From assembly GCA_905178155.1 (NCBI GenBank), contig CAJINV010000005.1:798564-862563 (forward strand): 64,000 bases of DNA. Direction: 5' to 3'. Both the position numbers and the translations under genes were made by a program. Positions 1 to 64,000 of this stretch are shown here, piece after piece. The stretch is from Amoebophrya sp. A120 (taxonomy: Eukaryota; Protista; Dinoflagellata). Every line of letters begins with the position of its first letter. The first letter of the stretch is position 1. A model generated the notes under the pieces. The model had not been told where the DNA came from and ran no database searches. It saw only the letters and a list, made by a program, of their open reading frames with translations.

Positions 1-761
1 CCACCACGGGGCCCATTGTTCATATGCAGTAGCTCGAATTGCTCCTCTTCTTCGCCGGGTTCTTCGTCGTATTCCTCGTCCACCATATCTGTCGTCCAGG
101 GTCGGAGCCGCAGCAGAATCCTCGCGAACCGTTTCTCTTCCTCGAGCTTCTCCTGCTGATTCCACTGGGCACCGTCGGCCGGCTCGTTTCGGGTCAAGCG
201 CGTCCGGATCGACGCAAAAGACCGGCACGTCGTGGCGGACAAATCGTCGGCGATATCCAAGAACGCAGCTCTGTCCGGCACTTGGTAGTTGTGGAAGAAA
301 GGGTGGAGGAGCTGGTTGTCGGGATGACCCAGGATACTATTTTCACCCTCTGCGCCCACAAACTCCTGATCCAGCGCCAAAACCTCCGCCCGGATCTGCA
401 GCAAGTCATTCATCGTCTCCACGCTGCCGCTCGCGGTCTCGTTGGCGCTCCTGGCAAAGTGCCGCCTTTTGCACTTGTTTCGTTTGCCGTCTGCGCGCGC
501 GTGCGCGGTGTCCCAGTGCTTGAAGGCGGACAGCAGCGCGACGCCCTCCGCGTCCCAGCCGTTTGGCTGCCGGCAGAGAAGGCAACGCGGCCCCCACCAC
601 TTCCTGTCGTGGAAGGAGTCGGCATCTTGTGGGAGGGTCAGAATCCAGGGCGCAAGGTAGAAACTCCGCTCAGTCTCCGTGAGCAACTGCGCCGGGTTGC
701 CGCCGTTTCGGCTCGCCCGGTCGACTTCCTTTTTGATTTGCTGCTTGTTCATGATCGCCAT
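1..761 (-). CDS. Hypothetical protein, runs off the window start; possible Zn-binding CxxC...H..H segment
   Basis: The minus frame from ATG 761 (MAIMNKQQIKKEVDR...RCLLCRQP...FKHWDTAH...) stays open to base 1. The listed plus ORF 39..884 is its antisense shadow. Confidence 0.55.
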   Translation of the reverse strand, partial: MAIMNKQQIKKEVDRASRNGGNPAQLLTETERSFYLAPWILTLPQDADSFHDRKWWGPRCLLCRQPNGWDAEGVALLSAFKHWDTAHARADGKRNKCKRRHFARSANETASGSVETMNDLLQIRAEVLALDQEFVGAEGENSILGHPDNQLLHPFFHNYQVPDRAAFLDIADDLSATTCRSFASIRTRLTRNEPADGAQWNQQEKLEEEKRFARILLRLRPWTTDMVDEEYDEEPGEEEEQFELLHMNNGPRG

Positions 762-2173
762 CCGATGCTTTCCATGAACTTGAACACAACAGCTTTAGCT
801 ATGTACACTAGAGGCACGACAGCAGTGTCACTGGTAATTCTAACTCCTGCAACTCCTGCTCCTTCGTACTACTTCGTGTTATGAAGCCACAAACACAATT
901 GTTGCTGACAAGAAATGTACATGAATGGGGATGAGCCTGAAATTGTCGGACTTGGGGGAATTTGGTGACACTATGAATGCAGGTTTATCCCGGACCCACT
1001 TCTCCTTCTCACGTCTGCTCCTCCTGCACGTGGATTCGTATATCCAACCTATCGCTAGTCTCCGGAGAACGTCTCAAGAATCATCTCTGACAGTACATAG
1101 AACGACCTGCTGCTTCTTGCGAAAATTGTACGAAAACGAAAACCATAAAAACGAAAAGTCAGAAGGACGAATCAGAAACCAGCGCACACCCACATAAACT
1201 CTATCAACTGAGTCTGAGAATGACTTCCCGCCCGGTACCTAGCATAATAAACACTTGATTAACCCACGCATACGCAATGTCTGTGTGCAGGAACGAATCG
1301 ACTTGGACGACTTCAAGAGCGCTTACCCTTGCCCTTCTTCGCCCGACTATAAAACAAATGTACGTACGCAGCTGCGACTACGACGAACACCCTCTTTGTC
1401 GAGTGAAGAAATGTTGAAACCCCTTTACCTTCTCTTACCGGTGCGGGAAAAAATTATTCCAAATTTCATGTCAGTCCGGACGCTTAAATAAGTACATCAT
1501 GTACAGTTTGCTATGGTGGGTCAGGTCGTGTTTCCTAATATGGGTCCCAAAAAATGATGAACCGCGTTGCTCGTTCATGCTCCGCCCCTGGTGCTTCGCT
1601 TGTAGCATCGCAAATCCAACATGTGGTCTCACTTCGTCCCGTAGCCAATATGTAACATGATCGCTTCTTGTCAAGTGTGTCTAATAAGTAGAGTAAAAGT
1701 CGCTTAATTAAATGGAAATGAAATGATGTCTATTTTTAATTTTTCTTTTACAGTAGAAGGGCCGCGTGTACTAGTGGGGTTTGGGTTGTGTTTGCTACTT
1801 GATGACATTAACCTGTGTGCATTTGGTGTGGTACATTTGCATAATTCTTGCTGGCCTAGGTGGAGTGGCCGTCAAGATTTATTTCTTCATGGGTATAATG
1901 TACTCACAAGTAAAACCGCCCTGAATCTGCTACAGTGTCATGTTGGGGTGTGGCACGAAATTGATACTGGTAACAAAAACTGCTATACGTAAATTAGATT
2001 GATTGACCAACAAATAAATGTGTTTCGAAAAATTGTGCAAATGTAACTGCATATGTTCGTATTGTTCTCGTGACGACGAGTTGTCAAATTTCATTCATTA
2101 TACAGAACAAACTGGCTTCAAAATACTGGTGGGATAGAACGAGGTGTGCTGCTGAAGACAACGACGAGATCGC

Positions 2174-4341
2174 TTAGTCCGCTTCTGCCGCGGCGATTCG
2201 GCCCAGCCGCTGCAGCCCGAAGGTCGCGTAGAAGCCCTCGGGGGAGAGCCCGCCGGTTTTCACGGTGACTTGGTACCACTTCAGGAACTCCTCAAAGTCC
2301 ACCTCGCCCGAGTTATCCTGGTCCACATCCCGCCAGTAGGCGTCAAATCGCTCCTTCGAAATTTCGTTGCGGCTGCCCATAAACGCTTTCAGCACCTGTG
2401 GTGGTAGTTTGTTTGTATGTGATTTATTGGCAGCAATGAAAGTTCGCCTTCGCCTTCGCATGCAGATCTACTACAAAACTTCACGCCATTCGAAATAAGT
2501 TAGTACTTATGCTAAATTGTCATGCACGGAAGCATTTTATCTAAGCTCTACCCCTTTGAACTCGTCCTTGTCGATGAATCCGGAACCGTCTACGTCGAAC
2601 TCGTTGAACTTTGCTCGCAGCATTTCTGCGTCATCCACTGACACACCGACTTTCTTCGCCAATGCTCGGACCTGGAAGTAGATCAGGTTTCGCTTTTCAT
2701 CAAAAATTCCGTGCTTTTACTCTTATCAAGATCTTCACTACATTCAAGTTCAAGGAATTTGTGCATGAGAATTTTTTCATTGATGTTGCCAGAAAACAAC
2801 AACAAGTCTTCTTTACCAGCCTCCAAATGTGAAAACAGCTTCGTCGCAAAAAAACGATCTCAGACAATACTTCTCGTTTATTTCAAATGGTCCTCACAAA
2901 TCCAGTCTATCACTAGAGCTGGACGCTAGGAGGCCTTTTGGAAAACGTTTGTCATCATACGTTTTGATCGTGCTCGTGTTCGGAGAATGCTGTTCCTGTT
3001 CTCACAGGCCATACAAACTACATCGAAGAGCCCCATTCGTTTGTTGCGTCCTCATTTTTCAAAAAATAAAAAACCGCCGCACTATTATTGATATACATAT
3101 ACATCGATGAAGGTATACCTCAATGATTTCTGGTGGCAGGTTCTTTTCCATGTCGAATTCCTGTGCCATTTTGGTCAGCTTCGAGGTTTGTTCCTTGGAC
3201 ATAACCTTCAGGTCGGAGTTCTTTGGTCTTGCGCCCGCGTCTATCAAATGTAAAAATGTCTGGGTCTGGAAGAATGCAAGTTTGTCATGCATGTCTGGCA
3301 TGACTCTTAAATCTGTCATGCACATTACCAAGGAGCCCCACTTTTCTGTCATGCAGAAACGTAGTTTGTCATGCAGAATAGGCAACACCTAGAAGCTCAG
3401 AAACTTGTCATGCTGAGCCAGCAATTGTCGCCTCCTCATGATACGCCACACAGCATCACAAGTTTCATCCAGACCCAGACATTTTTACATTTGATAGCGT
3501 CCTCCGCCATCAGCTTGCAGGCACTGATGATCATGTGTGGCGCCTTTTCCCAGGCCAACTGGAATTCTACCCGCCAGTACCTCGCCGGCTCCTCGCATCG
3601 CCAGGAAACCTTTCGTGTGGTGTGTGAGAGGTCGTGCAGTCTATGTCGGGTGTGGTCTTGGAACAAGAATGTTCTTTCGAAATCAAAATCACAGAGGAGA
3701 ATAGTCTTTGAAGAAGCAAGCAGAATTTTTTCAGAAGAAAGCAAACAAAAATCATATGATCATCCACATGCACGAGCACGTTTACTTGTTCCAAAACCCA
3801 ATAGAAGTACCTCGAGATCCTCATTTTCCTTTGGGCAGAAGACTCTCTTGGCGGGCAACCAGGAGCATCGGGCGTCGGGGCCGAGCTCGTTTTCTTGTGT
3901 GTAGGAGACGGAGACGCACTTCGGGTTGTAGCTGATATCGTCCTGCACGGTGTCGCACCCGAGTAATGTAAATTGGATTGACGTCAGCGATACCTGTTGT
4001 TTTGATAAAGATGATAACGAATCGAAAAGAAGTGCAAGTTGTCCACAACCCGTAGTATATTTTTGAGTCGTACTGGATTCTTGTCATGTATCCACGAGCT
4101 AAGCGACTATTACCTTTCTTCCGAAATCGTAGATGATCTCGTGTGGTTTGGCGTCATGGGATTTCCAGTAGCAGTCGTGGTCTTTGGCGGCCTGTTTGAG
4201 GGTGATCTCGGAGGTGTTCTTCAGAATTTTTGCGTCCTCGCCGATATCGTACATCGCGCCCATGAAACTGGAACCGCGACGACCCCCCTGCGCGCCCGCA
4301 TCCCCACCGCCACCGATGGAACCACGGGTGATTTTTGACAT
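2174..4341 (-). CDS. Multi-exon EF-hand calcium-binding protein, with a possible N-terminal galactose-binding/discoidin-like domain
   Basis: EF-hand loops FDVDGSGFIDKDEF (exon ~2551-2671) and VDQDNSGEVDFEEF (exon 2174-2395). Upstream exons at ~3117-3236, 3497-3640, 3810-3945 and 4110-4341. Removing the element at 3242 joins MAEDA to GARPKNSD in frame. Confidence 0.7.
3242..3496. mobile_element. Introner-like TIR element, family A (255 bp)
   Basis: Perfect ~29-bp TIR tatcaaatgtaaaaatgtctgggtctgga; TSD gcgtc on both sides. Confidence 0.95.
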
Positions 4342-5172
4342 CTAGTATTGGAGCGGAGCTTGTTGAAAAAATTACTCAGAAAAACTTCCTAATGTACAGA
4401 GAAAGAGATAGGAAATGACAATGGGAGTAGGTGTTGTTGCGCGGGCATATAAATGTGGTGTATGAAGACGTAAAAGTGAATGAAAGTATTGAAAAAATGG
4501 GGGCGAGTACAAGTTTGAGAATCGGGCCAAAGGAAGGGGACCACGACTGACCGCGATTTGGATGAAAGAAACCGTAATTTGGACGTCGTTCTTGCTGACG
4601 TGAACTTCTCACGAGTATTTTGCCGCCGAAGCCATGCTGAGTGAGAACGATGAAAAAAACGATTGGAAAAAAATTATCAGTCAGCACGAAAAAAAACCGA
4701 TGGCGTTCTTTCGATGGACGTCGTTATTCGTTTTGCGCAAAACCGAATCGGGATTTATACTTCTTCGTGTACGATTTGTGTGTGGCCAGGCTGTACGAGT
4801 TTGTATTCAGGGACGACGTGAAACACTGTACGTCTATGTCTTTTAGTTTCACAGGACAGAAAAGCTGCAGCTTTCCACCTCGAAGTCGGGTTTATATCCA
4901 AGTACCCATCACAAAACACAAAAACTTGTGCTGCCATTCATAGAAAATGTGAATCATACCGGTATCAAATCATAATCGACGTACGAAGCCTCAAGGTCAA
5001 GGTGAAATTGTTCAGAGTAGAGCAGCGCTGATAACAAATATTAATATGCATGAATGGATGTAATGTGCTGCAAAAAACAATAACAAATCCAAAAATGGCC
5101 CGACGTTGGAAACCTTGTGAGTCAGCCTCACTTTCTGTCAGATGAAAATAATCAATTTATAAATAGTGCGTT

Positions 5173-8100
5173 CTACCCCCCGGGCAGGTCTCTTTTACTT
5201 CTCATGCTGCTGTATGTCCTGTACGGCACATTCGGGTATTCTTGTGCGTGTAATTCCCTTTCACGCGACTCAAGGTGCCGCATGAAGCCCAATTGCAGGA
5301 CTTCCACATTGCAGACCTCCGGCTCCACCTTGTTGAGTTGCTCCCCGACCGATGCGGAGTTGCTGGAACTGCGCGAAGATGTATTCGAGCTCGAGCTCGA
5401 GGAGCGCGTCCGCATGAAAGTCCTCGTCTCTTTCCGGCTCGCAGATCCCGAAGAGCCGCCTGGCGCTTCCACAGACCCCGGATTCACCACTCCCCCCAGG
5501 TTCCTCACGGGCACCCAGTCCTTGACTTCCGCGTTTGCTCCCCAATTCGCATTTCCGGTTTCCCGCTGCTTCTTCTCTTTCTTCCGTCGCCATTCGCCTT
5601 TCACGGGAGAAGGTTCCAATTCTCCATAGATGCTTTGCGCGAAAGTCTTCAAGACACCGTACTTAAGTTGCTTGATCGGATTCACCGCGACACCATCGGA
5701 TCCGTAGTTTTGGATTACAGTGCCTCTGCTTTGGTCCAGTCTTTGTGCTAGCTTCGGCTCATACTCAATGCCCCATTTAATCAGATCCACCTCCGTCCTG
5801 TCCCAGTGCGTGCCCGCCGTGCCGCCGTCCAGCCGGGGCACCTCGTCGCCCGCGCGACGGTAAAACGCCGCCTGTTTCGGATCTTCGTGTAAATCGATCG
5901 TGGGCATGCGGTGCAGGTCGAAGGAAACTAGATGAAACTCTGGCGCGCCTTCCTCCTCTTCCGCCTCCTCTGAGATAGCAAATGAATAGCTCTGCCGATA
6001 TTCGGCGGTGTTCGCGAAGGCCAGAATGACGCTCGGAACATACTGCGTCCCCGAGGAGGATCCTTTATTTGCCCCTTGTCCTATTCTTGCGGCGCTTGCC
6101 GCGCTCAGCCCCGCGATGCCTTTGCGCAGTTCACCGACAACCCAGCTTGAGGACAACGGATTCACAAACACTGCTTCGTTTTTCAGCGGGGCAACGACCT
6201 CCAACTGTGATACGGTACCTGTGCCAACGCTCGTGCCGGAGGTTGGCGACAATACCGGCCCGCCAGCTCCCCCACCATTAAGATTGAGGCTCGTCTCCTG
6301 CCGCTGCATTTGCAAACGACGCTGCTGCTGCTGCTGCTGCTCTGCCTCCTCGTTGTGATACAGTTTTGTCTCAAAATCGTAGTAGCCCGCAATGTAGTAG
6401 TTTGCTGCGTGCTGCGACAAATCACCAAACATTTTGAAAAGACTGGGACCGTCCAGCATGTAGGCATCCGCGGGAAGATCTAGCGGCTCCGGTTTCAAAT
6501 TGCAGCGCATCATCAATTCGTGAAACATGCCCCACTGCGAGTTGCAGTACAAGCACACGAATGTATTGTCGTGGAACAACGGCTGCCCGTCCGTTCGCCT
6601 GCTCTGCGAGTTTTGCAGATGCCGCATGTGCTTCAAAACGCTCAGGTGCGCTCGCTCCCGAGCCTTCCACCTGTGCGACATCATATCGTGTGCCCGATTC
6701 GCAGAACCGCGCAGGTCGAATTCATTGACCTTCAGCTCGTCTTTTCCGTGCAAATGAATGAAGGCCGCGAAACTCGTTTTCAAGCGGCTGGCGACGACAA
6801 CCACCAATCCGTCCATCAAATCTTGCTGATGGATGGCGTCCCGCGGCTTGGCCTCCATCACTTGCCGGTTCCAGGCGGGATTCCCGTCGTGCGCCTTCTC
6901 CCAGACTGGGGTCGCGTAGGTCGGGTATGACCCACACCGCGCAAATTGCGGGTAGCGGACACTCGAGGTGAATTCCGAGGTAGTAGCACCGCTTTCCTGT
7001 AGAACCGGATTAAACTCAGTCGTGTACACTTCTTCGTAAAACTTCAGTGCCGCCTCCTGGGCGGCAATGGTCATGTAGATGTGCGCCAGAGCTGTCTACG
7101 GGCGGTACTGCGTTGGGAGTCATCCCGCTCTGAAAGGCAAGCTTCTCGTCTGACCGTGCGTGTCTTACGGCATTCCAGGCTGGGACTCCAAAAATCAGAG
7201 CGAACATACCGACAAACTTGGCTTTGAAAATTTCCGCGAACGGGTAGTGCAAAGGAAGGTACCGCAGGAAAAAGGTCTGCTGAAGGGTCGGCTTTAGTTC
7301 GTCTGTCACCTCGTCCCTCTCTCCAAACATTTTCTTGAACCAGTCCCCGTAGATAGCTTGTTCCACACCATCGAGGAATTCTTTCGTCAGATCTGCATCT
7401 GCAATTCGATCCCAGTGCTCTTGCTTCAGACCGTTGACGATGTCGTGTTTCAAGAATGTGAGGCTGCTCTGCACCTCTCCGAGCCTATTTTTTCTTTCAA
7501 AGACAACTTGATCCGGGTACGAAAAAACTTGCGACCTACGCCGACCCCGGCCTCGCCGGTACGCTTCCATTTTCAGCCGCTCCTGCTCTTCGTCATCCGC
7601 CACAGCGCACCGCTCTTCCACGGCCGGCATGCGAATTCCGCGGGCCATCGCCTCAGCGTCGAATTCCTGTGACCGGGCCTCCGCGCACGCTCGTGCGGCT
7701 GGGGTCTCAGGCTCACTGCCGCCCCGTTCAGGAGTTGAACCGAAGGAGCTGGATTTGGCCAAAGAGCTCGGCTGCCGCGATGAAGAGGACAGCGACCGAG
7801 GCTGCGATTCAGAACGAGAACGCGAGGGGGAAAGACTTCTAGAACGCGACCTGGACCGCGCGAAAGCTTTCCCTCGCCTCTCGGGTAGAACACTAGGCAC
7901 CGGTTGACTTTCTGGGTTGTACGGAGAAGCTGCATCCGCTGCGCTGACTAAGGTGCCAGGTGCTGCTGGTGGACTCACCTCATCTGCGGCCGCGCTGGGT
8001 CCTGCATTGTCTTTGCCCCACTGGTAGCGCGATTCATTACTGCTCCCGCGGCGAGCCGTTGGCCGACCACGAGCAGCGGGAGACAAGGGCCACGAACGCA

Positions 8101-8425
8101 CAGGAGAACCGCGGCGTTCTTGGCCAGGCGGTGCGGTTGAGCCCAGAGAAGACGAGGACCCACTTCCGCCAGATACAGGTCCAGGCTCATTCCAGCTGGG
8201 CTCTGCTTCATGGCCTACTGCAGCAGCGAGCTCTTCTGTAGTTTGACCTCCAGCCGCGGTTGTTCCTGTTCGTTTTGATGTGCCCGGGCCGGGGGCCGCG
8301 GCGGCCTGATTTTCAGCGAAAGGTACAAGAAACCCGGAATTATCTTCTGCAGCTCCGTGCAGCAACAGGAGCGTTGCAAGACAAGCGAATCTGCCTTGCA
8401 AAAGCTTCTTACCAACGGCCTCCAT
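5173..8425 (-). CDS. Hypothetical secreted protein encoded by two overlapping ORFs (7016..8425 and 5173..7074), probably one gene
   Basis: N-terminal hydrophobic signal (FACLATLLLLHGAAE) followed by an S/R-rich low-complexity region. A frame change occurs near 7075-7100. No family recognised. Confidence 0.55.
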
Positions 8426-9442
8426 TTTCGTGGCAGACGAAGATCATCCGTGAGGTTAACCTTAACTGTCAGATCTACTTCGAAAAAACATGAAAATCGT
8501 TTGAAATCTGGACCAATGTTTGTAGCGGGCACTGAGGGTGCGTGGGACTGAAGATGCGACGAAAAGACGACTCGATTTCTGTCCGATGCGAGCGCTAAGC
8601 GTTAACAAGTGCTTCTGAAGGGCCACGTAGAGAAAGACAATCCACCGACCTGGAAGACAAGCGTACCGAAGATTGCACGATACACCACGACCAGAAAGCA
8701 ACCGATATTCGACCGGGAAAGACAGCGAAAACCGATGTGGGTTACCGTGTAAACGAGACCGTGACCGACTTTCGCTGCTAAAATTGCGAGTTGTGCACCA
8801 CAATGTGTCCGTACAACCGACAATGACCATAAAAAAATTACCCTCTCCTTTTCTTTTTTATATCTTTGTAGTTTTTCCGACCGAGTAAATACATCACAAA
8901 GCGCTAATGCTAACGCGACAATAAATCTGGTTCAAGCCTCTAGACGAAGTGCGTTTTTGTCTCATTGTTATTTCCAACAAGCTCTCTGTTTTTTTCTCTA
9001 CGTCCTCATAGGAAATCAGAGCGACTTTCGCAAAAAAGCAATGTGGTCCTGCCCTCGAGTTCATTGCAAAATTCTATCTGGGAATTTTCACTTCATTTTC
9101 CGCCAGCTGGAATACAGATTTGGCTTCTTAGTTTTGGCAAAAAGAAAACCACAACCACTTCAACAGCTGCTTCTAGTACTTACGCTATGTCATTAAATCA
9201 TTTTCCTTTAAGATCAAAAACTTCGGCAAACAAAGGTTATATTCTCAGCAAGCGAACATGGAATTCTGCGGTGGCGGTGGCAAGGCCAGTGCAGCTTTCT
9301 ACACTGCAATAACCCTGCCGACCAAACGCAAGACATACTTAAAATCTTCCGTTGTAAAAAATTTTCAAACAAATTTCATCTGGAACTGCGCAAAAAAAAA
9401 ACATTTACCATTGGTTTACCATCATCTCCCGACGTCCTCAAC

Positions 9443-12400
9443 CTACACGGGCGACCTGCCACTGCTGGTGTTTCTGTTTCTCTCGTCATATGTCCTGATT
9501 TCCAACGTACAGGAGTGTTCGTCTTCGCTGACCGGCGAGCTGGAGGTGTTCGTGAATTCCATCTCTTCGTCACTGTACTGCTTCAGCAAGCGCCCGGACA
9601 GCATGTACCAACCCAAGAGCAGCAACAAGGTGTAGATCGACAGCAGGAAGAAAACCAAAAAAATCAACAAACAAATCGCAAGGGCCGGGACGTGGTCCCA
9701 CAAAGTGGTGAACTGCAGCCAGTACAAATGGACGACCTCGACGAGCAAGAGCCAGTTCCGCTGCAGAATGGTAAAAGAGGCCTCTTTATCACATGCAAAA
9801 GTGTCTGGGTCTGGAAGGTTGCAACTTGTGACGCGTGTTGCGGATCATACAAAAATCTGTGTTGCATGACTTGCAAAAGGTCCCCATTTCTGGCCATGCT
9901 GAGAGGGCATTTCTCATGCAGAATAGGCATGTCCAAGGGGCTCCAGAACCTGTGACGCTACGCCCTGCATTGCAGACTTGGTGGAGCTTAGAGAAACTGC
10001 ATGACAACTCTCGGAATCTTCCAGACCCAGACATATTTGCAATGCATACTCTTCCCGGTTGTGCTCGGACAAAGGGGGGTGTTTGAACGCAAGCATGGTG
10101 TATGGAAGTGTCAGGTTTGAAATCGACAAAGTTGAAATAATTTCTCATGCATAAATTGCAAGGCATGAAGTGTCTCTCTTGCAGGGATGGCAAGTGAAGC
10201 CGACTGTCAGCCTGCTTGGGGTCTGCGACAGAGATGCTAAAGCAGCATGACAAAAGACGCCGTCTGTCCCTAAACAGCATGACAAACTGGATTTAGACGG
10301 TGCCGAAATTTGTCATGCACCGCTTAGAAATTGGGCTTCCAACTGGTATCGATTTTATGCATTACAAGTTATTTCAACTTTGTCGATGTCAAACCTGACA
10401 CTCCCATATGGTGTCGGCGAACCGTAACGCGATATTCGAAAGCTCGTGGAACGTGCTGTCCCCGTTCTCTACCCGATCAAGGAAGAGGTGGGGCAGAAGT
10501 TTCTCCTTCAACAAAAAGATCCCCGGACTGCCGTGGTTAGAGGAAGCACTAGTACTACTGCTTGTCGATCTACTACTACCTTGTTGTGGTCCACCTCCTG
10601 TGCTGGCAAGTATCTGTTCTCTTTTTGGCACCATTTCCATCTGCCTCACCAACAGTAAATGTTGCTGCTTCACCTTTTCTGTTGATGACACTTGGGCTGA
10701 AGCTCTCTGATTCGCGACGAGCATGCGCTCCGCGTTCTGCTGCAGGTGCTGCATCGCGGAACTTTGATGTTGCTGTAGTCCACCACCAGCATTGATTCCT
10801 CCGAAAACAAACTGCTCTTGCTCTAAATTGCGCAAGCCCTCAGCATCCAATTGTTGAGCACCGTTCAACAATATTGAAGCCCCATCAAAGTTTAACAACT
10901 GCGCGGCTGCTTCCCTCCAAGCCTGTCGCAACGCTGTAACCCGGTCGGTTTCCAACTCCGCGCTGGACCAGCGGAGGGCGGTAGGGCCGTTGATCAAAGT
11001 GAGGAAAGTGATCCCCAAGGCGAACATGTCGTCCACCGGGACGGACAAATGCCGACAGTTTTTCTGCATCAAGCAGAACTGCTTCAGCGGTAAAGCGAAG
11101 CCCTGTGCGAAGGAAACCGCGGGCTGAAGCTTCGGAACCGTCAAACCGAAGTCCACGATTGTTAGTTCGAGAAATTCGAACCGGCTCGTAGCTTTTTGGA
11201 AGTTGTAGTTGTTGTGTCCACCAGCATAGTAAGAACCTGGTGCATGTCCACCTCCACCTGGGTAGCGAAAATTATTATTCTGCAATTCATTTTCCGCTTG
11301 CTCTGTACTCTCCACCGTTATGCCCAACGACCACATGGCAGGAAACCGAATGTTCAACAGCGCCCGTTTCAGCGTCAAAAGCGCACTTAACTCCTCCTTG
11401 GAAGCGGATCCTCTCGTTGAGGAGAACAACGACGACCCACTCCCAGCACCCGAGGCAGCTCCGTTGATATGCAAACCGAACCTGTCCCCCAGCTGATCGA
11501 CGATGTACGCTTGCTCTTTCTGATACGCGAACGTGTCGGCTCCCCAGGCGTTCTTGCTCTTGAAGTTTTCCTGGTTTTGGTTTTCCAGTTCATTCCCAAT
11601 TCCACCGCTCGCGTACGACAATTTCCCCTCAAGCGTGACCACATTCGCGACATCTTCATACAGTGCCCTGATCCCTTCGACCAACTTCGATTTCTGGAGT
11701 AAAATGTTCCCGCCCTGCACGTCATTGTGGACAAGATGCAGATCCGCGTGCAGGAACAGAAGGGCGTTCTGGAGCCGTGCGAACACCCGCGAGTACAGGT
11801 AACTCGTCACCTGCGCCTCGATGTTGTCGCGCATTTGCTGGAGAGCGGTGACTTCGGGATAGGGGTGGAAGTTGGAGAAGGCGGAGAGAAGGTAGGTTTC
11901 GTACAGAGTCGGGAACAAATCTTTCTGCAGCAAGTGAGGCACCGCATCGAGAGGTATGGAGTCGCTGACGTAGTCCAGAACCATGTAAAAGCCCTTTTTC
12001 AACTTGTTCTGGAAGAAGTCGAGCACCGGGTCAGCGAAATGTTGACCTGTTGCACCACTACTTGTCAGAGAAGATGACCCGTGCTCGTCTCGTGAAAGAT
12101 CCTGCTGCTGTTTCGCGTATTCATTTTGCATCTGCAGCAGCTCCTGCGTTGTGGCTGGCAACGTGAGTTGACTTTGGTCCACGTGGCAATTTGGAAAGGG
12201 GTTTTTCAGTTCAAACTGCCCTTTCGGGAAAAACCCAGCCGCCACCTTCTGCTCCCAGGCATTGTGTGCCTGAAACATGAGTTGGCACTCGCGCCGGAGG
12301 GTGGGGAGGTAAGTTTGGACAATGTGCTCCCGAATCCTCTGATACTGTTCCCGCATTTCGTCGCTCACCTCCGTTTCCCCTCGCTCATCTTTCAGTAAGC

Positions 12401-14659
12401 GGATCGCGAAACTCTTCAGCAATTCCAAAGCGTTCTCCTCCGTAGTGCCGGCGTTTGTTCCGCCGTGAGCAGAGGTCTGCCGGGAAGCGCTAGTACCGCT
12501 GCCAGCTGCACTACTTCCGTGATTCATTTGCTGACCACCTCCAGGTGGTTGCGCATTCTGCATGGCATTGGTGAAGCCCCACAGCCCGGCAACCCCGTTG
12601 TTTCCCCCGTTGCCGAAGAAAGCATTAGACCGGGGGATTTCCATGCACATCCCGGCTTGTTCGTCACAGGACACCCCACTCATGGTGTCGTTAACCCCGC
12701 CCGATGAATACATCGCAGACTTTTGTATGTTGGCTGCGGGGAAGAGGTTCAAACTGTCTTTTTGCGGCAGTCCACCGAACAACCCGTCCACGTCTTGTGG
12801 TAACATGATGGCGCTTTTGGGAGGCGAAAAGAAAAACTCGTTTTTATCCTGAGTAAAAACATCCCCACACCAGAGTCAAGATGGGGATTTTGCAACACAA
12901 ACCTAGAACTTTTGGGGGTCACGCATCACAAGTTGCAGTCCGTACTGTAGTGCAGGTTCGCAAGGCCAGCTGCATCATAAATCCATCTACTTATCCTGTT
13001 TACAGCATTACAAATTCCAAAACACGACTAAAAATGCCTCTCCTGGCGATGCGCATTACAAATGTTCCTGTCATTGCAAATCTGCATGACAACTCTGGTG
13101 TGGGGACGTTTTTACTCAGGATAGTTTTCCTCACTCTCCTGCTTCTCCGCGTCCCTCTGCGTCGCTTGCGGGACCTCGACCCGAACCACGCCCTGCGGAT
13201 CATCTCCTCCTGGCTCGAGGAGATGTTGTGTCTTGTTCCGTGTAGCAAAAGACACAGAAGGAACGACTAACTCAGGATCGTGCCTGGTGGGTCTGCGAGG
13301 AGTAGTAGAGCTTCGGGTCCTAGCCGTTGCGGAGGGAGGCTCGTCTGCTGCCGCGGCTTGCGGCGCGGCTACGGATATTGAATGTGGGGAAGTGCTGTGT
13401 CGATTTATTTCTTTCTCATCTTCCCTCGGCGCCACTGGCTGTCGTCCTTGCAGCTCCGATTCATTTTCGCTAGAGCGACCGCTCCTGGGAGTTGTTGTAC
13501 CAGAGGTGTTTTCTCCCGTCACGGGAAGTTGTGTTGGTCCTCTCTCGTGGTAGAAATCCACAACGTTTGGATCTACAACTGTGTTGCCTTCGTCTCGTCC
13601 CGCGGCGACATTCATGTTCCCCTGAAGTCCCGCGAGCTGCTCAGCCTCGTGTATCGGAAAAGCGCCATTGCCGTGGTGCACTCTCGTTCCAGCAGCGCCA
13701 CCACTGCTCCCCTCACCATGCGGCGCGTCGTAGTGCAGCGGTTGAGCGGCCCACTGATTCACCGCTCCGAGTGCAAGTTGCTCCGCCGCACCCTGAATCA
13801 AGTTGGTTCCCTGCGCCGCGTTTTGCATCACGTTCTCGAACAGCTCTCCGACTAGATTTGCCCCGACCTCCTGTACGACCGGTTGCTCTTGCTGCTGCTC
13901 GCTGGCGGTGTTAAAATTCACGGGGAGTTGCTCCCCTCGCGCCAACGCCAAGAGCTCAATCACTGTTGTACCGCTCGGCAGCCCAAGGAGCCATTTCAGA
14001 AACGCGCAAACCGTTTCCAGTGTCCACAGCGAGACAATGAATTCCACCATCCCATCTGGTAGCAGTTCCAACCCGGTCAGGAAGTGTCGGATGCCACTCC
14101 TCCCCCACTTGAAAAACTGCCGGACCGCCGACTGGTCGACGTGCTCCAGTTTCCCCATTGCAATGTCAGACTCCAGCCACCTCCGAGGCTCGAAAAACTT
14201 CAACGCGAGTTGCTCGTCCTCCTGTGGTTCATCATCAGGAGTACTAGGTGCATCTCGTTCTTCAACATCAACCTCGACCTCCTGCTCCCGGCTGTGCTGT
14301 ACCTCTACGTCTTGAACGTTATGATCGTCTACTGCAATTGGGTCAAGAACTTCTACAGGAGGAGGAGAAGGAGGAGGAGGAGGCGGGTGAGGAGGAGGAG
14401 GGCCAAGAACTTCTACACCCCTGCCGACCGGGTCGATTTTTTCGTGGTCGTGTATGTGCTTATGCTTATGCTTCTTCCTCTTGACGACTCGGTAGACGTC
14501 GCTGCCCTGTCCGCTACCAAGCACTTCCTGGATGTCGAATTCCGCGTCGACCGGGGGTTTCGCGGCGTTTGCCGCATTACCGGCGCTCGCGGTGCTTGGA
14601 AAGCGGAGGAGTAGCAACCACGGGAAGCAGGACCACCGCGGTGGCCGGAACATCTTCAT
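9443..14659 (-). CDS. Signal-peptide Ser/Thr kinase-like protein with large insertions and a C-terminal TM helix (~1450 aa; exons 14659-13124, 12839-10409, 10095-10049, 9781-9443)
   Basis: Motifs LGSGQGSDVYRV (I), LALKFF (II), LVHNDVQGGNILL (VIb), IVDFG (VII) and DDMFALGITF (IX). Exons sum to 4353 nt and are in frame after removing three elements plus one TSD each. Confidence 0.85.
9787..10048. mobile_element. Introner-like TIR element, family A (262 bp)
   Basis: TIR tat-N4-tgcaaa..tgtctgggtctggaag; TSD ctctt. Confidence 0.92.
10101..10408. mobile_element. Introner-like TIR element, family C (308 bp)
   Basis: ~40-bp TIR tatgg(a/g)agtgtcaggtttga(a/c)atcgacaaagttgaaataa; TSD tggtg. Confidence 0.93.
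12845..13123. mobile_element. Introner-like TIR element, family B (279 bp)
   Basis: TIR tatcctgagtaaaaac(a/g)tccccacaccagagt; TSD gtttt. Confidence 0.95.
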
Positions 14660-15065
14660 CTTTTTGCTTTGAAGTTAAAGTTGTGTATGATAATGATTAC
14701 ATTTCCGGCGCAAGAAGGCCAAAGCAAAACCATTATGAGTGAAAAACAAAAAGAAAAACCCTTGTCGATTCAAGATATATGGAGACGCTTTTTTGAATTG
14801 AGGTTGACACCGTGGACATTCGGCAACTTTCGCGACATTATATGTCGGTAAGTGCGATGACAATTGCCAGAGCTGAACACGATGTCGTGCCTTTGGCGAT
14901 CAGGAAAACGAAAAGCTTGGGTCGGATTCAAATTGCGTCGGCATCTCTTTTATTCCGGATCCTGATCTGACTCTTTCACCAGAGTCAGGTACGTGTTGGA
15001 GTTGGGAGTCCAATTCTAAAAACAGTCCGTTCTCACGTTTATGTGAAAACAACAGCACCAACTCT

Positions 15066-16340
15066 TCACCCCCGTCCCCAATTCATCTCTGCGGTCCAGG
15101 ACTGCAGCGCGTCCGCCCCCGCGATTTCCCGCTGCTCCTTTGCCAGGATCCGGTGCAGCCGCTGTCGATTTTGCTTCGGCACCGCAAAGGCTTGGTGCTT
15201 GAACCGCAACTCTGGTGCGTACCCCAGTTGCAATTTCACCGCCAACTGCGACCGCAACTTCGGCGCCAGCGTGTCCAGCCGCTCCTGCACCCACTCGCGC
15301 GACCGGTTCAGCGGCAGCTCCGCGATTTGGTAGTAGACGTCGTGCACGCCCTTCGGGTTCCTCGCGTCGACGCGAAGCAACGTGATTCGTGCGTTCTCCA
15401 GGAAGGAGTGCAAAATTTGGCTGCTGTTGTTCGTCAGAAAGCCCTCGAGATGCGCGACGAGGAGTTGATTCATCCGTGTTTTCCTCTTCTCGATGTGTCG
15501 CAAGATCGGGTCCGTCGGGGTTTGCGCCAGCGGCGGGCGGCTCTGGTACAGCTTGCTCGCGTTCGCCAGCTTCCATTCGCGAATCTGCATTCTTTTTCTC
15601 GATTCCAGTTCGTCCTTCCGCATCTGATTCTCCTCCTTCTGCGCCTTCATCTTGTTCGCGTGCTCCGCCTGCTGACTCATGATGGACGGGGGGAAAAGTG
15701 CGTCTTCGGCGGGCGGGTCTGTTTTATCTCCGTTGTTCTTCCCTGAACTTCTTCTATCGCCTGACCCGTCTTCCATCTGCGTTCGGTGGTATTCTTCTTT
15801 TTGTTTTCGCCTTTCCTCCCGCAAGATCTGCCTCATCTCCATCCGCGCCGCGCGTTTCGGGTCCGGAACCTGGTTCATCTTCAGCCACAAGACTTTTCGG
15901 TCCAGCATCAGCTTCCGTTTGTAGTCCGCTTGCACCGAAACCCGCTCCGCGTGCGTCAGATCCTGAAAGAGCGGCATTCTGTCTTTCCGCATTGACTCGA
16001 ACGGGATGCTCTCGCACGCTTTCAGTTTGCGCCGCGTGTCGAAGTCCTGGGGGCGGGTGCCCGGCTCCTGCATCCGCTGCGCGAAGGGATCACTGTGGTC
16101 CATTTCCTCCTCTGGTCTGGGACCACTGTCGTGCAGATAGGAAGGGAAAGATGACGAGGAACTTGCAGAGGTCGTATCTCCTGTCGTTATCAAGTCCTCT
16201 TGTTCATACCCTCGCCGGAACTCGGACGCGGTCTTCGAAATCTCCGCCAACTGCAGTGCCAGGTGCTGCTCATCCAACTTTTGGTAAAAGTTCCGGCGTG
16301 CGGTGGCACCGAAAAAGCGGCGTGAGGGGGGCGGGAACAT
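15066..16340 (-). CDS. rbfA: Ribosome-binding factor A (RbfA), probably mitochondrion-targeted
   Basis: C-terminal RbfA signature (RMNQLL...ITLLRVD...DVYY...LRSQLAVKLQLGYAPELRF). Arg/Phe-rich, acid-free N-terminus MFPPPSRRFFGATARRNF from ATG 16340. Confidence 0.8.
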   Translation of the reverse strand: MFPPPSRRFFGATARRNFYQKLDEQHLALQLAEISKTASEFRRGYEQEDLITTGDTTSASSSSSFPSYLHDSGPRPEEEMDHSDPFAQRMQEPGTRPQDFDTRRKLKACESIPFESMRKDRMPLFQDLTHAERVSVQADYKRKLMLDRKVLWLKMNQVPDPKRAARMEMRQILREERRKQKEEYHRTQMEDGSGDRRSSGKNNGDKTDPPAEDALFPPSIMSQQAEHANKMKAQKEENQMRKDELESRKRMQIREWKLANASKLYQSRPPLAQTPTDPILRHIEKRKTRMNQLLVAHLEGFLTNNSSQILHSFLENARITLLRVDARNPKGVHDVYYQIAELPLNRSREWVQERLDTLAPKLRSQLAVKLQLGYAPELRFKHQAFAVPKQNRQRLHRILAKEQREIAGADALQSWTAEMNWGRG

Positions 16341-17124
16341 GCTCACCAAGTAGACTCGTGCTGTGTTATGTCCGTCGCACACGACTCTGTAACTTCACAT
16401 GAAAAAATCTTCTAACCACGGTTTCCGCAGATCCTTGGTGCGTTCCCTGCTGTCTTCATCCGAGCTAAATCGTGCCCATTGAAGCCCCCGTCGAAATTCC
16501 AGAAATTCCCAGCCGCGGCCCCGGTTCGGGTCCGCAAGTCACCGGACACGCTCCCGGAGCCGATGACGGACAGGGGGAGTAAGGCTTTGTTACTGGCAGA
16601 CCCGATCTTGCTGTCCGTATTGAGGTTGAACAAGTCCCAACGACGGAACAGGACGAAATCCAAAAGCTTCTGGGACCACGATTTCTCGGGGGCAAAACCA
16701 GCAGGAATACGCGACGCTGAGCGTAACAACGATGTGGTTGGCATGTGAGCTATCTACAAATGGCAGTTGTAGGAATAGTCATTTGACGAAGAAGTTTCTA
16801 TTTCTTTGGGCATAGCAAGAAACCACGATGCAATCATCTCACTCAGCAACTAACAATACAATTGCTTGGTATAATCATCTCCACGGCCGGAGCGTCCATG
16901 CGGTATAGTGGAACAAAACTTAAGAATGCCTGTCATTTCTGCAGAACCGAGCTGCCACTCGTGTCCGTGGCATCGCTGAGCTTGGTTTTCCGTGGATTTC
17001 AGCAGCACTGTGGCTCGCAAAAGCCGCCGAATGCGCGTTCACGCCGCGGGAACTAGTAAGGATTGTGGCATTGTGCTCAAACCGATGCGCAATAGCATGT
17101 GCTTAACTTTCTGACTATCTGAGA

Positions 17125-20100
17125 TCATAGGAGACCACGGCGGACCAAGAAGCAGTCTTCCTCTTCGTTCTCGGAGGACGCTGCCAGGATCGCTGAGAGC
17201 TCCGCCTGAAACATCAGGAATGGTACTTTAGTGTAAGCGAGGGAGAACTTTGTCCAACCGCAGCCCGGCATTTCGCCCTTGGATGCCTTCGTGAACCGCC
17301 TCTCATCAAAAATCTCACATGCGACCCGGTAGAAGACGGCTGCCGTGTTCAATTTCAGTGTGCGCAGTCGATTCAGGTCGTCTGCGTTGCTCGGCAGGGG
17401 TCGTATCGGCGCCGCTGTCGAAGTCAAATCCATTGGGGCGGTCCGGTGGGAGACGTTCTCTAGTGCTTCTACTTGTTGGAGGATCTTTTCGCGCTCTTCT
17501 CGTATACGCCGCTTCAGATTCTCAGCGTTTGACCGGTCGTAATTCGCTGGAAGGTTCAAGTTGTTTTGGTGCTGAAGCTTTTTTTTCATCAGGTCCAGTA
17601 CCTCATAATTCTCGAAATACTTTCGGTAAATCTGGGGGATCCATTCGCAAAACTTGGCCAAACGCGCTGACGGTTGAAACTGAGACTTCCCCTCGAAAGC
17701 TGCACTCATAGGGTGGTCCTCTTCTTGTGTCGCGGTTCGGTGTGCGGCAACTTCACTGAAAAAGTCGAGCGTGTCGTCGAGTGGCGCACACGAGGTATCA
17801 AGAGCGGACTCTTCGGGAAAGAGTGTCTTCGCGGCGGCCTCCGCTGCTGGATTCCGGAATTGCGCAGTGTTGATGTGCCCTGCCACCGGGAACACGTGCG
17901 GCGCTGACTGCGCAGTCGCTGCTAAGCGCGGTCGCTTTACTTCACCCCGACGAAAGTCACGCTCTCCGACCGAGGAAGTAGAAAAACCATTTCCGAATGC
18001 CGACTCGAACTGGGGAACCGGTGGTGCTACAATCGGATGGGGAGCCGGCCCTGTTACACACTGGTCATGATTTTCAGAATTATTTGTGCCTCCGACGACA
18101 TGCAGTGGCTGAGAGGCAAAGGCACTTCCATCGCTGCCTTGCGAGCTTTGCGATCCTACACCGCCCAAAAGGTCGCTCGAATTGTCGAACTGCAACGGCG
18201 CGTAGCCAAGTGCAGGCGGGAGAGCATGACGGGATGTCCTCTTTTCCAGTTTTTTCCAGTACGTATCGAAGTCGGTACTCCGATTAGTGCGGAACTCTTG
18301 CTGGACTTCTTTGTGCTCGGAAAAGTAGGAATCAACCATCCACGAGTCGGTTGTTGCGTTCTCCGCAAACTTGAAGTCATGCGCCTTATGCATGCACCGC
18401 AGACAGAAGTCATGTTTCGCGTAGTATCGCATCATCCTATGAATTTTCCCAAGTATCGATCCACTTTTGAACGCGTGCTCATTGACTACCTTGTCGTACG
18501 CTTTGTCAAGATCTTCGATCGCTGCAGAACTCCCCTGGTCTTGTTGAAAGCCAGTCTGCTGCCGCATCGCCTTCTTCGCGAGCTTTTTGTCCCAGTCGGG
18601 CGCGAGCATTTTTGGCCAGATGCGAGCTTTGATGCTCTGCTCCGCACTAAAATCCTCTTCCTCGCCACTCTTCGTTACAAGCACAGGCAGCAGCAGCTCG
18701 CGCACCCTTGCAGTCGCGGCAGTCTCCTCGGCCGTGCCTTTTGCAGGGTAGTGGTAACTAGGCTGTGCGTAGGCCTTCTCGTCGAGCACAGTCGCAAATG
18801 GAATTAGGACCACCTCCTCCAATTCGCGCGTCAGTCGTTGGTCCAATGCTTCTTGGCTGATCCAGCCCAAGGCCTCTGCGTATTGATCACCTGCGCCCAA
18901 CCGGTCGCTCGTACTCTTCCAACACGCGTACAGCTGTCCCACTTTCGCGCTGCACAAATGCGCTGAGAACATTTCCCTACGAATGGTGGCACTCAGATCG
19001 GCAGCGATGGTGAAGCTGGTTGAGGCTGGCTGCCCCGGGGCACATTTCTGCTGCTGCTTGAGCGTTCTCGCTCTTGCCCGCAGGATGTCCGTGGTGTTCG
19101 TATACTGAACGGCCTGGGGGATCAAGCTCGTCACTGCCTCGCAGCAAATCACATAGAACTTGTCTCCGTCCATATCGCCACCCGAAGAGAGATCAACTGG
19201 GGCGCGCGCCCTGCGAGGTACCCCCGACGCATCCAACTGGCCGGGGTAGGTGAATGCCGTGGAACTAAGCACCAGAACGTTGTCCGTCTCATACGAAATT
19301 CCCATTCGTTCCTTGTCGCGCCAGCGAGCGTGGATCTCCGTGTGGCCCAAGCAGCGGTACCGCTGGACATCTGAGATGACGTTCGCTGGCACCCTCGTCG
19401 CCAGGATGTCCCCAGCGAATGCTGTTCCGTTCCGCCGAAAAATTGCCTCTCCTGGCTCGAGGACGCCGTCCTCGTCGGCAATCACAAAGACGCAGTAGCA
19501 GTCTGGGACGTGCAGCTTCTCGTTGTTCAGGGTTGTGGCCATGACATTCTTCTGGAAATGCGCTATGGCCGCAATCGGCAAGAAGGGCGCCGCGGACAGT
19601 GGCCAGCCCCCTTGCAATAATTCCCGCAGCGTCCTCGTGTCCGCATCGCAAAGTTTGCTTCTCGGTAACGCCGCCAGCAACTGCTTCTCAAGTTCGCCCT
19701 TCTCACCTAGTCTTTCACGGCCATCGGCCGAAACGCCCGAGAAAAGGTCCTCCACCTCTTTCACACGGCTGCGCTCCTGGTCCTGCAGAAATTTTTCCAG
19801 CTTCTCCGCGGTACCGGATCGATACGCCAGTGCTTCCAGGAGGATGCTAACTTGATGCGGCAGTCCGTTTTTCAGCGGGTTTACGCGTGCAGAAGACCAG
19901 TCTTTGATCTCGAGAACCCTCTGCGCGTCCGTGAGGGTTCTCCAATCCACGTCTGTCACTTTAAGCTGAGTACGACTAATCAGCAGCTTGTGCTTGTTCT
20001 CCGCTTTTGCCGACACCGTGAACATGCCCTTGACCACCCCCGCAAAGCGGGCCTGAAAAGTTGTCGGAATTTTTTCCAAGCCCAGCGCACTCGCAACTTT

Positions 20101-21816
20101 TACGGCCAACTCATACCCGATCAGTCCGTGCCCGTCATTGCCGATGACGCCAGGCTCCTTCGGGTAGTTCGGATCCTGCGTCACGCGATCAGGGACCACT
20201 TGGATGCAGTCGCCGGGAACCGTCACCGTCGGTATCGTGTCCGTCAGGAGTAAGCGAAATCGCTTCAGCACTTTGCTACTCGAGATCAGTGCGCGCAAAT
20301 TGTTCATGTTGTTGTGGCTGTGAAACAGGTACACATCCAAGATAGATATCGGCTGCAGCACGTCGAGATTGATACTGTGCGGAGCCGGAGCTGCTGTGGC
20401 GGTATTTCTCACTACGTGCAGACCTGCGGGCGCGACTTGCTTGTATTCGTAAGTGCTTTCGGGATCTGGAACGACCAGTCCCTTTTCACGAACGATGGTC
20501 TGCATTTGCGCGGATACTGAAACTGCGAAATAGGTCAGCTGAAAGTGTTCGTGTCCTTCGAAATGCTCACGAAAAGCGTTCTTTTCTGCGTCGTCCATGT
20601 CCACATCTACATCGTTGACACCGGAAGATTCTTCTTTATCCACACCGAACTTCCTGTCCTTCGGCACAGCGTACAAAAACTCGTACCGCCACATGCCGTA
20701 GTCGAACGCAGCGTTCACCTGCAGCTCTTTCTCAAGATTCTCCTTCGACAGCGGCCGCTTGCTGTCGGGGATACGCACAAGCACGTGCAGAAAACGGTAG
20801 GACCCAAAGTGACGGAAAAGAACCTTGGAAAACCGAGACTGGTGGGTCAGAGTCTGCTGGCTGCAGGGCGTGATTTTCTTCGTATGTAGATTGCGGTTGA
20901 CACGAAAGACAACGCCGTTTGCAGGGTCCTTGTCGTCCGCCCACAGTGCCTTCACCTGTTCGCGACCTGCCATTGGAATTTTCGCGGGTTTGTTATCGTG
21001 CGTTTCCCGCAGAAGCCGCCACCAACATCGCGCGAGCTGGGCGGTGCGACAGTCTGCGACAGGTTTTCCCGCATGTGTCTTGATCGTTAAAGCTGGGGCT
21101 TCGGGCGTACTGGACGCTTCCGACGCGGGCAACCGCCGCTTCTGTCCGGCGACACTGGAACTGAAGACATCGGCGAAGCCTCCTGTTCCGGGCCGAGGAG
21201 GTCGGAGATTCGGCGTTATTATGGGTCCCGGAGTAACTTGAACATTTTGATTACGGATCGGCAATCCACCGTTGCTGTTTTCACACGGTTGCTGGCCCTG
21301 TGCTCCTGTTCTTGGCGGAAAAGCTGAGGAAGAAGAGGATGACCCTCCGCCCGTGTGCACTGGTTGGGCAATTATCGCACCATTAGAAAACTGGCCTTGG
21401 TATGTCGTGGCGGGCACTGGCGCCGACGTTCTTTTTGGACGTCCCGACGGCTGAAAAGGCGCGGCGGTCGCTTGTCCCCCAGGAGGAGCAGCCCCCTGCC
21501 CGGGCGACTGAAACAAGCTTTGGAAATTTAGCGCAGCGCCAGGCGGGGCCGCATTCTGAAACTGGCCACAGGGCGGAAGGGAACGGCTCGCCGAACTTGG
21601 GACATTCCGCACGGGCGTCTGCTGCGGCATTGGTTCGTCGCCCAAACGCTCGACGCGCTGGCGCTTAGTAGTGTTTACATTGTTGGCATTTGGTCTTTCT
21701 ACAGCGGGTGGAGTACTAAAAACTTGGGTACGTGGAGGCACAGGGTGCGGCTGTGGCGAAGCCCTACCACTCGTAATCGTGAACAAATTCATAGCAAACC
21801 ATAGATAAAAGTGCAA
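17125..21816 (-). CDS. Eukaryotic-type RNA-dependent RNA polymerase (RDR/QDE-1 family), copy 1
   Basis: Motifs FGSYRFLHV, NDGHGLIG, PTTFQARFAGVVKGM, IADEDGVLEPGE, ILATRVP and the catalytic SGGDMDGDKFYV (~19150-19185). Single 1563-aa ORF; the true start is uncertain. Confidence 0.92.
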   Translation of the reverse strand: MHFYLWFAMNLFTITSGRASPQPHPVPPRTQVFSTPPAVERPNANNVNTTKRQRVERLGDEPMPQQTPVRNVPSSASRSLPPCGQFQNAAPPGAALNFQSLFQSPGQGAAPPGGQATAAPFQPSGRPKRTSAPVPATTYQGQFSNGAIIAQPVHTGGGSSSSSSAFPPRTGAQGQQPCENSNGGLPIRNQNVQVTPGPIITPNLRPPRPGTGGFADVFSSSVAGQKRRLPASEASSTPEAPALTIKTHAGKPVADCRTAQLARCWWRLLRETHDNKPAKIPMAGREQVKALWADDKDPANGVVFRVNRNLHTKKITPCSQQTLTHQSRFSKVLFRHFGSYRFLHVLVRIPDSKRPLSKENLEKELQVNAAFDYGMWRYEFLYAVPKDRKFGVDKEESSGVNDVDVDMDDAEKNAFREHFEGHEHFQLTYFAVSVSAQMQTIVREKGLVVPDPESTYEYKQVAPAGLHVVRNTATAAPAPHSINLDVLQPISILDVYLFHSHNNMNNLRALISSSKVLKRFRLLLTDTIPTVTVPGDCIQVVPDRVTQDPNYPKEPGVIGNDGHGLIGYELAVKVASALGLEKIPTTFQARFAGVVKGMFTVSAKAENKHKLLISRTQLKVTDVDWRTLTDAQRVLEIKDWSSARVNPLKNGLPHQVSILLEALAYRSGTAEKLEKFLQDQERSRVKEVEDLFSGVSADGRERLGEKGELEKQLLAALPRSKLCDADTRTLRELLQGGWPLSAAPFLPIAAIAHFQKNVMATTLNNEKLHVPDCYCVFVIADEDGVLEPGEAIFRRNGTAFAGDILATRVPANVISDVQRYRCLGHTEIHARWRDKERMGISYETDNVLVLSSTAFTYPGQLDASGVPRRARAPVDLSSGGDMDGDKFYVICCEAVTSLIPQAVQYTNTTDILRARARTLKQQQKCAPGQPASTSFTIAADLSATIRREMFSAHLCSAKVGQLYACWKSTSDRLGAGDQYAEALGWISQEALDQRLTRELEEVVLIPFATVLDEKAYAQPSYHYPAKGTAEETAATARVRELLLPVLVTKSGEEEDFSAEQSIKARIWPKMLAPDWDKKLAKKAMRQQTGFQQDQGSSAAIEDLDKAYDKVVNEHAFKSGSILGKIHRMMRYYAKHDFCLRCMHKAHDFKFAENATTDSWMVDSYFSEHKEVQQEFRTNRSTDFDTYWKKLEKRTSRHALPPALGYAPLQFDNSSDLLGGVGSQSSQGSDGSAFASQPLHVVGGTNNSENHDQCVTGPAPHPIVAPPVPQFESAFGNGFSTSSVGERDFRRGEVKRPRLAATAQSAPHVFPVAGHINTAQFRNPAAEAAAKTLFPEESALDTSCAPLDDTLDFFSEVAAHRTATQEEDHPMSAAFEGKSQFQPSARLAKFCEWIPQIYRKYFENYEVLDLMKKKLQHQNNLNLPANYDRSNAENLKRRIREEREKILQQVEALENVSHRTAPMDLTSTAAPIRPLPSNADDLNRLRTLKLNTAAVFYRVACEIFDERRFTKASKGEMPGCGWTKFSLAYTKVPFLMFQAELSAILAASSENEEEDCFLVRRGLL

Positions 21817-22324
21817 TGTAACAAAAAAGGTCCACCGACGGAAAAAAAAGAAACCTTTTTTCGATCAATAACACAGACATCCAAATTCGCCGCTCTTGCC
21901 GTGCTGTAGCGTCAGCGGCACACGAAATGCACATCCAGCTCGAGACAACTACTATGCTGGGATTCTTTGTCTTTTATTGCACTTACGGAATTTCAAGAAA
22001 ATATACGAATTCTCAAATGTGCCAGAAGGTGCTGTGTTCGCAAAAAGTGTCACTGCATCGAAAACCAAAAATCTTTGTTCGTGAAAAATCAGCAAGTCAA
22101 TGTAGGTACAGTGTCAGTTACGAAGTTGGTTCGCTGAAAGTGGGCGCGCGCTTAGTTTCATCACATCAACTTATCATTATCAACGGAGAGCGTGAAGATG
22201 ATCGTATCGCAACAACACTTACTGTATTTCAGAAATCGAAAATCTGTTTTTACTTTCTCTGTTTCATTTAAATACACAAAATTGCAAACCTACCTTGTTT
22301 CCTTAAAGCCTTCACAATGTGTGC

Positions 22325-24231
22325 TCACTTGTTCTTCTCGGCTTTCTCTTTCCCCTTCTGAATGATCTGCTCAAACAGCTTAACCCGGTCGCTGACCTTC
22401 ACTTTGCCCGCCGGCTTTGCACTCGGCGACGACGAGGAGGGACTCCCATCCTGTTCCGCAGCAGCGGCCGAGACACCAGAAGCGGATGCAGAAGCCATCG
22501 CGGTGGCGTCACCCTGCTCGGTTTTTTCTTCGCTCTCTTGCTTTTCCTCCTGCACGATGACCGGCTCCATCGTCACAACGCCATCGTCCGCACTAACCAC
22601 CGGTCGCGCCGTATCCTGAGGAAAAACGTACCCACGCCAGAGTTGTAATGCAGATTTGCAAAGACAGGAAGACTTGTAATGCGCATCCCCATGAGAGGCA
22701 TTTCCAATCGTGTTTTGGAATTTGTGATGCTGTGAACAGGATGAGCAGATGAGTCTGTGATGCAGCTGCACTTGCTAACCAGCACTACACTGCGGAGTGC
22801 AATTTGTCATGCGTGACTCCCAAAACTCCTAGGTTTGTGTTGCAAAATCCCCATCCTGACTCTGGTGTGGGGACGTTTTTACTCAGGATACACCGCCGGC
22901 TCCGCCTCGACCGTCGCACTGTCCGCGTCCGCGCTGGCGCTCGCGTCGCCCTCCACGCGTTCACCACTCGACGGTCCGCCGCGGGTCATGTCGAAGTACT
23001 CCGTTTTGATTTTTGACGGCGACATTTCTTCTGTTTTGTTCTCCCCGGCCGCGGGAGATTCTTCCAAAGTCGCTTCTGCAGCTTGGAACATCGGGGAAGA
23101 GGAGCCGGATTTCTTGCTCTCGTCTTCTTCACAGAGGGTCTGGAAAAGTTTGGCGTCTTCCGAGAGTTGTTGCTCTTCTGCTTTATTTTCCTCCTTCTTT
23201 TCCTTAACCGCCAAAGCAGCACCAGGTTCATCATCTTCCGGAGCAGGGGCAGACGGGGCAGCGTCGGGGGCAGCCTCGGGGGCAGCAGACGTTTTGCTTT
23301 CAACGTCCTCAGCAACCGGCGGACTGGTCACTCCGGTCTTCTCGTCTTCCATTGGTGTGCTGGTTTCTGGTTCTTGTTGTTTTTCACCATCAGCAGGAGA
23401 TGTCGCTTCTTTCATTTCCACATCTGGTTTCTCCTCCTCGTCGCCCTTCGCCTTCTCCGTCACAACCTCAGCTGTTTTCTTCCCGGCAGTTGTATCCGCC
23501 TCTTCAGAGGAGCTCGGTGACGCCTGTTTCAGCTGCGATACCCGCCCGAACTTTTTCGCGGACGGCTTCATCCCAGCCGCGGTGGGTATCGCACGAAAAA
23601 AGTGTTACAGTTACACATTGTGTTGCAAGACCGGCAACAGAGACAACCTTTCTCATGCAGGAAACGCTTGGGAGCCTCGTTTCCTTCCTATTTTCCCTTA
23701 TCCTTATGATCTTCGCATTACAAGTTTTCTCTGCACACACAAAGAAAATTTGTGATGCAGAACTCCAACCAATGTGTAACTGTAACACTTTTTTCTTGTG
23801 ATAGTGGGGGTGCTGCCAGCAGTAAGGGAGGAGGAGGAACCACCGCCGTTGAACTTGGCCATGCGTTCCTTGATGGACAGCGGTTTGTTGGGGTCAGTAC
23901 TTGCTTTCACCATGACGGCATCCGGTTGTTCGACAGCGGGTTTAATACTGGGCTTCTCATCATCCTCAGTGGTGATCGCCTTCTTCCCCGCGGAAGTAGG
24001 GGATTGGTCGTTGTCGCCTTTGAACACCGGGAGCTCGCCTGCTTTCAAGGGTTTTGACTCAGTCTCAGTCGCGTCGTCTGTGGTCAAATCGATCAAGTCG
24101 TGCTCCTTCGTGAGTTCCTCGACAGTGGAAACTTTTAGCCCCTCCATGGGCGGAATGAGCGTCTCAACTTCTGCATCCTTTTTCTCGTTGGGGGACGTCG
24201 GTGCGAGGAAGCCCTTCTCCTGTGGTGACAT
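22325..24231 (-). CDS. Acidic low-complexity hypothetical protein (~466 aa; exons 24231-23804, 23581-22891, 22606-22325)
   Basis: Three ORF pieces join in frame (1401 nt) after removing two elements. Repeated motif SIKERMAKF / VSDRVKLFE. Confidence 0.75.
22612..22890. mobile_element. Introner-like TIR element, family B (279 bp), inverted relative to the 12845 copy
   Basis: TIR tatcctgag.aaaaacgt.cccac.ccagagt; TSD cgccg/caccg (1 mismatch). Confidence 0.93.
23587..23803. mobile_element. Introner-like TIR element, family E (217 bp)
   Basis: TIR tatc.ca.gaaaaaagtgttacagttacacattg; TSD gtggg. Confidence 0.93.
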
Positions 24232-24847
24232 TGAGATTTTGGTTCAGATCGCCATGAAAACCAAGAAACAATCACACATCACACAGGCACACCGACCGGG
24301 ACTTTCAAGCTGCATCGGAATCGTCAAGAAAAAATACTTACCGTCGACTCCGTTAATGCTTGAGACTTGATGGCAATGGCGAATTCCGGCAAGCACAGCG
24401 CCACGCTGATGCGGGCAAGTTTTCCAGACGAGCGCATCACGACCATGATGAAGTAAAAATCTTTGCGTTTTGCGGCTTGAAAAAAATGCTTCAAAGGAAA
24501 CGCGGTAAAGAAAAGGTGGAGAAAGAAACGGCAACGGCAAGCTATTTGGCGTTCGGCATCGAAGTTCTTCTACCAGTCCTTCTTTGATTTCGACACACAA
24601 ACAGGGAGAGGGATGAACCACAACACGAAATAAAAAACAAGGAACGCAGCAACAGACCAAAAGAACCAAGAAGAACAAGATCCAGATTATGAACGCGTAA
24701 CAAACAAAATATATGACCGTTTGAAGCAGGGCAGCATGTATGTCGAACCTGAGTCCGTTTCATTTGATTCTGGGAAATTTTGTTCTCTACAATTTTTTTG
24801 TGGAAAAAAAGAATTCGAAACATCGCGAACAGACTTGTTCCTCTAGG

Positions 24848-25654
24848 TTACAAAACAATCTTCGTACTTGGCGCGGCTAGGCGCAGCTCTTCGAGTTGCT
24901 TTCCAGACAACATTTTCCCGTTAGCCGCATCCGCGCACATTTGTTTCACCTTTGTTATGCGCTGCATCATCGCGTGGGCCATCTTGAGCATCGTGTGATA
25001 GTGGTGGTGCTGGATCTCCCGTTGCTTCTTGTAGTAGTCGATGACTTTTTTCTTTTGCTCCAGCAAGAAGGATTTTCCCTCGTTCTGCAGTGTAACATAC
25101 TCCTTTTCCTGCTTCGAAACCCTGTCCGCGGCTCGCTTTTCCTGCGCATTGGCGCGCTTGATGTCGCCTTTGAACTTTTCGTACATCTCTTGCAGCAGCG
25201 GCACCATGATTGCCGGGCCCATCGCTTTACCGATCAGGCTGCCAACCATGCCTCTACTGCCCAACCTAGCCTTGCTGTTCTTCTGCAACTGTTCGTAAGC
25301 GGCCTTGACGTCAGCGGGCATAGTTGCCGTGATATCGCTGGCCGCTTTATTCTTGTTGTTGGGTGAGCCTGCTTCTCGGTTCAGTAGCAGCTCCTTCGTA
25401 AACTCGAAGAGGGAGTAAACCCGCGAGATGTGGTTCTGCAGGATGGCCTCCTGTTGCGTGATGTCTTTCAAATCCGCACGCGCTTCCAAACGAGCGGAAA
25501 GCAGCATGCTCTTGCCGCGAGCATTTCCGCTGTCCGCTGAAGAGTTCTCAACTGCCGCAGCGACTTGTGACCGCAGTTGCACAGCATCGACCGCCAGGAG
25601 CTCGGTCCAGGTAGCTACGCAGCTTAGAAAGGTGGCGATGTGCACCAGCTTCAT
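24848..25654 (-). CDS. Secreted coiled-coil hypothetical protein (268 aa)
   Basis: Signal peptide MKLVHIATFLSCVATWTELLAVDA; helical charged C-terminal half. Confidence 0.7.
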   Translation of the reverse strand: MKLVHIATFLSCVATWTELLAVDAVQLRSQVAAAVENSSADSGNARGKSMLLSARLEARADLKDITQQEAILQNHISRVYSLFEFTKELLLNREAGSPNNKNKAASDITATMPADVKAAYEQLQKNSKARLGSRGMVGSLIGKAMGPAIMVPLLQEMYEKFKGDIKRANAQEKRAADRVSKQEKEYVTLQNEGKSFLLEQKKKVIDYYKKQREIQHHHYHTMLKMAHAMMQRITKVKQMCADAANGKMLSGKQLEELRLAAPSTKIVL

Positions 25655-26439
25655 CTTGGCCGCCCTGGGTTCCCTTCACAATCACGCTCTACAGATGAAA
25701 ATTTGAACCGACTGCAACAACCATACTTGTATGATTCAGATTCAGACGATTTTGAAAAACTGCGCGGATCCAAAATCGCAGCCGTCACAAAAAGATGGCT
25801 CGAAACCCAGTCGATGTCGCTCACCACATTCAATGTCGGCGCAACACATCAACAACCCCAGAAGAACAGCGAAAGAGATAGCAGGCTTGCGAACCAAAAC
25901 CATTGATTTCTTCTGTGTGAGATTTTCACTCGCAGCTGTATCTGCGCTTCTAGTGTACAAATGTCCATCTCGGCAGAAATTTGTTGGTGCTGATAAATAC
26001 ATGATTACCCCGTTGCAAATCAAGCTAAAATTGTAGTTGCTAAGAGAAAAATATCCGAAACAAAAAGGTGTACATTGTTGAAACTAAGCAAATTGAAACA
26101 AAAATCTTGTACATGAGGTGTAGAATTCTAAGTGAGAAAGTTTCTTCGAAAGTAAGCCATCAAACAAATACGTAAAAAACATTTTACAGTGTTGCTAACA
26201 AATCGGTTTCATGCCTACGTGCTTCCGTCAAATAAGATTCCGTTGATTCTAAAAAATTTTTTTTTCGGTTTCGCTACAAAGTCTAAAATCATCACACTGC
26301 CAAGAAAAACGTCGATTATCCATTTGTTATAGTTGCTTATCTATGAAATTTTGCCGGTAACAAGAAAATAACTACCACTTGCTTCTCCCAAAGAGCATTC
26401 TAAAGAAGATTCGGATCGATTTTCTTTTTCGCACTCCGT

Positions 26440-28370
26440 CTAATGCCCTGCACCCGCTCCTGCACCGTCCGCGGCGTTATCCCCACCGGCGCCCATCATA
26501 CCTGCCTGCGCCTGCACGACGAACGGGTCCCGCGCTTTGCCCCAGTGCGCCTTGGCGAACTTCGAGGCCGCTCTGCCCTCCAGCGCCCTGCCCCGTTCCT
26601 TCTGCATCATGCGCTGCGCGTTCGCCTGGCGGGCAATAGCCCGTTCGTGCTTCGGGTACATGATGCGGACAACCTCCATGATCCGCTTCATGCCCTCGTA
26701 GCTGACGGCGCCGCTGTAGTGCTCCCCAAGGAGCTGCAGGAACTCGTACCTGGAATAGGTATTGCGGGAAGAATGAATCATGCCTTCATGCATGCAAGTG
26801 ACAAGTTGAGTGTATTGTCATCATCCACCAGCACCATGCAGCACAAATGAATTCCAGCGATGAAAAAAGAAAAAACAACTCTAAGCAGCTTTACATTTCT
26901 TTCTTCTCCAAAGTCGGCTTGCCTTTGCAGTTCACCACGCCCCACAATTCCAGGTTGGCCAACATTCTGTCGCTGTCCAAGACGTACCCCATCTCCGGCG
27001 CGTAGGGCTCGTGGTAGTGCTCTTCGTCCGTTTTCTTCGCTCTCTGCAGAAAGAAAGTCCGCAAGTTTTTTTTCTCGTTCTTGAAGTAGTCGCGGTGGAG
27101 CAGCACCAAAATCTCCCAGGTCTTCTGCTGCAGGTCCGTCCAGGTCTTCCGCGGCCTCTGCAGCCACTTTTCGTTGATCTCCCGGAACGCCGCGTTTTCT
27201 TCCAGCCATTCAAAATGGTCCGACGCCTTGTCCTTGAAGGTGTACCCCCGTCTGCCGTCGTAGCACCGCTGCTCCTCGATCGCGGCGAGAATGCGCTTCT
27301 GGTTCAAGGCTTGCCGGGTGAAGGAATAGGACTTCGCGAAGGCGGCGGTCATATCTGAAAATGTAAATGGGGAGATGTAGTTTACAGCGTTAACTACGAA
27401 CAACTCTGCAATGCAGAAGCACAACCAAGTAGATGCGGTTGCAGATTGAGATTTACTTCTGCAGAGCATAACAAATAATCTCTCATGCGAGAAAGGAACC
27501 ACACTGTCTTATACCTTTCAACCCCTTCAGTCCCTTCTTCGACGTGAACAGATTCCGCAAAGCCAATTCATTTTCCCTTTCCATTTCCGAAAACTATCCT
27601 GATCAAAAACGTCCCCAGAGTCAAGATGAAGATGTGAAATCTGCTAGACAAATCACACAGCTTTGGTTGTTTGGCATGACAACTTTTTCCTCGTAGTGTG
27701 ATCCTGCTTAGCTAGCTCAGAAGCATCACAGATCTGGCACAGCATGCTGATCCTAGCATCACAAATCCCAAAACACGAAGAGAAAATGCTTCTCATACGG
27801 CTCCGCATGAGAAACTTTTTTGGCATGCAGAATTGCATGACAACTCTGGGGTGGGGATGTTTTTACACGGGATAAAAACGCCATGGTCTTCATCAAGGGT
27901 TGGTGTTCGATGATTTGGTACTATCCAAGAAAAAAACGTTGTTAGTGTAAATTTGTGATGCGCAACATTCAAGCTGATTGCGACTGTTATGCTTGGCATG
28001 CATCGTAGGGCTCATTGAAGGGCGTTTTCACGTAGTATCTGCGCATGACAGGTTTTTGCTGCCATGCGAGAGATATTTGTCATGCTAATCCCCCAAGAAA
28101 GTTACACCTACAATGTTTTTTTCTTGGATAGGTACGGCTGCGCTTTCTGGCACTCCACCGTGGGTCGCAGGTAAATCGGCTCCATCAAGTTCCAGGTCTG
28201 CTGGGCGCCGCACGGATAATTGGTGAGGTAACGGTAGTTGGAGATGATCGGCTCGCCGGACCGGTGTTCCCGTTGCAGCGCATTGAAAGCGATCAGTTTT
28301 CGGCTCGCGTCACCGTAGTCATGACGGAAAGCTTCCTCGGCGACCTGACAGAGCATAATTTCTTGAGTGG
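26440..28370 (-). CDS. Multi-exon hypothetical protein interrupted by two introners
   Basis: Removing 27922-28130 and 27595-27874 gives KAQPY-QIIEHQPLMKTMAF-SEMERENELALRNLFTSKKGLKGLK. A GT-AG intron then leads to DMTAAFAKSYSF. The 5' end is uncertain. Confidence 0.65.
27595..27874. mobile_element. Introner-like TIR element, divergent family B (280 bp)
   Basis: tatcc.g..aaaaac.tcccc..cagagt ends; TSD aaaac. Confidence 0.85.
27922..28130. mobile_element. Introner-like TIR element, family F (209 bp)
   Basis: TIR tatccaagaaaaaaac(g/a)ttgt..gtgtaa; TSD ggtac. Confidence 0.92.
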
Positions 28371-28460
28371 CTTTGGAATAAACAAAGCAAGCATGCACAC
28401 TGAGATGCGGCATCACAAAGAATTAACATTAAGTAATTTCTATCTTCAAAATAAACATTT

Positions 28461-28808
28461 CTATACATGCGGTTGGTAGAGACTGAGCCGGTAGAGTTCC
28501 TCCAACCTCGGGTCCTTCCAGGTCTTCGCCTTAATCTCCGCTTCCTTCTGCACGATTCCCCGCGCCGGCGCTTTTTTCTCCTCCACCTGTGGCTTGATCT
28601 TTACACCCGCGGCCGCCAACCGCTCCAGTTCCTGCTGCCGCTCGATCGCATCCACTTTCGCGTCGCACTCGTCGATCGCCTTGAACGCCTTCTCACGGGC
28701 AAGGGTCGCCTGCAGCTGCTGGAATCTCTCATGGTCCTTTTGGCGCTGCTGGTACCGTTGCCGGAAGTTGACTCCGGTCTCGATACGGTTCACTCCGCCC
28801 GTCGTCAT
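28461..28808 (-). CDS. Small coiled-coil hypothetical protein (first exon or complete gene)
   Basis: GC3-rich 115-aa ORF with an ATG start, flanked by AT-rich sequence. Confidence 0.6.
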   Translation of the reverse strand: MTTGGVNRIETGVNFRQRYQQRQKDHERFQQLQATLAREKAFKAIDECDAKVDAIERQQELERLAAAGVKIKPQVEEKKAPARGIVQKEAEIKAKTWKDPRLEELYRLSLYQPHV

Positions 28809-29633
28809 GATCGATGTTTTTGGTTGAATGAAGTTGTTGTATCGTTTAAGTAGATGATGATTTTGTTTTTCTTTTGGCTTCTACTCAGTTTTGTGCTTTG
28901 CGAGAACCAACTTGGTCTTTTTTCTTGAGACTTCTAGCTCAGTAACGATCCCCAAAAAAAAATTCTTGTTTTTGAATTGATCGAGAAAAAGTACGTAAAT
29001 ATTCGGAAAAAAAGGCTCAAAGGCGGAAATGCCTCACTTTTGCAAGTGGTACACGTCCGCGATACCTTGACGACGACGAAAGATCTAGATCAGTGTGCAA
29101 CCACGACACGAGTTTTTACTACTGACGAGGATGACCACACAACGATCTACGACAATGAATACTTAGACGATCACAGAAGAGACGTTGACGAATAGCAACA
29201 AATTCTGATTCTTACGATTTTTCCGCCGAAGGTCAAGAATTTTCAGTGCGTAGTACTCAAAAATCGATGCTTTTCTGATTCCGTTTTTGCCTGCTTTACC
29301 TGTACCGAAAATGACGTCTTTTTCTTCTTTTTTCTGAGTTGGCGAGGTCTAGAAAACTGATGTGAAGAACACTGCTCGGAGCTTTCAGCACGGTGAAAAT
29401 AAACGCTGAAGGACAACGAACTCGTTCGTCCCACTGTCGCGCTGCTTGGTTTTGATGCTTTGTTCCAACGAAATTTTCCGAAGCACAACCAGAATCTCGA
29501 AAAACAATTTAGAAGTTCAACTCCATCAGAAGTTTTTTGTCTGCAAACATCACATCAGAAATGAAATAATTTTTGCAACGTTTTTTATTCGGTAAAGCTA
29601 GAAGCACTATCGTAGCTCCCTTCACTGCTTCCT

Positions 29634-31095
29634 TCATGGCAGATCCGAGTCCAACACATCTAGCCGCTGGAAGATGCGGTTGGACAGGAATTGAAACCGG
29701 CCCTGGCGCGACCCGAGGTGCATGCCCTCGGACCAGTCCTGGACCTTGATGAAACCGCCGGGTCCTCGGTCCGGGTTGTCATAGTACTCATCTTCGCCAT
29801 CACGGCGACGCTGATTGTTTTTGTTCGTCATCCCCCCGCCCGGTTTCTTCCTGCCCGGCCGCGCACCGCACTGGCGTTGCGTAGACGCCCGCCGGTTGCT
29901 TGAAGTTTGCTTCTTGTTAGTACTAAAACTCTCATAGTCGTCGCCGAGGTCTTGAACCGAGACGTTGTTCAGTCCCCGGCGGTATCAAATGTAAAAATGT
30001 CTGGGTCTGCGAGAATGCGCGACTTGTCATGCAGCTTTTCCATGACCCACGAAGCCTGGAATGCAGGATCTAGCATGACAGATTCTGTGCGATCTCTCTC
30101 ATGCCTATCCTGCATGACAAACTCCCTCCCGACTTGGCCAAAACTGGACGACTTTTGGTAATCATGCAACACAGATTTTTGCATGCTTCAGACTTAGCAT
30201 TACAAGTTGCATTCTTCCAGACCCAGACATTTTTACATTTGATAGGCGGCGTGCCCGCGCAATCCGAGCGGCAATCACGGGGTCGGGCGCTAGGCGTGGG
30301 GGCGTTTCGCGGACTATCCTGAGGAAAAACGTCCCCACGCCAGAGTTGTAATGCAGATTTGCAAAGACAGGAAGACTGGTAATGCGCATCCCCATGAGAA
30401 CCATTTCCAGTCGTGTTTTGGAATTTGTGATGCTGTGAACAGGATGAGCAGATGAATCTGTGACGCGGCTGCACTTGCTAACCTGCACTACACTGCAGAG
30501 CGCAACTTGTCATGCGTGACTCACAAAACTCCTAGGTTTGTGTTGCAAAATCCCCATCCTGACTCTGGTGTGGGTACGTTTTTACTGAGGATACGGACGT
30601 GCTCCGTGGAAGCCGAGCGGACGGTGGAGATGTTGCCGCGCCGGAGCGTGCGCCCAGTTCGGTGGGGCGTGGCGGGAGGACCTGAGAGGAGGAACAAGAA
30701 GGGGGTTGACGTCTATATTTCCTGGACGTGAGCAATATTCAGCTCATAGGCCGTTGTAGAAACGAAATGAGAACTACGTCTACAACGATGAAATAACTTT
30801 CAAAACGAACATCTGTCTGGTAAGCAAGTCGAAGTTTGTTTGGCATAGGCATGCTAGCATGAAGTACAAAAAACCCAAACGTTGTACCATGGCCGGTTTC
30901 CCGCACTGGTGAAGGCACATTCCGATCGTTTGGATCGAGAATTGAAGGGTCTTCTGGCCGGTCGAAATCGGTAGAAAACCCACCGGCACCGCACCGCTCC
31001 ACCATTTCTGCGGTCCTTGTGTCTACTTGCAGTGCTGGAATAAATAAGGGTGCTGCGCCGTCGCTTGAAGTTGCTGTTGCTTTAGTTTGCTGCAA
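29634..31095 (-). CDS. Multi-exon hypothetical protein interrupted by two introners
   Basis: Excision of 30315-30593 and 29983-30244 gives ...STEHV-RETPPRLAPDPVIAARIARARR-RGLNNVSVQDLGDDYE in frame. The outer exons are inferred. Confidence 0.55.
29983..30244. mobile_element. Introner-like TIR element, family A (262 bp)
   Basis: TIR tatcaaatgtaaaaatgtctgggtctg; TSD ggcgg. Confidence 0.95.
30315..30593. mobile_element. Introner-like TIR element, family B (279 bp)
   Basis: Closely similar to 22612-22890; TSD cggac. Confidence 0.95.
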
Positions 31096-31268
31096 TAGAG
31101 AAGCAGTTTTTGCAGAAATTATATCTTTCGTTCCTTGCTGTTGTGCTTCGAAAAATTTCGGTCGAAACGGAAACTTGTCGCCAAACCGTCGTAGTCGCAG
31201 TCGAAGTGGTCTGATTCAAAAAAAAAAACCGGTCGTTGAGAAAAAAAGCCCGAACCAACTCAATAAGT

Positions 31269-31514
31269 TCAGCACGAAGTAGAAGAACCACCGCGCAGCT
31301 GGAGAACCATGTGAATAATCGAGCCAGGTTTTACGTTGTAATCTTGGAGTTGACACTCGTCTGACATTTGCTTTCCCAGGTAGATGAGTCGGATCTGTTC
31401 CATCTGAATGCCCTCCTTCTCCTGCAACGCCTCCTTGACGTGCTTCACGAAGTTGTCGGGCTCGAAGTTGAAATTCGACTTCCGCCCCGTCAGCGTCTTG
31501 ATCGAGATCTGCAT
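31269..31514 (-). CDS. NEDD8: NEDD8/RUB1 ubiquitin-like modifier precursor
   Basis: MQISIKTLTG...EKEGI...RLIYLGKQMSD...HMVLQLRGG plus a 5-aa tail. The RLIYxGKQM motif distinguishes NEDD8 from ubiquitin. Confidence 0.88.
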   Translation of the reverse strand: MQISIKTLTGRKSNFNFEPDNFVKHVKEALQEKEGIQMEQIRLIYLGKQMSDECQLQDYNVKPGSIIHMVLQLRGGSSTSC

Positions 31515-32592
31515 TGTTCTGAAGACTCGATAGAAGCTGAAATAACCAGGTTAGAAGTTGAGATGGAGTTGTAACCAGAACTTTTTGTGTTTTGCTCTAC
31601 TTCTGTCGTGTAGTAGCTGCTAGAAGCGACAATATTAATCTCACTATGAATAAGCCGCTGCATTTTGAATGTGAGTTTTGTAGTTGAAGCGAGGTTTTCG
31701 TTTTAGTGCTCTTTGTGTACAACAAAAAGTCAATAAATCGAGACTGTACAAAAGGAGATCCTTAGAGGCAACAACTCGGGGTAAGGACCTTGTTGTAGAA
31801 GTTTTTGGTATTTTTCATTATTCATTCCAGCAAATGCAGCTTTTCTGTTTTGCATCCAACAAGATCAGCCCTTTTTCTTGCGATTGTATCGTTACTCTTT
31901 GTCGTGTACGTGTGTTGCGTCAGGCACGGACGTTTGACGAACCGAAAGTTAATTTGCAGGTGAAATCTCTCCTATGGGTAAGTTCCGACTTTTTGGCCTT
32001 TAGGCTGCAGTCTTTGCTCGGCACCGAATCAGCCGTAGCTCCTTAGCCGTGTACGAGTCTAGAAAAACGAATCCAACATGCGCACGACGACCGAACAATT
32101 TTACGAAGTTCTTCATCAAGAAATCTTCTACGAGCCGTTTCATAGGACAACGTATATATAAATCGTTTCGAATCCTTAGGTGTGGTTTTCTGCCGAGGCG
32201 TTAACCTCTGCCAGCCAGTGCTATCATCTTCAGGTTTAGAAGTTCACGGTCTGTCATTCAATTATTAGCTCTTCATCACGAAAAAAAGCTCTAAGAACTG
32301 CTATTATACCCAGCAAGAACTTCTTGATCACTTGAAGTGCAATTTGCATTTGCAATCGGTTTTTTCAAAAAAACCTCCATGCACCTCCACACGTTTCCAC
32401 CTTTGCCGCCCTTTCGTCTGCTCACTTTTCCCAACTGTTCGATTTGCAATTGTCACAGGGCGCGGAGCTATTCTTCCCGCATGTACTGCAGCTGTGACGA
32501 AAGCAAACCAATTCCCCAACCTCCATCCACCGCACCACGATCGTCGAAAAGCGCTGCTAGGGCTCCTCGTCACCGGAAAGTTGTAATTCGGG

Positions 32593-35500
32593 TCACAACA
32601 ACTTTTTGTTGCCTTTCCTCTCCCACAGGAAACTGTTGCAAATGAATGTCCACCAGCAACTACTATCCTGTGTTCTCCTCACCCCCCGAGAATCAACGTG
32701 TGTGACTCGCTGGTCGACACCATCCGGACGTTGTGGGTCATCGTCGTGACCAAGGTCGGCGTGTACAGCACCCAGTCTTTTCCCTCGTCGTTGGGAAACC
32801 CGAGCTGCCCGTGCTGGTTGTTCCCGAAACACCACAGATGGCCGTGTCGGGTCACTAGAAACGTGTGGTTCGCGGCGGCGGCGGTCCAGCAGAAGTAGTT
32901 CCCGGGGTTCGGGACCCGTTTCGCGGTTCCTATGATTTGCAAAAGTGTCTGGGTCTGGAAGATTGCCAGACTTGTCATGGAGGTTTTCCATGACCCATGA
33001 GGTCTGGTATGTAGGACATAGCATGACAGATTCTGCGGGACCTTTCTAATACCTATCCTGCATGAGAAACTGCCTCTCGATTAGGTCAAAAGTGCGCAAC
33101 CTTTGGCAATCATTCAACACAGTTTTTTGCCTGATTCAGATCTAGCATGACAAGTTGCAATCATCCAGACCCAGACATTTTTGCAATCCATACTTCCGAG
33201 GAAGCCGCCAAACTCCTCGTTCAGGTTCATAAACGTCGGCCAAACGCTATTACGATGAAAAATGCCCCAACCCCGTAATTTGCAGAAGTTTGTCATGCAA
33301 AGTTTCCAAATGAAAGCTTTTTGTCTTGCACAAAAGGATTGCGAGCGTTTCTGATGCAGAATCTGGGTGCGCAAGGTGCCTTGTGCATAACAGATCCGGC
33401 TGCTGTTGGACTACTTCGCAACACAAATTTGACCTATTCAGCATGGAAAATTTGTGATGCTGAGATATGCAAGACGGGGAATGTTTCTGTTGGAAAGGTT
33501 TGCAATACAAATACTGCCAACCTGGGGGTGGGGGGGGCATTTTTCATTCTAATAAACCCGACCCGGGTCCTCCCGGCCCAAGCCCAACTGCCCGAACGCG
33601 TTGCTGCCCATCACCGCCACGCGCGGGTTGGCCCCCATGCGCAGGTTCTCGGTGATGATCACCGTGTGGTTGCTGCCACACGCGGTCATGACGTGCTTCT
33701 CCTCCGCGAGGCGGATCAGCTGTTGCGGGCGGTACTGGTCCGTGGACTTGCCGATTCCCAGTTGCCCGGCGGAGTTGCCGCCCCAGCCGTAGAATTTCCC
33801 GCTGTCGTCCAGGCCGATCACGTGCTCGTCGCCGCAGATAACCTGTTGTAGCGATTGGGTTATTTGTGATTAATTGTGTAGTACGGACAGGAAGCTTGAA
33901 AGTCAATAATTCTATCAGCTTGACGACATTCTTTCACGAACAATTCAGCACGCATTGATTCAGGATGTCGATGCAGGACATCAGGTACATCTACGTGCAC
34001 CTGAAATAAGAAGTGAATTGAAAGTTCATATTCATAGACACCTGTCGCCATCTAATTTTTTCCGGCAGCGCCATGGGCTGTGTGACGCTCCGCGGCAGCA
34101 TCTTCGAGCCTATCCTCATCAAATCTGTGTTTCGGAAATCCTTTGCGAACTGCGGGTTCTCCCCCAGACTCGGGTTCGCCGGCCCCCGTTTCCCGGGCGA
34201 CATGTTGTTTGCGCGCATGCCCTTCTGCAGCAGGGTTTGCGCGTCGAAATTTGTTTTGCGGGTCGCGTGCACGTGCGCCGTGTCGAGGGACATGTTTTCT
34301 ATCCCGAGCTTATTACAATGAAAAATGCCCCCACCCCCGAACTTGGGAGCATTTGTATTGCAAACCTTTCCAAATGAAACATTCGTCCTCTTGCATCTAT
34401 CAGCATCACAGGTTTCCAACCGTGAATAGCGAAAATTTGTATTGCAAAAGACCCCAGCAAGAGCGGCGCTTGTCATGCAAGCGATGCGATACACGTCAGA
34501 CTCTGCATCAGAATCAGAAAGATTCATACTCCTTTCATGCATGGCAAAAAGTTTTCATTTGGAAACTTCGCATCACAAATTTTTGCAATTTCAGGGGTGG
34601 GGGGCACTTTTCACTGTAATAGAGCTGCCCCCGGGAGTTGTCGCCGAAGACGTACAGCACCCCGTCGTCGTCGATCATGCAGGAGTATGGACTGCAAATA
34701 TGTCTGGGTCTGGAAGTAGAGTCATGCTGTTTTTGCATGACACGGTAGGTCTGGCATGGAAGCTCTAGCATCACAGGTTTCGAGAAGCTTCCGCAAAGCC
34801 GAATCCGCATGACAAATCCTCCACTTTGGTGACAGAGAGTGGGCAGCTTTTGCTACCTATGCATGAAAGATTTTTCTGTTTTCTGAAATGCGCATCACAA
34901 GTTTGTCTCCTTCCAGACCCAGACATATTTGCAATCAATAAGGAGAACCGGGCGCCCACCGCCACCTGCTTCATGGGGATCGTGCGGGTCATACGCAAAA
35001 GCACGGGCCGGGAATTTTGGTACACCGTGTGACTCCGGGAACCGTCCGGATTTCGGTTCCGCTCGTGGAATTTCGCCACGCCCTGGTGGTTGGGGTCAAT
35101 GGAGTCGAGCTCAAGCCCCAGGGCACCACAGGCGGAGGACCCGAACACGTAAACGCCACCTAGAAGAAGTAGTTTGGTGTTCAAAATTGAAAAATGAAAC
35201 TTGGGAGTTCAACTTCGGATCTGTTCTTTCTCCTCCATAAGAAAACAAAACTGAAAGTGAAACTCCGTAATTTTTTCAAAAAAAATTCTTATGAATATAC
35301 CATTGTTGCACAAGCAAAGGGTATGCGTCCCCGTTTTCGCGGTGGCGACTTGCACGACGTGCTCGTCTCTTGTCCCCCTCGACAGGTACGGCTCTGCCGT
35401 CCCGTGGATCTCACTCCGCAAGCCCAAACACAGCGCGCGGTTGGACCCGAAGGCCATCACGTTCCCACTTCCCGCCAGCAATGTGAAGGAGTGCGCGATC

Positions 35501-36012
35501 CCGGTCTGCAGTTGCACCACGTCCTTCCCGTGAAACCGCTCGATGTCCATGGGTCTCGTTTCCCCCCGGTACCGGAACTTGGTCCCCAGTTGCCCTTCAT
35601 TGCCATTCCCAAAACCGCGGACGACGCACTTCGCGCTGGGGACCTTCTCCTGCTCAATGCACTGGTAGCCTAATGTCATCATCCCCCTCCCGGCGTAGTT
35701 CGCGCGCCAGTCCCGCAATCTCGTGTCGGAATCCGCCAGTTGCGCGAGTTTCACCAGGTCCAGCTCCACGCCCTCGTCTTTCTTTTCACCTTCCTCTTTA
35801 TTGTGCTCGTCTCTCTCCGACTTGTTGTCACTGCTATGGTCGCTCAAATCGTCGCCGGAATGTTTTCTGCTCTTGCTGTCTGCGAGGCCGTGCTGCTCTT
35901 CTTGCGCGAGGGCGAAAATGTTGGACCACATCATCCCGTTGGATTCGAGAACGTCTACTCTCTCACCTGAGAGTTGAGTCATGTTTTTGCAATTTTTCAT
36001 GTTTATGATCAT
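32593..36012 (-). CDS. RCC1/BLIP-II repeat protein, multi-exon, carrying four introners
   Basis: Repeated GxNxxGQLG motifs (FGNGNEGQLG, WGGNSAGQLG, MGSNAFGQLG, FGNNQHGQLG). Excision of 34311-34621 rebuilds FGDNSRGQL|G. Gene ends are approximate. Confidence 0.88.
32931..33192. mobile_element. Introner-like TIR element, family A (262 bp)
   Basis: TIR tatg.(a)ttgcaaaa.tgtctgggtctgga; TSD gttcc/cttcc. Confidence 0.92.
33248..33554. mobile_element. Introner-like TIR element, family D (307 bp)
   Basis: TIR tatta..atgaaaaatgcccc..cccc; TSD aacgc/aaccc. Confidence 0.9.
34311..34621. mobile_element. Introner-like TIR element, family D (311 bp), inverted relative to the 33248 and 55065 copies
   Basis: TIR tattaca.tgaaaa.tgccccc.cccc; TSD gagct. 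Confidence 0.95.
34686..34940. mobile_element. Introner-like TIR element, family A (255 bp)
   Basis: TIR tat.ga.tgcaaatatgtctgggtctggaag; TSD aggag. Confidence 0.95.
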
Positions 36013-36116
36013 TCACTCGCTCTTGTACTCCTTCACAGAATTACTTATGTGATTTTTGATGCTGAGTAGAAAACAAGAACGAAACAACGAAAAAAACAGC
36101 TTCAACAAGAAACACT

Positions 36117-38894
36117 TCAACTGAACCAATCGGCGATCAGATGAATTTCGATACCATCATCCGCCGGGCCCTGGTCCAGCGACGTGCTGGTGTACTCCGT
36201 CGACGTGGGCCCCAGGTTGACGCTGTGCTGCCGGGACGCGGATCCGGAGCTGTCGTCGTGGGCCTTTTTCCCCCCTCCACCGGTTTCCACCGGGAGTTCC
36301 AGGTCCGCGTCTTTTGACACCTTCTTGATCGAGGCATATTTCGTCGACAGCGTCTTTTCGAATATTTCCTTCGCGATCGCGTTCCGCAGTTTCAACTTCT
36401 CTAGCGTTTTGATGTCGTCCTTGCTCGCCACCGTGTCGACGTTCCGGAGGATCCCGCGCGAGGTGGCGAGCACCAAGGGCGCGCGCGACAGCGTCCCGTC
36501 CCGCACCAACGCCTTCTTCGTGTTGGAATCGTGCACGAGTTTCCGCAGCCGTTGGAACACCCTTTCCTTGGCTGCAATATTCGCGTGTGCGGCGCACAGC
36601 ATGTACCGCTTCCCGTGCCCCGTCGCAGAGTCAACGGCCTCGCTCGCGCATGCGTACAGCGTGTCGCTGATCCACTGGATCACCTGCGCCTTGCAGTTCA
36701 GCTCGTGGGACGCCTTCTTCTTCTGCGCGGTGATCCCGCGCATCACCAGAGACCCGGCCAGCTTCCAGGCGGCGGTGGCGGAGGGCTTCGGATCCCAGAT
36801 TTTGTAGCCGGAGGACCGGGCGATTTGCGCGATGTTCGCCCCGTGGGTGATGACGCAGTCGAGCAGGAGGACTCCGTAGTCTTCCACCGCCACGTTGTTC
36901 GCGAAATCGACCAACAGCTCCTTCGCCGGGGTCCGCACGCACGACGGCTGGACGTAGTGGAGGTAGCGGGTGGCGAGCAGATAGTACTTCTTCTTGAAGA
37001 CCTTCCAGTAGCTCGACCGGAGCAGCGCGATGGCCATGAAAATGGAGATCGCCAGGACCAAGCGGAACCGGGGGAACCGGTTGTCCATGGCATCCACCCC
37101 GGCGTGCAGCACGATCACGTCGTAGATGAAGTAGATGCTCCCCAGGTAGAGAAACCGCGACGCCCAATCCGGGGGGGAACAGCCCCGGTCCCAGCAGGTC
37201 TTCGAAACGGTGAAGGGGTACATCAACCGGATCGCGCAGTACAGCGCGCAGTACCCCACCGCCTTCCACACCTCGCTCATCGGGTAGTCGCCGGACGCGG
37301 TCACGTCGCCGTCGGACATCTGTTGTTCCAGGTAGCTGTTCTTCGCCGATTCCTCCAACTGCGTCACCTTCTCGCTCATCGTGCCGATCGGCGTGCCCGC
37401 GACCAACCCGTACGCGGGGGGGAGAAAGCCGAACGCCAAGGTGTCGAACTCGAACTGCCACGACATGATCGCCAACAAAGGCATGGTGTAGACGAAATCG
37501 GTATCAAATGTAAAAGTGTCTGAGTCTGGAAGGTTGGAACTTGTGATGCTGTCTCTGGATTCGAAAAAAATTTGTATTGCATGACCAGTGAGAGGAGTAG
37601 ATTTTGTCCTCCGCGGAGATGGCATTTGTCATGCGGAGTAGGCATGAGGAAGCGCTCTAAAAATCTGTGATGCTAGGCCATGCATTACATGCATTATGGA
37701 TCATGCAAAATATGCATGACAAATCTTGCAATCTCCCAGACCCAGACATTTTTACATTTGATAATCGGTCAACACGTACAGCATCACCGTGCCCCCCGGC
37801 CCGGTTCCGTGCATCAGGTCGTCCATCAGCCCGCTGTCCCACAGCGCGTCCATCTGCCACAGGATGGGCTGCGGAAACTTGTCAAACCGGTGCTTCCGCG
37901 GAGCGACCGTGTCGAAACCGGACACGACGGTGGCGTTCCGGGGCAGAAACAAATCGTCCACCCGCTCCACCGTGGGGAATTTCACCTCCGGCTTCCCGCA
38001 GTAGGTCGCGATCCGGTGCTTCACCCACATGGCCTTGGCCACGATCATGAACCTGGCGAACCCGAAGAAGAACAAAGCGGTGGTGTAGTCCACCCCCGGG
38101 GCCTCGGACTTGGTCAAGGGTTCGCCGGAAAAGTAGTAGAAGAGCAACACGAAGATGGCCGCGTACTCCTTGACGAACCGGAAGTGGAATTCCTTTCTAT
38201 CTTCTGACACGTAGTAGCTGCCCACAATCCCGGCGGAAATGTGGTCCATCACCAGCGTGAGCATCAAGGCATCGGTGTACGTCAAGGTCTTCATCCCGTA
38301 CAACATCAAGAACTGGGCGAAGCCGCCGACCAATCCCATCACGGGGTAGTTGGTCAGCGGGTCGAAGGTCTGCTCCCCCCGCGTGTGCATCCGGACCTGC
38401 GCCAGCATGGACGCGACGCCGAGCCAGGTGGGGAGTAACAAGGCATACCCGGTGGCGAGGAAGTAGTTTTCGTACGCGAGAAAAGCGATGACGAAGGCCA
38501 GGATGAACAACCCCGCCATCGCCGCCCGGATCATGAGCTGCTGTATCCTCGGACACGGCATGGCGTCGGAAATGCAGTAGTACGCGTAGGCGAAGGGGAG
38601 GGCGTTGGCCAAGGTGCCGAGGAAGTAGAGGTTGTACACTTTGTGGAAGTAAACCAAGGATCTCAACGTCAAAAACTGCAACTGCTCGGAAGAAAGCAAC
38701 TGCCAGAAGCCGATGAAAAGCGATCGTTGCTCGTACTGGCTCATCACCGGCATGATCATGCGGTCCACCACGATCCATATCGTCTGCACGATGACGGACA
38801 GGAGGGAGGAGGCCGCCTGGCCCGCCCGCTGGATCTGACGGATCTGCTCGTCCATCAGGCCCTGCAGGGCGCCCTGGTTCAGCTGCCGGAACAT
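36117..38894 (-). CDS. Multi-pass membrane protein, possibly a transporter (~836 aa; exons 38894-37764, 37496-36117)
   Basis: Many hydrophobic helices. Element removal joins LYVLTD to FVYTMPLL in frame. Confidence 0.75.
37502..37763. mobile_element. Introner-like TIR element, family A (262 bp)
   Basis: TIR tatcaaatgtaaaa.tgtctg.gtctgg; TSD atcgg. Confidence 0.95.
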
Positions 38895-40238
38895 TTTTGT
38901 GTATTGGAATCAAACTTTGTAAAAGTACGACAAGATTATTCAAAAAGATGTGCAGAATGCAATGGTGAAAAACGTAAAGTTGGACATCACACCATACCAA
39001 AATTCATCATTAGAGTCGAATTCTAGGAAATGCAGAAGCTAGGGGGTGCAGGCGAATTATATCACTTGGAAAAATAAAAGTGCAGTGTGGAAAAGGAAAA
39101 GCTACAAGAGGTTGACTTCCTAAACGAAAAAAAAAGCGACTGCGACCGGAGTACGTACCTGGCATTTTTGCTGGCTCCTAGAACAGAATATCTTGACGAG
39201 TTCAAGCAAGTAGTTACCATTTTGATGCACAGGAAGAATCTCAGAAACAAACGCTCGAGAATGCGATTTTCATTTTTCGTTTTTCTTGCTCTCATTCGCT
39301 CGAAAATGCAATTCAAAAGCAACCACGACATCTCCGAAAGTTGATCATGCGGCAATCGAAAATACCTCTTTCTCTCCGACACTCGAAAATGCTCTCCTCT
39401 CTGTCTCGCCTCCACGGGCCGCCAAAATGAAAATAAACAATCAAGAACGCTGACATAGTCTATAACGTGCACAGACAAGGGGCCCCACCACAGTGGCGTA
39501 GTCGGCGGGTTCTCACGACAAAGCGATAGATTCAGAAGATAAAGTTTCACTCAATCGCATGTCAATCCTGCAGAAAGGGTTCATCCAACATCCACCTTTG
39601 GGTACAACGACACAAAAAATGGCGTACAAAAGGAAAAGCTCTACCGTTGCTAGCGACCGAAGATGATGATACTGATACTTCAGTTGTGACTACTAAAGCT
39701 TAGTAATTTTGTGCAAAATAGCTGCTCCTGAGGTACTATAAAAATTATGCCGCCCAATAGGTACATTTTTCACTCTGCCTTGTACTGCGACATTGAACAG
39801 AAAGAGTGAGACTTCTTGCCGTGGGAAGAAACAAATAGGAAACGAATGAGCAAAGTTGCATATAGAAGTGCGACCGTACTTTATATGCTTTTTAGGTACA
39901 TTGCGATGGAAAAGCAAAACGGAGGGATTAAGGTCGACAGTCATAAAGAACTAGAACAGAAAATTTGTACATGAGAAACAATAGATTCCGAAACTCGGTT
40001 AATTTTGAAACGCTTCGATTACTCCAAGCGGATGCTACTTTCAAAGAACCCTGGCGGTCCGTAGCGAGGATCGATGCGCGCCTTCCTTTGCATCAGCGGC
40101 GCAGAGCTGTACTCTGTACTCACGGTACCGATGTTCTCGAAGTGCTTCCGATCGGACTGATAGTCGCGCGCCCGCCGACCGCGCGCGATCTCTCGCTGCA
40201 GACTGACAGTTTTGATTTACGTTTATTTATTACGCATT

Positions 40239-43200
40239 TCAATAGTTGAAGCGGTCAGCACCAGGCTGGTACTGTTCGCGCCACGGAAGTGTCGCCGAGC
40301 CTCGCGGCTGCGCTGGGTTCTTGTAATTTGGATTAGGCTGCTGCCTTGGGGGCGGATCGTAGGCCAGGAGGCGGGCCTGCTGTTCCTGCTCTTGTTGCAG
40401 TTGCATCTGCTGAATCACCCGCGGGTCCGGGACGTACCCGGGGGTTTGTGAAAAATCCTCGCTCACCTCTCTCCAGTCTCTCGTGAAGTGGTCGTGCACC
40501 TGCCCCCGCTTGTCCGTGATTTTCACGTGGGTCCTTTTTCCCTCGAAATTCTGCCGGTCCACGTCCATCTTGCTTCCGTGCATGTGGTCGTGGGCTGCTG
40601 CGATTTCCACCATTCTTCTGCCACCGCCTGTGATAGATCCCCCCTCTTTTGCGAATCTTGTATCTTCGTCTCTGAGCATCATATCTCGACCCAAGTGGTC
40701 CTTGTACACGCTTGGATTGTCAACCTTTTTCAGTCCGTGGATGTGCTCCTTTTCCTCGAAATTCGACCAGTGCCAGTCGGGTGTGAGATGAAGATGCTTG
40801 TCGTCCTGGCTGGCTATACGCCTCCTGCGACCCGAAAATTCGATTCCTTGCAGCCTGATTGGTTAAATCGAAGAAGTTGTGAGAAGATGTTGTGATATGA
40901 AATTCGATGTTGTTTGCTTGTTTTTTCGCGGCTTTTTTCTACGCTCGTTCAGAAGTGAGAGCGACGCGGCCCATCCAATCTTTGTTTTTTCCCTGTGCCG
41001 CGCCGTTGACCTTCTTCCGTGAAGTAGTCCCACTTCTGCAAATTCATCAACGCACAGCTGCGGTGTCCCCGTCTTTTCGATCCCTATCAGGCTGGCTTCC
41101 ACATCTGCCGTGCGCGGCCGAGTCAGAATCGCAATCGCTCGAGACACAAGAAATTTAAAGAAAAAAACACTCTGATGCCTCCAAAACTAGCAGCTCGCAG
41201 TGGATGCAGCTCCACGTCACTCTTTCAACTCGTCCTCTATTATTTTCCTGACACTACAATTCGCATTACCGATATATAGACCGCGCATGTCTACGTCATT
41301 CACAAAAAAACATGGCAAGATGATTACCCTCCGTAGAAGTTTCTCGGCATGTGTCCGGCCGCGTCCGGGGCGCCTACAGCTTGCTCGGCCACGTCCTCTT
41401 CTTTCAACTCAAACGTGCCCCCGACGAAGTGGTCTTGCCTGACGTTGTCGAACAAGTGCTTGGTCCCGCGCTTCTCGAACTCGGGATCCTGGGCCCGTTG
41501 ACTCAACTGCCCGAACCGGGTACCATCTTGGACTGATTTTCTGGCCGCATACCGCTGGTTCAGCAGCTCGTTTTCGCTGTTTAAGTTCAGATCATGTAGT
41601 AGCATGTGTTGACAAGAATTGCAGCATACCATGCATGGCCATGTTCTCTCCTTGGCAAGCCAGCAGTAGCATCACAAAGAAGAACGACAAAGAATAAATC
41701 TAAATAAAAGTGTATACTTGAACGTGAGCGCCATGTTCATTCCCGTGGAGACCATGCTTGGGTTGTGCCTTTTCTTCACCTTCCCTTCGGGCAAGGGGTC
41801 CATGCGCGCTCGCAGCCCGAACATTCGCATTTCCACGTGGGACAACGCACACAAGGCTCGGGCCAGGTCGTCGGCCGTGGTGCCCTCGCGGGAGACCTGT
41901 GGTAGGTTTAGTACATTGCGATGATGCAGTGTCAAAAATCATTGTTCATGAGAAAGACGCAGCCAAACTAAATCGACGAACATGATCTCATGTTGCAAGA
42001 GCTGCAATTGCAAAGCAAAACAAGGAGAAAGCTATAATTTTTCAAAATTCTAGTTTACCGTGTTCCCAAACATATCCACGGCCGAAATCTCCCACTTCGA
42101 GCCCTTCTCCTCGATTAAGGTCCGGCCCCACATCTGCGGGTCGCCGATGCTCAGGTACCCTGCGTCCGCGATTTCCTCTTCGATCTGCGAGCGCAGCTGC
42201 GCGGCAGACAGCGGTTTATCTTTTTTTATGCGTTCGGTCAAAATGTAGCCCTCGGGCAGGGGGAAGGATAACGAGTATCCGCGTGAAAAACACTCCCGGT
42301 CTCGCGTCGAGTAGGAAGCGCCCGCCGGGCGCGAGTCGGTGGATTGTTTCGAAAGGAACTCGGGCATGGGCGCTGCTATCGGTCGAGTGATCGACGTTTG
42401 GAGCTCGGGCTCCTTTGGCTTTTTGAAGATTCCCATTTTGGGCAAGGGCGGCCGCGGGAAAACGACAAATGTACGCAGTGAGGTTTGCTGCTCTACTAGG
42501 GCGGGGGAGGGTAGATCAAAGCCAAATGTTTAATTTTATGGGGTCTGATAATTGTGCTGCCGGTGATCTGACGAAAGATGAAAAACGCTGCTAGCAGGAA
42601 AGGAAATGCGTTGTTGCTTCAGCACCAAAGTGCGCACGGACGGCCTAGCACGACTAAGTGGACGAGCGAGGGCAACCGAGAAGTATTTCATGTAGTACGA
42701 CTACGCAGCCAACAGAGAGCTACTTTGGAACGAACGAGAAACAACCGATGAAACTCTGGCTCTATCAAATCCAAGCACGCAGTATTAGAAATGCAAATGC
42801 TTGTACGAACCGAATTCATCATTGTTGACGCAGCCAAACTAGACCGAGAAAATTACTTACTCATCGAATTATGTTCATCTTCATCGAGGCTACCAACTAC
42901 AACGCCACTTTTATATTTCGAGAGCAAAGACGCCACAAATAATACCGAGTGGCGCGTCCCTAAACGCGGTTGCCAAGGGACTGAAGACTTGCTTGATGTG
43001 GTCTTCGGACTCGATATGCGCGCGACCAACTGGTTTGTTCAAAACTTCCACTACTTGTCCGGGGCCAAAGTGCACGCCCGCCTTACACCCAGGCTCGTCA
43101 ACAGCTTTCCTCCCGGTGAGCTTGGGGCTGAAGGTACCTGTTGAAAGACGGTGAAAGTTACAACGCTGTATCAAAACGAAAAGCCAAATGGAGATTGATC

Positions 43201-45230
43201 AGGTTCACGCGCCCCTGCCGCTGCTTTCGAAAAAGTCGTATTCATACCATCCGGATCCGGAAAAACGCCTCCTTCCTGTGACACCACCATGATGTGTTTT
43301 CTTCCGTGTGTTTTCTCCTGCAGCGACCGGCTGGACGGGCTGAGATCCTGGCCTAACTGGTCGACGGCGTGGACCTTGTGCGATTTGCCAGTGATAACCT
43401 CGTCGTCACGGAAGACCATGCCGTCGTAGTGGTCTTCTTCGTGGTCCACTCGGTGCTTCCCATGACCGATGAAACGGGGAAGACCTTTTGGTTTTTTTTT
43501 TGTGCTCCGCTTGTAGTGCAAGCAGTTGTACCAACAGTTTCTTCACATGCTTATTTTTCTTAGATTTTTCTATTATGAAAAAAAAAGTAGCCACATCGCT
43601 CCTCCATACCCGTATCGTCCACCAGGGAATCCTTTCCTATCGACCCATGCATGTGCTGCGACTGCCGGATCCCCAGCCCAGAATGCGCGTCGTAGTGGTC
43701 GTGCATCCCCTCCACTTTTTTCTTCCCTCGCACGGAATCGTGCGCCTCTTTCTCCGTTTCCTTGAAGGTCATCGTGCCGTTTTGGAAATGTGACCTGGCG
43801 CTGTTCATCTCGTCCCGGATTCCGTAGCCGTGTCGCTTTCCGTGCCCCACGTTCGCGTCGTAGCCAACCTCGTCACCCGGGTACACCATCTTTCCCTTGT
43901 AGTGGTCGTAGTAGGGTTGCTGCAGCCGCTCCACGCCCGCTTGGATGTGGTCGAACCCGCCGACGGGCAGGTGCATGTCCGGGTCGTATTTTGCCTTCCC
44001 CGCGGTCAGCATTTTCCGCGCCTCGGGCTGCTCCCGCACCACCTGCATGCCGCTGCCCCCGAGGTGGTGCTTGGGGGAGTGCTCCCCCGTACCGCGATGA
44101 AAAGCGCCCTCCTGCGGATCCTCGTATTCGTACCGGTTTTCCTGGTGCAAGTGGTGCGGTAGCCGGAGGTTTCCCGCGGCGGTTTCCGATTTCTTCGCCG
44201 GCTTGTACGGGGGACGGATGGAGTTCTGGTAGATTTCCTTCCCGTGCGCAAGCGTCCACTCGTCGTGCCGGACAATGTTCTTCGCAGTGCCATCTGGGTC
44301 GTAGTCCTGGTGACGAGCAGATGAGAGATGTGTTGAATGCGATAAAGTACTTAAAAGTAGTAAACGCGTACTATCATGTTAAATGGGCCTTTGTAGTATT
44401 GACCTTGTTTATTCCGATTTTTATTTCATAGGCACAAAACCCCTAAAAAGGAAGTACCCGCTCCTTCGTCCTCGGGCTTTTTGGCTCGTCCCGGTGCGGC
44501 CTGACGCCCATCCCGACTCCGACCAAGTGGTCCCTCCTCGCGTAGTCCACCCGATGCGGGAATCTGGACACAAACTCCTGGTCATCCACCTCCGCCCCCT
44601 CAGTTCTGGCCACGCCCGCGGTCTCGCCAATTTGGTGGTCGTGGTGGTGCTCCTCCTGCGCGGAGCGGTGGATCCGATCCGGATCGACTTCATGGTCCAC
44701 CTCGTACCCCTCGTTTTCCGCAATGGACCCGTAGGTGCCGCGTAAGTGATCGTGCTGATGGATGTCGTAGTCCTCCTTCGTCACGTTCGTGTGCCGCGCT
44801 ACGTGGTCAACCCCGTACGCCTCGTTTTGGGCGACACCGGCCGTCGTCCCATGCATGTGATCGTGCTGGTAAAGTTCCCGGTCGAACCGATGCATATCGT
44901 GCGCACGGTTGAACGGAGAGTCCTTGCGCGCCTCCGCACGGATATACTGCGTTAGTGTTTTTTGGAATATTTGATACATGACAAGCTGGCAAAGGTGTTG
45001 GTCTAACTGACTATCGCATCATTAAAACGACTTTACTCTATGACTCCTCTTACCCTGGGATCATCCGGCGTGATTGCGTCCTGGCCCAGTGTGAATTCAT
45101 CCGCGAATCGGGCAGAAGTCCTCGTGAAGTGCGGTCTCTCCTCTTCTTCCGGGTAGAAAAAGTTCGTCCTTCGGCCTCGAGGCGCGGTGTCCGGCCGCTT
45201 CGCCGGACTGTTGTTCCAGAAGTAGGCCAT
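40239..45230 (-). CDS. Multi-exon gene or genes encoding His/Gly-rich repeat protein
   Basis: GC3-rich exons (about 45040-45230, 44450-44945, 43570-44310, 43180-43485, 42050-42440, 41715-41900, 41330-41590, 40239-40830) with recurring (H/Q)DH(M/L/F)xG motifs. Gene number is unresolved. Confidence 0.55.
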
Positions 45231-46382
45231 ACTGTCGTGTTGTTTCTACGCCAGGTAAGCGACTTCTCTCGGCTCTCGAAATCTACACGATTGTCATCGT
45301 ACAATCCGATAATATTATCGAAGCACGATAAGAAGAAGAACCTAGAAGACATCACGATGATAAACGAGAGCAAATGTAGGGGATTCTCTCTGATGTGTCG
45401 TGAAACAAGAGTATCTCTACTCTCCGTCTCGGTCGAGTCGAGGAGATCGACGTCCAAACGCTCACGACACGTCCGAAACAACACGAAGACAAGTCCTGCC
45501 ACGGCGAAATGGCGTTCTACTTCTACGATTGCGCGATAGGTCCTTTCGTGGGTAAATTTGTCTTTACGAAGCAGCGTTCTTCAGTACAACTCGGAAGATA
45601 AACAGAAATTCAAATTCACTATGGTCTGATCGATCTTCAGCAGGGAAGTGGAGTAATGGTTTTCGAAACAGCGTTCGTGAGGAATGAGGAATTGCTCGTC
45701 TCGGCGTAGTATAATTCAACAAGTTTCGTTGTCCCCAGCCATGTAAACGAATTATGAAGCCATCGCACAACAATCTGTATGGCGTACAGATAAGAAGTTC
45801 ATGCGGCTCGTAGTGCTGTTCTCCGTGCAAAAAAATAGTCCGGGAACCAGTCACGATGCAGCCTTGGTACACATCAACTCTCGACCTTCTTCAACGCGCC
45901 CTGGTACACTGCCATGCTCCCGCTCAGCTTCACTTCTATCCTATCCTCTTGCCCGAGAGGCACTGCGCCAACAATCACCACATTGCACCGGTCGTCGACT
46001 TCGCTGAGGCTGTCGTCCAGATTCCAGGTCGGCCAAATTTTCCGCATACCGGTTCGGGCGTCCTCCGCGAGTCCCTGTGTCGTTATCGCGACGATAGCGC
46101 TTCTGTGCACCGGGGCTGTGGAGGTGGTCGTAAGAACATCCTCGTCTTTGATACCCAATGAACTGCGGAGAGAGCCGAAAAAGGCAGTCGCTTTTGCAAT
46201 GTTCCTTTCCTCGAAGGTGTGCCAGGTCTCGCTTCTCGTCGGGCGGCGCGAGCGACACAGGGGAAGGTTCCGAAACCACCTCTGGAAAAACCCTGTTATC
46301 CAGTATGTGCTTCAGAAAATTGGAAAGTTGGAATCAGTGGCTCTTCTAGAAGTAAAGAAAACTTCATGCGGAAAAAGGATAA

Positions 46383-47695
46383 GAGCCCGTACGATTAATC
46401 GACCCCCTTCTCGGTACCGAGAAGGGGGGGGTAGGTATGGTCGGTCGTCCGGCCTCCCCAAAAGTAGCCGACTCAGTCTAGCTCAATTCGCCGCCAAATC
46501 CAAAACGTGAGCGCGGAGCTTCCCCTCCCATAGCGCCAGGGATTAGGACTTGGCAAGTTTAAAGAGTATGGTTGTGCGCTGGTCGTGCGTTCTTATTGCC
46601 GTGCGCTAGCGTGGTTGGCTAGTAGCGTGGTTTCCACGTATACCCAGCGCGGTTTCTAATTCTATTTCTGGCGCAGCCACTTCTAAAAAGCCAGAGCAGA
46701 AATAAGCAGAAATCGCCACGCCGGCGCTGTCGTGGCTGCCGCTCCGGCTCCGCGACTGACTTCTAGTAGTTCTGATCCGACTGCGACTTGATTACCACCC
46801 TAGAACCAAACTAGAGTCAATAAGTAGGAGCGCCAGAAAATAATGAAGCTGAAGACCGCCCGCATTCGCACTTATCCATCTACTACACACTGCAAAGCAA
46901 AACCCCACGCGGAGGAGGTAGGCGCCCACTTTGAACCGAGCCGCGCTGCGTAATTTTAAAGAAGCCGAGCGGGCGCACTGGGGCAATGGCAAAAGTTGTC
47001 TCCACTCTCCTACTGCGCTTCGGTGACTTTTTTTCAAGAGGTGCGGCCTTTCAAGAAGAGGAACAAGAGGGGCGGAGCGTTTTTCGAAAGAAGCGCAAAT
47101 AAGGCCTATGCCAAAGAAAAGGCCGCAAGCTGCGCCAAAGAATTTCCGAGATCTACGGCAGACTAGATCTGTTCTTGTTTTAGTACACAACAGATCCAAT
47201 CCGCCACGCAGTGGAAAAGTTTTACTGCGCGCGGAGCGCATCCGTTGCGAACTGGCTGCGCTACTGCTCTCCGAAAGATGACGGCCTGATCGTCTTAGCG
47301 AGAACAGTGTGGGACATGGAAGGAAGCAGGTGGCTAAAAGCTGCCGAGCAAGTCGGGCGAAATAAAATTCGCTGGGTTCTGCTTGCTGTAAAAAAAACCG
47401 ACAGAAAGAGCAAAACGCGACACAGTGCGCGGGTTCCGTGTGTGTTTCTCTCGATGCGAGTCATGCTCTAAAGAGCGTTGGGGCCGCGCCTGCGGCCGCG
47501 ATTTTGAAAGCTGAAGAGAAGGAATAGTTGGCGCAAGATGCGCCGTAGCGTCGGCGTTAGGATTCGGAATCGGGGTGCGCGATAAACAGCCCCCCGATTT
47601 CGAGAAGGGGGGCGTTGGGGGGTAAGGTCGGTCAGAATCCGGACTCGGGGGGGCTTCTCGGTATCGAGAAGGGGGTCGATTAATCGTACAGGCTC
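46383..47695. mobile_element. Non-autonomous DNA transposon, PIF/Harbinger-like (1313 bp)
   Basis: ~41-bp TIR gagcc(c/t)gtacgattaatcgacccccttctcg(g/a)taccgagaag; 3-bp TSD taa (46380-46382, 47696-47698); no transposase ORF. Confidence 0.8.
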
Positions 47696-47698
47696 TAA

Positions 47699-49675
47699 TC
47701 AATAATCAAGCCTGGTACACGAAGCTGAGAAGCATGCATCTAAAGGCAAAATACACTTTCCCCCCCGTACCCGCGGTTCGTTCACGACCTGCAGGACAAC
47801 GGCACTGAAAGCCTGCCGCGACGAAAATGCCCAGTTCACGTCGCTCCTGCCGGGACAAAACTCAAACTGCGCTCCAAGTGCTTTGCTGCGCTGCACGAGG
47901 ATCGATTTTGCCACCGGATTCTTGTCGACCGTTATTCTCGGTATAGCCGTTCCTGCGATCTGGCTCTCACTTCCTCCGCTCGTCGACCCTGGTGTCAAGG
48001 ATTCTTCGGCCGCTATTTCTTCTCTGCAGCGATATGGCTCTAATCCAAGGCGCACAACCACCGGCCCACTCCATCTTATGGAAAAGTGCGTCTCCACGCC
48101 TTCAATGCACTTTTTCGTGCTGAAGGTTTCGGCGACTGGCAGCCCCGATATCTGCACTTTGAAAGAATTCGCTGATGCGTCCGGATGCGCCCCGTAGACT
48201 ATCCTCGTCGCGTTGGTGAGCTTTTGATCTGCTTCTGGGTGGAAAGAAAGCAGGTCCAGGAAAAATGTCTGGTCTTCGTCATCGAGTGCGCTGTCCGTCA
48301 CTGCAAGAGCGGCTCGAGAAAGCCATCGCTCCTCGGCTTTTTTCTGGATTGCTCGGATGTGTCTCTGCAGGCCGGAGATGTGAGGGAAGGTCAGGCCGCC
48401 GATAATAACCTCCCTCTGCGGTCGTTTTGCCCCGACGTAATAGCGCTGCAGGGGTGGATGAGCATCAAACAGCTTCTGGCACGTGTCTATCCACGCATTG
48501 TAGGACTCCAGGACGATGTGCTTGCATTTTTTCAACGCCCAGTCCGGAAGGAGAGGGCAAAATTGCACATCCGTTCCTTTGGGGTCGTGCCAGTTGAACC
48601 CTATTGGGCGCGGCGCAGCTGGTGCAATATTCTCGGTCGGAGAAGAAGACGACGAAACACCTCCCGCTTCTTCAAATTCGAGCGTGTATCTGAAGCGCGC
48701 ATTTCTCTCGAACTCCCTCGCAAACCTCCCTGGATCCAGTTTTTCCCACAGCAGATACCCCTCAAAGCCAACCAAAATTTCCTCCAGCTTCTCACTTTCT
48801 TCTTCTATCCGCTCCGCATCCCCACGCAGCACCAGATCCCATGGCTTAATCTCGGCGGCGCCGGAGAAGTGGATGATCTTCAGGTCTTGGAAGTATTTCG
48901 CGGTCTTTGCGTCCGGTTTCGAAAAAGTTTTTGGCTGCATGGCGTTGTACATCTGATGCAGCTGGTAGTTGTAAGCGCAATCCAGGTGGTGCCACCAGTC
49001 CCCAAAAAACCGGCTGATGTAATCCTGCTCGACCGCGTTGCCCTCGATGTGTCCGGGGTAGTTCTCATCCTTGATATTTCCCGCGATCTTCCGAAACAAA
49101 TCCTCGCTCGGCGTAAACAGCATCGTCCCCGCGTTGATTCCCCCTGACTGTCCCCAGCCCGGCTCCCGGTCCGATTTTCCGCGCGGCCCGAAAGACCAGT
49201 AGGAAGCATCAATCTGCGCTCCGTGCGCGCACCGGGCGCGTGGTCCGCGGCGCATCGCCGCGGGGGTCGTAGCTTCAAACACGGAAGTCAGATTGCCGAG
49301 ACACACCATGTCCAGGTCCAAGTGCAAAACCTTGCTATAGCGGTTTTCGAAGTGCTGACTCAAACAGTGGAACTTGCTAAAGACGTACTTAAAGCGCGGG
49401 GTCTTCGCTCCGAGCTTCGCGCAGGCCTGCAAATGGTCGAACTCGTACAAGTCTTGCCAAACCAGACGCAGCTGCGATTTGTGGTTCGCCGGGACGTTTT
49501 TTTCCACGAGGAGCTCCAGTCTCAGTCTTCCCGCGGCAATTTCGTCCTTGTGGTGGTCGCGCAGCGATTGACCGAGCACCAAAGCCCCGAGCACATAATC
49601 GGGATCCGTTCCCCAGATTGTTGCGCACACTGCGACAGGCCTGTTGGCTTGTTCTTCACAGGGCTGCCTCCCCTC
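47699..49675 (-). CDS. GT8 (glycogenin-like) glycosyltransferase plus DUF3223/DeCL-like domain; lacks its own ATG, probable 3' exon of the upstream RdRP gene
   Basis: GT8 motifs YVLGALVLGQSLR, YSKVLHLDLD (DxD), INAGTMLFTPS, EQDYISRFF and KIIHFSG..KPW. DUF3223-like LLSFHPEADQKL...HP...F.V...ETFSTKKCI at ~48100-48270. Confidence 0.85.
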   Translation of the reverse strand, partial: EGRQPCEEQANRPVAVCATIWGTDPDYVLGALVLGQSLRDHHKDEIAAGRLRLELLVEKNVPANHKSQLRLVWQDLYEFDHLQACAKLGAKTPRFKYVFSKFHCLSQHFENRYSKVLHLDLDMVCLGNLTSVFEATTPAAMRRGPRARCAHGAQIDASYWSFGPRGKSDREPGWGQSGGINAGTMLFTPSEDLFRKIAGNIKDENYPGHIEGNAVEQDYISRFFGDWWHHLDCAYNYQLHQMYNAMQPKTFSKPDAKTAKYFQDLKIIHFSGAAEIKPWDLVLRGDAERIEEESEKLEEILVGFEGYLLWEKLDPGRFAREFERNARFRYTLEFEEAGGVSSSSSPTENIAPAAPRPIGFNWHDPKGTDVQFCPLLPDWALKKCKHIVLESYNAWIDTCQKLFDAHPPLQRYYVGAKRPQREVIIGGLTFPHISGLQRHIRAIQKKAEERWLSRAALAVTDSALDDEDQTFFLDLLSFHPEADQKLTNATRIVYGAHPDASANSFKVQISGLPVAETFSTKKCIEGVETHFSIRWSGPVVVRLGLEPYRCREEIAAEESLTPGSTSGGSESQIAGTAIPRITVDKNPVAKSILVQRSKALGAQFEFCPGRSDVNWAFSSRQAFSAVVLQVVNEPRVRGGKCILPLDACFSASCTRLDY

Positions 49676-49694
49676 CTGTTTGGTTAAGATTGAT

Positions 49695-52600
49695 TCAGCT
49701 GAAGCATATCACTGAAGGTGAAGATGACACCAGAGAAAACATCACCCACTGTACGCAAAAGAAATGCAGGCATGACCTACATAGATGGAACTTACGTGCA
49801 CTAGTACTACGGTGAGAAATTGACTCAAACATCAACGCTGTTCTACTTACCAGCTCGCCGGGGCCCGTCGCGGCCTTCTCAATTCTCACAGCGATCGGCC
49901 TGGTGCAGTTGGGGCAAGTTGTGTTTGCTTGCAGTGTCCGCTCCTGACATGGCAGAACCTCTAGCGGAAGGCTCCTCATCGCATGCAGGGTGTACGGCTG
50001 TTCCGTCTCTTCATCAAGGCTGGGCATACCATGTGCGGCGTGAGATTTGTCACGAGCATTCGACTCGACGACGACTTGCAATGCGTTTGGCGACAGGTTC
50101 GTGTGTACCACCCTGAGCTCTCCAGCAGGAGCTGCGGTGTAGTTGTAGGTCGTATCTTCAGTCGGGTACTGCAAAGGAACAGCGACACTAGATTGCTGCA
50201 TTGCGTGCGGAAGCGGATTTGCCACTGCTCGGATCCGAAGTTTTGCTAAATCCTCTGCGAAGAAGTAAAAGACCGCCTTCAGCTCGTCCCAACCGTTGAA
50301 GGGACTCGGATTCGCGTTGCTTGGGGCGATGTTCCCGAGAACGCTTGAGCAAGCCGCTCGCAACAACGAAAGTAGCAACGCAGGGTCACCTCGGTGATTC
50401 TGAAACTCGTTGTCGGTGAGAGAAAACATGTAAACTCGTTGCTTCCCGTCACGATCGTCGGCTTTCGCCGCGCTTTCGACTTGTTGATACTGCTCCGTGC
50501 ATTTTTTCAAAAACAGCCTGCTTCCCTCTTCCGCGCGCGCGTTCGTGGCAGTGGTCGACGGCACGCCAGCCACTTGACGGCAATCGTAGTTGCTCAGAAA
50601 CCGCTCGACCGACCAGCTACCTCGCTCCGACGCGATGCTGCCCCGGCGAAACATCTTGTCGTAAAGCGGCCTCTTATTTTCGTATATCTTCCTCCCGCGC
50701 TGGTAGAGCCTGCCCAGTAGCCGGCCGCTCTGGTATGCCTTGTCATCTGGCTTGCGCTTTGCCGCAGCGTAGTAGTCCGGAAATTTTTTCGGATGGGCGG
50801 CGTACCCGGCTTTAGGCAGCCCGACCAGATCCCGCACGCGCTGCTCTTGCGCTGTGCTTAACTTGTTGTCCAGGCTGCACTTGAACAGCTTCGCAAGGGA
50901 CAGTGCCTTCAAAGTACCAAAATCGTTACGATCGACCTCCACTAGCCACTCGCCGTACAGCAAACCGGTGCGCTTGTCGTCGACGCACTTCTGGCAAATT
51001 TCGGCGCAGAGCTGTGCTGCCAACCCGGCTTCCGCTTCCCTTTCCAACTGATCCTCTGCTCGGCCCTCCAGGATGCGAACCATCTGGTCGTGTTTGTCCT
51101 GCTCCCCTCGTCTCAACGACGGTTCCCGCCTGACTGGCGGCAGGAGGGAGAGGATGCGGCTGTCGAAGGTAAACGTCGGCCGGTCCCCATCTTGGTCGCC
51201 GGACATCAGCACAGCATCGCAGTCGCCCACCGCGTCCTCCGGTGCAGCGCAGGTCAAGATGTTCTTCGTTGCAAAGCGCGCCGGCGTCGCGCCTTGATTT
51301 GCCACAGCGTCGCGCACGAGCAAATCGTCAGGCGTCACACTCGGCGGGCGGCAAATGGCTACGCGGCGGCTCCCGATCGCGCTTCCGTTGCAGTTGAAAC
51401 TCACCTCGCCATGCTTCAACGTTCGTGACCAGTCCGGCTCCATAAAGGCGGTATAGGTGTCTGCCAGGTAGGCTCGCCCCACCCCCGTGCCCTTTATGAG
51501 GAAGGGGGCGAGCCTGCGATTGTTGAAGTACCTGCATCCGAGCACTTGCAGAATCGGCGGGTCGGAAAAGTCGAAGCCGGCGTCGAGGAGTTTCGCCATG
51601 AAATCCAGCTCGTGACGCCAGTGCCCGGAGGTGAACTTCTTCTGCTCTTCTTCCACAGCGGCCCTGAATGTGCCCGCATCCTGCATGACGCGGTAGATCT
51701 TCTCGAGCTCTTCATCCTGCAGGGCTTCCAACACCCTCTGCAACTGCTCTTTGTTCTCGACGCCAACGTGGTACTCGAGCAGATTCACGAACTCGCGACT
51801 GATCCCGTCCTCCCGCGGCTTAATGTCGGAAACCGACACTCCCGCTGGTTTCAGTTCAAAAGTCCGCTCGCGATCGGAGGAGCGCGGCAAGGAAGCCCAC
51901 GGAATTTCGCACTTCGTCATCTCGTTCGCGAGATACAAGTTTTCGTCACTGTCGTCCCCATTCACCACCCACGTACCCTTGGCCAGGCCGATCTTGAACC
52001 TGCCCTGAAACGCGCTCGGAACGTAGTCCAAGCCGTACTCGCGCGCGATGCGTTTCGCCAAGGCACGCCCCATTTGCGAGGCGCCCTCCGTCTGACAGGA
52101 ACCACTTCTGCTGAACAGGTCGTCGATCTGCTTGATATTGTTTGCCGGAATGCCCACCGTAGGAACCGCCGTTGACATGCAAATTTTCTGAATTCGCTTG
52201 TCCAGCGTCTTCGCTTTTCGTAACCGATCAACCTCGAGCGAGTTCCCGCCCGTCATGTAGTGGAGAATGTCACTGATCGTATACGGCTGCATCGTCCCTC
52301 GGGCACACGTTTCCGCGAAAAACCAAACATCTGCGACGTTTTTGAAAAGTGTGCCGGAGACAGATGACGTCGTCGCCCTGGAGACGGTGCTGGAAGACGA
52401 GGCCGCACTTCTGATGGTGCAGGCCGAAGCTGTGGTGGTGTCCAAGCTGCTGGTGGTCCCGAGAAAACCAGATGAGGCATCGTCGCCCTTGCCGTCCTTA
52501 TCGCTGTCGCTTTTCTTGCACAGCGGAACCCAGGTCCGGCCGAGGAGTTCCATTTGCTTCGGAATCCATTTGTACGAATCATCTGGCCCGGTAAGCGATA

Positions 52601-53732
52601 CCCGGAGAAACCGGTCTTTGCCAAAAATCGTAAGCAAGTGCTTCTCACTGTTCTCCGCCTGCGTGTTGCCCACTTTCAAAATCTCCAGCTCCGGCTGACT
52701 GTAGTGGTTCGTCTGTCCGGTGATGCTCATGGTTGCGGTAAAGATGGGCTGACCCTTTCGCTGCGCTGCCGTTGTTCCAATAGCACGGTCCGCAGCGATG
52801 AACTTCCCATGTCCACAGAAAGTTGACTCGAACTTTCGCTCCTGAACCTCGGTGGTTTTTACGATGTCGGCTGCGCACTCGATTAGATGTCCGGCGCCAG
52901 AGGTACAAGATGAACTTGATGTAGCGCTCTGCACCGCCGCTCCCGGTGCTGGCGGCAGGAGGTCCGATGGGGTAGAGGCCCGCGTGACTGTTTGCGCGTC
53001 GGAGGGGTCTCGCATGATGGTCAGGGTGCTGACGTTGACACTGTCCTCCTCCAGCCGCGGAATTTCCGATAATTCGCTCGCGGTTGGGGTTGGCACGGGT
53101 GGGGGTGCAGGCGGTGCTGGTTCTGCGACGACGCCACTGGACACACCCTGGCCGCCGGCAGCAGCAGCATGGATGCGATTCCCCGGCTCGTTCTGCGAAA
53201 TGGAAATCGACAAGGAACTCGAGCTGCTCGCATTTGAGGCAGACGTGCCTGAGAGCGCGGCCGCTCCGCGCGAGGAGCAGCGGAAATTAATGAGCTGGAT
53301 CTCCGGAAAACTGGACTGCTCGTGAATGGCGGAGGCGGCTTTCCAGTCCTCGGAGAACGCAGTGCGCTCTTTGATCTTACTCCAAAGATTTTTGGCGAGG
53401 TCTACCTCTTTCAGTTTTTCCAGCAGGGCGACCTCTTTCACCGGCGTTCGGCCTCGCAGGTAGACCGCAACGTAAAAACGCCCAGCGGCTCCTGCGTCAG
53501 ACAGCTTAAATCGCTCCGGACATTCAGTAACCCGCACGGCGCGATCCAACACGAACAGTGAGCCGAGTGGAGAACGCGCCTCGCTCCTGCATTTCTTAAT
53601 GTAGATAAGCCGTACCGTGTCCGCAGGGGGGTCAAGCTCAACATGGACGCCGTACCTACGCAGTTCTTTGCACAGCTCATGCCAGTCGTAGGCATACGCA
53701 TGCCCTTCCTTCATCATCGAAGTACTCGACAT
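49695..53732 (-). CDS. Eukaryotic-type RNA-dependent RNA polymerase, copy 2, with C-terminal GRF-like Zn ribbon
   Basis: Motifs FGKDRFLRV, PSAFQGRF..AKGTW, EPDWSRTLKHGEV, VAICRPP and the catalytic MSGDQDGD (~51180-51207). C-terminal CPNC...GP...RKFHLCRSCLHFF..W. Confidence 0.88.
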   Translation of the reverse strand: MSSTSMMKEGHAYAYDWHELCKELRRYGVHVELDPPADTVRLIYIKKCRSEARSPLGSLFVLDRAVRVTECPERFKLSDAGAAGRFYVAVYLRGRTPVKEVALLEKLKEVDLAKNLWSKIKERTAFSEDWKAASAIHEQSSFPEIQLINFRCSSRGAAALSGTSASNASSSSSLSISISQNEPGNRIHAAAAGGQGVSSGVVAEPAPPAPPPVPTPTASELSEIPRLEEDSVNVSTLTIMRDPSDAQTVTRASTPSDLLPPAPGAAVQSATSSSSCTSGAGHLIECAADIVKTTEVQERKFESTFCGHGKFIAADRAIGTTAAQRKGQPIFTATMSITGQTNHYSQPELEILKVGNTQAENSEKHLLTIFGKDRFLRVSLTGPDDSYKWIPKQMELLGRTWVPLCKKSDSDKDGKGDDASSGFLGTTSSLDTTTASACTIRSAASSSSTVSRATTSSVSGTLFKNVADVWFFAETCARGTMQPYTISDILHYMTGGNSLEVDRLRKAKTLDKRIQKICMSTAVPTVGIPANNIKQIDDLFSRSGSCQTEGASQMGRALAKRIAREYGLDYVPSAFQGRFKIGLAKGTWVVNGDDSDENLYLANEMTKCEIPWASLPRSSDRERTFELKPAGVSVSDIKPREDGISREFVNLLEYHVGVENKEQLQRVLEALQDEELEKIYRVMQDAGTFRAAVEEEQKKFTSGHWRHELDFMAKLLDAGFDFSDPPILQVLGCRYFNNRRLAPFLIKGTGVGRAYLADTYTAFMEPDWSRTLKHGEVSFNCNGSAIGSRRVAICRPPSVTPDDLLVRDAVANQGATPARFATKNILTCAAPEDAVGDCDAVLMSGDQDGDRPTFTFDSRILSLLPPVRREPSLRRGEQDKHDQMVRILEGRAEDQLEREAEAGLAAQLCAEICQKCVDDKRTGLLYGEWLVEVDRNDFGTLKALSLAKLFKCSLDNKLSTAQEQRVRDLVGLPKAGYAAHPKKFPDYYAAAKRKPDDKAYQSGRLLGRLYQRGRKIYENKRPLYDKMFRRGSIASERGSWSVERFLSNYDCRQVAGVPSTTATNARAEEGSRLFLKKCTEQYQQVESAAKADDRDGKQRVYMFSLTDNEFQNHRGDPALLLSLLRAACSSVLGNIAPSNANPSPFNGWDELKAVFYFFAEDLAKLRIRAVANPLPHAMQQSSVAVPLQYPTEDTTYNYTAAPAGELRVVHTNLSPNALQVVVESNARDKSHAAHGMPSLDEETEQPYTLHAMRSLPLEVLPCQERTLQANTTCPNCTRPIAVRIEKAATGPGELVSRTALMFESISHRSTSARKFHLCRSCLHFFCVQWVMFSLVSSSPSVICFS

Positions 53733-54679
53733 CTTTTAGAAAAAATTTGCAGACGCTATTCCTATCACGAGAAAAAAAACACAAAAAAGCAGAGCCCCGG
53801 CTTGCCGCTAGTAGTGGAGGCCTCGTGCCAATAACCGGCTCATCTTTGCACATGAGAGTCCCAAGAAAAGACGCACTAATCTTGATGTAATTGTTCAGAA
53901 GTCTTTGTCTCAGTCTGTTGTGCGAAATGCATCGAAACAACCTGCTGGTCATTGTCATTGAACTGTGCAATTTCAAAGTAACTGAGACAAAAATCCCATG
54001 CACGATGACTTGCCATGAGACTACCCTGGAGAACAAGTTTCGCATCGTATTTCCTGGACCACAAGATCAGAGTTGTGCCTTTCCCTTGTAGTTATTCTGT
54101 CACTATTTATTGCGTCCTCATATCGGTGATCCAAAAACAAAACGCGCTCAGACACATTGCAAAGACACCAAAATCTTTTCATCGGTGACGAGAAGTAAAA
54201 GTCTACTACGTCAGAATTAACTTATGTTTACACCTTAGAAAAATCCAGAAGCTGCATTGCGGACTCCACATGAATCAGCTACTCCGACTGGCGAAGCCCT
54301 GCTCCACCGCTCTGCAGAGGCGGAGCAACTCGTTTATTCAACTCCTCTGCGGATTGGCACGAGCCTCACACCTTCGCTCCCATGCAACAAGGTTAAGATC
54401 TTCACCCTCACCAATTCCCCTTGGTACCAGTCCATCAGGCTCAGCAAGGGCGCCAAGGGACTCGGGCAACTCCGATATAAACAGGCACGGGGAGATATCC
54501 TTCGTAAAAACGTTTTCCCGCGACCCCAGAGTCATCAAAGGAGACGTCACTTCTTCTGGTACTTAGCAGACAACATATTCAGAAAATCTTTAAAGGAGTC
54601 CACATGACCAATATTCAACACATATCAACATATGCACTTGAGTCGTGCACGAGTAGCTTCGTCCTCCGGAAGGCCAAGA

Positions 54680-57053
54680 TTACCTTCGTTGAGCACGCCA
54701 ATGTTTCCCGAAAAAACTACGGTAGCAAGAAGTGCCTCTCATGGAAACCCGAAGCATACGAGCAACTTTCTGCACCCGGACGATTTCCATGACAACAAAC
54801 TCTAGATCGGAGAAATCTGTACGCAGGAGGATACCAATTGTCGGTGGGGCTTCTTCGGTCGAGACAGGTGATGAAGTGGAAGACGCAGCAGTTTCACCTC
54901 CTAGACACCCCCCGGACGACGCCGAGGCCGAGGACATGTGTTCCATCACCCGGTGCGTCTGTTGCAACTTTTGTTTGACGGTCTCTACAGTTTTCTCAAA
55001 TGTTCCGATCATGCCGATAACACCCCGAATGAACGCATCCGATTGCGTCTTCCCACACGACGTCCATTACAGTGAAAAGTGCCCCCCACCCCTCAAATTG
55101 TGATGCGAAGTTTCCAAAAGAAAACTTTTTGTCATGCATGAAAGGAGTATGAATCTTTCTGATGCAGAGTCTAGGCGTGTATCGCATCGCTTGCATGACA
55201 AGCGCCGCTCTTGCTGGGGTCTTTTGCAATACAAATTTTCGCTATTCACGATTGGAAACCTGTGATGCTGATAGGTGCAAGAGGGCGAAGATTTCATTTG
55301 GAAAGGTTTACAATACAAATTCTTTCAAGTTCGGGGGTGGGGGCATTTTTCATTCTGATAACGTCATCTTCAACACCAGCCCGGCTCTAGTATTGTCATT
55401 GTGCGACATCCCCAACATCAGAGTCAGTAGTGCTCCGACCGTGGAATAAAAACGCTCAAAATTCGGCTGGCGTGACTTTTTTTCCTCTTTGGTTCCGACT
55501 GTTGCGTTTCGTTTCCCGATTTGGCTTTCTAGCTCCGCGAAACGCTCAGCATAAAACCGCTCAGAATCTTCCGGCTGCCGTAACATTTTTCCCTGTTCGG
55601 TCCCGACTGTTGCGTTTCGTTTCCCGATTTGGCTTTCTAACTCTGCGAAACGCTCAGCATAAAACCGGTCAACATCTTCCGGCTGGCGTAAGATCTTTTT
55701 CTGTACCGCACCGCCTGTTGCGTTTTCTTTCCCGCGTTCTTGTAACACCGCGGAACGCTCAGAATCTGCCTCGCGTATTTTTAACATTTTATCCTGTTCG
55801 GCGCCGCCTGTTGGGTTCTTTCCTTTCCTGCTTTCTAACTCCACGTAGAATTGCTGAACTTCCTTTCCAAAGGAAGACACGACCGCCAGCAGAATCTCCT
55901 GTACATCTCCCGCGAAATTGCTCATCGTCATGCCCGCTGCGATTTGTGCTGTTGGGGTGCGGTGCTGACCTTGCTCTTGTCCAGCATCATTTTCATCCCC
56001 ATTCGAAGACATCGAGGAATCATCAGGCGCTTCTCGAATCTCTTCGAATCTTTCCCGGAAGGAAGGCTGTAGGCGACGTCGCGTCTCCAGCTGGGCGCGC
56101 GTGTCACTGACCGACATGCCGTGATCGTGCTGTGCAGGAGTTCCGCGGCGATTCAGAGTCCTTTGATCATCACCTTTCTCTTTTTCCTTTCCATTCGTCC
56201 ACCCCAAGGCAGGACAAAACTTGATCCCATTCTGGGACAAAAACTGGCGCGTTTCTCGCAGATACTTTCGCGTGTACACCGCTGCCTCGCACGTGCCGGC
56301 CAGTTTGTTTTTGTCTCGTAGGCGGAGCAAGTCTTGCACGCGGGTGTCAAAGAAGCTGACGTCAAGCATTTGGTCGAGGGAAAGGCAAAGAGCTCTCTCA
56401 ACGCCTTTGCTACTGTCCTCTTCGTCCCGAAGCTCCGCCGAGCGTAAGGCCTGGGACCATTTTTCCATTTTTGCCACCACGTTCTGGCGTTCGCTCATTT
56501 TCGGTCCTTTATAATAGTTGGAGAGTTTATGAATGGACGCAAGAGTAACGACCGCCTTGCCCGCCGTCCGCGGCGTCCTGTCCCCGTCCATGTCCGAACA
56601 AGCACAAAAATCGTCGCGCGGCAACGGCACCTGGTTTGCGGCCAGCGCTTGGATCGGTGTGTTGTGGGGGAGGACTGCGGGTTGTGGTTGTTCCTCTCGG
56701 TGTTCTACATGGTTCAGCGCGTTGTGGGGGACTGCGGGTTGTGGTTGTTCCTCCCGTTTTTCTCCAACCCTCTCCGCCAGATGGAGGTTTCCCATTTGTA
56801 TCGACAACTGATCAATATCCTCGTCGGCAGGAGCGGGGGAGTTATTTTCACCGGACTGCAAAAGCGCCCCAGCTGCCGCATCGTCCGAACTAGTACTAGT
56901 ACACGGGGCTTGCTGAGAAGTGTCGATAATTTCTGGGGCCGGAGCTGCTGACCGGGAGCGAAACTTTGTACTTTCGATCAGACGCACGCTCGCTAAGGCG
57001 ACAATCGCGGTCATCGACAGCGACTGACTCTTGAGAGTGAGTCTCAATCTCAT
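54680..57053 (-). CDS. Secreted hypothetical protein (~690 aa; exons 57053-55361, 55059-54680), paralog of 58155..59327
   Basis: Signal-like N-terminus; in-frame join KMT|SCGKTQ after element removal; conserved blocks shared with the neighbouring gene. Confidence 0.75.
55065..55360. mobile_element. Introner-like TIR element, family D (296 bp)
   Basis: Reverse-complement match to 34311-34621; TSD acgtc; left end cat instead of tat. Confidence 0.93.
55445..55850 (-). repeat. Coding tandem repeat, ~108-bp (36-aa) unit, 3-4 copies
   Basis: gttgcgttt recurs at 55501, 55609 and 55717; peptide unit RQPEDxxRFYAERFAELESQIGKRNATVGT. Confidence 0.85.
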
Positions 57054-58154
57054 TTTTGACGAATGACGATATAGAAAAAAAGCCTTTAGAATTGAGAGCT
57101 GTGTGGCTGCTATTGCATACATTCACACACCGAGGACACAATCTCGTAAAGAACAACTGACCCACAATTTGAAAAGAAGAAGAAGAGAGTTACAAGAATA
57201 TCAAAGCACTTAAGCCGCAAACAACCTTAAGCTACAACTTACCGTAAACAAGGTGGAAAGAATATATAATCACTTCCCCTGAACGAAGAGAGTATTTCCC
57301 TGAGGTAAATGTCTTTTTCATTGAAGGACTTCGCTGTGATCAACGACTACAGTGACCGTAGCAAAAACATGTAGCTAGACTAGTTACGCTGTCTCAAGAA
57401 CTATTCGATCATGATAGTCAAAAATAACCGCTGCTCCGACAAGATCCAACTGGATAGAGCCAGCCTTTGTCCAACACCAACAGCATCGTGCACCACCATT
57501 TTTTTCGATCAATTGTGCCACCAGCAACCAAAAGCAAGAATATGAATAGCTCCCATCCAGGCGTCGATAAAGATCCAGGAGCGGTTTTTACAGGGATCAA
57601 GTACGGCCAAGAGAGATTGCGCCATGTATTTCGACAGTCCGAGGGAATGTACGAGCTTCGAACACCTCATGTGCTGTTCCAGTCATCATCTTCCCGTGTC
57701 TCGGAAACAAAAAGTCAAAAGGAAAAGCTTCTTCTGCAAACATGACAGCTTCTGGTACGCCGGGCTCTCTTTCCTAGTTCCAGACGCACTTTCTTTCATC
57801 ATTCTAGGCGAAGCTATGCCTTCGTGCTTGCAAAGCTTCGTCATAGACATCCCCATCAACTGTGAAGGACCTGCGGCACCTTTGGCGCATCGGCTAGACT
57901 GCAGTTTGTTTTCCTTTTCGTTTATTGTTTTGGTTTTGCGTCTTTAAAAAATAACTTTTTCAGGAGAACAGCTATTTCACATACACATCCACCGTTCTTT
58001 ACAATATAATTTTTGCGCGCCACTCAGTGGCACATACGAGATGCTCCATGTTGCTGGGACATCTTTCACGATGCGTTGTTGCTGGTGCAACGCTTTTCTG
58101 CAGATCAATCATAGAAGACATCAACGCAGAAGTGTTCATTCCAGTGGAGCGGCT

Positions 58155-59327
58155 TCATTGATTTCTGCGAGATACCAATTGCATTTGCCGTGCTATCTCT
58201 TCTGCGTGCCATGCCAGTGGACCCCGTAAGGGCTCCAAGGGGCTTTCGCACTCTTCCTGCGTGACACGCCGGAGCCACTCCGATTTCGATTGTTGCAGGG
58301 ATGGGTCCTGAATGAATTTACGCGAGGCATAATCGACTTTGCCTTTCATTCCATCTCCGATATCATGCCGCCAGTTCCAATCATGATACTTCTCCATGGT
58401 GAAAGTTTGAAGCCGTTGCACTTTCCTCTCAACGGTATCGACTGTTTCCGCAAATCCAGCAAGCAAGTGCAGCAACTCAGCACTTTTCAAAGTGGCAGCC
58501 TGGTGCCCTCGGCCGATCTTCCCCAGGCCCGGCGCGCACGACGTCATGGTCATCTGCAGATCTGTACTATTCCGCGACATCTCCCCGATCAAGCTCAGAA
58601 GCGCCACGACCTTGTAGGAAAAACGCGCGTAATCTGGCGTCTGGGGCTCTGCCACATCCTCGGGGGGATCATCACGCTCATCGAGAAACGCATTCCTCCA
58701 TAAGTAATGGCTCTTAACTTGAACCTCGAACCTTGACACGACAGACAACAGAGTCTCCTGCGCATGCACCGCAAAATTGTTCTGCGTCAACACGGCATGA
58801 TCACCTTGACAGGCAAAAGCTTCAGCACTTCCTTGCTTTTGATCTCCACACCCGCTCTTCTGTACTAGGAAAGGCAGGAGGTGGGCCACCGTGACACGCT
58901 CGTGCTCGCACTGGAGCTGCGAAAGCCACAAGCTCTTCGACAGTACTTCCTGTCCTCGAGCAGCTTGTTCGTCTTGCTGTGCTACCAACTCCTCGGCAGC
59001 GGAAAAGATCTTTCGTGCCTGTTCGAGGGGGTGCATGTTCGCTGCTGGACAAGTGGCGGACAACTTGTATTTGTCCGGGGCGTTCAGAAGGTCTTGCATG
59101 CGGCTGTCAAAACACTCAAGAGCGAGAACTTCTTTGCCGAGGAATTTCTTGCGCTCTTCTCCTTCTTTCAGGTGGCAGCCTCCCATCTGAAGTGCCAACT
59201 TGCTGATGCACTGCCCCACTTGCTGAGAGCGAGCACGAAATCCCGCACATTCGATCAGACACACATTCCCGAAAGCGAGAATCACGGCCAGTCGTGCCCA
59301 CGCGGATTGGGCGAACCCCAACTTCAT
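58155..59327 (-). CDS. Secreted hypothetical protein (~390 aa), paralog of 54680..57053
   Basis: Signal MKLGFAQSAWARLAVILAFGNVCLIECAG; shared blocks FDSRMQDLL..DKYKLSATC, NFAVHAQETLLSVVSRF and MTSC. Confidence 0.75.
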   Translation of the reverse strand: MKLGFAQSAWARLAVILAFGNVCLIECAGFRARSQQVGQCISKLALQMGGCHLKEGEERKKFLGKEVLALECFDSRMQDLLNAPDKYKLSATCPAANMHPLEQARKIFSAAEELVAQQDEQAARGQEVLSKSLWLSQLQCEHERVTVAHLLPFLVQKSGCGDQKQGSAEAFACQGDHAVLTQNNFAVHAQETLLSVVSRFEVQVKSHYLWRNAFLDERDDPPEDVAEPQTPDYARFSYKVVALLSLIGEMSRNSTDLQMTMTSCAPGLGKIGRGHQAATLKSAELLHLLAGFAETVDTVERKVQRLQTFTMEKYHDWNWRHDIGDGMKGKVDYASRKFIQDPSLQQSKSEWLRRVTQEECESPLEPLRGPLAWHAEEIARQMQLVSRRNQ

Positions 59328-60245
59328 TCTTGATGCTTTTTTGCTATGAATTGACTCGGGTACAATTGATGCGGCTGCGCAAACGTAAAGTAAATACTTA
59401 TAAATTTTTTTTTCATCTAAAACGATAGAAAACAACTTTGTAATCTAATCATACACTTCTTCGACGACTTCAGCCCGTCTCGAGGAGGGGTTTCAAATTA
59501 CGCGAAGTTTGCAAAAAAGCCAATGCGTGCGAAGGAGAAGAAAAATTTGAGTAGTCCAGAAATTCTGCCACAAGTGAAGACTTCTAATCCCTGTATCTTC
59601 ACGATGTCGTTCCAGAGAATCAATTGCAACAGCGCCCTAGCGGTGTTCTATCTTCATCGAAAGACTTTGCGAGTACTTATCCCAGCATCTTCTGGACAAT
59701 CCGTTGATCAAACAGCGATACAACATGTCACTATCCATTCGTCGATGATCGTAACTCGTAGCAAGTTACTGTTCTTTGCCCTAGATCAGATAGAATGACT
59801 GTATGTCAGTCGCCCTAGCACAGAAACAGCAACTCGAAGATCCAGGAACGTTTCAGCACTCACAAGTACGCCGGTGGAACGCTTTTTGCTGCAGGTTATG
59901 TACTTGCACATGAACTACGAGCGATGTCCTGGCTTGTTCGGACATCTGCATTCTTGCAGTGCTGTTCCAATCTACATCTTGCCAGTAGATGTCGTTGTCT
60001 AGATCTAAGTAGTTCTAGTACTCACTTGGATATAAAACGTTCCTTCATAATGCTGGTGCGGTGCTCGCTGTCGCTCCCTTACCAGCACGTCGTGAAAATG
60101 ACTTGTACAGGACCGTCTTTTATTTGCATACGTAGTTCTTTCCTTTCAACATTCGACAAGAAATTCACTTGCGTCGGAAGATAAATTCCGTATCTGGAAT
60201 GGAACTTCTTTGATCGCTTCCTTATCCTCCTGCACTGCGCTTTCG

Positions 60246-63200
60246 TCACTTTTTGTTTTTCAGAAACCGCATTTTGTTCTTCGGCACCCGTACAAACCCG
60301 TGCCTGCCGGACTCGGTGTCCTTGGCGGTGAACGCGTCGAACTCGAATCTCACTTCGTCCGCCTTGAAGAGGTCTTCCTTGACATCCTCCTTAAAGTCGT
60401 CCGCACAGAACTCCCAGGACGCCAATTCCGTGCTGGAAAGCGTTTTCGTATCGAACCCGCGCTCCTCCGTGAAGGGCCCGAGCATGCTGTCGTCTACAAA
60501 CTTTGGCGGAATTGCGATGTGAACCTTGACTCGGTTGAAAGCTTCGGGAAGGGGCGGCCACGTGAACTGGAAAACGCGCCGGGTCTTATTGTTTTTCGCG
60601 GAGGACGACTTTTTCTTACTGTTTGCCGATGTTGTATCTTTGGACCGCGACTTTTCAATAACCGCGACCGAAATAATGCCGAAATCCGGCTTGTCTGCCG
60701 TTTTGGTGTCCTCGCTTGGATTCGGACCCGGATTGTTCACCCCCGAGGACGACGACGAGGAAGGTCTACTTTCATCACGCTGCCCCGCATTTTTCGCAGT
60801 AGTTACGGCAGCGTTTTCAAAACGACGCCCAGCAGCTGCACTTTCAGTGAATCTGGCTTTCACGTTTTTGATTTCCTTGTCCAGTTTCTCGTATAGATCT
60901 CGCAAGAGTGCGCTTTTGTCGGAAAGCGCCTTTTTCTCTTCCTCCCCCAAGTCCGGTAACCTCCTACACAGTCGGTCCGGGTGCACGTCGCGCCACTTTT
61001 TCTTGGCGGCCTCCAGCAGCGCGGTTGCCTCAGTCGTGGACTCGTCAGTTGTAAGCAGGTGCTGTGATCCCAACTCATCGTCCACGTTTTGTATGTCCAT
61101 GTGGATTTGCATGTCCGAAATGAAGGTGTCCACCTCAATGCGAAGCTGGTTATACGCCTGCAATGCTCCGGAATTTTTGTCGTCCGCGCTTTGATGGAGA
61201 TGATCCTGCTTCTTACTTGGCTTTAATATTTTTTTCTGTTCATCTTGATGTTTTTTACTCGAAGGCCCTTTCTGCTTCTCATCTGGTGCCACCGTTTTCA
61301 ACTTTGCCTTACTTGTTCCCTTGTTCTTCTGTCTAAGCCGTTCTACTTCGTCATTAACCTCGGCGGAAGATGATTTGCTGTCCATTTCACTGTCGCTACT
61401 ACTTTCTACCTCTCGTTCGACATGATCTGGTTTTATTTTCCCCTTGCCCGCAGGTCTGCTACCGCCAGCGACGTGTAGTTTTGGCTTCGGTTGCGCCTCG
61501 GCTTTCATCTTATTGTTCTGTGCGGCCTTTGTTCCAGGATGTGTTTTCGGCTGCGCTGTTGCTTTCACCGCTGGTTCTATTTTCGGAACACCTGCTTGTT
61601 TCGGCGCGGAACTCATTTTCCGTTCTCTTGTTCTTTGACCCTGAGCTTCCTTCCCCGCTGCTTGCTTTGGTGGAAGTTTTTGCTCGGGCAGCGATTCCGG
61701 TTGATGTTCGGCATTGTCAGACTCAGACTTTCCCCCCGCCTCACTATCAGAGGAAGACGACTCTTCATCCTGGTATGCTCCGTCTTGCTTTATGTGCTGC
61801 TGCGGCACAAACCCAGCTTGCGGAAAGCCTGTTGGCGAGAAGGCGTCCGGCTGGTGGTAGATAAGCCGATCGTTGTGAAGGAGACCCGAAACTGCAGCTG
61901 CTGATGTTGGTCGTGCTCCAGGAAAATTCTGTTCCGCCGGGTTCAAAGACCTACCACCTTGATGTTCTCTGGGAAGTAAAAATTGCTGTCCAGGAAGAGG
62001 ATCTTGGTGAACAGGCGGCACAGAACCAAAAACGCGCTCCTGTAGCTTCGGGAGGGGTGGCGTTCCAGAAGACGAAGAGGACTTTTCGCGGCCCAGCGGA
62101 GCTTCGCCGGCTAAGTGATCCAGCTCGGGAATAGAGCTATCGGAAGCTGCGATCGACGGGGAGCGATCGCGAATCGGATAATGTTGACCTGGGTTCATTT
62201 TACCTATGTTGCCCACGACCTCTGGTCGTGGCAACAATAAAGCGTGCTGCTTCTGGTGATGTTGCGGAGCTTGCATGTGCTGCAGCTGCTGCGCTTGTCG
62301 TATCTGCGCTATCCTAGGATCCTCATTTTCTTGGTTATTCTGCTCCAGCATCGCATTCTGCAGATTGTGCGCACCGGCCCAAGAAAACCGACTTCTCTTC
62401 TGCTCAACAACTTGCGGTGAATTCGGCTTTGCTTTGGCTTTCTCCTTCGATGCGCCTCCCGCTGCGGAAAGAGCACCTCCGCGTTTCTTGTCTTTCTTCA
62501 CCGGCGCAGCGACTCCACCTGTTTCTCCTTGTTCTTTTGGCAAGAACCTTCCGCCCGGGCCACGCTTCGGCAAAGCATTTTGCCGACCGGGCTGCGCTTT
62601 CGGTTTCGCTCGCGCCCGAAATGCCGCAGCTATTGCCTCATTAGCCCTTGTCTTCGCTGCTCGGGTCCTTCTTCTTTTCACGGGCGGCTCGTCGCTTTGT
62701 GATTTTTCCCGGGAAGAACTACGATTTCTTTGACGGAGCAATTGATTCTGTAGCTGTGCACTGTGCTGTTCGTCCTCCGGAGGGTTCTGCGGAGATGACG
62801 ACGAGGAAGTAGAGTTTTCGCTTTCATCGTCGTTTTCCTCTCGGATATTCCTGTTGTTCATTCCCCCGCGGCCCGGAGCTTCCTCGTCGCTGCTCGAATC
62901 TTCTGCCGATTCCCCTCTGTTGTGTGATGCGCCCGGAGCAGCTCCATTTCTATCGTCGCTGCTCGAGCTCGCCTCTTCTGCCGATTCCTCTTGTTCAACT
63001 GGAGCCGAACCGCTCGAATTCCGCTGTAGTTGCTGCGGGCGACCTGGCGCACCATCATCTTCACTGTCCTCACTTGAAGACACAGCGGCATCTTGTTCCT
63101 GCTTCCGCGCCAAAAACTTCTCTTCCGGCAAATTCATCTCTGCCGGTGATTTTTGCTGTGGTTCTACTTCGGGCACCGCGGGTTGCTGCTGCTCCTGCTG

Positions 63201-63989
63201 CAGTTCCTGTTGCTGCAACTGCAACTCCTTGTCCTCTACTGCTTCCATAATCAAGTCTTGACTCTGATTCCTCTTCCGAGGTCGCCCGGGGCCGCGCTTC
63301 ACTTGGTGCTCATCGTGCTGGTGCATGCGTGGCCGGCCACGGCCACGTTTTGCCTGCGGCTCTTGAAACAGCTGCTCTTCCCCCTGCTGCATGCGCGGGC
63401 GGCCACGGCCGCGCTTCGATGCACCATCACCACGCGCAGGCGGCAGCACAGGGACTTGTCCGGCCTGACCCCCTTTGCTTGTAGTTGGTGCAGCCTCTAG
63501 TAGATTTTTGGTCGGCTGGTGACTGTGCTGGCTCTGACGAGGCTCGTCTCCTACTGCTGCAGCGAAAAAGTCGGGCGATCCAACGACGTTAGACCGATTC
63601 TGAGGCTGAAATTGTGGTTGAGGTTGAAACTGTTGTGAGGACTCAAGCTGCTGCTGAGGCTGCTGTTCTTGTTCTTTCCCCTGCATTTTCCGTACCGCCT
63701 GCTGGTCTCGCCCCTGCCGCCCTAATGTTTGCATTTCATTTCCAGGATGGTGCGGCCGCTGTTGCAGAGGTACTACATCACGGGGATCAACATTCATCTG
63801 GGCAGCACGCCGTCGTGCTTGATGATGCTCAAGCTCCATATCCATTTGCGAGTGCTGCTGCATATGCTGTAACTGCCCCATCTGAACAGGTACCCCAGCA
63901 GCACCTGCGTGCCGCGAAGACGACGACGAGGAAGAGCCGCCGCGGCGCTGGACCACGTTCATACTCTCGTCCTGATGAAACATCAACAC
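60246..63989 (-). CDS. Large low-complexity protein with three AT-hooks and a J-domain-like HPD segment; may extend beyond the window
   Basis: KRGRGRPR twice and KRGPGRPRK (~63275-63420); AAKKKWRDVHPDR...LRDLYEKL (~60880-61020). Confidence 0.75.
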   Translation of the reverse strand: MLMFHQDESMNVVQRRGGSSSSSSSRHAGAAGVPVQMGQLQHMQQHSQMDMELEHHQARRRAAQMNVDPRDVVPLQQRPHHPGNEMQTLGRQGRDQQAVRKMQGKEQEQQPQQQLESSQQFQPQPQFQPQNRSNVVGSPDFFAAAVGDEPRQSQHSHQPTKNLLEAAPTTSKGGQAGQVPVLPPARGDGASKRGRGRPRMQQGEEQLFQEPQAKRGRGRPRMHQHDEHQVKRGPGRPRKRNQSQDLIMEAVEDKELQLQQQELQQEQQQPAVPEVEPQQKSPAEMNLPEEKFLARKQEQDAAVSSSEDSEDDGAPGRPQQLQRNSSGSAPVEQEESAEEASSSSDDRNGAAPGASHNRGESAEDSSSDEEAPGRGGMNNRNIREENDDESENSTSSSSSPQNPPEDEQHSAQLQNQLLRQRNRSSSREKSQSDEPPVKRRRTRAAKTRANEAIAAAFRARAKPKAQPGRQNALPKRGPGGRFLPKEQGETGGVAAPVKKDKKRGGALSAAGGASKEKAKAKPNSPQVVEQKRSRFSWAGAHNLQNAMLEQNNQENEDPRIAQIRQAQQLQHMQAPQHHQKQHALLLPRPEVVGNIGKMNPGQHYPIRDRSPSIAASDSSIPELDHLAGEAPLGREKSSSSSGTPPLPKLQERVFGSVPPVHQDPLPGQQFLLPREHQGGRSLNPAEQNFPGARPTSAAAVSGLLHNDRLIYHQPDAFSPTGFPQAGFVPQQHIKQDGAYQDEESSSSDSEAGGKSESDNAEHQPESLPEQKLPPKQAAGKEAQGQRTRERKMSSAPKQAGVPKIEPAVKATAQPKTHPGTKAAQNNKMKAEAQPKPKLHVAGGSRPAGKGKIKPDHVEREVESSSDSEMDSKSSSAEVNDEVERLRQKNKGTSKAKLKTVAPDEKQKGPSSKKHQDEQKKILKPSKKQDHLHQSADDKNSGALQAYNQLRIEVDTFISDMQIHMDIQNVDDELGSQHLLTTDESTTEATALLEAAKKKWRDVHPDRLCRRLPDLGEEEKKALSDKSALLRDLYEKLDKEIKNVKARFTESAAAGRRFENAAVTTAKNAGQRDESRPSSSSSSGVNNPGPNPSEDTKTADKPDFGIISVAVIEKSRSKDTTSANSKKKSSSAKNNKTRRVFQFTWPPLPEAFNRVKVHIAIPPKFVDDSMLGPFTEERGFDTKTLSSTELASWEFCADDFKEDVKEDLFKADEVRFEFDAFTAKDTESGRHGFVRVPKNKMRFLKNKK

Positions 63990-64000
63990 GCCATCCGCAG

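Follow-up and report, generated by a model that had tools for sequence, protein, structure and literature searches.

A probable three-exon gene joining a QDE-1-like RNA-dependent RNA polymerase to a GT8 glycosyltransferase in Amoebophrya sp. A120

Results

In the present study, we analyzed a window of 64,000 nucleotides from the genome of Amoebophrya sp. A120, a marine dinoflagellate with a parasitic lifestyle. On its minus strand lies a three-exon gene that likely encodes a single soluble product of 2,073 amino acid residues, in which a QDE-1-like RNA-dependent RNA polymerase (RdRP) is joined to a glycogenin/Gat1-like glycosyltransferase of family GT8. Exon 1 (49851..53732; residues 1-1294) contains an N-terminal region with no assigned domain (residues 1-362), the RdRP, and the head of the GT8 unit. 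Exon 2 (47755..49675; residues 1295-1934) contains the GT8 domain, a helical linker, a DUF3223/DeCL domain, and the start of the C-terminal region. Exon 3 (45874..46292; residues 1935-2073), which matches no family, ends with the stop codon at 45876-45874. No transmembrane stretch was found in the 2,073 residues. Exon 1 is open and coding-like along its whole length (1,294 codons with coding-type codon bias), and contigs from the RNA samples X1-X4 are scattered along it.

The first-pass annotation had ended the RdRP reading frame at 49695 and had noted a GT8-DUF3223 frame open from about 49710 with no preceding ATG. Both observations hold: the RdRP frame (53735-49695, minus strand) terminates with the codon at 49697-49695, and the second frame (49708-47699, minus strand) has its first methionine at residue 134, within the GT8 domain. 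The gene end at 47699 and the product length of 1950-1990 residues in that annotation missed the second intron and the third exon. The public gene model for the locus is 639 residues long and does not include the DxD motif of the glycosyltransferase. An assembly error at the stop codon of the RdRP frame was considered and rejected, as a DNA contig spans 47667-54500 without a difference, although the window itself may derive from the run in question. An Rfam scan of 44000-56000 gave no match, and a PHROGs search with six proteins gave no family.

Intron 1 (49676..49850, minus strand; 175 nt, GT-AG, phase 0) separates the RdRP from the GT8 domain. Its donor, GTAAGT at 49850, joins the two exons in frame, and its 3' end at 49676 is marked by CTTAAC and an AAACAG acceptor, all as first annotated; the branch-point/acceptor string is not rare on its own. 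The intron has a non-coding composition, contains the stop codon of the RdRP frame, and is kept unspliced in the DNA run X5. The junction 49851/49675 was found in RNA in one contig of one sample (X4, contig 30), which covers 49850-50022, reaching 173 nt into exon 1, and continues with 13 loose letters that correspond to 49662-49674, a 13-mer unique within the window. The 13-14 letters on the GT8 side are below the 31-letter bar for a bridging record, and the junction was not listed as a joint. No run recorded as RNA was among those listed as containing the locus; X4 was judged to be spliced RNA because it skips three GT-AG introns that X5 keeps. Among the RNA contigs of X1-X4, no record spans both the RdRP domain and the GT8 domain. 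Two features of coverage were not counted as evidence: the interval 49668-49849 has no cover among the X1-X4 contigs listed (32 of 45 pieces), at low depth, and contig cover drops from 3' to 5' along the gene. Raw RNA reads of two runs under the same species label (X7 and X8) gave no read on the locus, an outcome that was likewise given no weight.

Splicing of intron 2 (46293..47754, minus strand; 1,462 nt, GT-AG, phase 1) is seen in X4, where 255 letters flank the joint on each side, and contigs of X1, X2, and X4 have loose ends at it. RNA thus shows both introns, intron 1 weakly. Within intron 2 lies a repeat element (46378..47700, no strand assigned) with 47-nt terminal inverted repeats that are 94% complementary, and diverged copies of it are present in X5. 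The introners described for Amoebophrya have inverted repeats of 8-20 nt at the intron ends and direct repeats over the boundaries (PMC7789003, in part). Intron 2 was rejected as such an introner, as its repeats are 47 nt long and lie within the intron, at distances of 54 and 85 nt from the splice sites.

The sequence CPNCTRP (49896..49916, minus strand; residues 1273-1279), located in the RdRP exon, is an instance of CPxCxRP, a motif of the dinoflagellate-type GT8 family. It is found ahead of the GT8 domain in 53 of 87 GT8 relatives and is absent from all 97 RdRP hits. The motif occurs at only two places in the 87,256 residues of the window's open reading frames, one of which is residue 1273. 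With the donor at 49850, its spacing to F[TS]K[LF] is 120 residues, compared with 106-125 in 45 of 51 relatives. A profile of the GT8 head ranked the RdRP reading frame first among 965 reading frames (E 0.003, or 0.03 with a wider set). As the RdRP exon encodes this GT8-family motif, and its distance from the GT8 domain is normal for the family, the RdRP and GT8 'genes' share one frame, a result independent of the junction contig. Neither a stop codon nor a non-coding patch was found between the RdRP and the motif. A search with a profile built from the C-termini of RdRPs yielded nothing significant, and the RdRP/GT8 boundary is placed only at about residues 1170-1265.

These results also bear on two earlier proposals. 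The alternative donor, GTGATG at 49745 (junction 49746/49675), was not confirmed: it has no RNA support, its 35 extra codons are intron-like (GC 0.43, T 0.37, negative codon score), and it would set the motif spacing at 155, whereas the median of the relatives is near 111. The GRF-like zinc ribbon likewise disappears, as its second CxxC pair, in the stretch HLCRSC, is intronic, its first pair belongs to the GT8-family motif, and Pfam gave no match.

All three Pfam families proposed for the joined protein scored above their cut-offs. The RdRP domain (PF05183; 50700..52646, minus strand; residues 363-1011) matched with E 1.7e-39 and 136.5 bits against a cut-off of 23.8. Its DxDGD catalytic loop reads DQDGD (51183..51197, minus strand; residues 846-850), with all three aspartates intact. 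QDE-1 was the top PDB sequence match (E 2.5e-11; RDR2, E 2.8e-4) and, with a predicted model of poor quality (pLDDT 53), the best apparent fold match among solved structures. The PF05183 match, the DxDGD loop, and the modeled fold are thus shared with QDE-1 and related cell-encoded RdRPs (PDB 2J7N, 5FSW, 7Y7R). In contrast to QDE-1-type enzymes, the fused protein carries about 800 more residues with the GT8 and DUF3223 domains, shows less than 30% identity to any relative, and has no DYDGD, the motif of the QDE-1 orthologue group, which was present in 60 of the 72 motifs found among the 97 RdRP hits. It keeps 29 of 36 family-conserved columns, including the three aspartates, and has changed seven, compared with zero to four in the 11 other rows. 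In a tree that held no named reference sequences, it grouped on a long branch with P0024, P0025, P0026, and P0029 (SH-aLRT 95). In the 25 RdRP relatives scanned, the RdRP was the sole domain. We regard the polymerase as QDE-1-like with intact catalytic aspartates and predict that it makes RNA on an RNA template. The window also contains a second, unfused paralogue of the RdRP at a distance of 24 kb (17128-21864). As it is only 22% identical to the fused RdRP, the latter has kept its active site through a long divergence.

The GT8 domain (PF01501; 48836..49612, minus strand; residues 1316-1574; E 1.1e-11, 45.2 bits against a cut-off of 24.3) retains the DxD motif (residues 1414-1416), EQD (1510), and the histidine of HxSG (1563). 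Its model resembled glycogenin (Z 24.4, rmsd 3.0 over 251 residues) more than Gat1 (Z 21.4, rmsd 3.0 over 224 residues); Gat1 also scored below glycogenin. Like these enzymes of CAZy family GT8, the domain has a modeled GT-A fold, with DxD and the histidine and no membrane anchor. It is 20-24% identical to them and adds the CPxCxRP head and inserts. Glycogenin modifies itself and has a C-terminal segment that binds glycogen synthase, and Gat1, a single catalytic domain, moves galactose onto the Skp1 glycan (10.1101/764241, in part). The fused GT8, unlike Gat1, is part of a multi-domain protein attached to a polymerase. By manual reading, Tyr 1537 is in register with the glycogenin acceptor (194/195), and the HMMER alignment is two places off; a tyrosine occupies this position in 4 of 66 family members. 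An ESM Atlas search with exon 2 gave generic GT8 matches. A quick tree (50 of 88 rows, full core only) left the placement of the fused GT8 unresolved, on a long branch.

The DUF3223/DeCL domain (48104..48292, minus strand; residues 1756-1818) matched positions 11-75 of the 75 in PF11523 with 24.3 bits, a narrow margin over the cut-off of 21. It lies in the part of the structure model beyond exon-2 residue 416, where pLDDT is below 50. A search of ESM Atlas with the C-terminal 215 residues gave nothing above 0.80, and the C-terminus did not match the tails of GT8 relatives. In plants, DeCL is present on Pol IV and Pol V (PMC11194755, in part) and binds RRP6L1 (10.1101/111831, in part). Like the largest subunits of these enzymes (NRPD1/NRPE1), the fused protein would pair a double-barrel polymerase of the silencing type with DUF3223/DeCL on its C-terminal side. 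However, the fused protein is a single-subunit RdRP rather than a Pol II derivative, with a GT8 in between, and contains GW/WG at only four positions and no AGO-hook array. The likeness is at most convergence.

We found no fused relative among 97 RdRPs or 68 GT8 loci, and sequence searches did not find the same architecture in other Syndiniales or dinoflagellates, where the first-pass annotation had proposed to look for it. The searches thus give no hint that the RdRP-GT8 link is under selection. Word-index searches for long relatives of the GT8 (1121-3200 residues) and of the RdRP (711-2265 residues) gave none, which is weak evidence. Close RdRP relatives were absent from the metagenome and viral contigs, and one distant viral GT8 relative has a layout unlike that of the fused gene. 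The CPxCxRP-GT8 family (P0002-P0020 and L002-L068, from eukaryotic transcriptomes and marine metagenomes) shares the motifs and their spacing with the fused GT8, at 29-42% identity in the best segment. In contrast to the fused protein, no member has an RdRP in the protein or in its available DNA, none of 49 scanned has DUF3223, and their tails, of several kinds, are unlike that of the fused protein.

Discussion

The RdRP-GT8 fusion in Amoebophrya sp. A120 is very probably real, with a full-length mRNA, we infer, as its main form. We give an even chance to the reading that best explains the locus: a three-exon spliced fusion with an RdRP for silencing, a GT8 that acts on a protein-linked acceptor, and a DUF3223 that docks a partner protein. 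The RdRP would synthesize silencing RNA from single-stranded templates of RNA or DNA; QDE-1 acts on both (PMC4861493, in part). The GT8 would move a hexose from a UDP-sugar to the protein itself or to a partner, and the two enzymes may be coupled. A protein or glycan acceptor, rather than RNA, is likely because the GT8 is predicted to be glycogenin/Gat1-like. The single polypeptide of the first-pass annotation gains from the junction contig and the GT8 motif in the RdRP exon; nothing was found to support its suggestion of RNA as the acceptor, the closest solved enzymes being glycogenin and Gat1. The gene may have been born in this lineage, when a spare RdRP paralogue was joined head-to-tail to a neighboring co-oriented GT8 gene; 98.5% of A120 genes are in co-oriented blocks (PMC7789003, in part).

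The locus might instead contain two overlapping units in one frame: a GT8-DUF3223 mRNA that begins near the end of the RdRP, with Met 1178 or a later one as its start, and has intron 1 removed, and an RdRP mRNA that retains the intron and stops at 49695. The full fusion would then be a minor form, if it is made at all. The short reach of the junction contig would fit this layout, as would the end at 50284 of the X4 contigs listed on exon 1, shared by an X2 contig (one sample, possibly the same fragment). A GT8-only protein could start at in-frame Met 1178, 1236, or 1252, which lie 95, 37, and 21 residues before the motif (28-229 in 48 relatives), and every relative found is a separate protein. 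We nevertheless consider this layout rather unlikely: an X1 contig (49875-50353) and an X3 contig (to 50326) extend beyond Met 1178 (50201), contigs from X1-X3 cover the RdRP region, the region of the supposed start has coding character in the RdRP frame and shows no AT-rich gap, and intron 1 looks non-coding. Polycistronic co-regulation likewise finds no support in A120 (PMC7789003, in part).

Also unlikely, in our judgment, is a passive fusion, in which the GT8 performs the ordinary job of its family with the RdRP as a drifting passenger (or the reverse), and the paralogue at 17128-21864 does the silencing. The occurrence in a single genome, the seven changed columns, the long branches of both halves, the other RdRP in the window, and the varied tails of GT8 relatives are in its favor. 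Against it stand 1,294 open codons with coding-type bias, the retention of the catalytic aspartates and most invariant residues over a long divergence from the paralogue, and the rapid protein evolution reported as general to these genomes (PMC7789003, in part). The acceptor might also be nucleic acid, either the product of the RdRP or its template, which would link polymerization and sugar marking within a single polypeptide. Among phage GT-A enzymes, some attach sugars to modified bases of DNA, and 5-hydroxymethyluracil occurs in dinoflagellate DNA. The tethering of the GT8 to a polymerase and a DeCL domain, as found on Pol IV/V (PMC11194755, in part), would agree with such a role. So would the two S1 RNA-binding domains (above cut-off) of one GT8 relative, L016, the Agenet/Tudor-like hits, all below cut-off, in two sets of scanned proteins (7 of 20; 2 of 30), and the presence of a transmembrane-like head in just 4 of 48 relatives. 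The nearest solved enzymes, however, use protein-linked or glycan acceptors, and the GT8 family stands alone in all other cases examined, which makes a nucleic-acid acceptor quite improbable. An equally remote proposal is a single-chain silencing machine, evolved in this parasite, in which the polymerase copies repeats, the GT8 glycosylates the product or template, and DeCL recruits an exonuclease, as in plant Pol V. If it were true, the CPxCxRP-GT8 family with S1/Tudor-like tails would be glycosyltransferases directed to nucleic acids or silencing complexes.

Conclusion

As the first-pass annotation had supposed, no RdRP-glycosyltransferase architecture was found in sequence or literature searches; this one appears to be new, is known from one genome, and has a putative function. 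The weight of the finding is limited by that single genome and by the thin RNA support for the fusion junction. The three-exon model amends the public gene model, from which half of the GT8 active site is missing, and the fusion shows DeCL attached to a putative silencing polymerase outside plants. It also makes it possible to ask directly which molecules are glycosylated by a GT8 family that is widespread in marine protists and as yet unstudied.

Reading frames and domains

The two minus-strand frames proposed in the first-pass annotation, 53735-49695 (1,346 codons) and 49708-47699 (669 codons), were recovered, and Pfam agreed with its domain calls: RdRP in the first (aa 363-1011, E 1.7e-39), GT8 (E 1.1e-11) and DUF3223 (24.3 bits; cut-off 21) in the second. 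One DNA contig covers 47667-54500 with zero differences from the window; thus, as far as the DNA run shows, which may itself be the source of the window, no assembly error accounts for the stop at 49695. In the second frame, no in-frame Met occurs before residue 134, where the DxD strand ends. The sole database protein identical to exon 2 (47755-49675) is P0001, a public model of 639 aa labelled Amoebophrya sp. A120. This model is truncated, because its start (nt 49255) falls after the DxD motif.

Splicing of the transcript

The RNA evidence at the locus consists of contigs from four runs (X1-X4) of one sample. X4 is spliced RNA, since three GT-AG introns retained in the DNA run are missing from it. 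A 186-nt X4 contig (contig 30, depth 5.2) aligned on 49850-50022, and its 13 unaligned letters correspond to 49662-49674, a string unique in the window. The predicted junction 49851/49675 was therefore seen, in a single contig that is short on one side and falls under the 31-letter bar for bridging. Intron 1 (175 nt, phase 0, GTAAGT...AAACAG) is intron-like in composition (GC 0.42, T 0.35, negative codon score). No support was found for the other proposed donor, at 49745. The support for a second intron (47754-46293) is good: X4 has 255 letters on each side, and loose ends occur in X1 and X2. This intron brings in a third exon (45874-46292). No RNA record links the RdRP domain proper with GT8, and two sets of raw RNA reads with the same species label (X7 and X8) gave no alignments at the locus. 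The three exons joined give a stop-free translation of 2,073 aa, in which the N-terminal 360 and C-terminal 250 residues matched no family and no membrane anchor was found.

Other features of the window

Intron 2 contains a MITE-like element (46378-47700) that is bounded by terminal inverted repeats of 47 nt and has palindromes inside it. Diverged copies of the element are numerous in the DNA run X5, and some RNA contigs have ends that resemble it. The adjoining His/Asp repeat-rich gene (44306-45053, minus strand) is highly covered (contig depth 102-146 in X4) and has two GT-AG introns confirmed by RNA (44307-44457 and 44947-45053); its scanned frame had no Pfam match. Two upstream minus-strand ORFs (55353-57122, with internal repeats, and 58158-59444), also without Pfam matches, have similar-looking C-termini and N-terminal hydrophobic stretches and are possibly tandem paralogues. 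Pfam also marked minus-strand RbfA-like (15069-16394, below cut-off) and RCC1-repeat (35212-36012) frames. Co-oriented blocks reportedly contain 98.5% of A120 genes (PMC7789003).

The start of the GT8 unit

Relatives of the GT8 (19 proteins and 68 loci) came from transcriptomes of eukaryotes and from marine metagenomes. Immediately N-terminal to the GT8 domain, 53 of these 87 carry CPxCxRP, a motif present in 0 of 97 RdRP hits. The window copy, CPNCTRP (aa 1273), is encoded by the RdRP exon; exon 2 lacks 13 family-conserved columns, four of them those of the motif. The distance from the motif to F[TS]K[LF] is 120 with donor 49850 and 155 with donor 49745, compared with a range of 106-125 for 45 of the 51 relatives measured (of the 87, 68 had the length needed for scoring, and 17 of these were without the motif). 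The presence of the motif in the RdRP exon at the family spacing indicates, independently of the RNA, that the GT8 unit starts inside the RdRP frame, with neither a stop nor a non-coding stretch in between. The supposed zinc ribbon consists of this motif and a CxxC located in the intron.

Tails of the relatives differ: one locus (L016:11-2473) encodes two S1 RNA-binding domains (E 1.2e-20) and has a sub-threshold Agenet match; several other relatives also have Agenet matches below threshold. A tight intronless subgroup (P0008-P0018 and L032, on contigs up to 537 kb) has a C-terminal Agenet/Tudor-like region below the Pfam cut-off. A giant-virus-like contig (L001:6213-8825) carries a pair of GT8 genes next to a gene that we take to be capsid-like; one of the pair has an N-terminal extension of 600 aa. 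GT8 was absent from all 97 RdRP hits by profile (25 also by Pfam), RdRP from six-frame translations of the 68 loci, mostly short contigs or transcripts, and DUF3223 from the 49 GT8 relatives scanned by Pfam (19 + 30).

Relationships of the two halves

Sequence divergence of the RdRP is high (best non-self match among 1.84 billion representatives, E 2e-17, 29%). It retains the DQDGD motif and 29 of the 36 columns conserved in 11 relatives, the other rows being changed at 0-4. QDE-1 is its closest solved structure by sequence and also by fold, the latter with a low-confidence model whose alignment is rich in QDE-1-like rows. QDE-1 is described as copying ssRNA and ssDNA and requiring the leading aspartate of its catalytic DxDGD motif (PMC4861493). 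A quick tree of 68 rows grouped the RdRP on long branches with four other divergent RdRPs, including P0026, which is encoded unfused in the same window (17128-21864) and is 22% identical to it. That minus-strand locus is a second RDR-type RdRP frame of 1,579 codons (DMDGD loop, Pfam E 4.8e-42), whose last 1,282 aa are P0026.

The GT8 model is good (exon-2 residues 11-290 mostly at pLDDT 70-97), and glycogenin (Z 24.4, rmsd 3.0, 251 residues) and Gat1 (Z 21.4) outrank LgtC and others as matches. Gat1 is reported to transfer galactose onto the Skp1 glycan and glycogenin to modify itself, each relying on DxD and a histidine (10.1101/764241); the GT8 of the window retains these residues. DUF3223 corresponds to the DeCL domain found in NRPD1/NRPE1 (PMC11194755), and the DeCL of Pol V is described as binding RRP6L1 (10.1101/111831).

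Interpretation

A full-length fusion mRNA probably exists. The locus may yield a transcript of the entire fusion, an mRNA for GT8 alone with Met 1178, 1236 or 1252 as its start, or an RdRP mRNA that keeps the intron. An arrangement of two overlapping units, in which GT8 starts internally, is unlikely. That the fusion is passive seems slightly less likely still. Glycosylation of nucleic acid by the GT8, whose best structural matches are glycogenin and Gat1, is improbable.

The most likely reading, to which we give an even chance, is a lineage-specific fusion with two live active sites. An RdRP gene and a GT8 gene would have been joined head-to-tail to make one soluble protein, in which the polymerase would supply RNA silencing, the GT8 would glycosylate a protein-linked acceptor, and DeCL would be a docking site. 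Core dinoflagellates have RdRP-domain and Argonaute proteins, according to a review (PMC6027434); the main text of the genome paper mentions no RNA-dependent polymerase, Argonaute or Dicer (PMC7789003). The literature searched held no report combining RdRP and glycosyltransferase, the matches concerning plant Pol IV/V or other subjects. The architecture, seen in one occurrence, is new and its parts are known, and the S1 domains of L016 constitute a second link between the CPxC-GT8 family and RNA binding.
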